Of a stretch of DNA of 64,000 bases, positions 1 through 64,000 are shown one piece after another; within the stretch, counting starts at the first letter, position 1; each line of letters begins with the position of its first letter. The translations under genes and the position numbers were made by a program. This DNA is from Tubulanus polymorphus. Taxonomy: Eukaryota > Animalia > Nemertea. The stretch covers positions 1,719,355-1,783,354 of the forward strand of contig NC_134030.1 of the NCBI RefSeq assembly GCF_964204645.1. The letters run 5' to 3'. The notes beneath the pieces are model-generated. The model was not told the DNA's origin. It ran no database searches and worked only from the letters and a program-made list of their open reading frames with translations.

Positions 1-580
1 GAAAATACATAATATATCAGATTGTGGTTATCATGGTAATCATGGTATGAATAAATTAGCATGGACGCAGTAAATTTGTTCTAGCATCATTTGTACTGGA
101 CGTGAGGGTGCCCTCGCCCGCTGGGCGTTTTTGCAGCTTTAGGCATATAGAAAAAGTAAAAATATTTAATCATTTGAAAATATATCTAGCCTCTCATACA
201 GTTAAGTACTTTTACTTGCCTTATTCTTAAGCATGATATAAATGAATTATGCTGGACGTGAGACAGAAACGGAAAGAAAACAGGCCGGCCCAATTCCTGG
301 CCACCTTCATACCGAATGTTGAGTCAAAAAGGTGCTTTGGGCTTTAAAGAATTGAAGACACTATTGTAAGCCGAAATAATTGTGGAATTGGACTAAAATT
401 AAATCAAAAAATATGTGGTACATGTTATAGTTGATTTTTTTTCAGTGAAGGCATATTAGGCGCACATGAACGACTCATGCGTTCAAGGCATATCCCTTCA
501 CTTATGAATATTTTTAAGATCAGTTAATAAATCCGGAATTGTCCCCGAACGAAGCCGCTCCTCCAATAGGAATCTCCCAG
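1..580. repeat. Direct segmental duplication of about 2146-2727
   Basis: Near-identical sequence at an offset of about 2146 bp; 1938-2170 is also repeated at about 2752-2980. Confidence 0.9.
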
Positions 581-764
581 AGGCAATTTAATTGATGGGC
601 ACATTTTCAAAATTTGTTTTGGTTAGCGGGCCCCCGACACAGAGTTATGTAAACTGGTCACAACTTTTAACTACATACAAAAAAATTGAATGCATTGAAA
701 TTGTATTTGGAGACTGAACTTACTTGGTGCTTGAAAGTCGGGAGGCGTCTCTGGAGGGGTGCTA

Positions 765-795
<31 letters not shown>

Positions 796-3727
796 TGTTG
801 TTGTTATTTGACAGATTAGAAACAGGCGTCTCCGGAGGAGTGCGCTGCTGCTGCTGCTGTTGTGATTCACCGACTGTAAATGGAAATAATATAAAAATAA
901 ATGCAACAGAAAATGAACACAACAGGCACTTATTACACGGTAGTTCAGTAGAATGAAGGGGTCTGGGTACAAAAACGTGTATTTTAAGATTATCAGTATA
1001 TATTTCCGTGAGGAATTTCATAAAAACCGGCACGTACGAGGGAAGTGAGGCATGTGAGATTGAGGGCGTCACTGATACTTACATTTAGCAGCGGTGACCT
1101 AGCCTGCGAGGCAAACTGACGCTAGAAATGAAAATAAAAAAATACATTAGTCAAATTCATTAACGTTGCTAAGTTCAAGTTGCTGGTTTTTTAAACAATT
1201 TTAATAAGAAAAAAATATTCAGGTATAGCTAGCACTATATCAGGAACGTAGCTTGAGGCGGTTCGGGGGGGTTCGAAAATTCAGTTCCTCGCAAAGAAAA
1301 ATTAAAAACAGAAATGTTAAACTTACAAATATTGAAATTTGTTCATTTAATCAAAACCTTCGTTATATCAATAGAAATCTCCCAGAGGCAATTTAATTGA
1401 TGGGCACATTTTCAAAATTTGTTTTGGTTAGCGGCCCCCGACACAGAGTTATGAAAACTGGTCACAACTTTAACCGTTTTAGCTCCATACAAAAAATTAA
1501 ATGCGTTGAAATTGTATTTGAAGACTGAACTTACTTCGCGCTTGGAAGTCGGGAGGCGTCTCTGGCGGGAGGGGTGCGCTGCTGCTGCTGCTGTTGTTGT
1601 TATCCGAATTCAGAGGTGGCGATCGGCCTGGCGACCCAAAGTAGAGACGCTAGAAATTAAAAAATAATATAAATATATTAGTCAATTTCATTAAAGTTTA
1701 AATTTTCAACATTTTTATTGTAACGTTCATTAGTTAATAAATTAGCATGAAGCGATGAATTTGTACTCACAGGTGCATATGGACTTGATGTAGAGGGACC
1801 CCCTTGTCCGCTGGGTGCCTTTTTGGTGGCTTTTGACATCTAAAAACATTAGTTATAATATTAAATAATATGAAAATATATAATATATCGAGCCAGTGAT
1901 ACAGTTGAGTACTTTCTTACAACTATTCTTAATCATGAATAAATTGAAAATATATCATATATCGAGCCAGTCAAACAGTTCAGTACTTTCTAACAACTAT
2001 TCTTAATCATGAATAAATTAGCATGGAAACAGTAAATTTGTACTAACAGTAGGATACGGGCTTGATGTTGAGGGCCCGCACCCCACGTTTTTTTCACTGC
2101 TTTCGGCATTATCTAGAAAAATAAGTAAAACTATAAAATCATTCGAAAATACATAATATATCAGATTGTGGTAATCATGGTAATCATGGTATGAATAAAT
2201 TAGCATGGACGCAGTAAATTTGTTCTAGCACCATTTGTACTGGACGTGAGGGTGCCCTCGCCCGCTGGGCGTTTTTGCAGCTTTAGGCATATAGAAAAAG
2301 TAAAAATATTAAATCATTTGAAAATATATCTAGCCTCTCATACAGTTAAGTACTTTTACTTGCCTTATTCTTAAGCATGATATAAATGAATTATGCTGGG
2401 CGTGAGACAGAAACGGAAAGAAAACAGGCCGGCCCAATTCCCGGCCACCTTCATACCGAATGTTGAGTCAAAAAGGTGCTTTGGGCTTTAAAGAATTGAA
2501 GACACTATTGTAAGCCGAAATAATTGTGGAATTGGACTAAAATTAAATCAAAAAATATGTGGTACATGTTATAGTTGATTTTTTTTCAGTGAAGGCATAT
2601 TAGGCGCACATGAACGACTCATGCGTTCAAGGCATATCCCTTCACTGAAAGAATATTTTTTAAATCGGTTAACAAATCCGGAATTGTCCCCAAACGAAGC
2701 CGCTCCTCCAATAGGAATCTCCCAGAGATTTTCGAGTAGTAATGATATTAAATAAATTGAAAATATATCATATATCGAGCCAGTCAAACAGTTCAGTACT
2801 TTCTAACAACTATTCTTAATCATGAATAAATTAGCATGGAAACAGTAAATTTGTACTAACAGTAGGATACGGGCTTGATGTTGAGGGCCCGCACCCCACG
2901 TTTTTTTCACTGCTTTCGGCATTATCTAGAAAAATAAGTAAAACTATAAAATCATTTGAAAATAAATTATATATCAGATTGTCAAACGGTTCAATACTTT
3001 CATGGTATTAATAAATTAGCATGGACGCAGTAAATTTGTACTAGCACCATCGTTTGTACTGGACGTGAGGGTGCCCTCGCTCATTGAAATTCCCTTTTGT
3101 TTACCATGAGGTAACATTTCAGATGGAGCCACTTTGACTATAATAAACGGTTGTAGTTCTACAGTTCACTGCTTCAGGTTTTCTATTGCAATATGTCACT
3201 ATTGAACAAGAAACAAGAAATCAATCGAAGTTTGTCCGAACTGGTTTTTCAGTTTTTCTCCACTCGTCTATAACGGGCTATCAATCAATATGGTCGAATG
3301 TGCAGAATGTTCCAGCTGATAAAAACTGGGTTCCAAAATAATCAGCCCTTTGCATGTGATGATGCGAACGATCTGCCTGGGTGCACCCTGGTATAGATTT
3401 GACGATGCAGTAATGTATGACGGACATTACCTGTCAGTAGCAGAAGCAGGGTTTAATATTCTATATATATAAATTTCGGTTTCAAGCTCAAGAATGATGA
3501 CTTCAAACAGGCGTTTACGATAACTTACTTCAATTCCGGACATGGAAATGTTAAAACGTCGTTTTTGTTGTTGTTGTTGTTTTTCAGTTCTTATTGCATA
3601 CGGGCTTGATGTACTTGGACACGCGCCCCGTGTTTTTTTTCATTGCTTTAGGCATAATCTAGAAAAACAAGTAAAAATATTTAATCATTTGAAAATATAT
3701 CAGTCGGTCTTATTCTGGTTCAGTGAA

Positions 3728-3870
3728 CTAATTCTCTATATGGTGCATGTAGGGGTCCAGGGACACCACATCCACTAATTCTCTATATGGCGCATGTAGG
3801 GGTCCAGGGACACCACATCCACTAATTCTCTATATGGTGCATGTAGGGGTCCAGGGACACCACATCCACT
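3728..3870. repeat. 47-bp minisatellite (3 copies)
   Basis: Unit ctaattctctatatggtgcatgtaggggtccagggacaccacatcca. Confidence 0.95.
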
Positions 3871-4985
3871 TAGTTGTTGGGCCCGGGCGCTTTCACCCTT
3901 CTTGCTGAAAATCAACTGATATCCTGAATTCTGACTAATTACAGATTGAAAACTGTGATTCACAAGTGCATAATCAATTATTTCAATCCAAATAAGATTT
4001 TCTTAGCTACAGTTTAAATCATCTTAGTTTAATGAAATATGAAAACAAATAAAGATTCTTACCTCCGTCAGATCTCCTTAAACACCCGCCCACGGACTCT
4101 TTCTGACCATCTTTTGGCACCCGGGGGCGGCTGTCTGACAGGCCGCTGCTGAGGCGAATTTTTTTGGGCGTGGGGGAGGGGCAGCAGCGGGCGACAAAGG
4201 ATTAACCGGTGGTGGTAATATCCTATCGGGAACCAAGTTTCTTTTAAACTCCCTCACCAAATCACCAAATGGGCAGTCGTCTAAAATGTTGATCACTGTA
4301 AAATAAAAATAGAGAGAAATATTACAAATTATTTTTATTCAGCAGTTAAATTGTACAATTATTCGTTATCTATGATTTCCTGATGAGATTTACTGTTTGA
4401 GCATCCAGAGATTCCAAACTTTGTCGTTTAACCAATAATTGGTTTAACGATATCACACGGCACCTGCTGAACTCTTTGTTACGTGTATCAGTCTTATATA
4501 TGTATTTATTACTTATATTTGTGTAAGGATTGTGTGACGTGACAGTGAATAATTAGCATAATTAATGCAAACTGGATTTCGTCTACGGACGGATGAAAAG
4601 TGAACGCAATAACTATAGTCACAAGTGAGATAAAAGAAATTAATTAGTTTGAACTTGAAATAGATATAGCTGTCGTGCTGGATTGGTGAAAAAACCTGTA
4701 AAAATAAAATAAAACAAATTATTAGATGGATATTCATGAATGGAAATGACAACTGTAGAGATAGCATCATTGATATATTACTTCTACGATGATGAGACTT
4801 AATCGAATTTGAATTTATTCCTAATTCGCATAATTTATGCATAACAGCTACTACCCTCTATTTTCAAATTACAAATTGAAATAAGCCTGATTTATTAGAA
4901 AATAGTTATCATTTACCGGCGTAGAAACACCACTGGGTGGCGTTGTGGGTAAAAACTCAATTCCAGAAATGGAAACATCAAAAGG

Positions 4986-5019
<34 letters not shown>

Positions 5020-5158
5020 GTTCTAGTAGCGTAAGGGCTTGACGTTGAGGGCCCGCGCCCCGGGGTTTTCTTAGAGCTTTTGGCATTATCTAGAAAAACA
5101 AGTAAAAATATTAAATCATTTGAAAATATATCAGTCAGTCTTATTCTGGTTCAGTGAA

Positions 5159-5678
5159 CTAATTCTTTATATGGTGCATGTAGGGGTCCAGGGACACCAC
5201 ATCCACTAATTCTCTATATGGTGCATGTAGGGGTCCAGGGACACCACATCCACTAATTCTCTATATGGTGCATGTAGGGGTCCAGGGACACCACATCCAC
5301 TAATTCTCTATATGGTGCGTGTAGGGGTCCAGGGACACCACATCCACTAATTCTCTATATGGTGCATGTAGGGGTCCAGGGACACGACATCCACTAATTC
5401 TCTATATGGTGCATGTAGGGGTCCAGGGACACCACATCCACTAATTCTCTATATGGTGCATGTAGGGGTCCAGGGACACCACATCTACTAATTCTCTATA
5501 CGATGCATGTAGGGGTCCAGGGACACCACATCCACTAATTCTCTATATGGTGCATGTAGGGGTCCAGGGACACCACATCCACTAATTCTCTATATGGTGC
5601 ATGTAGGGGTCCAGGGACACCACATCCACTAATTCTCTATATGGTGCATGTAGGGGTCCAGGGACACCACATCCACTT
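5159..5678. repeat. 47-bp minisatellite (about 11 copies)
   Basis: Same unit as 3728-3870. Confidence 0.95.
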
Positions 5679-6624
5679 AGTTGTTGGGCCCGGGCGCTTT
5701 CACCCTTCTTGCTGAAAATCAACTGATATCCTGAATTCTGACTAATTACAGATTGAAAACTGTGATTCACAAGTGCAATAATCAATGATTTCAATCCAAA
5801 TAAGATTTTCTTAGCTACAGTTTAATCATTACCAAGTGGAGCTAGGAGCTGATCTAATGTGTTTTTCATCAGCTAATCATTCATATTTAGGCCTCTATCT
5901 AATACATCTGTATGATACTTACGATGATTTTAAACGAATCTGACTGTCCAATACGACGTCTGTGAAACGAATGATTCGATCAGCTGACCGCTGGTCACTG
6001 TTCAGTAGTGTTCGCTATAAAAGAGAAAACATATTCATACAATGACAACCAATTCATATATATAGGAGTATAATATAATGATGATAATAGAAAAACTATC
6101 AGATTAAGAAATAAAGAATATCATAATATCAAATAAATTGAAAATCCATCATATATCGTGCCACAGTTCAGTACTTTCCTTACAACTATCCTTAATCATG
6201 GTATGAATCAATTAGCATGAAAGCAGTAAATTTGTACTTACAGCAGCATACGGGCTTGACGTTGAGGGGCCCGCGCCCCGTGTTTTTTTCATAGCTTTTG
6301 GCATAATTCGTAATGTGGATGGGCTGGTGTCCCATGTTTTTTGTTTGCTTTTAGCATACTTGAATGGTTAATGCTTAACATCTCTCCCAGATTGTATTGG
6401 CTTGAAACCTGCCTTATTGGTATCTAGAAAAATATGTATAACTATTTAATCATTTGAAAATACATTTTATAATTAGTCAGTCATACAGTTCAGTACTTTC
6501 TTACACTTATTCTTAAGCATAGTATGAATAAATTAGCATGAAAAGAGTAAATTTGTAGTTACCAGCATACGGGCCGGCGCCCCACATTTTTTCATGGCTT
6601 TTGGCATTGTTTTCTTTGTTTGTG

Positions 6625-6825
6625 GCAGCAACTATGGGTCGGTCTGTCTTGAGTTTGTTGGTTGTTGCAGCAGCTATGGGTCTGTCTTGAGTTTGTTGAT
6701 TGTTGCAGCAGCTGGGTCAGTCTTGAGTTTGTTGGTTGTTTCAGCAGCTATGGGTCAGTCTTGAGTTTGTTGGTTGTTTCAGCAGCAGCAGCTATGGGTC
6801 AGTCTTGAGTTTGTTGGTTGTCTTG
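6625..6825. repeat. About 35-40-bp degenerate tandem repeat
   Basis: gcagctatgggtcagtcttgagtttgttggttgtttca, about 5 copies. Confidence 0.8.
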
Positions 6826-9800
6826 ATTTTTTTCTTCAGGAATTCAAGAACAAAGTAGTCGCATGTAGGTAGACACATTCATGAATCACTCAGTGTCTTC
6901 CTGTCCCACCATAACTTCCTTGATCCTCATTACTCGGATTTATTCTCTGAACCACTTTTCCATGTTTGTTGTGGTTTGTTTGTTTTGATTTGCTGGTGGT
7001 TTAAGCATGCATGTAGAGGGAGCTCTATCAATCCAGGAATAGTCAGCTCACAAGCAGCCCCTGCCCCAAAAGGTTTAGACATATTTTCAAAAGCTCTTGT
7101 TCTGTAGAACCGAGAGCGGAGCTCTGACTTGTTCCCCTCACTGCTGAGGTCTACTTTCTCTGATTCGCTGATTGGCTTCTCTTTGGTACATTTTAGATGA
7201 TCAAAAACTAGAAACTGTCATGCGTTTATTCATTTTGGTATGTTAAAATTCTTTTACAGTAAAGGCATATTAGGCACATCAAAACAAATCCGGAATTGTC
7301 CCCGAACGAAGTGGCTCCCTCCACTCTCCATCAGTATGCCGGGCCACCACCTCTACCTCTCGGGCCACTCGATCCCTCGCCAGCTTTTTGGGCGAGTGAA
7401 CGAGTGACCGCCCGAGATACGGATGGAGGAGCAGGACCCGCACCTGCCCCAGCCCCACCACCATCCCTCCTCGGCCTCTTCCTATTAATTCTTACCCCTT
7501 CCTCCTGATTGCCTTGATCAGCTGCGCCATCCGCAGTGGCAACTCTTGCCTCCCCTCCCTGAGGAGCCACGACGACCGCAACTTTTCTTTTCCTTTTCGT
7601 GCGAGTTTTTTTTGGCGGTGGTCGTGTCTGTAAAGAGAAAAAAATGAACAATAAGTATTTAGTATAATACACCTATGTGCGTATAATACACCTATGTGAG
7701 TCCTTCGCTATTAAACACATAGAACTGTGGAACTGGATCCCGAGGCTAATCTAAATGCGCGCAACTGAGTCCAAGTGCAACTAAAGCACACAACTGCGGA
7801 TCAGATAAATCATTGGTAGATTCACTTGTAAAATATCTCGCTAAGAACAAACTAAAAACTGTAGAATGTTGTTGAAACTGTTGTGTGTTATTCATTTGGG
7901 TATATGTTATATTTGAATTTTTTTCAGTGAAGGCATATTAGGCGCACATGAACGTCTCATGCGTTCAAGGCATATCCCTTCACTGAAAGAATATTCTTTA
8001 GATCAGTTAACAAATCCGGAATTGTCCCCGAACGAAGTGGCACCCTCCACTCTCCATCAGTATGCCGGGCCACCACCTCTACCTCTCGGGCCACTCGATC
8101 ACTCGCCAGCTTTTTGACGAGTGACCGCCCAAGTTACGGATGGAGGAGCAGGAGGAGCAGGACCCGCACCATCTCCAGCCCCACCACCATCCCTCCTCGG
8201 CCGCTTCCTATTTATCACCTCCCCTTCCTCCCGATTACCTTCGTCAGCCGCACCATCCGCCGGGACCACTCTTGCTCCTCCTCCCTGCGGAGCCACGACG
8301 ACCGCAACTGGTACTTTTCGGTTTCTCTTGGTTTCCCACCATCTTTCAAAAGAGAACTATCAATATATCATTAGCTACAAGGAAACTTTTCAGAAACTTT
8401 TTCAGGTCATTCTTTCTTGTATTATTAGCATTTGATTCTCTATATATCGTCAGAACATGGACTCAGAGTGTTTCTTTAATGGTTAAGAATGTCTCTTTAA
8501 CCAACATCCCCCTAGCCTGCTTCCTACATATCCCTTCCCTTTCCTCCTGATTACCTTTGATCCCCACTGCCTAGCAGCTAACAGCTGCTGCTATTTTATC
8601 TGGTTCACATGTTTTGCAGATAGTGTCTGTTATGCTATAGTTGTTCTTTTAATCGTTTAACTTCTTCATCTGAAATTTCATTATTCTAATTTCAGTTTCA
8701 CGCAGGAAATGGTTCATGAAAATCTGCATTGAGACTGGGACGAAATGTGCATTGAGACAGATGAAATCTGCATGAACAGAGATATACTTTAAGATCCCCA
8801 TTTTATCCATCGGAGTGAATGTACATCCACTACTCACAGGTAGCAAACCTACAAACGCTAAACACTCATCCCTGGGCCCTGATTCAAAATAAAAAAAAAA
8901 GATTAAATTAAGAATTAACATTTTTATGAATCAGTGATCAGTTTCATAAAATAATTCCTAAATTAATTTTAGGGGTTTATTATTTCAGATTGAAATGAAT
9001 TCTTCATGTTTATGCAATTCTCATTATCTTTCATTGCAGCATTTATATATTCAATTTTAATCATACATGTGAAATATATAATGTATTTTCAGGGAAACGT
9101 AAACAAGAAAGGAAGGGAAGAAAGAGAAAGGAAGGGAAGAAAGAGAAGGGAAGGGAAGAAAGAGAAGGGAAGAAAGAGAAGGGAAGAAAGAGTTGGATGA
9201 TTAATGCGCACTTATTCTCCATTCCGAATTCCTGTATTCGACTCTAGGTGATCATCATACGAACGAGATATAGAAAAAAAACATTACTGAAGTCATCTCT
9301 ATTTTTTAGTCTCAATTTGTATTTCTAATTCAATTTACTAAGTGTGTAAGTCATAATTTGGATAAGTCGTCACATTATTGAAGTCATCTCTATTTTGAAG
9401 TCTCAATTAGTATTCAGTTTACTTCAGATAACGTAATTTGGTTTAATCACAAGTCGTCAACATTGGTTTAATCACAAGTCGTCAACATTATAATCAATGT
9501 AACTACAGTGACTACATTATTGTCCTTTCATTGAGAAATTTATGTTAATTTTTGATTTCTGGGATAAATCAAAATTCAAATGTTATCATTTTTTGTATCA
9601 AAAATTGTAAAAAATTGAATAATTTGTGTGCTATTGAAACATTCAGTTATGGGGAGTTTTTAGCTCAGAAAACTTTGAGCCTGTTTATACAAGTGTTGTA
9701 ACAAGTGTTGAACAATTCAAAGATCATGTTTTTTATACTTTGTCATGCAAGAAAGAAAAAATTTTTTCTAGTATATTGATGTTTCCAAAAAAACATATGA

Positions 9801-11899
9801 TTCAACTTTAAAAGGCCAACAAGCCTTCTAATAAAACTAGTTTGTCATATATATATATATTACTTGGTCATTGTCAAGTTTTTTAAAAAATATTTTGGTT
9901 TTCTCAGCTTTCTCTGGTGGAAATTTCTTCGTGGAATTCCTCTTCTATACAAGTTCCTCCTCAGACTGTTTTAATGCGAGAGTTTATAACAACCGGATCC
10001 TCAGAAAATGGTCGGAGTGCCAAGTCTTCGATTTAAGATCACCAGTCTTATCTGAGACCATAAGTTCACTAGCAAGTTTCACTAGCGATTCCAACAGCTA
10101 TAGGATGGAACAGTATTATTATATAGGTCACCACTGTGCAATTGAGCCCAGATAATCAGAAAAAGATAAAAGTGAAGATATGTGATGGGATTCATTGAAA
10201 ATTTTGCATATATAATTAATTCATTGAACTACTTAATTTGTATGACTTATTTTTTGGGAATTTTCGAATTTGTCATCAATAACTAGTATATATTTCTTTT
10301 CAAGTTGTGAGCGATCTAGTTCTCTGTCGACCCATTGAAAATGAATCGACTCTGAACTGTAGAACTGAACCCAGGGAGCTGAATCTCGCGTGCCACAGCA
10401 AGATACAGAGCTCTTCAATGTCTTAACCGTCAGGTGCTGCCCCTAAACAAATCAATAGCGGTAAATCTGTGAACTAACTTATAGCTCGCTTGCCAGAGTA
10501 GAATCATAGCGAGCTGTCTAAAATCTTGAACCGTCTAGTGCTGCCCCTTAATCGATATGTATCGGAAAAATGAATTTATTACTCGCATGCCACAGTAGTT
10601 GAGTAGTTGGAACATCATGATAGACTCGTTTTTCTGTGCAGCTATAACGGGAACTATTTCAGATCTGATAATGAATATAAACTCAGTCACAGTTCGATAA
10701 CAAACGCCGCTGGGTGAAATTGATGTAAACAAATAATCCTGTTGAAATTGAATTTAGTTTAAGATATATTTTCGTGGTAGTTTTTATTTCCAAGCTGTTT
10801 ACGTTCACTTCAAATGATGAAACGATGAAACCATATTAAATACATCCCTGTTCTAGTGGGGATTTTGAGTTTTGGTCCTTTCCGTATCTTCTAGAAACAT
10901 CAAGTAGAAAGGCATTAACTGAACCCTATGTCTTTAACTTCAGGAGTCTATGGAGTTTTCGGATGCCTCTTTTCCTCACTTCTTGCATTCGTCACTATTA
11001 GAAATCCGGACAAACTGAATTCAGTTCGACGAGGCCGAAGAACAGAAGACCAAAGAGTGATCTGCACTAGCCGCAGGGTTCGTGTTGGCTTGGATCGGTG
11101 GGAGGCAATCAAACCCCGACACGTGAAGATGTATCCTCAAAAATGGATACCGGAACGCTTCTCTGGTTTACGATGATTAGTCTGCAGGGATAACTCTTTG
11201 GCGGGGCGTGATCGCGTGAATAGCCCAAACTAAACCTTCAGAGTTCACTGTACTACAGCATACAACATCTGATAACTTGCATAATAAAGCGCGGCGTGCA
11301 TGAAAAGAATTGTATAAATGCGGGCAAGATTCCGTGCCCTGGCAATCGAACGCCGGAGTGGAGGTATTCCATACACTGGTAGGTGAGTCGGAGCATAGAC
11401 TGGTTGCTTGTCCCATAGAGACCGGTAACCAGTCTAGCCACCTCACGATCAGTCTACATTGAAAAACCATTACTGAAATATGGTTGACGGAAATATTCAT
11501 TTCATATCAGATTCTGAAATATTTTCTCGTATTGACTACAAAATTTTTATTATCTTTATAAGATAAATCTGCCAAAGCTCAACAATTTGAATTAGTGAAA
11601 ACCGATGTGCGAAGTCGTCAATTCAGTAGCCCGATAGAGCCCGGTAACCAGTCTAACTGTCAATGTTCATTGCGCGGGAATGAACGGGCAACCAGTCTAC
11701 GATGAAAAATCATTTCTGAAAAATTATGAACGGAGATATTCATTTTACTTTGAATTTTGAATTATCTTATAAAACTGACAGCCATATTAACCAAAGTATT
11801 AATAGTAAATCTGATAAAATCTAATACCGGTTTTAGAATAGGTGAAAACTGATTTATGTGATGCCGTCGGTTCAGAAGACTGATCCGTAGAATCGTTCG

Positions 11900-12069
11900 C
11901 CACTTTCTTCCGGTGCACTTACTTCCGCGTTTGTGATTTGCATACAAGTAGTTTGAATGTTAAATGTATTAAGCCGCGTGTTGATTGGTTGAGGTCAGTG
12001 CGGTTTACTGAACGATGACCAGCTGTCAGCTGATCGAATCATTCGTTTCACAGACATTACGACGTAAGT
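11900..12069. promoter_or_regulatory. Candidate bidirectional promoter with divergent first exons
   Basis: Minus-strand donor gtaagt at 11917-11922, CCAAT (attgg 11984-11988), ETS-like acttccg, plus-strand donor gtaagt at 12064; 12005-12056 has an inverted paralog near 5958-6005. Confidence 0.3.
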
Positions 12070-12685
12070 ATATTTTACATCTTTGATCAAAAATTGTAGT
12101 GTAAAAAAACTCAAAACTAAGGCCTCTATAAATGATCGATTGACTTTAAATGATTACTTTAGCACAGCTCTTGTAGACAATGATTAGGTGTCATAGTAGT
12201 TTAGCTCGAAAGTGCACATATAAGGTTAATTTTCATCCCTTATTTAGAGACCGAGGTATTGAGCGTCCATTTCAGCCCTTAAAACATCATCAACCTACCT
12301 CAAACTGACTGTTTTTAAATCCAGCAATAGTTACCTAACTATTGACTCATCATGGATTCGATTCAAAAACAATTTTTGATGATCATAGTGATTCGAAACG
12401 TTTGAATTTTTGAAAAACACGAATGCTAAACGACGGATCCGGACTTCGATAGCGGCCCAATGGCAGAGTTGATTTTCTTATTTGGAATTTGAAGATATAA
12501 ATCACTGAAATCAATTGGTTTTCTCAACCAAAATTAAAATTAAGAAGAATTTAGGATGGAGATGTTTGATTTTCATTTTGTCTAAAATGCCGACTTAAAA
12601 ATTAATTCAATTGAATCAAATTAATGAATTCATCATTTCACGATATTATAGATAATCAAAATGTGAATATGAAATCACCTTTTCA

Positions 12686-15296
12686 ATCGCTGTTTTTGGG
12701 TAAGATCGCAGTTTTTAGGTAAGATCGCAGTTTTTAGGTTAGATCGCTGTTTTGAGGTTAGATCACCGTTTTTGGTTAGATTGCTGTTTTGTGTTAGATC
12801 ACTTTTTGTGTTAGATCACAGTTTTTGTGTTAGATCGCTGTTTTTGGGTTAGATCGCTGTTTTGTGTTAGATCGCTGTTTTAGGTTAGATCGCAGTTTTT
12901 AGGTTACATTGCAGTATTTTGGTTAGACCGCAGTTTTTTGTTAGATCGCAGTTTTTAAGTTAGATCGCTGTTTTGGGTTAGATCGCAGTTTTTGTGTTAG
13001 ATCGCAGTTTTTGGGTTAGATCGCAGTTTTTGTGTTAGATCGCTGTTTTAGGTTAGATCGCAGTTTTTAAGTTAGATCGCTGTTTTGGGTTAGATCACAG
13101 TTTTTGTGTTAGATCGCTGTTTTAGGTTAGATCGCAGTTTTTAAGTTAGATCGCTGTTTTGGGTTAGATCACAGTTTTTGTGTTAGATCGCTGTTTTAGG
13201 TTAGATCGCAGTTTTTAAGTTAGATCGCAGTTTTTGTGTTAGATCGCAGTTTTTAGGTTAGATCGCTGTTTTGAGGTTAGATCACTGTTTTTGGTTAGAT
13301 TGCTGTTTTGTGTTAGATCACTTTTTGTGTTAGATGACAGTTTTTGTGTTAGATCGCTGTTTTTGGGTTAGATCGCTGTTTTGTGTTAGATCGCTGTTTT
13401 AGGTTAGATCGCAGTTTTTAGGTTACATTGCAGTATTTTGGTTAGACCGCAGTTTTTTGTTAGATCGCAGTTTTTAAGTTAGATCGCTGTTTTGGGTTAG
13501 ATCACAGTTTTTGTGTTAGATCGCTGTTTTAGGTTAGATCGCAGTTTTTAAGTTAGATCGCTGTTTTGGGTTAGATCACAGTTCTTGTGTTAGATCGCTG
13601 TTTTAGGTTAGATCGCAGTTTTTAAGTTAGATCGCAGTTTTTGTGTTAGATCGCTGTTTTAGGTTAGATCGCAGTTTTTAAGTTAGATCGCTGTTTTGGG
13701 TTAGATCACAGTTTTTGTGTTAGATCGCTGTTTTTAGGTTAGATCGCAGTTTTTAGGTTACATTGCAGTATTTGGGTTAGACCGCAGTTTTTTTGTTAGA
13801 TCGCAGTTTTTAAGTTAGATCACAGTTTTTGGGTTAGACCGCAGTTTTTTGTTAGATCGCAGTTTTTAAGTTAGATTGCTGTTTTGGGTTAGATCACAGC
13901 TTTTGTGTTAGATCACAGTTTTTGGGTTAGACCACAGTTTTTTTGTTAGATCGCAGTTTTTAAGTTAGATCGCTGTTTTGGGTTAGATCACAGTTTTTGT
14001 GTTAGATCGCTGTTTTTAGGTTAGATCGCAGTTTTTAGGTTACATTGCAGTATTTAGGTTAGACCGCAGTTTTTTTGTTAGATCGCAGTTTTTAAGTTAG
14101 ATCGCTGTTTTGGGTTAGATCACAGTTTTTGTGTTAGATCGCTGTTTTGGGTTAGATCACAGTTTTTGTGTTAGATAGCTTTTTTAGGTTAGATTGCTGT
14201 TTTTGGGTTAGATCGCTGTTTTAGGTTAGATCACAGTTTTTGGGTTAGATCGCTGTTTTGGGTTAGATCACAGTTTTTGTGTTAGATCGCTGTTTTTGTG
14301 TTAGATCGCTGTTTTGGGTTAGATCACAGTTTTTGGGTTAGATCGCTGTTTTTGGGTTTGATCGCTGTTTTGGGTTAGATCACAGTTTTTGGGTTAGATC
14401 GCTGTTTTTGGGTTAGATCGCTGTTTTGGGTTAGATCACAGTTTTTGGGTTAGATCGCTGTTTTTGGGTTAGATCGCTGTTTTTGGGTTAAATTGCTGTT
14501 TTTGTGTTGGATCATTGTTTTTTGTGTTAGATCATTGTTTTTGGGTTAGATCGATGTTTTTGTGTTAGATCGCATTTTTGTGTTAGATCACTGGTTTTTT
14601 GTTAGATTGCAGTTTTTAGGTTAGATCGCTGTTTTTGAGTTAGATCGCTGTTTTGTGTTAGATCGCCGTTTTGTGTTAGATCGCCGTTTTTAGGTTAGAT
14701 TGCTGTTTTTAGGTTAGATCGCTGTTTTTAGGTTAGATCGCTGTTTTTAGGTTATATCGCAGTTTTTGTGTTAGATCACTGTTATTGTGTTAGATAGCAG
14801 TTTTTAGGTTAGATCGCTGTTTTTGAGTTAAATCGCCTTTTTGGGTTAGATCACAGTTTTTGTGTTAGATCACAGCTTTTAGGTTAGATTGCTGTTTTTA
14901 GGTTAGATCCCTTTTTTTTCTTAGATCGCAGTATTTAGGTTAGATCGCTTTTTTTGGATTAGATCGCTGTTTTTGGGTTAGATCGCAGTTATTGTGTTAG
15001 ATCGCAGTTTTTTGTTAGATCGCTGTTTTTGGGTTAGACCGCAGTGTTTAGGTTAGATTGCAGTTTTTGGGTTAGAACACTGTTTTTCTGTTAGATCGCA
15101 TTTTTTGTTAGATCGCTGTTTTAGGTTGGATCGCTGTTTTAGGTTAGATCGCAGTTTTTTGTTAGGTCGCTGTTTTTGGGTTAGAAAGCTGTTTTTGTGT
15201 TAGATTGGTGTTTTTAGGTTAGATCGCTATTTTTGTGTAAGATCGCTGTTTTTGGGTTAGATCGCTGTTTTTGGGTTAGATCGCTGTCTTTGTGTT
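12686..15296. repeat. About 19-20-bp satellite (GTTAGATCGCWGTTTTTRK), roughly 130 copies, with higher-order blocks
   Basis: Continuous G/T-skewed tandem array. Confidence 0.97.
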
Positions 15297-15345
15297 TTTG
15301 TCAATCATCATATCAAGATTTGCAATCCCAGTTGCCTTCAAGTTT

Positions 15346-15740
15346 CATATAGAGAATTAGTGGATGTGGTGTCCCTGGACCCCTACATGCACCATATAGA
15401 GAATTAGTGGATGTGGTGTCCCTGGACCCCTACATGCAACATATAGAGAATTAGTGGATGTGGTGTCCCTGGACCCCTACATGCACCATATAGAGAATTA
15501 GTGGATGTGGTGTCCCTGGACCCCTACATGCACCATATAGAGAATTAGTGGATGTGGTGTCCCTGGACCCCTACATGCACCATATAGAGAATTAGTGGAT
15601 GTGGTGTCCCTGGACCCCTACATGCACCATATAGAGAATTAGTGGATGTGGTGTCCCTGGACCCCTACATGCACCATATAGAGAATTAGTGGATGTGGTG
15701 TCCCTGGACCCCTACATGCACCATATAGAGAATTAGTTCA
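15346..15740. repeat. 47-bp minisatellite (about 8 copies), inverted relative to 5159-5678
   Basis: catatagagaattagtggatgtggtgtccctggacccctacatgcac. Confidence 0.95.
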
Positions 15741-15808
15741 CTGAACCAGAATAAGACTGACTGATATATTTTCAAATGATTTAATATTTTTACTTGTTTT
15801 TCTAGAAG

Positions 15809-15871
15809 ATGCCAAAAGCTGTAAAAAAAACCCGGGGCGTGGGGCCCTCAACATCTAGCCCCTATAATAAA
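15809..15871 (+). CDS. Gene A coding exon 1 (MPKAVKKTRGVGPSTSSPYNK)
   Basis: tttttctag|AAG ATG ... AAT AAA|gtaagt. Confidence 0.65.
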
Positions 15872-18800
15872 GTAAGTACAAATTTACTGCTTCCATGCTT
15901 ATTTATTCATCCCATACTTAGTATTTTGTACCCCTGGGTCCAGTTTCACAAAAAGGATAAACGCCTTAATCGATTTAAGATAAACTGAATTAATGAAGAA
16001 ATTAAATCGATTTAAGAGTTAAACCTGTTTGTGAAACTAGGCCCTGAATTGCATCTAGAATGAAAAAAAAGAAAAAAAAATATTGAAAATAACGTTGGTG
16101 AAATATTTCTGGATCTTTCTGGATTTCTGCTCAATGCATCGTTTAGTAAAATATCGATATTCTCTAAAAGTAAAGATATAAGAATAAAAATATTGTATTG
16201 AATCGTGATTAGTTACTGTATGCGCTGCTAGTTGTTGCCCAACCCATAGCCTCATTTCTCTCCATTCTAAATTTGCATTGTTTAACATTGTCTGGTCGCT
16301 ATGGAAACTATTTATTTAAGTTTCTTTGTGGTATCCATGGCAACAGTAACGTTTAGGTAGTGGCACCAATTATGGGTCCCAACGTTCCCATGGCGATACA
16401 TGAGAACATTTATCCTATTTTTGACCTACATGACGTAAGATGGTAGTGAGTCGATGACGTCATTTTCGTCTCACCACTAATGAAAAAAAAAAGAAATGAA
16501 AAAAAAGGAAAAAATCGTTAGAATTACGTTTATGAAATTTTTCTGGATCGGCTAAATGTATTGTTCCATTAAATATCGACATTCTCTAAAATTATAGGCA
16601 TCAATATCAAAATGATGATACAGCAGACTCCGCTTAACTCTGTTCTATTTGGACCATTAATTAACCGAATACCAACTTTTTAAAATTTTAGGATTTTTAC
16701 GTTAAGGATCAGAAAATGTGTATGCAATTTCAACCGGGTACCGAGTAGGGTGGCCGAGTCTACTGTAGTCTGCTGCCCCCTCGAATCCATTACCTTATTA
16801 TCTCTCAATTTGCATTGTTTGACCTCGTCTGGTTGCTATGGAAACTATTTAGTTATATCAGGATCAACGGTTTTTTCGAGGTAACCAGTGGCAACATTTA
16901 ACAGGCGTGTCCATCCTAGAGATAAACTGTCTGATTTCACAGCCACATCCGTCCTAGAGATAAACTGTTAGATAAACTCTGATTTCGCGTCTGTCCTATT
17001 TCTTGTCATTGTATGAATATGTTTTCTCTTTTATAGGGTACAGCGCAGCAACAACAACAACAACAACAGCAACAGCAACAACAACAACAAAAATTTAATA
17101 TTTCTATGTCCGGAATAGACGTAAGTTATCGTAAACGCCTGTTTGAAGTCATCATTCTTGAGCTTGAAACCGAAATTTATATTATAGAATATTAAACCCT
17201 GCTTCTGCTACTGACAGGTAATGTCCGTCATACATTACTGCATCGTCAAATCTATACCAGGGTGCACCCAGGCAGATCGTTCGCATCATCACATGCAAAG
17301 GGCTGATTATTTTGGAACCCAGTTTTTATCAGCTGGAACATTCTGCACATTCGACCATATTGATTGATAGCCCGTTATAGACGAGTGGAGAAAAACTGAA
17401 AAACCAGTTCGGACAAACTTCGATTGATTTCACTCACATTTACAGAAATTTGGTCCGACCCCAAAACCATTTACTTACACTATACAAATCAGATCAGGTT
17501 TTTAACATTGTCTTTGATTGTATTTTCAGTTTTTGCCGACAACGCCGCCGAGCGGTTCTTCTACGCCGGTAAGTGATAACTATTTTCTAATAAATCACGC
17601 TTATTTCAATTTGTAATTTGAAAATAGAGGGTAGTAGCTGTTATGCATAAATTATGCTAATTAGGAATAAATTCAAATTCGATTAAGTCTCATCATCGTA
17701 GAAGTCATATATTAATGATGCTAAAGTTGTCATTTAAATTAAGTGTTATATTTACTACTTCATTTGCTTCATGACCCAAAAACCTCTACTATATAACTAC
17801 TGGTTTTGTTCTAATCTTGGAGAATTTGCTGCAAAATTTACTTATCATTTGTTAAACAGTTTTTATTGAAAACCTGAATCAGTGATACATGCATTCATGA
17901 ATATCCATCTAATATTTTGTTTTATTTTATCTTTACAGGATTTATCACCGATACAGCACGTGGACGTAAGAGATTAAACATTGATCTTGAATTTTAAGTT
18001 CAAACTAATTTATTTTTTATCTCACTCGGGACTATAGTTATTGCGTTCACTTTGCGTCCAGTTGTCTCGGCTAGTTTTTGATTTATCGTGTTGATAATTG
18101 GTTTATATACTCAAACTCAAAATATCGGCGCAATTGGAATTAAGATGGCGCACTTGTATGTCCATTTTTTTCCCCGGCAAAATTAGCACTTTAGCAGATT
18201 TTAAGGATCAATTCTGTTGTTATATTACATTGAAATCAGAGTTTAATATATATCGGTATAGAGCAGGTTTTTGCTCTAGTTATAAATAAAGTTATAAATA
18301 ATCTCATGACATGTTCTGTATATGTGTAGTGAGTTTCAATGTCTTTGGTTCCTTTTAAACCAGGGGGAGTTAAATTTGAAAATGTCAGATCGTCGAGCAT
18401 TTCAGACCGCTTCCAAAGTGGGTCCCTGCACCCCTAGTTATACCGTTAATATTTTAATAATATATTGATATACCATACATTGATATCGGTCTTGTAATTG
18501 GATCAACAACCATGAGATCAAAACACAGCAAATATGAACCTGCTGTGAATCAATAGATTTGTGATAAATGTAATGAAATTGTTATTTTTCATATTGACTT
18601 TTTGAGTTAAGGGTCTGTTGTATAAGAGTCTTTGGTCTCGCGTGTCAATGTATGATATCAATCTGTATTTCCTCGTTCCAATGTTTAAAAGGTGTTCGTC
18701 ACCTTATATTAATAAACTACTTTTACCGTTAGATGGCGCCATAAGTGTGATATTTGATTTATGGGATACCCGCAAAACCAGCTATTCCACCAGATGGCGC

Positions 18801-21800
18801 AACGAGTAGTAGGTCGTTCGTTGTCAAAATTAGTTCATTTTCGATGAACTTTGAACTGGTTTGAAGAAGAAATACTTTCATTCTTCTAATCTGATATCGA
18901 TTTAGTTTTCATTAATAATTGATTCATTTAAGAGAACAATTCATTCAGATTTAATTGAAATGTACAAGAAAATCGAACGCAGACGACCAACTATTTACTA
19001 GCGACACCTGGTGGATCCTCGCCTGCCATAAGTGGAATCCTCGATTGCCACAGTAAGACTGCGGGTATCCCATTGTTTGGCGTGTGAATTAAAGTAAAGT
19101 TAGAAAACGGATGTTAAACTTTGTTGTGAAACGAAAGCGTTTTGGAGATTTTTAAACCAATCAAATCAATATTTTGATATTACGCTTGAAACCCTTCCCA
19201 CTCATATTCTACTTACTAAGTATATATTCTTATTTCCGTGGAAATCATGGTGAGTGGCGCCATCTATACAGTGGAGTTAGCTTTATAAATCGAGCATGAT
19301 TCGACAAGTGGCTCCATCTATTCCCTAATACTGAAGCGAGGTAACCAGCAGCGCCCTCATATACAGGAAATGAACGCCTATCAAGTTTAACAATGCACGG
19401 TGTATTGACCACAGCGACCGGTGATAATTATATCAATGTTGATTAGCTATTGCCATAGACAGGTCCGTAGCGTTTGACTGGACCAGAACGGGGCCCCCTA
19501 ACCAAAACAAATTTTGAAAACGTGCCCAGATAAATTGCCTCTGGGAGATTGATTTAACGAGGTTTTGATTAAATGAACAAATTTTAATATTTGTAAGTTT
19601 AGCATTTCTGTTTTTAATTTTTCTTTGCGAGGAACTGAATTTTCGAACCCCCCCGAACCGCCTCAAGCTACGTTCCTGATATAGTGCTAGCTATACCTGA
19701 ATACTTTTCTCTTATTGAAATTTTCTAAAAAACCAGCACCTTGAACTAATGAACGTCATAATGAAAATGTTTAAAAATTCAACCGTTAATGAATTTGACT
19801 AATGTATTTTTTTTATTTTCATTTCTAGCGTCAGTTTGCCTCACAGCGAAGGTCGCCGTCGCTTAATGTAAGTATCAGTGACGCCCTCAATCTCACATGC
19901 CTCACTTCCCTCCTAATGTAACCATTTTTATGAAATTCCTCAAGAAAATATATACTAGTAATCTTAGAATACACGTTTTTGTACCCAGACCCCTTCATTC
20001 TACTGAACTACCGTGTAATAAGTGCCTGTTGTGTTCATTTTCTGTTGCATTGATTTATATATTATTTCTATTTACAGTTGTCAAACAACAGCAGCAGCAG
20101 CAGCGCACCCCTCCCGCCGGAGACGCCTCCCGACTTGCAAGCAAGAAGTAAGTTCAGTCTTCAAATACAATTTCAATGCATTCAATTTTGTGTATGGCGT
20201 TAAAACGGTTAAAGTTGTGACTAGTTTTCATAACTCCGTGACGTCATATTTCCATCGAGTACCGGACCCTTTCCAATGTTTTTTGCCAATTTGGATTGAA
20301 TGATCGCCAGCGGTTTTTCTATACGACCCGGCTCTGCTGTATTGCATTTAGCCATCCTTTTTCTTGGCGTTTTTTATAAGGTGTTTGATTTTGTCTCTAA
20401 GGGATTTAGGAATTTAAGAGACACTTGTACTCTCTATACAGTGAGTTTGTTCTGTTTTTGTTCCCTCGTGAATTTTATTTTTGTTTGGTATAATTTGATT
20501 TATCATAATCAAATCAAATCAGTGCATATTTCTTGAATTGCGTGTAAGTTATAATGTTATCAAATATCTTATATTTAAACCGAATATTTAATTGTTGTAT
20601 TTTTAATGCCGCTCCCTGCTAAAGTCGAGCGTCGTCATCGTGAGGGATGCGGTCATCTGTTCGGGCCCTGATTACGTTCTGTGTTCATCCTGTTGGGCTA
20701 CATCGGGCGTTATATGAGTTAATCCTTCCTCGACTTGCGGATTGTGGTCGGAAGATCTATGGGTTCGGGCCGATAAGTCCCGGAAACAGAAAGTACAGTT
20801 TCTGCCTATGTGCCCATTGATGTCTCTATTTCAGAACATCACAGCGGTCGCCGGCTGTACAAGCACGGTCGGCTTCCCAACTCCATTCTCTGAGGAGGAT
20901 CGCTGGTTCTCTAGTAACGGTCAGTCACCAGTCAATCAACAGTTCAGCTGGTTCAGTTTCCCAGATATCGGCGCGCGACAGTCGGGATACCTGCACAGGA
21001 ACTCAGGTCCGGTCCGGGCTACTCCGAGCACCAGTCCGGTCCAGGCCTCACTGGGTAATGAACATCTGGTCCGGTCCGGGCGGCTTCGAGCACCGGTCCG
21101 GTCCAGGCATCACCAGATACTGAACATCCTGTCCAGTCAGCTCCGTGCACCGGTCCGGTCCAGGCATCACCGGGTACTGAACATCTGGTCCGGTAGCTTC
21201 GAGAACTGGTCCGGTCCAGGCATCACCGGATACTGAACATCCTGTCCGGTCAGCTCCGTGCACCGGTCCGGTCCAGGCATCACCAGTTACTGGTCCGGTC
21301 CGGGCAGCTTTGAGCACCAGTCCATTCCAGGCATCACTGAGTACTGAACATCCAGTCTGGTCCGGTCCAGGCAACACCGGGTACTGATCATCCAGTCCGG
21401 TCCGGTCCAGGCATCACTGGGTACTGAACATCTGCTCCGGTAGCTTCGAGAACTGGTCCGGTCCAGGCATCACCGGGTACTGAACATCTGGTCCGGTAGC
21501 TTCGAGAACTGGTCCGGTCCAGGCATCACCGGGTACTGAACATCTGGTCCGGTAGCTTCGAGAACTGGTCCGGTCCAGGCATCACCGGGTACTGAACATC
21601 TGGTCAGGTAGCTTCGAGAACTGGTCCGGTCCAGGTATCACCGGGTACTGAACATCTGGTCCGGTAGCTTCGAGAACTGGTCCGGTCCAGGCATCACCGG
21701 GTACTGAACATCTGGTCCGGTAGCTTCGAGAACTGGTCCGGTCCAGGCATCACTGAGTACTGAACATCCAGTCTGGTCCGGTCCAGGCATCACCGGGTAC

Positions 21801-24800
21801 TGATCATCCAGTCCGGTCCGGTCCAGGCATCACTGGGACTGAACATCCAGTCTGGTCCGGTCCAGGCATCACCGGGTACTGAACATCCAGTCTGGTCCGG
21901 TCCAGGCATCACCAGTTACTGAACATCCAGTCCGGTCCGGTCCAGGCATCACTGGGTACTGAACATCCAGTCCGGTCCGGTCCAGGCATCACCGGGTTCT
22001 GATCATCCAGTCCGGTCCGGTCCAGGCATCACCGGGTACTGAACATCCAGTCCGGTCCGGTCCAGGCATCACTGGGTACTGAACATCCAGTCCGGTCCGG
22101 TCCAGGCATCACTGGGTACTGAACATCCAGTCTGGTCCGGTCCAGGCATCACCGGGTACTGAACATCCAGTCTGGTCCGGTCCAGGCATCACTGGGTACT
22201 GAACATCCGGTCCGGTCCGGTCCAGGCATCACCGGGTACTGAACATCCAGTCTGGTCCGGTCCAGGCATCACTGGGTACTGAACATCCAGTCTGGTCCGG
22301 TCCAGGCATCACCGGGTACTGAACATCCAGTCTGGTCCGGTCCAGGCATCACTGGGTACTGAACATCCGGTCCGGTCCGGTCCGGTCCAGGCATCACCGG
22401 GTACTGAACATCCAGTCCGGTCCAGTCCAGTCATCACCGGGTACTGAACAGGGTTCGTCGCGGTGCTTGAAAAGCTTGAAATGGCTTGAATTTGAAAAAT
22501 ACTACTCAAGCGCTTGAAAACAGCTTGAAAATAGATCGAAAGCTTGAAATAATTATTTTTGACTTGAAATAAAAAGTTATGGCTTGAAATGCTTGATTAT
22601 CACAAATTTTCTTCTTCACGAATTTTTTTCGATGAAATCGCAGACAGAATATGTTCTTGAGTTGTTTCTACGCGTGCGTCATGTTTTAGGCATCAATAAA
22701 GAAATTAATTGAATTGTATTGAATCGCTATGAGACTCTTGTGGTGAAACTCTACGGTGTCTGGAGACATGAACATACGGGGAAATTTCAGTCATGCATGT
22801 TATCGAGCATTGATGTAAAATGGCATTGAAATCCCACACCAGGAGTGAGAGCCATGTTGAAGGCACCGCGACCTAGTCAAAGTCATTGAACATTACAAAT
22901 TTCGTATTAGGCCATACAAAAATCAAGGTCTGTTTGCCGTCATCCGACCGACCCGACTTCAAAGGTACCCAGTGGAAACTTTTTTCTTGGATTCATTGAA
23001 ATAAATTGTATTTTTGATACAAATGGCCGACCCACTGCCGATGTATGAGCTATGTATGTTTGAAGTTAAGTGTGCATCATGTGAAAACATGCCTCGACTA
23101 TTTACTTGAAGTTTTCCAGGAAACTGGCAGTGTTCCAATAAGCTGCCATTCATTCTAAAGCTGGTAATGTTATAGCGTGCATATATTCAATCTACTGTTT
23201 CATTTTGAACGCAGATTTCGGATGTTGTTTCCGCTAAAAGTGGTGATGATAAATTTGTTGTTTTTTTTTGCCCCAAAATTTTGCAAAAAAAATGATGCTA
23301 CCTTCCTACTGACTTATCCCAAAAATTTTAGTAGGTGTAACGGCAAAACAGACAATTAATTTGGGATGGCCAAATATCCAAATCTTGATTGATATGAATA
23401 TTTAAGCTAGGAAATGCTGAAAATCATTGTGATGAACAGGTTTCATCTCTAACAGAATCGTATCAACTCGGAGGTTCCACTGGAATCAAAATTTTACCTC
23501 TTTTTTAACATTTTTATACGAACCTGTTCAAAATAGGCAAATTGGCTGCGACTAACGAAAATTGCTTCCAACGTGCCTTAAAAAATAGCTTGAAAATGGT
23601 ATAAATCTAGCTTGAAATGGCTTGAATTTCACCTGAGCTTGAGACAATGAACCCTGCTGAACATCTGGTCCGGTCAGCTTCCAGCACCGGTCCGGTCCAG
23701 GCATCACTGGGTACTGAACATCTGCTCCGGTCAGCTTTGAGCACCGGTCCGGTCCAGGCATCACTGAGTACTGAACATCCAGTCCGGTCCGGTCAGCTTC
23801 CAGCACCGGTCCGGTCCAGGCATCACCGGTTACTGGTCCGGTCCGGGCAGCTTTGAGCACCGGTCCGGTCCAGGCATCACTGAGTACTGAACATCCAGTC
23901 CAGTCCGGTCAGCTCCGAGCACCGGTCCAGGCATCACCAGGTACTGAACATCTGGTCTGGTCCGGGCGGCCTGGCATCAATGTTTCGAATTTAAAACATA
24001 GTTATCATGGTTCTAGGTTTGGTAGAGGGCGCTCTTCTACCAGATGCAGGAGCGAGGTCACCTTCACGGAGATCGAGATCGAGGGATTATGATTGATTCT
24101 GTAGGAACCATCATCATTCATCAGTTCAGGTCGAGGGACCGTTTAGGAAGTTCACGTCTTTCACGTCGAGGGACCGTTTAGGAAGTTCACGTCTTTCACG
24201 TCGAGGGACCGTTAAGGAAGTCGTCACAATAATCAGGATTTCCGCGATTTCGAAAGTAAGATTTTAAACTTGTTATTGTCATTGTAAGCTACCGCAGTTA
24301 CAGGTAAGCCTATTCTTGATTGCCCGAGACAGGCGTGCAGATATTGTTCCCGACTTAAGTTTTTGGTTGATTTTCTTGTGACTTGTTTGTTTTAGGGGTG
24401 AGATGGATGAGCCTTATTGTTTTTTGACATATATAGGTCATCCAAGATGGCCGCCACAGCCATTTCAATGTGTAAAATAGCCATTTTGAAGCTTGTGACA
24501 ACTCTACAATCTACAGTTTCAGACCAATTTACCAATTACTTATTCTGTGGTTTCATAATGGTAAGAGGATGAGCCTTATTGTTTTTGACATATATAGGTC
24601 ATCCAAGATGGCCGCCACAGCCATTTCAATGTGTGAAATAGCCATTTTGAAGCTTGTTACCGCTCTACGGACTTAAGTTTTAAGCTTAAGACTTAAGATG
24701 GCCACCACAGTTATATCAATGTCTTAAATCTTATCCGATTTGGAGCTTGTTACTGCTCTAAGATGTAGAGGTTTAGAGGTTTATAATTTCATTCATACTT

Positions 24801-27800
24801 GTACTGTGGTTTATTTATGGTGGTCAGAGGATGAGACCTATTACAATTTGCATTCTCTACTTGACTCACTGGTCAAGGGTTAATATCTAGTTTGATAAAT
24901 GTGGAGCATGTCGGTGAATCATCCCCCCCCCCTCCCCCGGACTCTGATCTCAATGTCTGATGTCAATCGTCAGCAGTTTCAATGGAATAGGCTCGATTAG
25001 GTGTGGAACAAGTGGAATCCTCGATTGCCACAGTCAAACCTAGAGTATTAAGAGCTCAATTAGGTTCTTCTTTGCGTCTCTTCTCCGGTTGGAGTGCTCC
25101 AGTTTCCACCGAATGGAGGAAGATTAGAGATGTGCAGATTCAAGTCCACCATGCGGACTCCGGCTCCGGCAGCTCAAAACTCAAAATGAATGCTCGGGGC
25201 CAGTGAGAGGTTGTCTATAACGAGCAGCCACCTACTGATCCGGCGTTCCCGGGTCGTATCACGGCGGCTACTGTCCTCAATTCTGAACACCTCCCGACAT
25301 GCGCCCGAAAGCAGGTCACGAGACAATAATCTCGTCAGCTCTCAAAGATCTGGCCAAAAAGAGAGCAATAGAACCAGTACGGGACGAAGCCACATCCGGC
25401 TGGTTTTCATGAATATTTATGCTCCTTAAGACCACAGGGCGTCGATGGACTGTCATTCCTCGAGTGGCACCTGGATATCCCGAGGCTTCCGATGACTAAA
25501 ACAGGGAGGTAATTCAAGGTCTCCGCCGAGGTTAATGGGCGGCTTCATTGGACCTGAAAGATGTCAGGTTCCTATTCACCCGAAATCTCATCAATTTTAC
25601 AGAATGAAGTGGAAACTCCGCCAGTTCCAGTTCAGGTCTCTTCCAGTCGGCCTCAGTACAGCCCACGCCCTGGGTATTTACCAGCTTGGGTCAAGTCCAG
25701 AAGGTACACTACACTCCAGGGCTGGGTTTCATAGATATGGAAGAAAAATAATTCCAGGGATCATTTTGAAATTTGTCAGTTAAAACCATGGTTTCTCATT
25801 GTTAGTCTGGTGGTTGTTACCCAGATTGAGGATTTATCCCTTTGGATAACTTTGATACTCAGTCTATGAAACCGGGTCCTGGAGTATTTGTCTGTTGGTT
25901 TACCTCGACGACTGGTTACTAGTACCAAACTCGACTATAGAATGTCAGGAGGCGGTGACCGCTGTCGACCGCTGTCGTAGACTTAGTTCACCAGTTCCGC
26001 GTAAACTAAGTAAAATCTCACTTGATGCCGTCCCAACAGTTCACATCTCCGGATCAGCACGGTCTTTCCGTCCATGGCTCGAGTAGCCAAACTTCAAGAA
26101 GCGTAGTTACCACAAACGAGAGGACAGCTAGTTATCGGTGACGCCTGTGGCTAAATGCAATACCGCAGTGCCAGGGGTCGTATCTCTGGCTATCTACACA
26201 TTCAGAGAATATTAACTAAAACCATAGGAAAGGGTCAAGCACTACTCCGAAAAAAAACTAATTTTATTTCCAAAAAATTATGATATTATATGGATTGCAG
26301 CTGTGTGGAAGAAGTTTTCAAAATTATTTAGGAGCTTATTATAATTTGAATGCATGAATTGAGAGCAATTTGAAATGTGTTGATATCCGAAAGTGTTTCC
26401 ATTGACTTCACTCATTCACCTGATGAAGCTTCTATACATTAGTACCCAAAGCTTGTGTGTCAAATAAACTAGTTACACGTCCTATAAAGTACTACTTGTC
26501 TCGTTATATATTCTAAACCCCAGTTAACAATTCCAGTAAGTCAGGTTTAGGGAATAGATATTTAAACCTTGAGATGATACCGATGTGATACAATTCCAGT
26601 AAGTCAGGTTTAGGGAATAGATATTTAAACCTTGAGATGAAACCGATGTGATACAATTCCAGTAAGTCAGGTTTAGGGAATAGATATTTAAACCTTGAGA
26701 TGATACCGATTTAATACAATTCCAGTAAGTCAGGTTTAGGGAATAAATATTTAAACCTTGAGATGAAACCGATGTGATACAATTCCAGTAAGTCAGGTTT
26801 AGGGAATAGATATTTAAACCTTCAGATGAAACCGATGTGATACAATTCCAGTAAGTCAGGTTTAGGGAATAGATATTTAAACCTTGAGATGATACCGATG
26901 TGATACAATTCCAGTAAGTCAGGTTTAGGGAATAGATATTTAAACCTTGAGATGATACCGATGTAATACAATTCCAGTAAGTCAGGTTTAGGGAATAGAT
27001 ATTTAAACCTTGAGATGATACCGATTTAATACAATTCCAGTAAGTCAGGTTTAGGGAATAAATATTTAAACCTTGAGATGAAACCGATGTCAGTGATACA
27101 ATTCCAGTAAGTCAGGTTTAGGGAATAGATATTTAAACCTTGAGATGATACCGATGTTATACATTCCCAGTAAGTCAGGTTTAGGGAATAGATATTTAAA
27201 CCTTGAGATGATACCGATGTTATACAATTCCAGTAAGTCAGGTTTAGGGAATAGATATTTAAACCTTCAGATGAAACCGATGTGATACAATTCCAGAAAG
27301 TCAAGTTTAGGGAATAGATATTTAAACCTTGAGATGAAACCGATGTGATACAATTCCAGTAAGTCAGGTTTAGGGAATAGATATTTAAACCTTGAGATGA
27401 AACCGATGTGATACAATTCCAGTAAGTCAGGTTTAGGGAATAGATATTTAAACCTTGAGATGATACCGATGTTATACAATTCCAGTAAGTCAGGTTTAGG
27501 GAATAGATATTTAAACCTTGAGATGAAACCGATGTGATACAATTCCAGTAAGTCAGGTTTAGGGAATAGATATTTAAACCTTGAGATTAAACCGATGTAA
27601 TACAATTCCAGTAAGTCAGGTTTAGGGAATAGATATTTAAACCTTGAGATGAAACCGATGTGATACAATTCCAGTAAGTCAGGTTTAGGGAATAGATATT
27701 TAAACCTTGAGATGATACCGATGTTATACAATTCCAGTAAGTCAGGTTTAGGGAATAGATATTTAAACCTTGAGATGAAACAGATGTGATACAATTCCAG

Positions 27801-30800
27801 TAAGTCAGGTTTAGGGAATAGATATTTAAACCTTCAGATGATACCGATGTGATACAATTCCAGTAAGTCAGGTTTAGGGAATAGATATTTAAACCTTGAG
27901 ATGATACCGATGTTATACAATTCCAGTAAGTCAGGTTTAGGGAATAGATATTTAAACCTTTAGATGATACCGATGTGATACAATTCCAGTAAGTCAGGTT
28001 TAGGGAATAGATATTTAAACCTTGAGATGAAACCGATGTAATACAATTCCAGTAAGTCAAGTTTAGGGAATAGATATTTAAACCTTCAGATGAAACCGAT
28101 GTGATACAATTCCAGTAAGTCAGGTTTAGGGAATAGATATTTAAACCTTGAGATGAAACCGATGTGATACAATTCCAGTAAGTCAGGTTTAGGGAATAGA
28201 TATTTAAACCTTGAGATGAAACCGATGTGATACAATTCCAGTAAGTCAGGTTTAGGGAATAGATATTTAAACCTTGAGATGAAACCGATGTGATACAATT
28301 CCAGTAAGTCAGGTTTAGGGAATAGATATTTAAACCTTGAGATGAAACCGATGTGATACAATTCCAGTAAGTCAGGTTTAGGGAATAGATATTTAAACCT
28401 TCAGATGAAACCGATGTGATACAATTCCAGTAAGTCAGGTTTAGGGAATAGATATTTAAACCTTCAGATGATACCGATGTGATACAATTCCAGTAAGTCA
28501 GGTTTAGGGAATAGATATTTAAACCTTCAGATGAAACCGATGTAATACAATTCCAGTAAGTCAGGTTTGATATTTAAACCTTCAGATGATACCGATGAAT
28601 TTAGCAATTTTGAATGAATTAAACCAATATGAGATTTCGATCCTAAGAATATTGGAAGCTTGTGTTTAACGTTACTAAATATTAATATTATATAAAGCTA
28701 GAAGGACACGAGGGTATCCATTTTTTTGCCCGATCGCGACGATTAAATTCGCCGGTGAATTTATACGCCCGATACGAGCGGGTACCGATCTATCTATAAA
28801 TCGGCCGTCACGGTGATTTCGTCGCCCGCCGACATTAAACATGTTCGATATTTACGCCGGTGTTCGGGTCACTTGTTAATTCGCTCGGCTTGTCGGCAAG
28901 CTTAAAAAGATTTAGAAAAAACTAGAAATTCTCATTCCTGAATGAACTGGATTCATCTGGGTTCAGTTTCATGAGACACAGTTCAAACTGCTCTTGAATT
29001 TGAGTTTGTAATTAATGTATGTGATTATAATGAATTGTATTTTTGTTTTACAGCTTTGGCATTTCGGTTAAGTCGTGCGTTCCGGCGGGAGGAGTTCGTC
29101 AGAATATTTCTACCGGAGTGTAAGTAGTTTAACTATTTTCATACAATATCATTTAGTGTGACGTGTGTTACTGATTCAGGCACGGATCCAGGAATGTTTC
29201 CAAGACGGGGTTCATAAAAATGCTGACTAAAATCTCTAATAATAGCCGGGGCCTATACGGCATATTTTTTGGCCAAACATAAGGCCTTTTTTTAATAGCA
29301 TGGTTTGGTTGCTCCCAAAATTTGAAGAAACATAAAATAAAAAAGAATTAGAAAAAAAATTTTTTATTCCTGTCTGTGAAACAAATTCAGTGAAAAACCG
29401 AGCAAAAAAGATTTTTCACCTCGGCCGAATGAGAATCCTGGATTGAACGATGAAACAATTGAAAAACGCGAGGTTCTTTTTTGATCGCAGTGTGCAGAAT
29501 TCAAACTTTCCAAGAATCATTTGTTCGGACATATGTATATTGCCCTATTGACAGTTCCCTCTTCCTTCTAAAAGTGATTTTATCTCACTGAGGGAATTTT
29601 TAAAAAATTTTCTCTGAAATGATATGGTAGCGTTTTTTTTTTTGCTTTAAAAATTTTTTGGTAGCCGATCAGCGGGGTCACGACCCCTGAAACCCTCCCT
29701 GGATCCGCGCCTATGATATCTCCTCAAAATCTAATAAAAACTTTCAATGAATTAATGCTGTAATGACGATATGTAGCCATCTGTCTATTTGAATGCATTT
29801 GCAAAAAGACAAAAAGAAATAGTAGCAGAATTTTGGCTAAAAGTTTAGAATACCCAAATTCAACATTGCTTGCAGCAGACGGAATTTCCGCCATTTTGGT
29901 TAACAGGGGATTCCCCCCTCCGGTACTTCCCATGATCAATAGTGTCTATGACGCGTTGCGTACGGAATGCCATGGAATTCCCTCACATGATTTATGATAA
30001 TAATGTTTACTTGCATTCTGATTGGTTAAAATCGCGTGTAGTTTGAACGTAGGCAATGTTTACATTTGTAACGTCACCGGCGAGTCGCTGACATTAACGT
30101 AGTCATTGAGTTAACATTATCTTGCACTGAATGGTGATATCAATCGCATTCATTTTATAAATATTTTGAATATGAATTTGTTTTTATATATCAACTGCGA
30201 GTAACAGTGTTACGCTATTGAGTCTTAAGAGACAGCCTTTATGGACCTTATTGGTTGTTATAACTCACAAGCTGACTGAGTTAGCATTCTGGATCCGTCA
30301 GATTAGTTACTTCTAGAAAATATGTTAGTCACATTTTCTGACTATATTCTGGAAAACAGTGGAAGCTTGTATCCACCCTAGATTAGAACCAATCAGAATA
30401 CACTATTTTACAGAAAATGTATTTATGACAATTGCGTAAGGTTTTAGTAAAATAGTGTTTTTTCTCGAGTAGTTGCCGAAGAAGCATAAAAATTTGATTC
30501 AATTTCATTCAGATTTAAACAAACAAATCGAATTTCATTTCATTCAGCGCAAACTTCAAATCTAATTAAAATTTTGTTCAGTATGAATAAGTTGCAAATC
30601 ATTGAGAGGAAAAAATAATTAATTGTGTTACTTAAAAAAATCACAATTGTACTGTGTTTATCAAAACAGGAGACCACAGGACCTTTGGTCCTCTAGTATT
30701 CTTTTCCTAGTTATTCCAAAAACACTAAAACAGTCCAATCAGCGATCGCTGCCAGACCAACACGATTACATTGAAATCAAACTTAAGTAACATCAGGCGC

Positions 30801-32643
30801 CCCCTGTTGGAATAATATTCATAGCCGTAGCATCGAAACCATTCGACTTGTTGTTTAATGTATTTCTCTCTATTTTTATTTTACAGTGATGAACATTTTA
30901 GAAGAATGTCCGTTTGGGGACTTGGTGGGGGAATTCAAAAGAAACTTGGTTCCCGATAGGATACCACCACCGGTTAATCCTATGTCGCCCGCTGCTGCCC
31001 CTCCCCCACGTCCATTAAATTCGCCTCAGCAGCGGCCTGTCAGACAGCCGCCCCCGGCCGCCACTCGTTCGTCAGACAGAGTCCGGGGACGGCTGTTTGA
31101 AGGAGATCTGACGGAGGTAAGAATCTTTATTTGTTTTCATATTTTATTCAGGATATCAGTTGAAGTTCAGCAAATAAATTACCAGACCTGTAAACAGAAG
31201 AGTAGTCATGAATTTCCATTTGCGGGTAAAACCCCATAGTCGAAAACCTTCGGTTATTGATCTATATCTGCTTAAGACCAATGGTTGTACACACGAGTGC
31301 GAAAACTTATCGCTCAAACTTTGATTGTATCCATGGTAACGCGTACAGTATACTATGCGTGACTTACCGTTTCCTATCACTGGAATACAATACTGTTTTT
31401 GACCATGAGCGCCATCTGCGGCGGTCATAACGGACTGACTGGTGATTGGCTGAAATGCTCGTCTACCGTGGTGACGATTATTCGGTGTTACACGTGCAGC
31501 AGACACGTCTCTGAATATCTAACATTTGATTGTTGTAACTCATCGGGAAAAATATGTTTATGAGTCGATTTTTTGTCGAAATTTTGTTCGGCAGAAAATT
31601 GGCTGCGTACGTCAAGAAGGCGGCTGATATTTGTATCGTGTGACCCCTCGTCCCGGTAATATGCCGACCCACGTACACCTGAGACCAGTTGCATAGTCAG
31701 AGCTTAGAATTAAGACCGTTTTAAGACCAACTTAGTTCTATAGCCAATCTAATAACTTAAGACCAGTCTTTAGATTTAAGACCACTTTTGGACTTAAGTC
31801 TTGACCATGGAATCGGCCCCAGATGCTTATTCCGCTGTATTGGATGCTGACGTGCTCGTGTCTTCCAGCAATGTTGTTATTCACCAAAAATATCATGTTT
31901 TGTTCGAATAACACGATTCATCTGAGTCTGGGTTTAACGGATGACACGTTCAAACAGAACTACGAAATCAATATCAGAAGTCCTTTTATATTGAAACGGT
32001 CCCAGAAGTCCCTGTTATAATGGGTACTTTTTCAAAAAAAGTAACGAGAACTCCGATGGCTTTCCGTATCGGTAAAAACTAACTATTTCTATGAGCGTCA
32101 CTCGTAGATTTACCGAAACGCCACCTTGTGACACGATATCCTAACTACGTATAGGTGTTTTATTTGCTGAATCGCTGGTTTCTCATTCTCATTTTTTATA
32201 CTTGTGTTTAATTTTATACTAAACAAATTTTTCACTTTTTCTCTTTACAGACACGACCACCGCCAAAAAAAACTAGAACAAAAAGGAAAAGAAAAGTTGC
32301 GGTCGTCGTGGCTCCGCAGGGAGGAGGAGCAAGATTGGTCCCGGCGGATGGTGCGGCTGACGAAGGTAATCGGGAGGAAGGGGAGGGGATAAATAGGAAG
32401 CGGCCGAGGAGGGATGGTGGTGGGGCTGGGGATGGTGCGGGTCCTGCTCCTCCTGCTCCTCCATCCGTATCTCGGGCGGTCACTCGTTCACTCGCCAAAA
32501 AGCTGGCGAGTGAACGAGTGGCCCGAGAGGTAGAGGTGGTGGCCCGACATACGGATGGAATGTGGGAGGAGCGGCTTCGTTCGGGGACAATTCCGGATTT
32601 GTTAACTGATTTAAAAAATATTCTTTCAGTGAAGGGATATTAG
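15809..32643 (+). CDS. Orphan gene with nine coding exons ('gene A'), 336-aa low-complexity, likely nuclear protein
   Basis: Exons 15809-15871, 17037-17120, 17530-17568, 17939-17965, 19829-19867, 20078-20147, 29054-29119, 30887-31116, 32251-32643. All flanked by yAG/GTAAG, intron phases 0,0,0,0,0,1,1,0, total 1011 nt open to TAG. Protein: MPKAVKKTRGVGPSTSSPYNK GTA(Q15)KFNISMSGID FLPTTPPSGSSTP DLSPIQHVD RQFASQRRSPSLN LSNNSSSSSAPLPPETPPDLQART LAFRLSRAFRREEFVRIFLPEL MNILEECPFGDLVGEFKRNLVPDR...VRGRLFEGDLTE TRPPPKKTRTKRKRK...RKRPRR...GMWEERLRSGTIPDLLTDLKNILSVKGY*. Paralogous exons at 1-8.4 kb share most of the same boundaries. Confidence 0.7.
15937..16043. mobile_element. PIF/Harbinger-type MITE
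   Basis: TIRs ggtccagtttcacaaa / tttgtgaaactaggcc, CTG target duplication. Confidence 0.7.
17037..17120 (+). CDS. Gene A exon 2 (polyQ15)
   Basis: ttttatag|GGT ... GAC|gtaagt, 84 nt. Confidence 0.7.
17530..17568 (+). CDS. Gene A exon 3 (FLPTTPPSGSSTP)
   Basis: ttttcag|TTT ... CCG|gtaagt, 39 nt. Confidence 0.7.
17939..17965 (+). CDS. Gene A micro-exon 4 (DLSPIQHVD)
   Basis: tttacag|GAT ... GAC|gtaag, 27 nt; paralog near 4670-4695 (-). Confidence 0.6.
18763..19071. mobile_element. MITE
   Basis: TIRs gggatacccgca / tgcgggtatccc. Confidence 0.55.
19829..19867 (+). CDS. Gene A exon 5 (RQFASQRRSPSLN)
   Basis: tttctag|CGT ... AAT|gtaagt; paralog at 1083-1121 (-). Confidence 0.65.
20078..20147 (+). 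CDS. Gene A exon 6 (LSNNSSSSSAPLPPETPPDLQAR)
   Basis: tttacag|TTG ... AGA A|gtaagt, phase 0 in, phase 1 out. Confidence 0.65.
21005..23978. repeat. 40-bp (with 57-bp variant) GC-rich minisatellite, split by an insertion
   Basis: Unit ccagtccggtccggtccaggcatcaccgggtactgaacat at 21005-22448 and 23657-23978. Confidence 0.95.
22449..23656. mobile_element. Non-autonomous hAT-like DNA transposon with 5-bp TSD and a nested MITE (22910-23371)
   Basis: TIRs cagggttc / gaaccctg, TSD ctgaa, subterminal gcttgaaa repeats; inner imperfect TIR ggccat...gtctgtttgccgt. Confidence 0.75.
25719..25878. mobile_element. Harbinger-type MITE inserted into the DIRS RT
   Basis: Imperfect TIR cag|ggctgggtttcataga ... 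tctatgaaaccgggtc|ctg. Confidence 0.55.
26520..28597. repeat. 63-bp satellite, about 33 copies
   Basis: Unit aattccagtaagtcaggtttagggaatagatatttaaaccttgagatgawaccgatgtgatac. Confidence 0.97.
29054..29119 (+). CDS. Gene A exon 7 (symmetric phase-1 exon)
   Basis: ttttacag|CT ... GAG T|gtaagt, 66 nt, open, GC-rich island in AT-rich DNA; no paralog seen in the window. Confidence 0.55.
29177..29713. mobile_element. Non-autonomous TIR element (hAT-like ends)
   Basis: caggcacggatccagg / cctggatccgcgccta; a similar end occurs near 57846-57861. Confidence 0.6.
30887..31116 (+). CDS. Gene A exon 8
   Basis: ttttacag|TG ATG AAC ... ACG GAG|gtaag; paralog at 4063-4295 (-). Confidence 0.7.
31682..31819. 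mobile_element. Harbinger-type MITE (same family as 61790-61928, opposite orientation)
   Basis: Reverse-complement similarity to 61790-61928; flanked by CTG/CAG. Confidence 0.7.
32251..32643 (+). CDS. Gene A terminal exon 9 (NLS-like basic clusters, RLRSG motif)
   Basis: ctttacag|ACA CGA ... TAT TAG; paralogs at 7279-7627 and about 7957-8330 (-). Confidence 0.7.
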   Translation, partial: TRPPPKKTRTKRKRKVAVVVAPQGGGARLVPADGAADEGNREEGEGINRKRPRRDGGGAGDGAGPAPPAPPSVSRAVTRSLAKKLASERVAREVEVVARHTDGMWEERLRSGTIPDLLTDLKNILSVKGY

Positions 32644-33284
32644 GTGCCTTGAACGCATGAGTCGTTCATGCGCGCCTAATATGCCTTCACTGAAAAAAAT
32701 CAACTATAACATGTACCACATATTTTTTGATTTAATTTTAGTCCAATTCCACAATTATTTCGGCTTACAATAGTGTCTTCAATTCTTTGAAGCCCAAAGC
32801 ACCTTTTTGACTCAACATCCAGTATGAAGGTGGCCGGGAATCGGGCCTGTTTTCTTCCATTTTTGTATCCCGCCCAGCATACTGGTTGTTGACTCGAAAA
32901 GGTGCTCGCTCTGGGAGCTTATCAAAGGCAGGTGATGGGAAAGGTGCCATCACACACTCTCCTTTGATAAGTTTCCTAGAGTGTCACGGGCTTTAACGGG
33001 TTGAATTCACTATAATACCAATTTTCCAAAATCAATTTAATTTCTTTCAGGCCATTCTTTTTCCATGTTTTTCTGGTACATGTTATGGTTGATTTCCATT
33101 TTCGAAAATCCGGAATTGAAGCCGTTCGAAGTCGGGGGGATGGTGGTGGGGTTGGGTTAGTTTAGGGTTCCTCTCTGATTACCTTCTTTAGCTCATCATC
33201 CGTGCAGGTGGCGCTTGCTCTTCTAGCCGGTGTTCCCTGGGGTAAACATTTTAAATTTAAAAAATCAAAAATTAAAAAAAAATA

Positions 33285-33872
33285 ATAAAATCTTTAAAAA
33301 TCTCATCTCATTTCATCCAATTTATTTATTTGCGGGTGCGATGCCTATCGCACCCATTCATGTCATCCATCAAAAAAAAAATTAAAACTAAAAACGAAAA
33401 AAAATTTAAAAATTTAAAAAATCTCATCTCATTTCATCCAATTTATTTATTTGCGGGTGCGATTCCTATCGCACCCATTCATGTCATTCATCCAAAAAAA
33501 ATAAAAAACTAAAAACGAAAAAAAAATATAAAAATTAAAAAAATCTCATCTCATTTCATCCAATTTATTTATTTGCGGGTGCGATTCCTATCGCACCCAT
33601 TCATGTCATTCATCCAAAAAAAAATAAAAAACTAAAAACAAAAAAAAAATATTAAAATTAAAAAATCTCATCTCATTTCATCCAATTTATTTATTTGCGG
33701 GTGCGATCCCTATCGCACCCATTCATGTCATTCATCAAAAAAAAATTAAAACTAAAAACGAAAAAAAATATAAAAATTTAAAAAATCTCATCTCATTTCA
33801 TCCAATTTATTTATTTGCGGGTGCGATTCCTATCGCACCCATTCATGTCATTCATCCAAAAAAAATTTAAAA
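33285..33872. repeat. About 121-bp tandem repeat, 5 copies, each with a GC-rich hairpin
   Basis: gggtgcgat-(3-4 nt)-atcgcaccc in each unit, separated by A-tracts. Confidence 0.95.
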
Positions 33873-34111
33873 ACTAGAAATTAAAGTTCTAAGTTTGTTG
33901 TTAGATTCTATTGAAAGAACGTTGTAAAGTTCTTAATTTGTCTTAAAAAACGTTAGAAAAAAAGAACTTCTTAAAGTTCTCAATCTGCCGTAAAATGCAA
34001 TTGAAAAGATTATAACTCACATGAAAATTAAAAAGATAAAATAATTGATAAATAATCATTAATAAAAATTGAACTTTGGTCTCGCAATGTTTCCCCGTTA
34101 TGCATTTTTTA

Positions 34112-34605
34112 CTCGTCGTCAAACATCGGCAGCTCATCGTCGATACTCGCAGCTCGATACACACCAGCAGCTTGTCGTCGATACACACCAGCAGCTCGAT
34201 ACACACCAGCAGCTCGATTCACACCAGCAGTTCGTCGTTGATACACACCAGCAGTTCGTCGTCGATACACACCAGCAGTTCGTCGTCGATACACACCAGC
34301 AGTTCGTCATCTATACACACCAGCAGTTTGTCGTCGATACACACCAGCAGTTCGTCGTCGATACACACCAGCAGTTGGATACACACCAGCAGCTCGATAC
34401 TCAGCAGCAGTTTGATACACACCAGCAGCTCGTCGATACACACCAGCAGTTCGTCGTCGATACACACCAGAAGCTCGATACACACCAGCAGCTCGTCGTC
34501 GATACACACCAGCAGCTCGTCGATACACACCAGCAGCTCGATACTCACCAGCAGCTCGATACACACCAGCAGCTCGTCGTCGATACACACCAGCAGCTTG
34601 ATACC
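34112..34605. repeat. 15/18/21-bp minisatellite (gatacacaccagcagctc/ttcgtcgtc)
   Basis: Gives DTHQQ(L/FVV) repeats; open in several frames. Confidence 0.9.
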
Positions 34606-35574
34606 AAAACAGCTTTTAGCTGGTGAAAACCTACCCCCCATCGGGGTTAAACATGATCAAGCTATTATTCTAGGAATATAACTGTTGCAAGGGAAGTTAA
34701 GATTCATTAACCTAAACTTGATACAAAGAGATTATTGCTAATTATGAATTTCAAGGGTTTAAAAACTGATTTAAAAATCTTGAAAGACGCTCGGTCTCAC
34801 TAGAGATTTTCATCTTAAAGATTTATTGTCCTCTTACTATTGTTTAGGTGATCTATAATTTGGTAAATGCTGCTGTTGGAAAGATGCCAGAAGAAAGTTG
34901 ATTCGTGCACATCTTCACTTCACGTATTTATTGCACAAGGCGCCGACTTGCACCTGCACTACACCATTCACACTTCACCACTTCTGCATCTTTATCAATT
35001 AATTCTGGCATCTATTTGAAAATTACTTTAAACATCAGATCTCAAACTGAAACATTGAGGTATTGAATTTCAAACTGAAATATCGAGCTATCGAATCTCG
35101 ATCTCAAATGTTTACTGGAAGCCATATTTGATGTTGTATTATTCATCATAGATTGTTTAGTGTTTTCTGGCATATGCGGGCCATTTAAGATGGTCAGATA
35201 AATTCCCCGGTGGAAAATATATCTCGTGGAAGAGTCATGGAAATGAAAAATATCTTATGTAGATGTGAAGTTAGGAACCTTGCAACAGTTATTCCACCTG
35301 AGGATAATTTGATATAAGATGAATCAGTTATTGGATCATTTAACTGAAGCCAAATATAGTGAAAAATCTTAGTAAAAATTTGTCTCAAACTACAATTGAA
35401 AGGACTTATCACAGTTCTAATTCGACTCTAGGTGCGTTCAGAAGAACTTCTTAACAGTGAAAAAACTTGACTAAAAATCAGGAATCGACCCTGTTCATTG
35501 ATAAGATTTGATCTTTATTTGAAGATTAAGAATCAAACTCGCTAATTCACAATTTTTGGTAGTAAATACTGTTG

Positions 35575-35850
35575 ATCCATCATATTCGCAGCCCCCCGTG
35601 GGCTTACCAATCCATCATACGTGCAGCCACCTTGCGCTTACCAGTCTATCATACTCGCAGCCCCAGTGGGCTTTCCAATCCATCATACGTGCAGCCACCT
35701 TGCGCTTACCAGTCTATCATACTCGCGGCCCCAGTGGGCTTATCAATCCATCATACGTGCAGCCCCCGTGGGCTTACCAGTCCATCATACTCGCAGCCCC
35801 AGTGGGCTTATCAATCCATCATACGCGCAGCCCCCTTGGGCTTATCAATG
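35575..35850. repeat. About 33-bp minisatellite
   Basis: ccatcatactcgcagccccagtgggcttatcaat variants, about 8 copies. Confidence 0.9.
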
Positions 35851-36711
35851 AGAAACATTCAGACATAGTAACCGTTTTACTCGTGCTTTTCAACGACACC
35901 ATCTTATCACTCTGTAGAACGGCGATCGCAGCGTGAAATTTGTAATCGTATTTCTCCGCTGAATTTGAATATTTGATACGCGACGCGCGTGATTGAAGCT
36001 TTGTTTATGTTCGTGCTTGCCGCGATGAATTGTCATAAATATATCCTCCGTACAGGAGGACCATGAAAAGGTTTGAAGGGATCCCTAGTTAGCGCTTGTC
36101 CAGGTTTGGCTCTGGACCCGCTTGTTCGACTAGGCATCTTGTTGGAAATTTTGTCAACTGAAACTTCCGTAACTTTCGTTTTAGACCTCGCTGCTCGAAG
36201 AGCCGTTGCTGCGTCGGTTACTGTCATGCTTTGGCACAATTTTGAACGATTGTTGGAAACCGCCTTGTTCTTCTGCTGCAGATGTTGACTGTGTCGTACC
36301 CACAGTAAAGTAGCCATCTTAAATTCAAATAGTTTCGGACATTTGAGGTCCTCATCAACTCCGAGTCTTCATTCAACTGCAGTTACTGCCATTTGCCAGT
36401 GTCTGATGTAGAAGTTCTGACTTGACATTTTGATTTTCAGAATTAAAACCTTTTTTCTATTAAAGAAATTAGATATTGGTTAAAAAACAAGTGAATAATT
36501 GTTTGTAAGAAAAAAGAAAATCATGTTAGAAAAAAATATAGATGTAAAAAAATATTGATGTAAGAAAAAAAAAGTATATTGTAAATCGACGAGACGACAG
36601 AACCAGCATCAGCAACAACAACATCAGAGGAAGCAGTAACCAGTTATTTATCAGCTCCATAAATTACTGAAACGAAATCCACAACTCGGATACCAACCAC
36701 ACTCAACTCTA

Positions 36712-38360
36712 GAATTGTTCATACAACTGTCAACATGGAGTTCATCTCACAAGCAAATTAGGTAATTATCTTATGAAATTGTATGAATTGCCAATTTAAC
36801 ATTTTTGCATTTCAAGTAGGTGTAATTGAATGTTTGTCAACCTTACTCTTATAAAACTGTGTTAACCGTTGAACAGGATTCTAAGACTGTGCAGAAAACC
36901 CGTTATCGCTGCTTTGCAGCTATAATTATCTGATAAATTAGTATGGAATGCCAATTTTACATTTTTGCATTTAAGTTTAAGTGAGTTTAAAATCACGTTT
37001 CATTTGTTGTTTATTTTGTCTTTTCAGTTTTCAATTTGCCGAGATCAGTCGTCAAAAACTGTTACAACGGAAACTAAGATAACAAAGACTTGATTTGGCA
37101 AAGATTGAAGAAATCCTGCGAAAAGATTATTCATGAATTGTTCATACAACTGTCAACATGGAGTTCATCTCACAAGCAAATTAGGTAATTATCTTATGAT
37201 TTTGTATGAAATGCTAATTTTTACTCGTTAATTTTTTACAAATAAGTTGACTTTGAAATCTTTATTAATTTCTTGTTTATTTTGTTTTTTCAGTTTTCAA
37301 TTTGCCGAGATCAGTCATCAAAAACTGTTACAACGGAATTAAGATAACAAAGACTTGATTTGGCAAAGATTGAAGAAATCCTGCGAAAATCTTATTCATG
37401 AATTGTTCATACAACTGTCAACATGGAGTTCATCTCACAAGCAAATTAGGTAGTTATCTTATGATTTTGTATGAAATGCTAATTTTTACTCGTTAATTTT
37501 TTACAAATAAGTTGACTTTGAAATCTTTATTAATTTCTTGTTTATTTTGTTTTTTCAGTTTTCAATTTGCCGAGATCAGTCATAAAAAAACTGTTACAAC
37601 GGAAACTGAGATAACGAAGACTTGATTTGGCAAAGATTGAAGAAATCCTGCGAAGAGATTATTCAAGAATTGTTCATACAACTGTCAACATGGAGTTCAT
37701 CTCACAAGCAAATTAGGTAATTATCTTATGATTTTGTATGAAATGCTAATTTTACATTTTTGCATTTAAGTTTAAATGAGTTTAAAATCACGTTTCATTT
37801 GCTGGTTATTTTGTCTTTTCAGTTTTCAATTTGCCGAGATCAGTCATCAAAAAACTGTTACAACGGAAACTAAGATAACAAAGACTTGATTTGGCAAAGA
37901 TTGAAGAAATCCTGAGAAGAGATTATTCATGAATCATATAACTGTCAACATGGAGTTCATCTCACGAGCAAATTAGGTGATTATCTTATGATTTGTATGA
38001 AATGCTAATTTTTACATTTAAGTTTAAATGAGTTTAAAATCACGTTTCATTTGTTGTTTATTTTGTCTTTTCAGTTTTCAATTTGCCGAGGTCAGTCGTC
38101 AAAAACTGTTACAACGGAAACTAAGATAACAAAGACTTGATTTGGCAAAGATTGAAGAAATCCTGCGAAAAGCTTATTCAAGAATTGTTCATACAACTGT
38201 CAACATGGAGTTCATCTCACAAGCAAATTAGGTAATTATCTTATGATTTTGTATGAAATGCTAAATTTTACTCGTTATTTTTTTACTAATAAGTTGACTT
38301 TGAAATCTTTATTTATTTCTTGTTTATTTTGTCTTATCAGTTTTGAATTTTGCCGAGATT
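36712..38360 (+). repeat. About 265-bp tandem repeat, 6 copies, each an exon-like segment plus a GT-AG intron
   Basis: ...gcaaattag|gtaatt ... ttttcag|ttttcaatttgccgag in each unit. Confidence 0.85.
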
Positions 38361-38457
38361 CACATGTAGCAGATATAATGGAATTAAGTATTGAGAACCG
38401 CAACTTAACAATAAACCGGATCAACTTAATATAGTGCTGAGGACCAAAAATAAAGGA

Positions 38458-39080
38458 TAAACCCGACCAGTGTAATTCAGTGTCGAGAACCGCAGTTAAA
38501 CGATGAACCCGACCAGTGTAATTCAGTGTCGAGAACCGCAGTTAAACGATGAACCCGACCAGTGTAATTCAGTATTGAGAACCACAATTAAACGATGAAC
38601 CCGACCAGTGTGATTCAGTGTCGAGAACCACAATTAAACGATGAACCGGACCAGTGTAATTCAGTGTTCAGAGCCGCAGTTAAACAATGAACCGGACCAG
38701 TATAATTCAGTGTCGAGAACTGCAATTAAACGATGAACCGGACCAGTGTAATTAAGTGTCGAGAACCACAATTAAACGATGAACCGGACCAGTGTAATTA
38801 AGTGTCGAGAACCACAATTAAACGATAAACCGGACCAGTGTAATTCAGTGTCGAGAACCGTAATTAAACGATGAACCGGACCAGTGTAATTAAGTGTCGA
38901 GAACCGCAATTAAACGATGAACTGGACCAGTGTAATTCAGTGTCGAGAACCGCAATTAAACGATGAACTGGACCAGTGTAATTAAGTGTCGAGAACCGCA
39001 ATTAAACGATGAACTGGACCAGTGTAATTCAGTGTCGAGAACCGCAATTAAACGATGAACCGGACCAGTGTAATTCAGTT
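38458..39080. repeat. 46-bp minisatellite, about 13 copies
   Basis: aaccggaccagtgtaattcagtgtcgagaaccgcaattaaacgatg. Confidence 0.95.
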
Positions 39081-39269
39081 TCGCAATAACCGCAATAAAA
39101 CGATAATCTGGAGTTGTAATAGTGTTGTGTATTTGCGTAGTGGATCAAGTGGAAGGATTTTAAGTGTATTTGGTGACTTTAATTCGTTCGCATCCAACAG
39201 AATCAACAAAGACATTACAAAAAACGACAAAAAATGATTGAATGAAAATGCATTGAATTTGGGTTTGAT

Positions 39270-40250
39270 GATCAAGATAATCACTGATCAAGATTGACAG
39301 TTATAATCCATAATTGTTGAACTTGATCAGAGATTTTCAAGATCGATTTTAAGGTGATTCAGAAGTTTAAATCTGATGTTTTAATCTCTGGGACTCAGAT
39401 ATTAAATCAATAGATTTTTACTGCTGAATGATCTTCATGTACAGATGAGCTACAATTGTTCTTAGTGTGTTCTGTTAAGACTGATTAAAGGGTGGAAAAA
39501 CTTGACTCAAATTCAAATTGAGTCGAGTTTTTCCAAGATAATCTCTGATCAAGATCGGCAGTTACTGGTATAATCCACAATTGTTGAACTTGATTGGTGA
39601 TTTTCAAGGTCTGTTTTAAGGTGATTCACAAGATTAAATCTGATGTTTTAATCTCTGGGTTCCAGATATTAAATCAATAGATTTTTACTGCTGAATGACC
39701 TTCGTGTTCAGATAAGCTACATTTGTTCCTAGTGTGCTGTTAAGAAAGGGTGGAAAAACTTGACCCAAATTCAAATTGAGTCGAGTTTTTCCAAGATGAT
39801 CTCTGATCAAGATCGGCAGTTATAATCCATAATTGTTGAACTTGATTGGAGATTTTCGAGAACTGTTTTTAAGGTGATTCAGAAGTGTGAATCTGATGTT
39901 TTAATCCCTGGGTTTCAGAGATTAAATCAATAGGTTTTAACTTCTGAATCACTTCGGGTTTTGGTAAGTTAAAGTGTTTCCTATTGTAATCTGTTAAACT
40001 GATTAAAGGGTGGAAAAACTTGATTCAAATTAATAATCTGAATCAAGTTTTCCAATGATAATCCGCGATCAAGTTCGGCAGTTATAATTCATAACTGTTG
40101 AACTCAATTCACAATTAAATGAACTGTTTTAAGGTGATTCAGAAGTATAAATCTGATGTTTTAATCTCTGGGTTTCAGAGATTAAATCAATAGGCTTTAC
40201 TTCTGAATCACTGTTAGGTTTTGATAAGTTGTAAGTTGTTCCTATTGTTT
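39270..40250. repeat. About 260-bp degenerate tandem repeat, 4 copies
   Basis: Recurring gatcaagatcggcagttataatccataattgttgaacttgat ... ttttaaggtgattcagaag ... aaagggtggaaaaacttga. Confidence 0.85.
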
Positions 40251-42228
40251 AATGAATTGGTAGAAATTCTATTTTTAGGTGACAGGTCAAATAGATTAGA
40301 ACAGTAATTTATGCAGAGGTTGAATTAATTTAATGTTTGATATACCAAAGAATGGTTTATTGTGAAGATTTAATTAAAATCTTAAATAAAGAGTTGTTCA
40401 ATTTCATAAATGTTTTGTTTTCGATGAAGTTTTTTCATTTTCTGGATTTGAGGAATTTGACTTTAAACACATCGGTGGATTCAGCACAGTTCTGTGGACA
40501 CAGTTTTGGGACCGAGACCTGGAGACACAGCTCAAGACCCAGTTACAAGTTCAACTGGACTCCATCCCAAAAAACCCTGGGCCCTTCAAACCTTTAAGTA
40601 AGATGCTCACTTACAGATTCATAAAATTGACCCTTATTATCTTGTCATCTGCAGCACCATCTCAGAGGCATTAAACCAAGAATTTCTTGTAATGTTCAAC
40701 AAATGTGAATTACATTAAGTAATTTTTGAGATCGACTTATTACCACCAGTATTGAGTTTTTTCTAAATCACAGTCTACTTATTTTATATTCATCCACGAT
40801 TTCATAGCTCTTTAACTATTCAACCCTTTCCCTGATGGGCCCTGGCCCCAATTGCTGAACCCAGTTCTCCAAGTCTAACTTCTGGGTTTAATGGTTTATC
40901 AGAGAATTAATGGATTAATTGGAAATAATCTAACAATCAATAAGGTTTAAAATTAATTATTTGACATATCGTAATTGATTTTGTTCGCCACAACGCCTTT
41001 CTCATCAGGATTATAGCATTTTACTTTCTATGGGTTTTTAAAGGTAAGTTTTCAAAGGAAAGACAGAATGTCCGAATATACGTCCGGATCCGCCTTTATA
41101 TGCCTCATTCCGATTCTGCTCATTTGCATATATTTTCAGCAAGTGGAAATTCCCCGAATTCCAAGATGGCGGCGACCATGATATATTAAATAACAACTAT
41201 TTTGGGCCAAATCAACGCTTTCTCAAGCTCAATATGAGATTTCCCGAGCGCAAATGTAACTTAAAAAGAAAATAATCCTGTTGGTTAGTTATATTTTTGA
41301 TAATTAAATTTATTTGCAAAGTTAAAGTGAAGTTCCAATGACAGATAGAAACGTTGAAAGACTGGGGTAGATTGAAACATGCCCTAGCCACTGGCCACTA
41401 TGAACAGTCCTAAACGTTTTGATCCAACTGCACCAGTTGAGGTCACTAACTGTGTGGCCCTTATTTAACAATAGTATGTACATATAAACACAAGGGCCCC
41501 CAAACTGCAGTTGCTCTGTTGGTTTTAAATCTGTATATAGTCATAGTCATTTTTGATCTTATCATCTGTTCTCCACCTTTTTGAGTGTGAGAGTTTTATG
41601 AACTGTTGTGAAGATTGAGGAAGTCGATAGAAAGAGATGAAAATTGTTTAAGTTGTTATCATGAAAATGACTGAGCTTACTATGTACAGTGTATACGACC
41701 CAGAGGGACATGGCTTATTATGAGAAACATTGAGGTTTTCATGAAAGTTCATGAATTTTGCATGAAAGTACAATGTTGGAAAATATATCCCCTATGTCAC
41801 ACTCCCTGATTCTTTTTCATTGCCCTCATTTCTCTGAAAGGCCCTTCAACTGAATCAGTCTCCAGTCGAAAAGGTTCCTCTTATAAGTTCAATTGTCTAT
41901 AACTGATGATGTGACGTGAAGAGTCTACAATTGAACAAATACCGCATTGAAATCAAATCTTCTCTATTTCAGGCATTACTTCTGGCATAAAACACTATTC
42001 AAGCAATGTAGGAGCATTTATAGGCGCAGCAGGAAGGAGGAGTTCAGGAGCAGCATCATATAGGAGTTGCACAGGAGCAGCATCATATGAGTAGTGCAGG
42101 AGCAGTGAGAGCTTCATAGGAGCAGCAAGACCAGCATCATAGATAGGAACAGTAGCTGAAGAAATGAAACAAGATAAGTAGCATTTGAAATATAGAAAAT
42201 AGAAAAGCTGTAGAATGTTTTCTATTGT

Positions 42229-45200
42229 AAAAATATTTTCAAATTCAGTCTGATTTGTGCCAGATTGTAACTGTAGAAGTTTCACTCATTGTTTCAGTCT
42301 AATAGAGTTATAACTGATGTACATGTAACATTGACTGTGTAACACTGCAGTCATTTCTTCAATTATTCCTCCTCAGTTGGAAGAATGTTTGTTCTCTCAT
42401 CTTCATTAGCGATAAGAATCAATCCCATCCGTCTACCAACAACATCGTCAAATTTCCACTTATCTAATCCTAGAGGGAATGAGTAGTATGAGGTTTGGGT
42501 ATGGAGTGGGACAGGGTATGGTGTAGTTGACAGTTAGGGTAGGATAGGGTAATGTGATGAGGTAAGGTCGGTCGGATGATGCAGGGTTATTTGATGTGGT
42601 TGGATTGGATGATGAGTTTGATATGGAACTGGTCGAGGTGGGTGTATGTGGTAGTGTACGGTGTGTATGTTCGGAGGGTGTATGATAACTGATTGAAAGG
42701 TTGCTGTTAGAGGTCAGTGCAGTAGTGATGCTGGTATAGTTTGTGTAAGGTAGGCGTCGGTGTACCGGGTTAAGTATAGGGTAAGGCATGGTCAGAGTAA
42801 TGTTACCGTAGAGGAAAAGTTATGTGGGGAAGGGTGTTTTTGTTTTCAGCCCACTTGAGACTTAAGTCTCAGCGGGCCGTTGCATTTTCTTTTCATCCGT
42901 TGTCCGTTTGTGTATCCGCAGACGGAATACAGTTATTTTTGGAGGTTTTTAAGTTTTCCAACGCCACTGCACATGTTCTCCAGGGGGTGTTGAGTATAGA
43001 ATTTTCAGATTGTCAGGAATTTCACCAAGTGTGCATTGGTGTCCCTGGACTCCCCAATTTTGAAATTAGGGTGAATTCTGTAGAATTCTAATGATTGGTT
43101 AAATGGGCATCACTCTTTATTGGAATTCTGTGCTTAAAATATTGAATACGAAAGTAAGAACAGACGTCGAAGCTGTCACTGTGGACAGTGAATCTATTTC
43201 TGATTTGTCTGGATGTGACGGCGCAGGTGGTGGCCATAACTTCGAGGTCACCTCTTAATCATTACATGTCCTTAGATGGATAGGACACAAGGGTAAATGA
43301 AAACATTCTTTAGGTTACTGCCAGGTTTTAGGGTATCGTACCAAGCCTTACCTTCCCGACCTTCTTCCCGCGCTAGCTATTCCAAAATCTCTATATGAGA
43401 TACATCGAGAACGATGCTATTGAAGATTGAATTCATCGATTCATTTTGGAATTGAAACTTGTTTCATGGAACAAATGTCACTGCAAATAAACAATATCAT
43501 CAAACAATGATTCTGATTGACTATAGTGAACTGCTGCCCTACTACTGGCTTTAAAAGCAATTATTGAGATAGATTCCAGTCCAGTTCAATTACTATATTT
43601 CCCATATAGACACTTACTGCCGGTTGGTACTGGTACATAGCCAGGAGAGACAGCCATAAGAAAAAGAAAGAATATGAGGAACATGAAGAGTGGGGGGTTT
43701 AGTCCACTGTCTGCCTAGCGGGTAGGCAGTGGTCTATTCCTACCTCGACTCAAAAAAAGAAAAAAGATATGAAGAGTGGGGTCCGAGAGCAATTCGAAGG
43801 TTTAGTCCCCTGTCCGCCTAGCGGGTAGGTAGTGGTCTATACCTACCTCGACTCAAAAAAAAAGGTGAGCTTAAAGCCACCAAGCACAAAAGTGGGGTCC
43901 GAAGGGTAGTCCTCTGCTGGCTTAGAGGGTGGGCAGTGGTCTATTCTTACCTCACGTGCTTAAAAATGTTCACAAAAATGGCTATTAAGAGAGAGAGTGA
44001 GAGAGAGGAGGTGCTAAGTTTCCTGTACTTGACTGGGTGTAAAGTGATCAATAATGGAAATCATTTACGGTAAACCTAGAGTTTACTAACAATGTATTTT
44101 GGGTTCAGAGTCTATTTCTCAACAGTTTGCTGTTAACAAGCTGGTAGTAGGGTAAAAACTACCGGTATTCAGAGATTTTTGAATCAGAAGTTTTGCCATC
44201 ATTTGCTTCATGAATCATTCACTTGTTAAAATGAATGATGTGACACACATGTAAAATACTGTTACTGATTTATCATTGTTTTGATGGTGTCTTAATGTTC
44301 AATATCTTGCAGGTATCATCTCCTTGCATTTCACATAGAATTGAGGAGTAGTTTTAGCGAATGGGAGGCATGGAGAGATTCGGCTCAAGATATCTCACTC
44401 ATTCGTTTAGGTTTAGTTTGAGATCATCTAATCAGCTTAAGTGTATACATCCTCGACTACTTTTCAACTAGTAGTTCATCGTAGGTTTTTGACATCACAT
44501 CCATAGCTCCTTCCACTGCTCGTGAATTTACAATTCATTCCTATCCGATGATGCTATTTATGATGGAATGTGTTAAAGTAGATGTCTATGTGTTTTCATC
44601 TTTTGGTAAATCGTGAAAAAATCTGGCTAATTTGAATCGAAAGCCATTGATTATTATCTTGCGCGGTAATGATGGAAAAATTCAAAATGCGAATAGCTGT
44701 GTGGAATAAGAGAATGTCTTGAAAGGATATGAGACATTGAGATGTGTAAAGGGAGACTGATTACACCTGTACTGTCCTAGCCCCTCCCCAGGCAGTCACC
44801 ACGTCGCCCCAACCAATTCTACCAAATCACCCTCACCTCAACAACATCAAAATCCCTTTCACTTCTCCTCTACCATTATTTTTACCATGCCAGCTACCTT
44901 ATTCCTAACCCTGCAAACCACACTCTACTCTACACAAACCATACCAACATCACAACTGTACCGTCCTCCAGCACCAACCTTTCTTCATTGTCAGACACCT
45001 CTCTAACTATACATCGTACACTACCACATACACCCACCTCGACCGGTTCTATAACAAGCTGATCATCTAATCCAGCCATATCAAACAACCCTGCATCATC
45101 CAACCTGACCTTACCTTACCACAATACCCTATCCTCCCCTAACATGTCAATCACACCATGCCCTGCCCCATTCCATACCCAAGCGCCATAACACTCATTC

Positions 45201-45450
45201 CCTCTATGATTGAATAAGATAGAAATGTTACAATGTTGTAGTTAGACGGATGGGATTGATTTTCTTTGCTAATGAAGATGAGAGAACAAACATTCTTCTA
45301 ACTGAGGAGGAATAAGTGAACAAACTACAGCGGTGTTACACACTCAATGTTACATGTACATCAGTCACATCTCAATTAGACTGAAACAATGAGTGAAACT
45401 TCTACAGTTACAATCTGACACAAATCAGACTGTGTCAGAAAACATTTTTT
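42229..45450. repeat. Diverged inverted duplication (arms about 42229-42790 and 44870-45450)
   Basis: cagtctgatttgtgccagattgtaactgtagaagtttcactcattgtttcagtctaat is the near reverse complement of 45376-45431; similarity extends about 560 bp. Confidence 0.85.
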
Positions 45451-45692
45451 CATTTAGCCCCACGTGCTGAGTGGATGATAGACATCATGAGACTCATCAA
45501 ATTTTGAGAAATTAGTTTAATTGAAAAATTAATTTAAGCAATGTCTGTTTTTGCATTTCAGAGGTTGATGTTACCTGAACATGCAGTTCTGAGCTGACTC
45601 CAGATCAGGTGAGCATATTTGCAGTGAAATTGGATAAAATCATGACATTTTCCAAGAGCTCTTATTAGTGGAATTTTATCTCTATAGCCCTT

Positions 45693-46060
45693 GATCCAAG
45701 TGCTGCCCAGTGAGACACTGTCTGGTGAACTCAACATCCAAGTGCTACAGAATCTACCCCCAGTGAGACACTGTCTGGTGAACTCAACATTCAAGTGCTG
45801 CAGAATCTACCTCCAGTGAGACACTGTCTGGTGAACTCAACATCCAAGTGCTACAGAATCTACCCCCAGTGAGACACTGTCTGGTGAACTCAACATCCAA
45901 GTGCTGCAGAATCTACCTCCAGTGAGACACTGTCTGGTGAACTCAACATCCAAGTGCTACAGAATCTACCCCCAGTGAGACACTGTCTGGTGAACTCAAC
46001 ATCCAAGTGCTGCAGAATCTACCCCCAGTGAGACACTGTCTGGTGAACTCAACATCCAAG
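45693..46060. repeat. 53-bp minisatellite, about 7 copies
   Basis: atccaagtgctrcagaatctaccyccagtgagacactgtctggtgaactcaac. Confidence 0.95.
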
Positions 46061-49000
46061 GAGATGATCTGTTAATTACACTCATGGTTGTGCTGGCTAC
46101 TGATATGGGAGGTATGTATCGTATCTGGAGCCAATTTCACTTTGATTCCAACAACTAATTTCTTATGATTCTCCATTTCATTTTCCATTAGAAGGAACTG
46201 TGTTATTATGATTTGTCTGAGTGTCCGTTAATGTTAGTTGAACTGTAACTCAGAGAAGTGAACCGTGGATGTGACAACTCCACACAGATGTCATGTATGT
46301 ATCTGGACAATTTTCATTATCAATGTCTTTCTGTTTTAGTTTTCCGCAGAAGAATCTGATAAATATAATGTTATGGACTTTGTGTTTTTCTTTTGAGCGT
46401 CTATCATCATTAGCTTATTTCATCATTAACAATTTTATTAATTTTTTCCTTCAGTTTAAAGAATCTGTTTAAGGAGATGATCTGTTAATTACACTCATGG
46501 TTGTGCTAGCTACTGATGAGTGGTATGTATCGTATATGGAGCCAATTTCTATTTGATTTCAACAACTAATTTCTTATGATTTTATTCAGTTTGTTTTCCT
46601 TCAGAAGAAACTTTGTTATTATCAATTGACTGAGCCTCCATCATTATTAGTTAAACTGTAACTGAGAGACATGAACCACGAATATCCTAACTCTTTAGTC
46701 AATGTGTATGTATCAGGACAACTTTCTGATTATCGATATCTTACCGTATGATTTTCCTGCAGAAGAATCTGATGAATATAATGTTATGGACTGAATGTGT
46801 TTTTCATTTTACTGTCCATCATCATTAGTTTAACTATAACTGAAGAGACCTGAACCAGGGATGTTATAATTCCAATGTTGATATATATGTATCACGACAA
46901 CTTTCGTTATCAATGATTTTCATTTTTCGAAATCTATGAAATACGGTAGATGTGTGATTGAATCTATATTGTTCTCATTTCAGAGTCTGCTACATACATG
47001 TGATACGTGCACAGAGAGACAAATTATATTAATTTTAAACACTTATCCCTTAGTTATCAATGATTTTCCATATTGTTTTAATCTGTTAGGAGAACTGAAC
47101 TCTGGTCCTGAACATGTTTCAACTCTTCTATCAATAAGTGGTTTGTATGGAAACAGAATTTCCTGCAATAGAATCTGATGAATAGATGTCATGATATTAT
47201 GTTATTCTCATTTCAGTGTCCATCATTATAAGTTGAACTGTACAGAAACCAATAGCTGAATTGAACTGATCTCCGCAGTCAATGGTTGCAGATGGCTACA
47301 GATACGAGTGGTATGTGTGTATGGACACAAATTCATTTTCAACAACTGATTTGTATTTTATATTCTGTAGAGGAATCTTTGAGAGATAGATGTTATAGAA
47401 TCTGTTATTTTCAGTGTTGATCAATGTTAGTTGAACTGTAATGAGTAGAACCAGTAGTTACTCCACAGTCAATGGTTTAGTCAGTTACAGACATACATAC
47501 AAATAGTCAGCAATAATTCCCTCAAGTGCTGTTCTGTTAAGACAATTTGTTGTAAGTAAACCCACAATGTACGTGTTGTGGTTTGTGTGTATGGAGACAA
47601 TTTCATTATTTTCATTATTTGTTAGGCAATGACAAATTGTCCATGGGATGACCGATTATCAGTAGATGACCAGGGAACAGTCTACATGTATGTATCGAGA
47701 CAATTTTCTGTTGTTTTGAGGAATCTATAAGAGATAAATGTTATAGAATCTGTTATTCTTATTTCAGTGTCCGTCATCATGAGTTGAAACAAATATCTGA
47801 TTTGAAGTGAACTCTGCAGTCATTCAACAGTTGAGGAGCCCTAACACATATATAAGTTACGTATTAGTGATATTTACCACTGACAGACAATTAAAACAAC
47901 TTGTATAATAATGATTCACTGTTTGTGAATGAACTTGTGAACAGTCGCTACTCCTTAATGCTATCAGTTACAGCCACCTTCTGATAAAATCTCTGTCTAA
48001 ACCTCTTGCATGATCATCTATATCTCAATTATAATATAATAAATACTAATCCTTCATTTTAACTCTCTTCTATTCTAATAAATTGTCAAAAGATGGTTGT
48101 CATTGATAGAATTAGGGACGCTATACAGCTGGCTAATTGTCATAATCTAAACCCTTTTTGTGTTCACTGCATACTCTGTGACCCTCCACTTGAATTTTAA
48201 TTGATTCAATTTCACCAACTTTTTATATTTTTTTTCATGTCAGCGTCAATCATTTTTACCTGCTGCAGGTAGAAATGAATCCACTGCTTGAGTGGCTATA
48301 AAAGTCGTTGGTGAAGACAAGTACACTCAATTGGAGACAATAATTTCTTTTAGATCTGACAGTGGTAGGAATTGTAACATTTTTATATATAAGGGGCACA
48401 TCTAGAAAATTGGAAGACACGTTTTAATTGATATCTGTTATTTTACGTGTTTCAGCTTCAAAATTATCCGAGTTCTACCAAATGAGATTATTCACCCATG
48501 AAGACTCGACTGATTCATACCCACATAAGGTAGTTGTACTTTCATTTTTATTAAACATTTCAATAATTAAAATTGGCGATATTAAGAAGAAAAAAGAAAT
48601 TCGTAAAAATTGCATTATTTAAAGTACTTAAAACCTATTCATAAATAACAATGCGGTACCGCTACATAACAGATGGCACCACTATACGGTCGTTGCTACT
48701 ACTAGACTGGTTACCTGTATAATAAGTACAATACAATGAATTTTATTCGCACGGTGACGTATGTATTGGCATTGAAGCGCTCACTTATAATTCTATTGTA
48801 TTGAATGTGGATACTATGTAGACCCAGAAAACCACGAAGGCTGCATTACGATTGCACCTTACACACAGGGCCACCTTCGGTTATCGGAGTCAGTCGACTT
48901 ATAATAGTCCCGAGTAACTCATGTCAAATGTCGGAAGTATATTCCGGAAATAGTTCGAAAATCAAGCGCATTCGGTTATTAGTTCCAACCACTAGTCGAC

Positions 49001-49094
49001 TAGCTACCGATTACCGAATTTGGCCCAGCCTGTCTAACTCTGGATTCGCAACTGGCAACCGAGTTAAGTGCTTCTCGCTAGCCAGGTTGCCGCT

Positions 49095-49197
49095 AAGCGG
49101 CCACCAGTCTATAATATTAACCCAATCACACGTTGTCTGTCACTCGCTGATTCGCTACGCATCTGATTGGCTAGATATATAGACTGGTGGCCGCTTG
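49095..49197. mobile_element. Short palindromic MITE-like element
   Basis: aagcggccaccagtctata ... tatagactggtggccgctt. Confidence 0.6.
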
Positions 49198-50415
49198 ACC
49201 ATTGAGGCAAGCGAGGATGGTTGCGTGACTTATCGAAATGTTCGCTTGCCACAGCAGGAATACCATCCAATGTAATAAGTGTTTATGTATTAATTGTAGG
49301 AATGCCTGGTGATGTAGATCAAGTTCACAGAAACTGAAAACAGAAAGAAACCTTGCGGAATCTATTGTGTATAAATAAATATATTTATTATCGTGTTGTG
49401 TTGTTTATTTTGAGCGATCTGTGGTGATTCAACCACTTGGTCCTCTCAAGTTTTTTCCCCATCCAAATTTTTGAATCCGTTTGCGCCGTTTTTACTGAAG
49501 TGATCTTTAAATTTGTATTGGTTCTAAAATTTAGACAGGTCTTAAATTCTTTCAGTTGCGGCCACCTCTCGACAAAAATCTATTGTACTAATCCTTAATA
49601 ACTTTTAATAACTTCTAATCGCATGCGTCGAAAGGTGGCTGTCATAGATGGAATTAGAGATATGATCGATGTCTAAGAGGAATACAATTGCGTTTAATTT
49701 GAAACTGCTAAACAGTTGCAGTAAGAGTTAAATAACGATCATCACTGTATCTATGCTTGTGATGCTTGTTCCACTCTCAGTAATTACAGAGCTGCCAACT
49801 GTTACTGATTTCCAGTATTAGTTAGTATTTTATAACGAGAAATACTGATCTGATTTGTGAAGGTCTTGCCGTTGATTACTGATTGATTGAACATTCCTTT
49901 CATATTTCAATGAAACCTTACTGAAAAAAATTCAATTTGCTACTGATAGGACTTTTCAAAGGTTGGCAGCCCTGTAGTTATCTTGGTCTCGCAACTTTAC
50001 CACCTCAGTACCGGCGACGCATCACTCGTAGTCCTCCCCTTCCATGCCGCGCATTTAGCTATCCTCGCTTGCCGCGTTTAATTGGATGCGTTGTTTTTGT
50101 ACCAATAAATGGGCGCCAATTTAAACCCCGGCAAGCGAGGATTTATTTGCCACCGTTTGCTCCAGTACTGTGCCATTGTCAGTTAGACTGGGTCTGAAAT
50201 GGTGGTGGCAAGCTGCATGTCTGGACTGCGCGACCAACATTTTCCGTTTCTACATCCGAAATCTACACGTTTTCTTGGCACGTGGTAATAAGAGTGTGGT
50301 TGGTTTTTGTTCGAACACGCCTCTGGTAGTACACTGGTTGCCAGTCTCTACTTTCCTGCTAGACTGGTTGCCTGACCCATTCAATATCAAATTGAAGATA
50401 GAGACCAGTAATCGG

Positions 50416-50738
50416 AGGCGTTTTTACGAGCATCCGATTTCGTGAACGATTTGCTCCGATCGTACGATCGAATCGAACGTTCGTAAAAATGACGATGGAT
50501 TTGGCTAATCACATGACATAAATATGGCGACGTTGAGGAAAAAAATGTATGGTTTTGAACTACCCGGTGCCGCCATCTTGGAAACCAAATCGCTCGCCGA
50601 GCGAGTTGGTCGATTTCAAAAATCGATCGGAAAATCGTGTTCGTAAAAACGCCGATCGTGAAATCGATCGCAAAAATCGGTGCTCGTAAATGCGTTCCTA
50701 CGATCGATCGCAAAAATCGAATGCTCGTAAAAACGCCT
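50416..50738. mobile_element. Harbinger-type MITE
   Basis: TIR aggcgtttttacgagcat / atgctcgtaaaaacgcct. Confidence 0.75.
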
Positions 50739-50841
50739 CAGTCTACCTTCCGGCAGGTGTAGACTGGTCGACTGTCTAATGCAGGTGGCGCAAAATTAGA
50801 CAGGCGACCAGTCTACATTTTCAAGTTTGACTTGTTGCCTA

Positions 50842-51248
50842 AGGCGCTTTTACGAAACTGAATCTTTGTAAATCGATTTAAGTTTCACATTTACGGCACG
50901 CGGTTTAGTGAATCGGATTTGGTAAATCAACTCGTTTATGGACGTGGTTTAGTAAACTGATTTATTAAATCGACTAACTTGCTCGGCGAGCGAGTTAGCG
51001 GCGATTTAGTCAGTGAAATCCAACATGGCGTCCTCTTCGACCGCGGGCTTAAGACATCTATCGCAGACCATCATCTATCAATAATTCGGTCACCATTGAC
51101 GCCCATTTTCTTTTGAATCGCGACCTTTAAATTGATAAATTGATTCGACTCATTTACGAAAAACGATTCGATTTACTAATCCTTACGTTTTCCAACATCG
51201 AATCGGAATTAGCTAAACCGAATCAGATTCAATTTCGTAAAAGCGCCT
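50842..51248. mobile_element. Harbinger-type MITE
   Basis: TIR aggcgcttttacgaaa / tttcgtaaaagcgcct, CTA duplication. Confidence 0.75.
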
Positions 51249-51454
51249 CTAACGTCATTCATCCTCATTTGCCAGGGGTCAAGTATCACCCCGAACTCGC
51301 TTCAACCAGCTTTAGCGCAGTGGGTTCGAATGCCTTGACGGGTGAAGATGAGTCGATGATGTTCAGAATAGTTTCCGGTGACCAATCTAATATCAACTGT
51401 CAGACTAGGCAACCAGTTTAAAGATCAAAATGGTAACCAAACTACACTACTGAT

Positions 51455-52105
51455 GCTTATTCGGAGTGGTCCTGATGCTGAATAGAGGATATACAGGGGT
51501 GTCCCGGGTTTGAAACCCAGTAATTACTGACACAGATTCAGAGTGTGATCCTGACGCTGAATAGAGGATGTACAGGGGTGTCCCGAGTTCGAACCAAGTA
51601 ATTACTGATACTGGATTCAGAGTGTGGTCCTGATGCTGAATAGAGGATGTACAGGGGTGTCCCGGGTTCGAACCTAGTAATTACTGACACAGATTCAGAG
51701 TGTGATCCTGACGCTGAATAGAGGATGTACAGGGGTGTCCCGGGTTCGAACCCAGTAATTACTGACACTGGATTCAGAGTGTGGTCCTGATGCTGAATAG
51801 AGGATGTACAGGGGTGTCCCGGGTTCGAACCTAGTAATTACTGACACAGATTCAGAGTGTGATCCTGACGCTGAATAGAGGATGTACAGGGGTGTCCCGA
51901 GTTCGAACCAAGTAATTACTGATACTGATTCAGAGTGTGGTCCTGACGCTGAATAGAGGATGTACAGGGGTGTCCCGGGTTCAACCCAGTAATTTCTGTG
52001 AACTGATTCAGAGTGTGGTCCTGATGCTGAATAGAGGATGAACAGGGGTGTCCCGGGTTCGAACCCAGTAATTACTGACACCGACTCGGAGTTGTCCTGA
52101 TGCAC
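51455..52105. repeat. About 78-bp minisatellite with Pol III B-box-like motif (array 1)
   Basis: gattcagagtgtggtcctgatgctgaatagaggatgtacaggggtgtcccgggttcgaacccagtaattactgacact. Confidence 0.95.
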
Positions 52106-52345
52106 TCAATATTCGGCTGCAGGTATAGCCTTGGGATACCCTTATTTATAAAAGTGTGATTATTTCAAAAGTTTGGTCGGGTATGTTGAATCATCAACTG
52201 AAGCGCTTCCATGATGTATTGAAGAACAAAATAAATATAAAAAGTAGGAGTGTTTTTGTTTTTGATCATCAATCAAAGTTATAATTTATTAATTTTCATA
52301 TATTACATGATGTGGAATCAGTAGTTTATCCACCGTGGAATCAGT

Positions 52346-52528
52346 TTATCCACTGTAATCGCGATTTCTGTATTTCTTATATCCTTCGGAATACCCGCGA
52401 CGAGCGAGATCACGAGCGATTTCTTCTTCAGTAGAATCATCAACTGCAGCTTTAGCGTTCACCATCGACCACAAACAGATCACTAACAACATGATTGGAA
52501 GTAAACTTCTCAACATTTTCATCACCAT
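52346..52528 (-). CDS. Secreted prepropeptide, copy 1 (60 aa; predicted mature GYSEGYKKYRNRDYS-amide)
   Basis: Hydrophobic signal (LLPIMLLVICLWSMVNA), acidic pro region DDSTEEE, RR site, terminal Gly. Acceptor just upstream (exon starts 52533), non-coding exons 52669-52730 and 52978-about 53000, TATAAA 53024-53029, AATAAA near 52285-52290. Confidence 0.8.
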   Translation of the reverse strand: MVMKMLRSLLPIMLLVICLWSMVNAKAAVDDSTEEEIARDLARRGYSEGYKKYRNRDYSG

Positions 52529-53023
52529 TGACGCTAAAAATGAGATTAAAGTGAACGTTTCATTATCATCGATATAATTGCTTAATTCTAGAGCCGGAAA
52601 ATTATTTGTACTTTTTAAACGTCACAAGATTGATTAATGTATAACGTGAAATTACAATCATAACTTACCGATCATTTTAACAGTTGTTTTTTTTCGACAA
52701 ATCACAGATTTATACGAGCAATTTACGAACCTAAAATAAAGATAAATACATCGGTGATGTTTGGACTGATTTTCAGCAGTCGTCACAAATATCCACTCAC
52801 ATCTCTAAACCAACATCTGGTTCTAGGTAAAATTAGCAGAATTAAACAGATACAAGTTTCTACAATATTCGTCAGAAATTTGAAATAATTTCTCGTAGAT
52901 TATATCTCTAGAAACAACAACTAAATCATCAGATCAATCTTGACTCAATGATTCATACAGCATCAAAATCAACTTACCTTCGAAACGATTCCGAGTCGAT
53001 GAAATGTTGATGAAACTGGTCGG

Positions 53024-53029
53024 TTTATA
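53024..53029 (-). promoter_or_regulatory. TATA box of peptide gene copy 1
   Basis: TATAAA about 25 bp upstream of an Inr-like TCA and a short first exon ending at a gtaagt donor (52977). Confidence 0.6.
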
Positions 53030-54036
53030 TTGAAACCCGGGTTCATTGTTGCGATTCAAACTCTGCTGGAAATTTCGAATGCGTGCGAAAAATTCACTCG
53101 ACCAAAGATAGAAATAATAGATGGTTATTTACCACTAACTGTCCCCCGCGCCTCGCTCCGCGGGCCCCGTGCGTCATAGTTAGATCTGTCTATTATTTCT
53201 GTCTCTGGTTCAGTAACCTTTTCGCGTGCGTTCGATGTTTATCGCGTTTTTCCGACAATAAGCCACAGATTCGACGACTATTGAATTCAGGTTTGTGAAT
53301 TCACGCTTTGATAATTCGGGACAATGAATGACAGTGTGAGATAGAGACAGGTTGCATCGATACTCACTCGTGATCTCGCTCGAAGTTTTATGAGTTAAGT
53401 GGGGTTAACTGCATTTTGACCCGACGAAATTGATTGTTTCATTTGTTGTAAGAAATTGAGCATTATTTTGTCGAATGGGATATTTTTCCTTTTAATTTGT
53501 TGTGAACGATTTCGTAGGTCCTTCAGATCTTCACTGGACCAGCAGTAAACGATACTAATTATTACTTAAAAGTGATTTATATTATAAAACTGTCGAGATT
53601 TTCAAATTGAATCGATACCAATATTGCCATCTTCAGAAATACTCAAGCACCTGTTTCAGCATTCCTGGATATGACCAAGAGGATAAAGTTATAATTTTGA
53701 ATGAAATACAATAGCTCAAAGGAAACATTTCAGACTCTTTTTATACTTAGTGTGCAGGGATTTTATATTAACTTTACAACACGGACTCAGAATGTTTTAT
53801 CCATGGTTATAATGAGGACAACATCAGTATTCCTGAAGTTGACCATTAAGGATAAAGTCTAAACGTTGAATAAAATACACTTCTTCAAGGAGATCATTTC
53901 AAACTATTCTTATTCTTGTGCATGGATTTTATATCATCTTAACAACTCAACACTGTGAAGAGTGTTTCATTATTGGATGTTCAGAATCTTTTTCTCAGAC
54001 AAAATTAGCGGCAGCTCCGCACAGTTTACTGAAGCC

Positions 54037-54511
54037 AGTGGTCCTGGTGCTGTCTGGAGAATGAACAGGAAATGTCCCGGGTTCGAACCCTGTTATTCCT
54101 GACAGTATTCAGAGAATTCCTAATGCTGGATAGAGGATGTACAGGGTGGTCCCGGGTTTCGAATCCAGTAATTACTGACACTGACTCGGAGTGGTCCTGA
54201 TGCTGAATAAAGGATGTACAGGGGTGTCCCGAGTTCGAACCCACTAATAACTTGTACTTATTCAGAGTGGTCCTGATGCTGAATAGAGGATATACAGGGG
54301 TGTCCTGAGTTTGAACCCAGTAATTACTGACACTGATTCAGAGTGGTCCTGATGCTGAATAGAGGATGTACAGGGGTGTCCCGGGTTCGAACCCAGTAAT
54401 TACTGATACTTATTCAGAGTGTGGTCCTGATGCTGAATAGAAGATGAACAGGGGTGTCCCGGGTTCGAACCCAGTAATTACTGACACCGACTCAGAGTTG
54501 TCCTGATGCAC
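54037..54511. repeat. About 78-bp minisatellite (array 2)
   Basis: Same unit as 51455-52105. Confidence 0.93.
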
Positions 54512-54754
54512 TCAATATTCGGCTGCAGGTATAGCCTTGGGATACCCCTTATTTATAGAAGTGTGATTATTTCCAAAGTTTGGTCTCGGGTATGTTGAAT
54601 CATCAACTGAAGCGCTTCCATGATGTATTGAAGAACAAAATGAATATAAAAAGTAGGAGTGTTTTTGTTTTTGATCATCGATCAAAGTTATAATTTATTA
54701 ATTTTCATATATTACATGATGTGGAATCAGTAGTTTATCCACCGTGGAATCAGT

Positions 54755-54937
54755 TTATCCACTGTAATCGCGATTTCTGTATTTCTTATATCCTTCGGAA
54801 TACCCGCGACGAGCGAGATCACGAGCGATTTCTTCTTCAGTAGAATCATCAACTGCAGCTTTAGCGTTCACCATCGACCACAAACAGATCACTAACAACA
54901 TGATTGGAAGTAAACTTCTCAACATTTTCATCACCAT
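54755..54937 (-). CDS. Secreted prepropeptide, copy 2 (identical protein)
   Basis: Tandem duplicate at +2409 bp; non-coding exons 55078-55139 and 55387-about 55410; TATAAA 55433-55438. Confidence 0.8.
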   Translation of the reverse strand: MVMKMLRSLLPIMLLVICLWSMVNAKAAVDDSTEEEIARDLARRGYSEGYKKYRNRDYSG

Positions 54938-55432
54938 TGACGCTAAAAATGAGATTAAAGTGAACGTTTCATTATCATCGATATAATTGCTTAATTCTAG
55001 AGCCGGAAAATTATTTGTACTTTTTAAACGTCACAAGATTGATTAATGTATAACGTGAAATTACAATCATAACTTACCGATCATTTTAACAGTTGTTTTT
55101 TTTCGACAAATCACAGATTTATACGAGCAATTTACGAACCTAAAATAAAGATAAATACATCGGTGATGTTTGGACTGATTTTCAGCAGTCGTCACAAATA
55201 TCCACACACATCTCTAAACCAACATCTGGTTCTAGGTAAAATTAGCAGAATTAAACAGATACAATTTTCTACAATATTCGTCAGAAATTTGAAATAATTT
55301 CTCGTAGATTATATCTCCAGAAACAACAACTAAATCATCAGATCAATCTTGACTCAATGATTCATACAGCATCAAAATCAACTTACCTTCGAAACGATTC
55401 CGAGTCGATGAAATGTTGATGAAACTGGTCGG

Positions 55433-55438
55433 TTTATA
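55433..55438 (-). promoter_or_regulatory. TATA box of peptide gene copy 2
   Basis: Same context as copy 1. Confidence 0.6.
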
Positions 55439-56445
55439 TTGAAACCCGGGTTCATTGTTGCGATTCAAGCTCTGCTGGAAATTTCGAATGCGTGCGAAAA
55501 ATTCACTCGACCAAAGATAGAAATAATAGATGGTTATTTACTACTAACTGTCCCCCGCGCCTCGCTCCGCGGGCCCCGTGCGTCATAGTTAGATCCGTCT
55601 ATTATTTCTGTCTCTGGTTCAGTTACCTTTTCGCGTGCGTTCGATGTTTATCGCGTTTTTCCGACAATAAACCACAGATTCGACGACTATTGAATTCAGG
55701 TTTGTGAATTCACGCTTTGATAATTCGGGACAATGAATGACAGTGTGAGATAGAGACAGGTTGCATCGATACTCACTCGTGATCTCGCTCGAAGTTTTAT
55801 GAGTTAAGTGGGGTTAACTGCATTTTGACCCGACAAAATTGATTGTTTCATTTGTTGTAAGAAATTGAGCATTATTTTGTCGAATGGGATATTTTTCCTT
55901 TTAATTTGTTGTAAACGATTTCGTAGGTCCTTCAGATCTTCACTGGACCAGCAGTAAACGATACTAATTATTACTTAAAAGTGATTTACATTATAAAACT
56001 GTCGAGATTTTCAAATTGAATCAATACCAATATTGCCATCTTCAGAAATACTCAAGCACCTGTTTCAGCATTCCTGGATCTGACTACGAGGATAAAGTTA
56101 TAATTTTGAATGAAATACAATAGCTCAAAGGAAACATTTCAGACTCTTTTTATACTTAGTGTGCAGGGATTTTATATTAACTTTACAACACGGACTCAGA
56201 ATGTTTTATCCATGGTTATAATGAGGACAACATCAGTATTCCTGAAGTTGACTATTAAGGATAAAGTCTAAACGTTGAATAAACTACACTTCTTCAAGGA
56301 GATCATTTCAAACTATTTTTATTCTTTTGCATGGATTTTATATCATCTTAACAACTCAACACTGTGAAGAGTGTTTCATTATTGGATGTTCAGAATCTTT
56401 TTCTCAGACAAAATTAGCGGCAGCTCCGCACAGTTTACTGAAGCC

Positions 56446-57050
56446 AGTGGTCCTGGTGCTGTCTGGAGAATGAACAGGAAATGTCCCGGGTTCGAACCCT
56501 GTTATTACTGACACTGATTCAGAGAATTCCTAATGCTGGATAGAGGATGGACAGGGGTGTCCCGAGTTTGAACCCAGTAATTACTGATACTTACTCAGAG
56601 TGGTCCTGATGCTGAATAGAGGATGTACAGGGGTGTCCCGAGTTCGAAGCAAGGAATTACTGGCACTGATTCAGAGTGGTCCTGATACTGAATAGAGGAT
56701 GCACAGGGGTGTCCCGAGTTCGAACCCAGTAATTACTGACACTGATTCAGAGTGGTCCTGATGCTGAATAGAGGATGTACAGGGGTGTCCCGGGTTCGAA
56801 CCCAGTAATTACTGATACTTATTCAGAGTGTGGTCCTGATGCTGAATAGAAGATGAACAGGGGTGTCCCGGGTTCGAACCCAGTAATTACTGATACTTAT
56901 TCAGAGTGGTACTGATGCTGAATAGAGGATGTACAGGGGTGTCCCGGGTTCGAACCAAGTAATAACTGATACTGATTCCGAGTGGTCCTGATGCTGAATA
57001 GAGGATGTACAGGGGTGTCGGGTTCGAACCCAGTAATTTCTGTGAACTGA
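56446..57050. repeat. About 78-bp minisatellite (array 3)
   Basis: Same unit as 51455-52105. Confidence 0.93.
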
Positions 57051-59007
57051 TGTGAGGACAGCTTTACCCTATTGTCTACGATCCTGCTTGGGAGAAATAG
57101 TGTAACCACACGATATGTTGACGACTAAAAAGCACTATTTCGTTTATTATTAAAATTACGTATATTATTAATTATGTGGAATATGGAATGCAAAACGAGG
57201 TAAATTAGTAGTTCATATGTGATAAATATAGGTTAGATTTAGGACTGAGTTTGTGGTTACATTTTGAAATAAAAAGGGTATTCTGAAATCATTTTCCCCA
57301 TGAGTCCAAGTTATTTCGTTTGAGAATAAATTGATTTTTTTCTTTCTGAGTATGGGCTTCACTAGGGATTGAGATTGAGATTGAGATTGAGATTGAACTA
57401 GACTAGATCCTCTTTCCTTTATCGGAATTCCAGATGGTCGCTACGCACTATAAGTAATCGAAAAAATGCCTGACTTGTTTCTAGGTTGTTGACACCTAAT
57501 CGATCAATATTCTACTGTTAACATCTGGTTCGTTAAGTCCTGCTGATTTTAATACGTTGTCTATCGCATTTTTTCACTCGGATGTTGAAGTTCTTTCGTT
57601 TTTCGAGCTCTTTTCGGTCAAGGGTTGATTCAGTATGATTTTGAATCTATATTTTGCGTAGTCGATTCATCTCTAAATTGAGAAAATAGTCAGGTAGAAC
57701 AAGGCACATTTTTACAAGATGATTTTAAACAAAGAGCACATAATTCTTCAAGATGTTTTTCTTTTGAAAATTACAGCAAAAAAAGCAGATTTTCAAAATT
57801 TCAGAATGCCCTTTTTGCCTTTTCGTGCTAACCCTCGACAGTGTCCCTGGATCCGCCCCTGCCACCGGGTGGTCGTCCCCATTGTTCCTGGACGCTGAGA
57901 AGTGACAACCCTTCGTAGGATTCTACGATTGATAAATATTAACACTTCTTGAATGGGAAATACAAATCACGATTCAAAGCTTAGAATACTTTTGAACTAT
58001 TGTTATATTTGCCATCTTTTGTTAAGAACAATGTTTGTAAATGTGTACTTTTTGAATGAATGAATAAATTTCCTCAAATGTATAATACATAGTTACATAA
58101 ATAATTAGTATACATAATTACTGAATCTATACATTCAAGCAGGATATTCCCTATGCTCTGCGCAAATTGTTTTTTTGTGGGCAATAAAATATGAATGAAC
58201 GAAAGAAATACCATGACTGAACTGTGGTAACTATTTTCACCACTATGAAATGAATGCCGCCGTTTCTTTTTCAGACCCGTTATCAATCTGAAAACGGACG
58301 ACATCGAGATGACGCGATGGTCACCAGTCAACGAAAGATAGAAATGACGTGTTTATAATTCTTTTATTCCGATTCTCCATTCGATAAATGGCACCCAGAA
58401 AGAAAACTTATTTGAAAATATTACCTTTTGGAAATACAAGAGAACGAGCTTATGAATTTAAATGTTTTGCTGTCAGTTGATTATTTTTCATTTTCCTGTA
58501 AAATTCCAGGGTAACTTGACTTTTTAAGAGAGGGAGCGCTCCCCATGGATCCTGCGCTGGAACGGCCCAGCAGTAAAGGATAACTCAATCAACAATCCTC
58601 CGCTAACAATTTACGTAAGTCCCAGTCTTCATCAGAATCCTTGCCAAAATAAAGTGCCCAAATCGGATTGATATTTCTTCCTTTGAGCAGTTTATTGTCA
58701 TAGAATTCGTTAGAATCTTAAACAAAAACACTTAAAACAGGTCAAGATAACATTTCGATGTATACATTGAAACACTCATGAACTCTCGTCCTCTCATCAC
58801 ACACCTCGTCGAAGGGAAGGTCTATAAATCCATGTAATGAAAAGCAAATAAGACGTCATTCTAAAAAAGATTTCATTGGTTACATTTATTTCTTTGATAA
58901 AACATCACTTCATTCGATACAATAAATTGAGCATAAGGCAATATTAATTTCTCAAGAACCACTGTTCTGTAGAACGATAAACACACTCAAACGTGGTGAA
59001 CGGATAA

Positions 59008-59220
59008 TAAGATAAAAACCCACTATCTACAGATTAAAAGAATTTAAAAACAAGAATTTATTAATTCAATCTAAAATATATAGAATACACGACGTTGCGA
59101 TCACACCCGACGATGATCTCTAGTCTGAGATCGAAACGTCATGTATTTTATATATTTTAGATTGAATAAATAAATTCTTGTTTTTAAATTCTTTTAATCT
59201 GTGTGGGTTTATTATCTTAT
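59008..59220. mobile_element. Long palindrome, probable Penelope-like element remnant with a degenerate hammerhead motif
   Basis: About 85-bp near-perfect inverted arms; centre CCGACGA-t-gatctc-tagtct-gagatc-GAAAC at 59107-59137. Confidence 0.5.
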
Positions 59221-59333
59221 CACTGTTCTATGTAGAACTATGGTTCAGTTGATCCTCTAGAACCAAGATTTTATGTAGAACTATGGTTCAGAGGGATCCA
59301 CGGTTCTTTCATCAATTTACGTTGATCTCCGAT

Positions 59334-59525
59334 TTATTGTGAATCGCCGCTATTGGTTTCAATATATTTCTCAACCTCGTCTCTACTCGATAGGATACAG
59401 TCGTTAACTCCGACTCCTGTGTACGACGAGCCCAACAAACTCAACGGTAAATCATTATCCTTCACGTAACTAAACGCATCGTCCAGTATCACAGAATGTC
59501 CAACATTATACTGAGCTATACAATC
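59334..59525 (-). CDS. PPOX: PPOX terminal exon
   Basis: DCIAQYNVGH...GSSYTGVGVNDCI...SQ*. Confidence 0.93.
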   Translation of the reverse strand, partial: DCIAQYNVGHSVILDDAFSYVKDNDLPLSLLGSSYTGVGVNDCILSSRDEVEKYIETNSGDSQ

Positions 59526-62500
59526 CTACAACGTAATTATATGATAAATTATTACTTAAAAGCGCTTTATATTATAAATCCGTCAAAACTCTAAAGATTT
59601 TGAAAAACTCTAAAGCTACTAAAGATTTTGAAATTCAATCAATACCAATATTGCCATCTTCAGAAATACTCAAGCACCTGTTTCAGTATTCCTGAAGATG
59701 ACTATTAGGATAAAGGTACAACGTTGAATCAACTACAATAGCTCAAAGGAAACATTTCAAACTCTTTTTATTGTTAGTGTGCAGGGATTTTATATCAACT
59801 TTACAACCCGGACTCAGAATGTTTTATCCATGGTTATAATGAGGACAACATCAGTATTCCTGAAGTTGACCATTAAGGATAAAGTCTAAACGTTGAATAA
59901 AATACACTTCTTCAAGGAGATCATTTCAAACTATTTTTATTCTTGTGCATGGATTTTATATTATCTTTACAACTCAAGACTGTGAAGAGCGTTTCAATAT
60001 TCGCTGTACAGAATATTTTTCTGAATGGAAATCTAAATCTGAATGGAATTTCAAAATGGAAAATATATTTTCGAACTGATGAAAAAAGAGAATGGTTTTG
60101 ATGAATTTATACCTTGTTGATGGTGACTTGAACATTGAGTGGATCTTTATCAATTCCCAGTTGATTATTCAATTCCTGTAGAGCTAATTGTTCTAAATGT
60201 TGACTAGAAACTTGATCGGGATCGCCGAAAAATTCTTCAAACCACGAACCTCCCATCATTACCTGAAAATTAAAACAAGTCTCAAGTTTGATCGAGGACA
60301 CAATTTAGTAGTGAATATGATCAAAGTGGATCTAGGGACCTTCCCACTGAGGTTGCCCTTCTTTTTGTCAAGACAGATATAGTTAAAACCATTGAATCTG
60401 ATCCACGCGGAATTTGCATCTTTTACGGTGGATTTCCTAAAAAATATCTTAACACCGACGGTGGGATTTATATCTGAGAAATGTATTTTCTTTCTTCTTC
60501 TGAACCTTGGCATTCCAATTTTCCAAGGGCCACCCTCGATACGTCTATGTCGGCAACAGTCGAAGTAGTCTTTGAACCCGCAGCTGTCAAGATGATGGAT
60601 CTATGTAATTACTTGACTATACATAACGTAGTTTATATTATGGGAAAATAAAGTCAGTTGTCTTATGATGTTGATTCAGTAAAGACGTGTTCCCCGCCGG
60701 TTTTACTAATCTTATCTTACGGACCTGGTCCAAATAAGTGGCAGCGCAGCCCACAGTCTATCTGTTACTGTGGATACTTACAGTAAGCCTTGTTGACGGA
60801 CGGTCAGTTCGATCGTGTTCAGGAAACAAACAAGAATCATAGATAACACCTAGAATATTTGAAGGTTCAATCGAGGGAACGAGATGTCCAAAACCCTGAA
60901 ATACATCAAACACACATTCAGCGTTAAACATAACTCAACTGAATAGTAATGACGGGAGAGGGAGAGTGCCCACTTGTTTGCCATCTCACAGGATCAATAA
61001 ATTATCTCTAGAGAATTCCAGTGCAGTCCGAGCCACAATAGGTCATTATATGAATAAGTTTGAGTAGGAAAATCTTTAGATATTTTTATGTGATAATGAG
61101 TGGCAATCCTCCATGTCAAGCACAGTCCAGGACATGTAATAACCATAGGCAATCAGCTCTTCCATGGCAAGCACAGTCCAGGGCATGTAATAACCATAGG
61201 CAATCAGCTCTTCCATGTCAAGCACAGTCCAGGGCATGTAATAACCATAGGCAATCAGCTCTTCCATGGCAAGCACAGTCCAGGGCATGTAATAACCATA
61301 GGCAATCAGCTCTTCCATGTCAAGCACAGTCCAGGGCATGTAATAACCATAGGCAATCAGCTCTTCCATGTCAAGCACAGTCCAGGGCATGTAATAACCA
61401 TAGGCAATCAGCTCTTCCATGTCAAGCACAGTCCAGGGCATGTAATAACCATAGGCAATCAGCTCTTCCATGTCAAGCACAGTCCAGGGCATGTAATAAT
61501 CAAAAAAGATTATGTGATGTTTCTTATTGAACTGGGGAAAGTATGAAACATCGGTAAAACAATACCTTGAACGGTAAAACCTCTCCATCATATTCGATAT
61601 TCAATGTCGCCACGGTAACGAACGGTATTTTACTCAGAGTTCGACTCAAATCACTTTCCGGTAAAATCTTCGACAATATATTCGAAGGGACTGTTGAAAA
61701 TAGATGCGCGCCTTCGAATTCACCTTTCGACGTCATCAACTAAAAATACAATTCAATTCCACAAATTTACAACAAATGTTTTTCTCCAGGGGCCAGTTGC
61801 ACAGTCGTGACTTAAGTCCAAAAGTGGTCTTAAATCTTAAGACTTCTCTTAAATTATTGGATTGGCTATAGAACTAAGTTGGTCTTAGACTGGTCTTAAG
61901 TCTAAGCCATGACTATGCAACCGGCCCCCAGGGTTTTAAGAGATCATTAAATCAAGCATTCCCTGATATATCCCTCGGATTTTCACATGAGGAAAATTTC
62001 TTTGATTGAATTCCTTGTGCCACTAATCACCAACAAGAACAACAAGACACCAAAAATTCAAATTCCCTGATTGAATTATAAGATATCCTCAGTGAGGGCT
62101 GCTTCTGATCAAGAGGTTCCTTGTGCCACTCGTCACCAGCAAGAACAACAAGACACCAAAACAGTCAAATTCCCTGATTAAATTATAAGATATCCTCAGC
62201 GAGGGTTTTTTCTTGTCCAGGATCCAGTTCCACAGTTGTGAGTTAAGATTTAACTCTGAGTTTACTCATTGAAAATGAACTAATTCTAACTCAGAGTTAA
62301 CTGTAACTCAGAACTGTGGAACTGAGTCCAGAGGTTCCTTGTGTCACTCATCACCAGCAAGAACAACAAGTCATCAAAAATAGATAGAACTCAATCAAAT
62401 TTGATTAGAGTTCTATGAAAAATCCAAGTTCCCTGACTTTTCCCCTGGTTTTTATTAAGAAGAGTCAAAACTGGGAATAAATCTAGAATTCCCTGATTTA

Positions 62501-63936
62501 CGGTGATCTTAACGAACTCTGATCACTTCGAAAGATAAGTTTTCAATCGATCTTACTTTGACAGTTTTAGTGTCGTCGTTGAAGGTGATATTTCTACACG
62601 GAGCTTCAGTAACAATCTCAACGTTAGAATCGCGTAAACTTTCCGCGATCGTTTCGCTTAATTGTTGAATTCCATTCTTTAATGACCAAACGGACCACAT
62701 TTCCTTCCTGGATCGAATCACCAATTCACTACGACTGGAACATTGCGGACCTACAAACAGAAGTTGTAGATTTTGTGGTTTCAAAATGATAAATTCTTTC
62801 GTATAATTTAATTGGAATTGTTGGATTTATTTAAAGAAGTAGTAGATTTCATCATAATTCATCACATATCTCATACCAGACACGGGTTTGGGAACAACGG
62901 CTAGGTACTAGACTATTGGTCCCCTAGAACCATTTACTACTGAATTCTAATCATATGGACTCAGTTCCACAGTTGTGAGTTATAGTTAACTCTGAGTTAA
63001 AATTAGTTAACTCAGAGTTAAGTTCCACAGTTCTGAGTTATAGTTAACTCTGAGTTAGAATTAGTTAACTCAGAGTTAAATGTTAACTCACAACTGTGGA
63101 ACTGGATCCTGGGGCCGGTTTTATAGACTGGTATTGCCCTTAACGCGGAGCTAACTCTCAATTGATAATGAATTGTGTAGAGATGTATGAAACCTTTTCA
63201 CTCAAATTGTCACCTGCTTTTCTCGATTTGATCATCCCTCTGAACACGGAACCGTGAAGTTGCTCGTGTTCAAATAGAGTCGGAGCTACAGATTTAATAC
63301 TTAAATTACGAATATCACCGGCATAAATTCCTCTAAACACTGCATCAGCCGCAAACTCAGCCAACTGAAATAAATAGAAATAACAAACCTGCGATGAACT
63401 CTGGTAATGGATTCAGGTTTAGTTAATTACTCTGGACCCAGTAACTCAAAACTGTGGGCTCCGCAATGAATTACACTGTCAAGACTTTAAGACCAGTCCA
63501 ACAGATAGCACGGATTTGACTACATAATGGCTATGTCCCTTTCTAAGACCATCTTAGTTCCAAAGCGTACGTAACAACTTTAGACTCAGGAATTAAGGCC
63601 ACTTCTAACTCAGTCACATTGGGACTACCCTAACATCATCTTGGTTCAGTTGCTTGAGAACAAGTCTAATGATTTTTGACACCCTTTTGGAATGTGCAAC
63701 TGGTTCCTGCATCCTAATCATTGGTGGTAAATTGTGAAAAAGTCCGGTTACTGACCAGATTCAAGTGAAACGATTTTCTTTGTTTCTCACCTCAGAACCA
63801 ACTCTACGAGAAATGAAATTATACACAGAATCATCGCTCAATGGTGGATCAGGAGCTGGGATGTTTCGTTCCTTCAGTATATTCCAGATTAAAGCCTGAC
63901 TGAACGGTGCATTCGTTCGGAATAGATTAAAGAATC
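59334..63936 (-). CDS. PPOX: Protoporphyrinogen oxidase (5' part lies beyond the window end)
   Basis: Exons 63791-63936, 63214-63364, 62557-62750, 61566-61739, 60782-60895, 60113-60262, 59334-59525, all GT-AG and in phase. Motifs DDSVYNFISRRVG, RGIYAGD, WSLKNGIQQL, GFGHLVPS..ILGVIYDS, VMMGG, CIAQYNVGH, GSSYTGVGVNDCI match eukaryotic PPOX/HemY. Confidence 0.96.
60113..60262 (-). CDS. PPOX: PPOX exon
   Basis: VMMGGSWFEEFFG...VTINK. Confidence 0.93.
60782..60895 (-). CDS. PPOX: PPOX exon
   Basis: GFGHLVPSIEPSNILGVIYDSCLFPEHDRTDRPSTRLT. Confidence 0.93.
61110..61500. repeat. 57-bp intronic minisatellite, about 7 copies
   Basis: tccatgtcaagcacagtccagggcatgtaataaccataggcaatcagctct-type unit. Confidence 0.95.
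61566..61739 (-). CDS. PPOX: PPOX exon
   Basis: LMTSKGEFEGAHLFSTVPS...VTVATLNIEYDGEVLPFK. Confidence 0.92.
61790..61928. mobile_element. Harbinger-type MITE in PPOX intron
   Basis: TIR gggccagttgcacagtc / gactatgcaaccggccc, CAG TSD. Confidence 0.75.
62221..62328. mobile_element. Harbinger-type MITE (a relative lies at 62958-63108)
   Basis: TIR gatccagttccacagtt / aactgtggaactgagtc, CAG TSD. Confidence 0.75.
62557..62750 (-). CDS. PPOX: PPOX exon
   Basis: ...EMWSVWSLKNGIQQLSETI... Confidence 0.92.
63214..63364 (-). CDS. PPOX: PPOX exon
   Basis: LAEFAADAVFRGIYAGDIRNLSIKS...; phase-1 donor gcag|gtgac fits the next acceptor. Confidence 0.92.
63791..63936 (-). CDS. PPOX: PPOX exon
   Basis: ...DDSVYNFISRRVGSE|gtgag. 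Confidence 0.92.
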
Positions 63937-64000
63937 CTAGAAAATGAAATCCATACATATATCAATGTTGTTTTCAATCTTTTAAATAATAGTAATAATT

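What the first reader, a model, noticed from the sequence alone, without database searches (positions are those of the whole stretch)
1535..5089. Paralogs show precise, piecemeal intron loss (semi-processed exon fusions)
Seen in sequence: 1535-1649 (-) is exon 5 + exon 6 fused exactly at the splice junction and in frame (RLYFGSPGRSPPLN|SDNNNSSSSSAPLPPETPPDFQAR). It keeps the outer acceptor and donor, while an unfused ex5/ex6 pair lies alongside (1083-1121, 724-873). 3529-3658 is exon 1+2 fused with intron 2 retained. 4917-5089 is exon 1+2+3 fused (...PSTSSPYAT|RTQQQ...DVSISGIE|FLPTTPPSGVSTP|gtaaat) with intron 3 retained. Three different intron presence/absence states among neighbouring paralogs is unusual. 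Inference: repeated recombination with reverse-transcribed spliced mRNA (cDNA gene conversion, implying germline expression), or recent intron gain, acting as a diversification route in this family.
Basis: partly seen in the sequence, partly recalled or inferred. Interest (0 to 1): 0.85.

Follow-up and report, generated by a model that had tools for sequence, protein, structure and literature searches.

The report
Exact intron losses in decaying gene fragments
Next to a working copy of a fast-evolving, many-copy orphan gene lies a block of broken partial copies in which three introns have been cut out exactly at their splice sites, most likely by copying from spliced RNA; this is a clean local example of a known process, not a new one.

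Summary
All three fused exons are at the stated coordinates. Each is joined at the splice junction with no length change, and each keeps its outer acceptor and donor.

They are not working paralogs. They sit in a minus-strand block (window 1-8560) of truncated, reordered fragments of the plus-strand gene at 15809-32643. Most of these fragments have broken reading frames. This block occurs seven times on contig C6. The intact gene has more than 30 copies that are 95-98% alike.

Direction is loss, not gain. Introns 1 and 2 are present in all intact copies and in the divergent paralogs. The copy lacking intron 5 is a tandem sister of a copy that has it.

The losses fall at three or more different times: introns 1 and 5 before the block multiplied, intron 2 later (two copies only). 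One unique copy looks like an aborted conversion.

Microhomology at the junctions is 0-2 nt, so recombination with reverse-transcribed spliced RNA is the best explanation. No RNA data were available, so expression is untested. A role in diversifying the family is not supported.

Side observations: exons are far more variable than introns, and 300 nt of intron 2 is almost invariant.

The scan's first stage had already noted this same block, read from another window, as a "scrambled exon library".

The parts
1535..1649 (-). Fused exon 5+6 ('unit a'), 115 nt, junction 1608|1607. Six copies in the genome at 97-100% identity.
1650..1735 (-). Retained 3' end of intron 4, with the AG acceptor, upstream of the fused exon.
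1442..1534 (-). Retained 5' part of the intron after exon 6, with the GT donor. It ends at the tandem-duplication junction (gene positions 20240|19489).
724..1121 (-). Sister 'unit b': exon 5 (1121-1083), intron 5 (1082-874) and exon 6 (873-724). Exon 6 is 150 nt with an internal duplication, so its length no longer fits the phase.
564..660 (-). Second occurrence of the same duplication junction, plus the start of a third partial unit. This shows that units a and b are tandem sisters.
3529..3658 (-). Fused exon 1+2, type F2, junction 3592|3591. Frameshift in exon 1 and an in-frame stop. At least 7 copies on C6.
3217..3528 (-). Retained 5' part of intron 2, 99.7% identical to the intact gene.
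4917..5089 (-). Fused exon 1+2+3 (type F1 that has also lost intron 2), junctions 5025|5024 and 4956|4955. 1-nt deletion in exon 1; donor gtaaat. The only other copy is at C6:1494688-1495118.
4591..4916 (-). Retained intron 3 and an exon-4-like piece whose donor site is gone.
4063..4295 (-). Copy of the penultimate exon, joined behind exon 4 by a deletion of about 12.7 kb of the gene.
1..8560 (-). The whole block of truncated, reordered fragments of the gene. All fragments are in minus orientation, head-to-head with the intact copy.
15809..32643 (+). Intact reference copy. Exons: 15809-15871, 17037-17120, 17530-17568, 17939-17965, 19829-19867, 20078-20147, 30887-31116, 32251-32643 (stop).

Best explanation
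The three fused exons are derived, exact intron losses. They lie in a degenerate, rearranged partial duplicate of a many-copy orphan gene.

The most likely mechanism is the classical mRNA-mediated one. A spliced or partly spliced transcript of a family member was reverse transcribed. The cDNA then recombined with a genomic copy (gene conversion), which erased one intron at a time and left the neighbouring introns and outer splice sites in place.

This happened at least three times:
- Introns 1 and 5 were lost before the block was multiplied seven-fold.
- Intron 2 was lost later.
- One unique copy preserves what looks like an aborted conversion.

The resulting pieces are decaying pseudogene fragments, not new functional variants.

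Shown here: exact junctions, polarity (loss), copy numbers, relative timing and broken frames. Inferred: the RNA/cDNA intermediate and germline expression.
For: - Exact junctions with outer splice sites kept.
- Flanking introns and upstream sequence continue collinearly with the intact gene, so these are in-place events and not inserted retrocopies.
- Polarity. The 3' end of intron 1 abuts exon 2 in all intact copies and in the divergent C8 and C3 paralogs. Intron 2 is present in every other member, including C8. Units a and b share the same duplication junction, and b carries intron 5.
- The introns are not dispersed repeats: all genome hits lie inside the family.
- Microhomology between the 5' and 3' junctions is 0 nt for intron 5, 0-1 nt for intron 1, and 0 nt for intron 2 (2 nt if exon 2 already ended in AG).
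- In unit a, exon 5 is only 28/43 identical to its sister's while the flanks are about 86% identical. This is what a conversion tract from another paralog's cDNA would give.
- L033 (C6:678206-678276) is unique in the genome. It reads exon 2, then the first 17 nt of exon 3, then intron 2 from base +20. The 17-mer is identical to that unit's own exon 3, and the switch point is a shared AAACGCC.
- Type F1 exists both with intron 2 (L034, L035) and without it (window, L032). This shows stepwise loss of adjacent introns.
Against: - No RNA data: no run on record as RNA holds the region, and the laid runs behave as DNA.
- No reverse-transcriptase domain was found in the window's ORFs.
- The lost introns are 5' and internal, not 3'-biased as the simplest form of the model predicts.
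- The extra divergence of exon 5 in unit a could simply reflect the family-wide hypervariability of that exon.
- The L033 footprint could also be a polymerase-theta-type templated insertion copied from 400 nt downstream.
Confidence: 0.7

Rival explanations
1. The introns were removed by DNA-level deletion (microhomology-mediated end joining or another double-strand-break repair) without any RNA intermediate.
For: Microhomology-mediated intron loss is described for worms and flies (PMC3698931, found). If exon 2 already ended in ..AG, intron 2 has a 2-nt AG repeat at both borders. The same block shows other microhomology-joined rearrangements, for example intron 1 joined to the next unit's upstream region at GATTTAA. 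L033 can be read as a templated insertion.
Against: Introns 5 and 1 have 0-1 nt of microhomology, yet both were removed to the base. Three separate deletions each hitting both splice borders exactly is very unlikely by chance. In L033 the copied stretch starts exactly at the first base of exon 3.
Confidence: 0.12
2. The fused exons are functional: shorter paralogs or alternative exon cassettes that add protein diversity to the family.
For: Two F1 copies (L034, L035) keep an open exon 1+2 frame and an intact donor. Outer splice sites are kept everywhere. The family is clearly under pressure to vary its exons.
Against: Both exon 1+2+3 copies are frameshifted in exon 1. All F2 copies share a frameshift and a stop. 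Exon 4 of the mini-units has lost its donor, and the penultimate exon would be entered out of phase (TGA at once). Unit b's exon 6 has a length that no longer fits the phase. No intact member examined has lost an intron.
Confidence: 0.1
3. The intron-less state is ancestral, and the intact copies gained introns 1, 2 and 5 recently.
For: On flanking sequence alone, unit a is about equally distant (about 90%) from all other lineages, so its branch is not resolved.
Against: The introns are shared and homologous in intact copies on C6 and C3 and in the divergent C3 and C8 paralogs. Unit a's tandem sister has intron 5. Copies without intron 2 are nested among close relatives that have it. The introns are not mobile repeats.
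Confidence: 0.03
4. Assembly artefact or chimera in a highly repetitive region.
For: The region is a repeat array.
Against: The same fused junctions recur at 2, 6 and 7 or more separate loci with their own substitutions. Contigs from two runs span the exon 5|6 junction without gaps.
Confidence: 0.03

Closest known systems
mRNA-mediated (reverse-transcriptase) intron loss by cDNA-genome recombination. The model is summarised in PMC3652778 and PMC3488318; its attribution to Fink and to the yeast experiments is from my own knowledge.
   Same: Exact removal at splice borders. Reading length preserved. Neighbouring introns and regulatory flank untouched. An adjacent intron lost in a second step. 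The derived state sits among intron-bearing relatives.
   Different: It is seen here in pseudogenised partial duplicates inside a tandem array rather than in a conserved single-copy gene. It affects 5' and internal introns rather than 3' ones. One copy may preserve an incomplete conversion.
Semi-processed (partly spliced) retrocopies and pseudogenes (e.g. PMC2850357, PMC4151081)
   Same: Copies that lack some introns and keep others.
   Different: Those are insertions at new sites with a poly(A) tail and target-site duplications. Here the upstream region and the flanking introns run on collinearly with the parent structure, and no poly(A) end is present.
Microhomology-mediated intron loss (PMC3698931)
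   Same: Precise or near-precise loss of short introns in invertebrate genomes.
   Different: The defining microhomology at the two intron borders is absent for introns 5 and 1, and at most 2 nt for intron 2.
Families with variable exons and homogenised introns, such as MHC genes and venom peptide genes (from my own knowledge, not tested here)
   Same: Exon diversity is 5-10 times intron diversity. One difference block is limited to a single exon. Frames are kept open.
   Different: The product is a disordered, probably nuclear orphan protein with basic stretches that look like nuclear-localisation signals and no signal peptide. Its function is unknown.

Membership tests
mRNA-mediated intron loss | Intron removed exactly at the splice borders, with no bases gained or lost | tested here: met
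   Junctions 1608|1607, 3592|3591, 5025|5024 and 4956|4955 were compared with unfused relatives. There is a one-base ambiguity at 4956.
mRNA-mediated intron loss | The intron-less state is derived relative to intron-bearing relatives | tested here: met
   Tested within the genome only; no sister species was available.
mRNA-mediated intron loss | The parent gene is transcribed and spliced in the germ line | not testable with these tools
   No RNA run holds the region. The laid runs are DNA.
mRNA-mediated intron loss | Bias to 3' introns and joint loss of adjacent introns | tested here: inconclusive
   The lost introns are 1, 2 and 5 of at least 7, so there is no 3' bias. Introns 1 and 2 are adjacent but were lost in two steps.
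Processed or semi-processed retrocopy | Insertion at a new site with a poly(A) tail and target-site duplication, and no parental flank | tested here: not met
   The upstream region, satellite and flanking introns are collinear with the parent. No poly(A) end is visible in the sequence.
Microhomology-mediated intron loss | Shared bases at the 5' and 3' intron borders that allow end joining | tested here: not met
   0 nt for intron 5, 0-1 nt for intron 1, and 0 nt for intron 2, or 2 nt if exon 2 already ended in AG.
Intron gain by mobile 'introner' elements | The intron sequence is a dispersed repeat found outside the gene family | tested here: not met
   All genome matches to intron 5 and intron 2 lie in family loci. 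Only the best 40 candidates are scored, so this is a lower bound.

The most novel reading that the evidence does not exclude
Recombination with reverse-transcribed transcripts may be frequent and still ongoing in this array, and may not be confined to dead copies. On this reading, the exon-limited sequence swaps among intact copies, the exon 5 replacement that accompanies intron 5 loss, and the unique half-converted copy would all come from one RNA-templated exchange process. The head-to-head blocks of retro-derived fragments would then serve the family, either as donor cassettes or as an antisense or small-RNA suppressor locus in a genomic conflict over a rapidly evolving amplified gene.
Probability: 0.1. 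Interest if true: 0.8.

Novelty: new member of a known kind. Interest (0 to 1): 0.42.

Why it matters
How animals lose introns (through RNA, or by DNA repair) is still argued mainly from old events, where donor and recipient can no longer be compared. This locus holds several young, exact losses next to sister copies that still carry the intron. It also holds one copy that may be a conversion caught half-way. That could make it a natural test bed for the question once germline RNA and population long reads exist for this species.

As it stands, it is a tidy example of a known process acting on pseudogene fragments. It is not evidence for a new way of diversifying proteins.

Tried and rejected
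The other blocks are therefore known only from match coordinates and from loci L032-L036, L044 and L045.
- RNA evidence: no RNA holder was found. The four laid runs behave as DNA, and reads are cut at the simple repeats next to the junctions.
- Identity of the gene: Pfam on the two largest exons gave nothing above threshold. HMMER of the last exon against 1.84 billion representatives gave no hit. Exons were searched one by one by reference. I did not build or search a joined spliced model.
- Reverse transcriptase nearby: seven ORFs of 90 aa or more, at 8.1-24 kb of the window, have no Pfam domain.
- Conserved intron 2 element as a structured RNA: no Rfam family and no folding signal on either strand.
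- 'Short intron 1' copies seen in a first BLAST map turned out to be exon 1 plus 110 nt of intron 1, joined to the next unit's upstream region at a GATTTAA microhomology. They are not an intermediate intron state.
- A flank-based tree could not place unit a (support 0.007-0.24). Polarity for intron 5 rests on the shared duplication junction instead.
Full report
SETTING

The window is G000:C6:1719355-1783354 of a 268-Mb eukaryotic assembly. An earlier, unchecked note of this scan calls it a ribbon-worm genome.

On the plus strand lies an intact multi-exon gene. I read its exons from the sequence:
- exon 1: 15809-15871 (63 nt)
- exon 2: 17037-17120 (84 nt, with a glutamine run)
- exon 3: 17530-17568 (39 nt)
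- exon 4: 17939-17965 (27 nt)
- exon 5: 19829-19867 (39 nt)
- exon 6: 20078-20147 (70 nt, ends in phase 1)
- penultimate exon: 30887-31116
- last exon: 32251-32643 (stop codon)

All borders are GT-AG. I did not look for a further exon between 20148 and 30886, and exon 6 fits the phase of the penultimate exon directly.

The sequence just upstream of the ATG is itself a good acceptor (pyrimidine run plus AG), so 'exon 1' may be an internal exon.

The product is a serine-, proline- and glutamine-rich protein with basic stretches that look like nuclear-localisation signals. The two largest exons, searched separately and by reference, have no Pfam family. The last exon has no relative among 1.84 billion representative proteins.

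The gene is one of more than 30 copies that are 95-98% alike. They are spaced about every 33 kb on C6 (1.06-1.74 Mb) and on C3 (0.41-0.73 Mb). More divergent paralogs lie on C3 and C8.

THE OBSERVATION

Window 1649-1535 (-) is a single 115-nt exon:
- It is preceded by the last 85 nt of intron 4 with its AG.
- It is followed by GT and 93 nt of the next intron.
- The exon 5 part ends ..AAT at 1608 and the exon 6 part starts TCGG.. at 1607.
- The neighbouring unfused pair reads ..AAT|gtaagt and ..acag|TCGG.

Window 3658-3529 (-) is exon 1+2, joined at 3592|3591, followed by GT and intron 2.

Window 5089-4917 (-) is exon 1+2+3, joined at 5025|5024 and 4956|4955, followed by intron 3.

Some intact C3 copies begin exon 2 with AGAAC right after ..atag. 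That is exactly what follows the last codon of exon 1 in the fused copies. The spacing between conserved anchors equals that of the spliced exons.

The one ambiguity is the last base of exon 2. It is G in the fused copies and C, A or other bases elsewhere.

WHAT THE FUSED PIECES ARE

A map of window 1-15300 against the intact gene shows that 1-8560 is a block of gene fragments. All fragments are in minus orientation, head-to-head with the intact copy, but they are truncated, repeated and out of order:
- several lone copies of exon 1 with the first 50-110 nt of intron 1;
- pieces of the last exon;
- a 'mini-unit' (upstream satellite, exon 1 to exon 4, then the penultimate exon), made by a deletion of about 12.7 kb;
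- a 2.x-fold tandem repeat of the segment from late intron 4 through exon 6.

Frames are mostly broken:
- The exon 1+2+3 copy has a 1-nt deletion in exon 1. Its only twin, L032 at C6:1494688, has a 2-nt deletion.
- All type-F2 exon 1+2 copies share a +1 frameshift and run into a stop.
- Exon 4 of the mini-units has lost its donor.
- The unfused exon 6 at 873-724 is 150 nt, which no longer fits the phase.
- Two F1 copies elsewhere (L034, L035) still have an open exon 1+2 frame.

The block itself is repeated. Type-F1 exon 1+2 occurs once in each of seven blocks on C6. F2 occurs at seven places. The fused exon 5+6 occurs in six blocks at 97-100% identity. The exon 1+2+3 form occurs in two blocks only.

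DIRECTION OF CHANGE

- Intron 1. Its last 97 nt abut exon 2 in every intact copy and in the divergent paralogs C8:15612266, C3:1314157 and C3:1235644.
- Intron 2. It is present in every other member, including C8. It is also present in the closest relatives of the copies that lack it (F1 in L034 and L035; exon 3 of L033).
- Intron 5. A tree of the flanks does not resolve the position of the fused unit. However, the fused unit and the unfused unit beside it are tandem repeats that share one and the same rearrangement junction (gene position 20240 joined to 19489). That junction is present twice, near window 1441 and 634. Their common ancestor therefore post-dates the rearrangement, and one descendant still has intron 5.

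None of the introns behaves as a mobile repeat: every genome match lies in a family locus. Gain is therefore rejected, and all three states are losses.

MECHANISM

Exact removal three times over, with the outer splice sites and the flanking introns left in place, calls for a spliced template. Four points bear on this.

1. Microhomology. The bases shared between the 5' and 3' borders number 0 for intron 5, 0-1 for intron 1, and 0 for intron 2 (2 if exon 2 already ended in AG). The end-joining route described for worms and flies (PMC3698931) therefore has little to work with.

2. Exon 5 in the fused unit. It is only 28/43 identical to its sister's, while the flanks are about 86% identical. That fits a conversion tract copied from another paralog's cDNA. 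It could also be the family's general exon 5 variability.

3. The L033 copy (C6:678206-678276, unique in the genome). It reads exon 2, then the first 17 nt of exon 3, then intron 2 from base +20. The 17-mer is identical to that unit's own exon 3 some 400 nt downstream. The return into the intron is at a shared AAACGCC. This is what an incomplete conversion by an exon 2-exon 3 cDNA would leave. A templated insertion during end joining is the alternative, but it would have to start by chance at the first base of exon 3.

4. In-place events. The fused pieces keep the upstream region and flanking introns and have no poly(A) end. They are in-place conversions, not inserted retrocopies.

TIMING

- Losses of introns 1 and 5 pre-date the seven-fold multiplication of the block.
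- Loss of intron 2 is shared by two blocks only.
- The L033 event is single-copy.

The process therefore recurred over time. Whether the two exon 1+2 types (F1 and F2) go back to one loss or two is not resolved.

WHAT IS NOT SHOWN

Expression is untested. No run on record as RNA holds the region, and the four runs I laid cover introns and spacers alike, as DNA does.

In that same call, contigs of X1 and X2 span the exon 5|6 junction without gaps. These runs may belong to the assembly's own project. The independent Illumina run X6 was cut at the simple repeats beside the junctions.

No reverse-transcriptase domain was found in the window's ORFs.

The other blocks could not be fetched in full.

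SIDE OBSERVATIONS

- Among intact copies, nucleotide diversity is 0.055-0.12 in exon 5, 0.12 in exon 3 and 0.09-0.19 at the ends of exon 2, against 0.005-0.026 in the introns. All exon lengths stay multiples of three and all frames stay open.
- Between L015 and L026, 20 of the 24 differences in 941 nt fall inside the 39-nt exon 5.
- Conversely, the first 300 nt or so of intron 2 are 96-100% identical in every member, including the C8 paralog, whose neighbouring exon 3-exon 4 region is only 76% identical. There is no Rfam match and no folding signal.

These patterns say that the intact family is functional and under pressure to vary. They do not need the fused fragments to explain them. A spliced cDNA could not swap one 39-nt exon while leaving both flanking introns in place.

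VERDICT

This is a new, well-preserved instance of mRNA-mediated intron loss acting on decaying partial duplicates in a tandem array. It is of moderate interest as a natural test bed for the mechanism. It is not a new mechanism, and it is not a demonstrated route of protein diversification.

Noticed in passing
window 19829-19867 and the same exon in L001-L030; also exons 2 and 3 in L037-L060: Exons are far more variable than introns among the 95-98% identical copies. Diversity is 0.055-0.12 in exon 5 against about 0.011 in its flanking introns. All changes seen in exon 5 alter the amino acid, and frames and lengths are kept. L015 and L026 differ at 24 sites in 941 nt, 20 of them inside the 39-nt exon 5: a sequence swap limited to that one exon.
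   Followed up: partly
window 17121-17431 (5' part of intron 2): About 300 nt of intron are 96-100% identical in every family member on C6, C3 and C8, although the C8 paralog is only 76-87% identical elsewhere. There is no Rfam family and no folding signal on either strand. Either strong constraint or very recent conversion.
   Followed up: partly
L033:1084-1125 (G000:C6:678206-678276): A unique hybrid: the end of exon 2, then 17 nt of exon 3, then intron 2 from +20, switching at a shared AAACGCC. Possibly an aborted cDNA conversion, or a templated insertion.
   Followed up: partly
window 15790-15808; also 5090-5110 and 3659-3680 on the minus strand: The sequence just before each exon 1 ATG is a strong splice acceptor (pyrimidine run plus AG). 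The 'first' exon may therefore be internal, preceded by an untranslated exon or a spliced leader. A truncated exon-1-like piece is joined head-to-tail exactly at this point (window 6340-6290 minus strand; also L035 and L036).
   Followed up: no
window 3727-3870, 5158-5677, 15346-15737: A 47-bp satellite array sits directly upstream of exon 1 in the intact gene and in the mini-units, and is carried along in every duplication.
   Followed up: no
G000:C6 0.66-1.74 Mb and C3 0.41-0.73 Mb: Higher-order layout: runs of two to five intact copies about 33 kb apart are each preceded, head-to-head, by one block of scrambled fragments. One block-plus-gene pair near 0.66-0.68 Mb is inverted as a whole.
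   Followed up: partly
window 1-582 and 2145-2727: A 583-nt unit, 97.8% identical between the two places. It consists of exon 1 with its upstream region and the start of intron 1, joined to the last 80 nt of the coding sequence plus the 3' untranslated region. It is a 'both ends only' deletion derivative of the gene.
   Followed up: no

Follow-up and report, generated by a model that had tools for sequence, protein, structure and literature searches.

The window, by which we mean the whole 64,000-nucleotide stretch of Tubulanus polymorphus DNA analysed, contains a predicted gene of nine coding exons and a neighbouring mosaic of broken copies of it (Table 1). The exons are 27–393 nt long and sum to 1011 nt, that is 336 codons and one terminal stop, with intron phases 0,0,0,0,0,1,1,0. 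All eight donors carry GTAAG, and a pyrimidine tract with YAG is found at every acceptor. A sequence-only reading had proposed that nine GC-rich islands with canonical splice sites join into an uninterrupted 336-residue frame; the splice sites and the frame are borne out, and the GC-richness fails for exon 2, which is 38% GC.

Table 1. Positions of the features described, numbered from the first letter of the window.
Feature	Positions	Strand	Basis or content
Mosaic of scrambled exon-centred fragments	1..8560	-	head to head with the intact gene
Fragment B	3217..4022	-	47-bp array, exons 1-2, then 311 nt equal to the gene's intron 2
Fragment A	4591..6048	-	exon 0-like, 47-bp-array intron, exons 1-2-3, intron 3, exon 4
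Exon 0, candidate non-coding first exon	11997..12063	+	donor GTAAGT at 12064; inferred
19-bp and 47-bp satellite arrays	12686..15737		inside predicted first intron
Exon 1	15806..15871	+	acceptor 15806, ATG 15809; coding part from 15809
Exon 2 (poly-Gln)	17037..17120	+	spliced frame, splice-signal rule, intron-less joins in fragments
Exon 3	17530..17568	+	spliced frame, splice-signal rule, fragment comparison
Exon 4 (27 nt)	17939..17965	+	spliced frame, splice-signal rule, fragment comparison
Exon 5 (39 nt)	19829..19867	+	spliced frame, splice-signal rule, fragment comparison
Exon 6	20078..20147	+	spliced frame, splice-signal rule, fragment comparison
Predicted intron 6, 8.9 kb	20148..29053	+	predicted exon 6-7 join; arrays and nested elements
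Exon 7	29054..29119	+	spliced frame, splice-signal rule; no copy among window fragments
Exon 8	30887..31116	+	spliced frame, splice-signal rule, fragment comparison
Exon 9, coding part	32251..32643	+	two basic clusters, VTRS and RLRSG motifs, stop codon
Nested fold-back, predicted	32440..33150	+	spans coding end and 3' flank

Gene model and surrounding repeats

A splice-signal rule blind to reading frame was run on 15738–32700. On the forward strand the rule, a partly circular test because its thresholds were chosen once the exons were known, returned nine acceptor–donor pairs, eight of which are exons 1–8; the ninth, 24396–24560, is closed in all frames. The reverse strand of the same interval gave no pair. 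The exon 9 acceptor is one of 11 acceptors found by the rule. When exons 1–7 were shuffled the frame stayed open in 982 of 200,000 trials, and when all nine were shuffled it stayed open in none of 200,000.

Contigs from three other runs, X1–X3, were also compared, outside 20951–28599; they represent one study and at most two samples. No GT..AG exon join was found among the joints listed for them (15 of 50 and 15 of 116), and since introns are covered throughout as well we treat these runs as DNA. The full-depth differences listed fall at seven sites, six of them amino-acid or silent changes and none a stop. In one X1 contig 29175 is followed directly by 30817, the arrangement expected of a relative whose intron 7 is short. 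Contig depth differs between the gene body and fragment-specific junctions, and is no measure of copy number. A fourth run, X4, which is RNA by guess only, gave two and one short pieces and no exons, and is evidence neither way.

Taken with the comparisons below, the nine-exon chain is almost certainly a real protein-coding family. The intact copy is probably expressed, a prediction made from DNA alone.

Exon 1 has an acceptor of its own (15806), and a further 5′ exon is therefore implied. A non-coding first exon is likely at about 11997–12063, where TCAGT at 11995–11999 is an initiator-like motif. Fifty nucleotides of this candidate exon 0 are 94% identical to 6007–5958 on the reverse strand, a stretch likewise followed by a donor, the 47-bp array and a copy of exon 1; the 47-bp array lies upstream of exon 1 in two fragments. 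An upstream ATG at 12015 is out of frame, and an N-terminal protein extension from exon 0 was rejected on that ground.

The predicted intron 6 contains CCGGT-rich arrays and a 63-bp satellite at 26527–28568; GTAAG recurs in each of 32 satellite units of the intron. It also holds a nested element bounded by terminal inverted repeats at about 22449–23657 and, on the sense strand at about 25290–25930, a degenerate stretch which we take from its RT motifs to be RT-like, with no Pfam match. The satellites that had been described around the exons are thus present, as 19-, 47- and 63-bp arrays. The accompanying transposon labels are based on the terminal inverted repeat and on the RT motifs, which had no Pfam hit.

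Broken copies, constraint and exon divergence

The mosaic covers 942 of 1011 exon bases compared with 1473 of 15824 intron bases, and includes no copy of exon 7. Of its 18 indels, 14 have a length that would shift the frame. Exon 1 occurs among the copies in at least seven variants. In fragment A introns 1 and 2 are absent, intron 3 is retained, exon 4 lacks a donor and exon 1 has a 1-nt deletion; in fragment B intron 1 is absent and exon 1 has a 1-nt insertion. Fragment A joins exons 2 and 3 exactly, and both fragments preserve the register between exons 1 and 2, so that two of the eight predicted joins are matched by natural intron-less fragments. The ends of introns 3–8 are retained in other fragments. 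The shortened intron 3 junction of fragment A is found in X1–X3 contigs, and mosaic-specific junctions recur there at 17723/17892 (X1–X3) and 32603/32674 (X1 and X3). The claim that paralogues at 1–8 kb keep most exon boundaries consequently stands in part: the copies are scrambled, frameshifted fragments on the opposite strand, some of them intron-less.

The comparison of dN/dS among paralogues, which the sequence-only reading had called for, gave 0.30 in the proposed frame and 1.86 and 1.45 in the other two (18 fragments, 1–8.6 kb). These counts leave out near-duplicate fragments (about 180, 2149 and 564), incomplete copies of exon 1 (about 3042, 6460 and 6562) and an exon 9 piece (8557). 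Differences between gene and fragments are distributed 51/44/114 over the codon positions, and pN is below pS in all eight exons having fragments (sign test, p = 0.004). For exon 1 pN/pS is 0.26 over six fragments, and exon 3 differs from its fragment by five synonymous and two non-synonymous changes. The family had been called fast-evolving. Change in the protein is constrained, and what does hold is an unusual nucleotide divergence, confined to coding exons.

This divergence amounts to 157 mismatches at 950 exon sites compared with 94 at 1716 flank sites in 15 blocks, pooled figures whose p-values are inflated because a single gene is the reference for all fragments. It steps at the splice sites, from a mismatch rate of 0.215 over the outermost 10 exon bases to 0.053 over the 10 intron bases just beyond; the intron identity is biased upward because blocks were chosen by local alignment. 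The step is clear in 11 of the 15 blocks and marginal in one; two blocks, one of exon 6 and one of exon 9, are reversed, and one is uninformative. Fragment B differs from the gene at 0 of 311 positions in intron 2 and at 7 of 30 in the 3′ part of exon 2; its intron-less exon block as a whole is 21–23% diverged beside a near-identical flank. Between fragments A and B there is one difference in 151 positions of the common upstream intron and 14 in 58 of exon 1. Of the 11 differences in a 967-nt X1 contig, four fall within exon 5, which is 39 nt long (p = 0.006 when scored as three of 10 events). Exon sequence outside the coding part matches intron in its homogeneity: exon 0 is 94% identical over 50 nt, and the 3′ flank differs at 4/72 and 9/233 positions. 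CpG decay was rejected as the source of the exon divergence, the non-CpG rates being 0.116 in exons and 0.044 in flanks.

Predicted protein and 3′ fold-back

The predicted protein has a net charge of +19 and 13% Pro, with basic clusters at residues 6, 212–221 and 256; its main hydrophobic segment comprises exon 7 and the start of exon 8. A single-sequence AlphaFold model of exon 9 gave a pLDDT of 57.7 and a pTM of 0.23, with residues 1–72 as coil followed by short helices. The product is predicted to be basic, for the most part disordered and likely nuclear, and would probably bind chromatin. S/T-P enrichment was considered and rejected (eight observed, 5.9 expected).

Searches were made with exons 8 and 9; methods of this kind have difficulty in picking up disordered sequence. 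No match was found above the Pfam cut-off (best E = 0.044), in a 5.8-billion protein set (longer class, E up to 0.1) or in the ESM Atlas, nor for exon 9 in 1.84 billion protein representatives. PDB sequences gave no homologue (best E = 0.056, low complexity), and viral and metagenome contigs gave no relative. No annotated protein holds exon 8 or 9, the species' annotation being in the protein database, and another exon of the window, taken as a control, does find its annotated protein. Searches of the open-access literature gave nothing on the gene family, nor, going by titles and the opening of abstracts, did the papers listed as naming the species with its genome. The best reading is that the family is real and, on these searches, taxon-restricted. 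The proposal of a lineage-specific multicopy family thus gains from the one-frame selection, the intron-less joins and the lack of homologues for exons 8 and 9.

The VTRS and RLRSG motifs were chosen after the fact, each occurring in 1–2% of shuffles, and VTRS sits on an arm of a DNA palindrome. At −3 to the arginine anchor, where a hydrophobic residue would be expected of acidic-patch binders of the LANA/IE1 type, the gene has Glu or Ala and one fragment Val. R7-L8-R9 of LANA and R486 of IE1 are arginine anchors (PMC9040877), and the predicted protein resembles KSHV LANA and HCMV IE1 in carrying short Arg-centred motifs close to the C-terminal end of a basic, disordered chain (PMC9040877, PMC10606924). 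Unlike in LANA and IE1, the motifs here have no Met at −3; there is no homology, and binding is putative. Acidic-patch binding by the C-terminal Arg motifs is a doubtful prediction drawn from this analogy.

The 3′ end of the gene is spanned by a predicted nested fold-back with hairpins at about 32446–32572, 32624–32695, 32798–32906 and 32907–32983, closed by long-range stems 32697/33095 and 32588/33118. As RNA, 32440–33150 folds at −328 kcal/mol compared with −203 ± 4.9 for shuffles (z = −25.7), and the single-stranded DNA fold is as strong (z = −27.4). The asymmetry of G-U over A-C stem pairs is only 5 to 1 (p = 0.11). The stems are better matched in the intact copy than in fragments. Rfam gave no match to the fold-back at the gathering score, with only generic hairpins below threshold. 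On the 5′ side no palindrome matches it among four inverted pairs in 1–15740, and at 8.6–12 kb inverted pairs are limited to one AT-rich pair. The first AATAAA/ATTAAA downstream of the stop is at 33271–33284, and the message would end in this giant fold-back. Its hairpins could be processed, which we put at slightly short of an even chance; a 700-nt fold-back over a stop codon makes a clear small-RNA prediction.

Origin of the exon divergence and known systems

Near-identical introns, different exons and exact intron absence make overwriting of exons from spliced relatives likely, and we somewhat favour gene conversion from a spliced template on this pattern. Exons would be replaced piecemeal, the donors being older relatives in spliced form, as cDNA or intron-less copies. 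Such a template would pair with exons only, replacing sequence up to the splice site, and a tract running across an exon join would delete the intron; given pairing with exons only, a single event would account for fragment B. Heritable conversion would need donors expressed in the germ line. On the same reading VTRS, RLRSG and the basic clusters would hold the protein on nucleosomes. With its 700-nt fold-back the message would be open to Drosha/Dicer or ADAR, and antisense RNA from the opposite-strand mosaic could be added, so that small RNAs would control the family. The introns lost are the 5′-most coding ones (1 and 2), and the 3′ bias of cDNA conversion, expected among lost introns where cDNA is primed by oligo-dT, is not seen. 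Recombination works poorly on exons of 27–39 nt that have diverged by about 20%. For the whole reading, a taxon-restricted family under purifying selection with exons overwritten from spliced copies and a disordered nuclear product, our confidence is evenly poised.

The main rival, which we consider rather unlikely, is that DNA-level conversion homogenises introns and satellite flanks while selection rejects tracts into coding exons, the intron losses being separate, older events. Exon divergence above intron divergence at synonymous sites too, and common 47-bp arrays 10 kb apart in inverted orientation, agree with it, as does the precedent of gibbon opsins, where both synonymous and non-synonymous exon divergence are in excess of intron divergence (PMC3213168). 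The homogeneity of non-coding exon sequence is predicted by this rival too, and is a point against a spliced template. However, fragment B alone would require two tracts ending at splice sites as well as an intron loss, and the exon edges show no erosion (0.215 in the outermost 10 nt). The copies in the window, moreover, are scrambled, partly intron-less and frameshifted, and because of the frameshifts selection is now unable to act on them; intact paralogues may exist elsewhere.

It is unlikely that the family is real and the intact-looking copy recently dead, with insertions in intron 6 cutting the transcript and the 336-residue product never made. The length of that intron, its sense-strand RT-like remnant and 32 GTAAG-bearing units would fit such a history, as would the out-of-frame ATG in exon 0 and the lack of an annotated protein holding exon 8 or 9. 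Against this, all nine exons and every splice site are intact where the fragments are nearly all broken, and no stop occurs among the seven full-depth difference sites listed in X1–X3.

That a mobile element or an endogenous DNA virus carries the gene as an accessory, with the fold-back as a DNA terminal hairpin and the mosaic as replication debris, is improbable. The strong single-stranded DNA fold and stems more perfect than in the fragments, as from template switching, could be so explained, and viral proteins do use arginine-anchor motifs (PMC9040877). However, relatives of exons 8 or 9 are absent from the viral and metagenome contigs searched, no capsid, polymerase or transposase ORF flanks the gene within the window, the 5′ side (1–15740) has no matching palindrome and nine host-like introns are predicted; the suggestion of cargo in a large mobile or viral element thus finds no support. 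A chance exon chain or an assembly artefact, to which five short, symmetric exons open in more than one frame and a splice rule tuned post hoc might point, is largely refuted and virtually eliminated by the one-frame selection, the exact intron-less joins and the recurrence of two mosaic-specific junctions in contigs of other runs.

Spliced-template conversion could form part of a germ-line conflict, a long shot in our estimation, in which a gene family for a chromatin-tethering protein would continually exchange entire coding exons among its copies through RNA templates and would be policed by small RNAs from its 3′ fold-back and from the adjacent antisense mosaic of exon variants. No description of such an exon-exchange and silencing system in spiralians was found in the open-access literature searched.

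The locus thus appears to hold a hidden, unannotated animal gene family for which DNA by itself supports the splice joins and frame. With their identical flanks, foreign exons and exact intron absence, the fragments resemble snapshots of recent exon replacement, a point of interest in that spliced-template intron loss is usually inferred across long time spans. If the process recurs between near-identical copies, direct tests could be made of where tracts end and of whether the template is RNA or a retrocopy; if the DNA-level rival is true, the pattern is a strong but known one in an orphan family of unknown function.

A close likeness is to primate L/M opsins, in which exons diverge more than adjacent introns, synonymous sites included (PMC3213168). 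The ribbon-worm locus differs in its at least seven exon 1 variants, its tiny exons, contrasts as large as 0/311 with 7/30, the exact intron loss within the same tracts and its copies being broken fragments. Retroprocessing, or cDNA-mediated gene conversion, is the general model of exact intron loss, and the loss of neighbouring introns with intact flanks is shared with it. Here, however, the template would be a diverged paralogue, so that exon sequence changes too, the introns lost are 5′ ones, and single exons are apparently replaced with the intron retained. Drosophila Dox genes and their hpRNA suppressors offer a further likeness: a young multicopy family of basic chromatin-type proteins associated with satellites, which has fold-back RNA and, close by, rearranged copies (bioRxiv 10.1101/2021.08.05.454923, PMC10317233). 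The present gene differs in having no HMG-box or known domain and a fold-back inside the coding gene itself, and its small RNAs and expression are predictions. Fission-yeast wtf, Borrelia vlsE and chicken Ig pseudogenes are multicopy genes diversified by non-allelic conversion, with silent fragments lying upstream, inverted in the case of vlsE; the ribbon-worm fragments differ from these in looking more like recipients than donors, and nothing in them points to programmed conversion.

Gene model and its splice joins

The nine coding exons proposed by the sequence-only reading were found at the same positions; joined, they give 336 codons with one terminal stop, and all of the donors are GTAAG. 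A frame-blind splice rule, the thresholds of which were fixed after the exons had been seen, recovered exons 1–8 among nine acceptor–donor pairs on the plus strand and returned no pairs on the minus strand. An open exon chain survived base shuffling of the exons in none of 200,000 trials. The exon 1 acceptor lies 3 nt upstream of its ATG. Ahead of it and of a 47-bp satellite array stands a further candidate, exon 0, 50 nt of which are repeated at 94% identity in the mosaic of gene fragments at 1–8.6 kb, there too preceding the satellite and an exon 1 copy.

In fragment A of this mosaic exon 2 is fused directly to exon 3 at the predicted boundary, followed by intron 3. In fragments A and B exon 1 is fused to exon 2 in the register of the intron-bearing copies, and fragment B retains intron 2. 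Because these fragments lack introns there, two of the eight coding-exon joins are supported without RNA. The predicted join of exons 6 and 7 across 8.9 kb has phase and order as its basis. Among contigs of other sequencing runs, treated as DNA, one from run X1 links 29175 to 30817, which suggests a relative in which the flanks of exons 7 and 8 are adjacent. Contigs of runs X1 and X2 without exon 7 and its splice sites (joint at 29043–29130, 86 nt; short sides of 20–24 nt) suggest a relative lacking this exon. We conclude that the gene model is real. Intron 6 houses an element the RT-like motifs of which are DIRS-like and gave no Pfam match; a second element, 1.2 kb long and carrying CAGGGTTC terminal inverted repeats, breaks into it.

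Features of the window discussed in the text
Feature	Position	Strand	Description
Exon 1 copies	1736–3080, 6100–6600	-	about ten, mutually diverged, with acceptor and donor flanks
Duplicate segment	1–583, 2145–2727		97.8% identity
Fragment B	3217–4022	-	part of mosaic
Fragment A	4591–6048	-	part of mosaic
Exon 0	about 11997–12063	+	likely non-coding; ends in GTAAGT
The gene	15809–32643	+	nine predicted coding exons
Intron 6 element	20718–26100	+	CCGGT-rich arrays; degenerate RT-like motifs LDLKD, YLDD
Palindromic element	31685–31820, 61789–61924		short; 86% identity
Predicted fold-back	32440–33150		four hairpins of about 70–125 nt, two long closing stems
Minisatellites	34066–34626, 61054–61530		24-bp and 51-bp units; open in several frames
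Tandem units	37002–38359		five of 265 bp, each acceptor-like TTTTCAG, about 160 nt, AG/GTAATT donor-like site
Inverted repeats	50387–51250, 53070–53240, 59029–59202		strong structures
Tandem duplication	51624–56918		about 2.4–2.9 kb, 96% identity; 76–78-bp arrays at bounds
Host-gene exon	62560–62754	-	98% to a database protein

Exon-confined divergence among the copies

Sequence copies of the exons are present at 1–8.6 kb, as had been claimed, but they form a scrambled minus-strand mosaic rather than a set of paralogous genes. The mosaic represents 942 of the gene's 1011 exon bases and 1473 of its 15,824 intron bases, and holds no copy of exon 7; exon 1 copies outnumber those of any other exon. 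Two mosaic-specific junctions are present in contigs of other runs, and the mosaic is therefore not an assembly error.

Across the 18 aligned fragments, 14 of 18 indels are not multiples of three. The dN/dS among copies, a check put forward with the sequence-only reading, is 0.30 in the proposed frame and above one in the others (1.86 and 1.45), and third codon positions hold 114 of the 209 differences. pN is below pS in eight of eight exons. One reference is common to all fragment comparisons, which overstates the pooled p-value; a sign test returns 0.004. Despite the frame-breaking indels, the substitutions read as a clear coding signal.

Fragments and gene differ at 157/950 sites within exons and at 94/1716 in the flanks, in blocks drawn from local alignment, which biases toward similar introns. 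The difference rate is 0.15–0.22 at all depths within exons and 0.05–0.06 over the first 20 intron bases. Fragment B shows 2/68 differences in its flank, 0/311 in intron 2 and 21–23% in its intron-less exon block; fragments A and B differ at 1/151 sites of their common upstream intron and 14/58 of exon 1. Counting against this contrast, as does the alignment bias, two of the 15 blocks are reversed, one is marginal and one uninformative, and non-coding exon sequence diverges like intron.

In our view, conversion of the exons by a spliced template is the preferred reading, at slightly better than even odds, because a single step would then account for the abrupt borders, the foreign sequence in exons and the precise loss of introns. 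As the template, cDNA and an old intron-less retrocopy look alike at the DNA level. Counting against a spliced template, the lost introns are the 5′ ones and exons 3–5 are small. The alternative, known from the gibbon L/M opsins, is that introns are homogenised while selection acts on the exons; in those opsins exon synonymous divergence likewise exceeds intron divergence (PMC3213168). For fragment B this alternative would take a larger number of events, and it predicts an erosion of exon edges that is not seen in the fragment blocks. CpG decay was ruled out as a cause. In run X1, exon 5 holds four of the 11 differences of a 967-nt contig, all residue-changing, and this one contig hints at ongoing exchange.

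Predicted protein and neighbouring elements

The predicted protein (net charge +19) is Pro-, Arg- and Ser-rich. It carries poly-Gln and three clusters of basic residues, and internally it is hydrophobic over one stretch, near residues 107–150; the exon 9 structure model, of low confidence, is coil with short helices. VTRS at residue 283 and RLRSG at 314, noticed after the fact, are similar to the arginine-anchor motifs of IE1 and LANA; LRSG is retained in three of four translated fragment ends. The anchor residues are described in PMC9040877 and also PMC10606924. Our reading of the protein, put forward at low odds, is a nuclear, chromatin-tethering regulator that would likely be germ-line active.

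Exons 8 and 9 had no match among the longer proteins of the protein database, and nothing was found for them in Pfam, ESM Atlas or PDB sequences; exon 9 had no match in 1.84 billion representatives. The host-gene exon matches one protein in that first database, an NCBI entry labelled protoporphyrinogen oxidase-like, Tubulanus polymorphus, and doubles as a control, since annotation of this species is therefore present where exons 8 and 9 gave nothing. Viral and metagenome contigs likewise yielded nothing for the two exons, leaving the suggestion of viral cargo unsupported. To the databases covered by these searches, run with exons 8 and 9, the family is new.

Elsewhere, the 265-bp units may be repeated exon–intron units, with in-frame stops visible. 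The palindromic element shows numerous loose ends in every one of the DNA runs and is likely a high-copy MITE. The arrays bounding the tandem duplication contain a GGTTCGAACCC motif, which is tRNA B-box-like. The 24-bp minisatellite matched no Pfam family.

The 3′ fold-back and known systems

The fold-back has a predicted energy of -328 kcal/mol against -203 ± 4.9 for 20 shuffles, below all 90 tiled 711-nt windows, its bounds having been picked after the fact. Individual hairpins reach z -8.7, -10.2 and -5.6, the second covering the stop codon. Mosaic fragments carry weaker versions, and there was no Rfam match at gathering score. Folding of the sense strand is favoured over that of the antisense by 34 kcal/mol, and G-U outnumber A-C pairs by 5 to 1 in the stems (p 0.11); this asymmetry and excess only hint that RNA would be the folded form, and the structure is equally significant folded as DNA. 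Inverted repeats are common in the rest of the window, the three tabulated structures being likely small DNA elements.

Two things set this locus beyond an ordinary orphan gene: divergence that is confined to exons and accompanied by exact loss of introns, and a giant predicted 3′ fold-back. Each has known precedents of its own. In Drosophila, as PMC10317233 and bioRxiv 10.1101/2021.08.05.454923 describe, fold-backs of this sort give rise to siRNAs that act against young selfish families, and satellites flank the Dox copies; the likeness of the ribbon-worm fold-back to that system is one of analogy, not membership.
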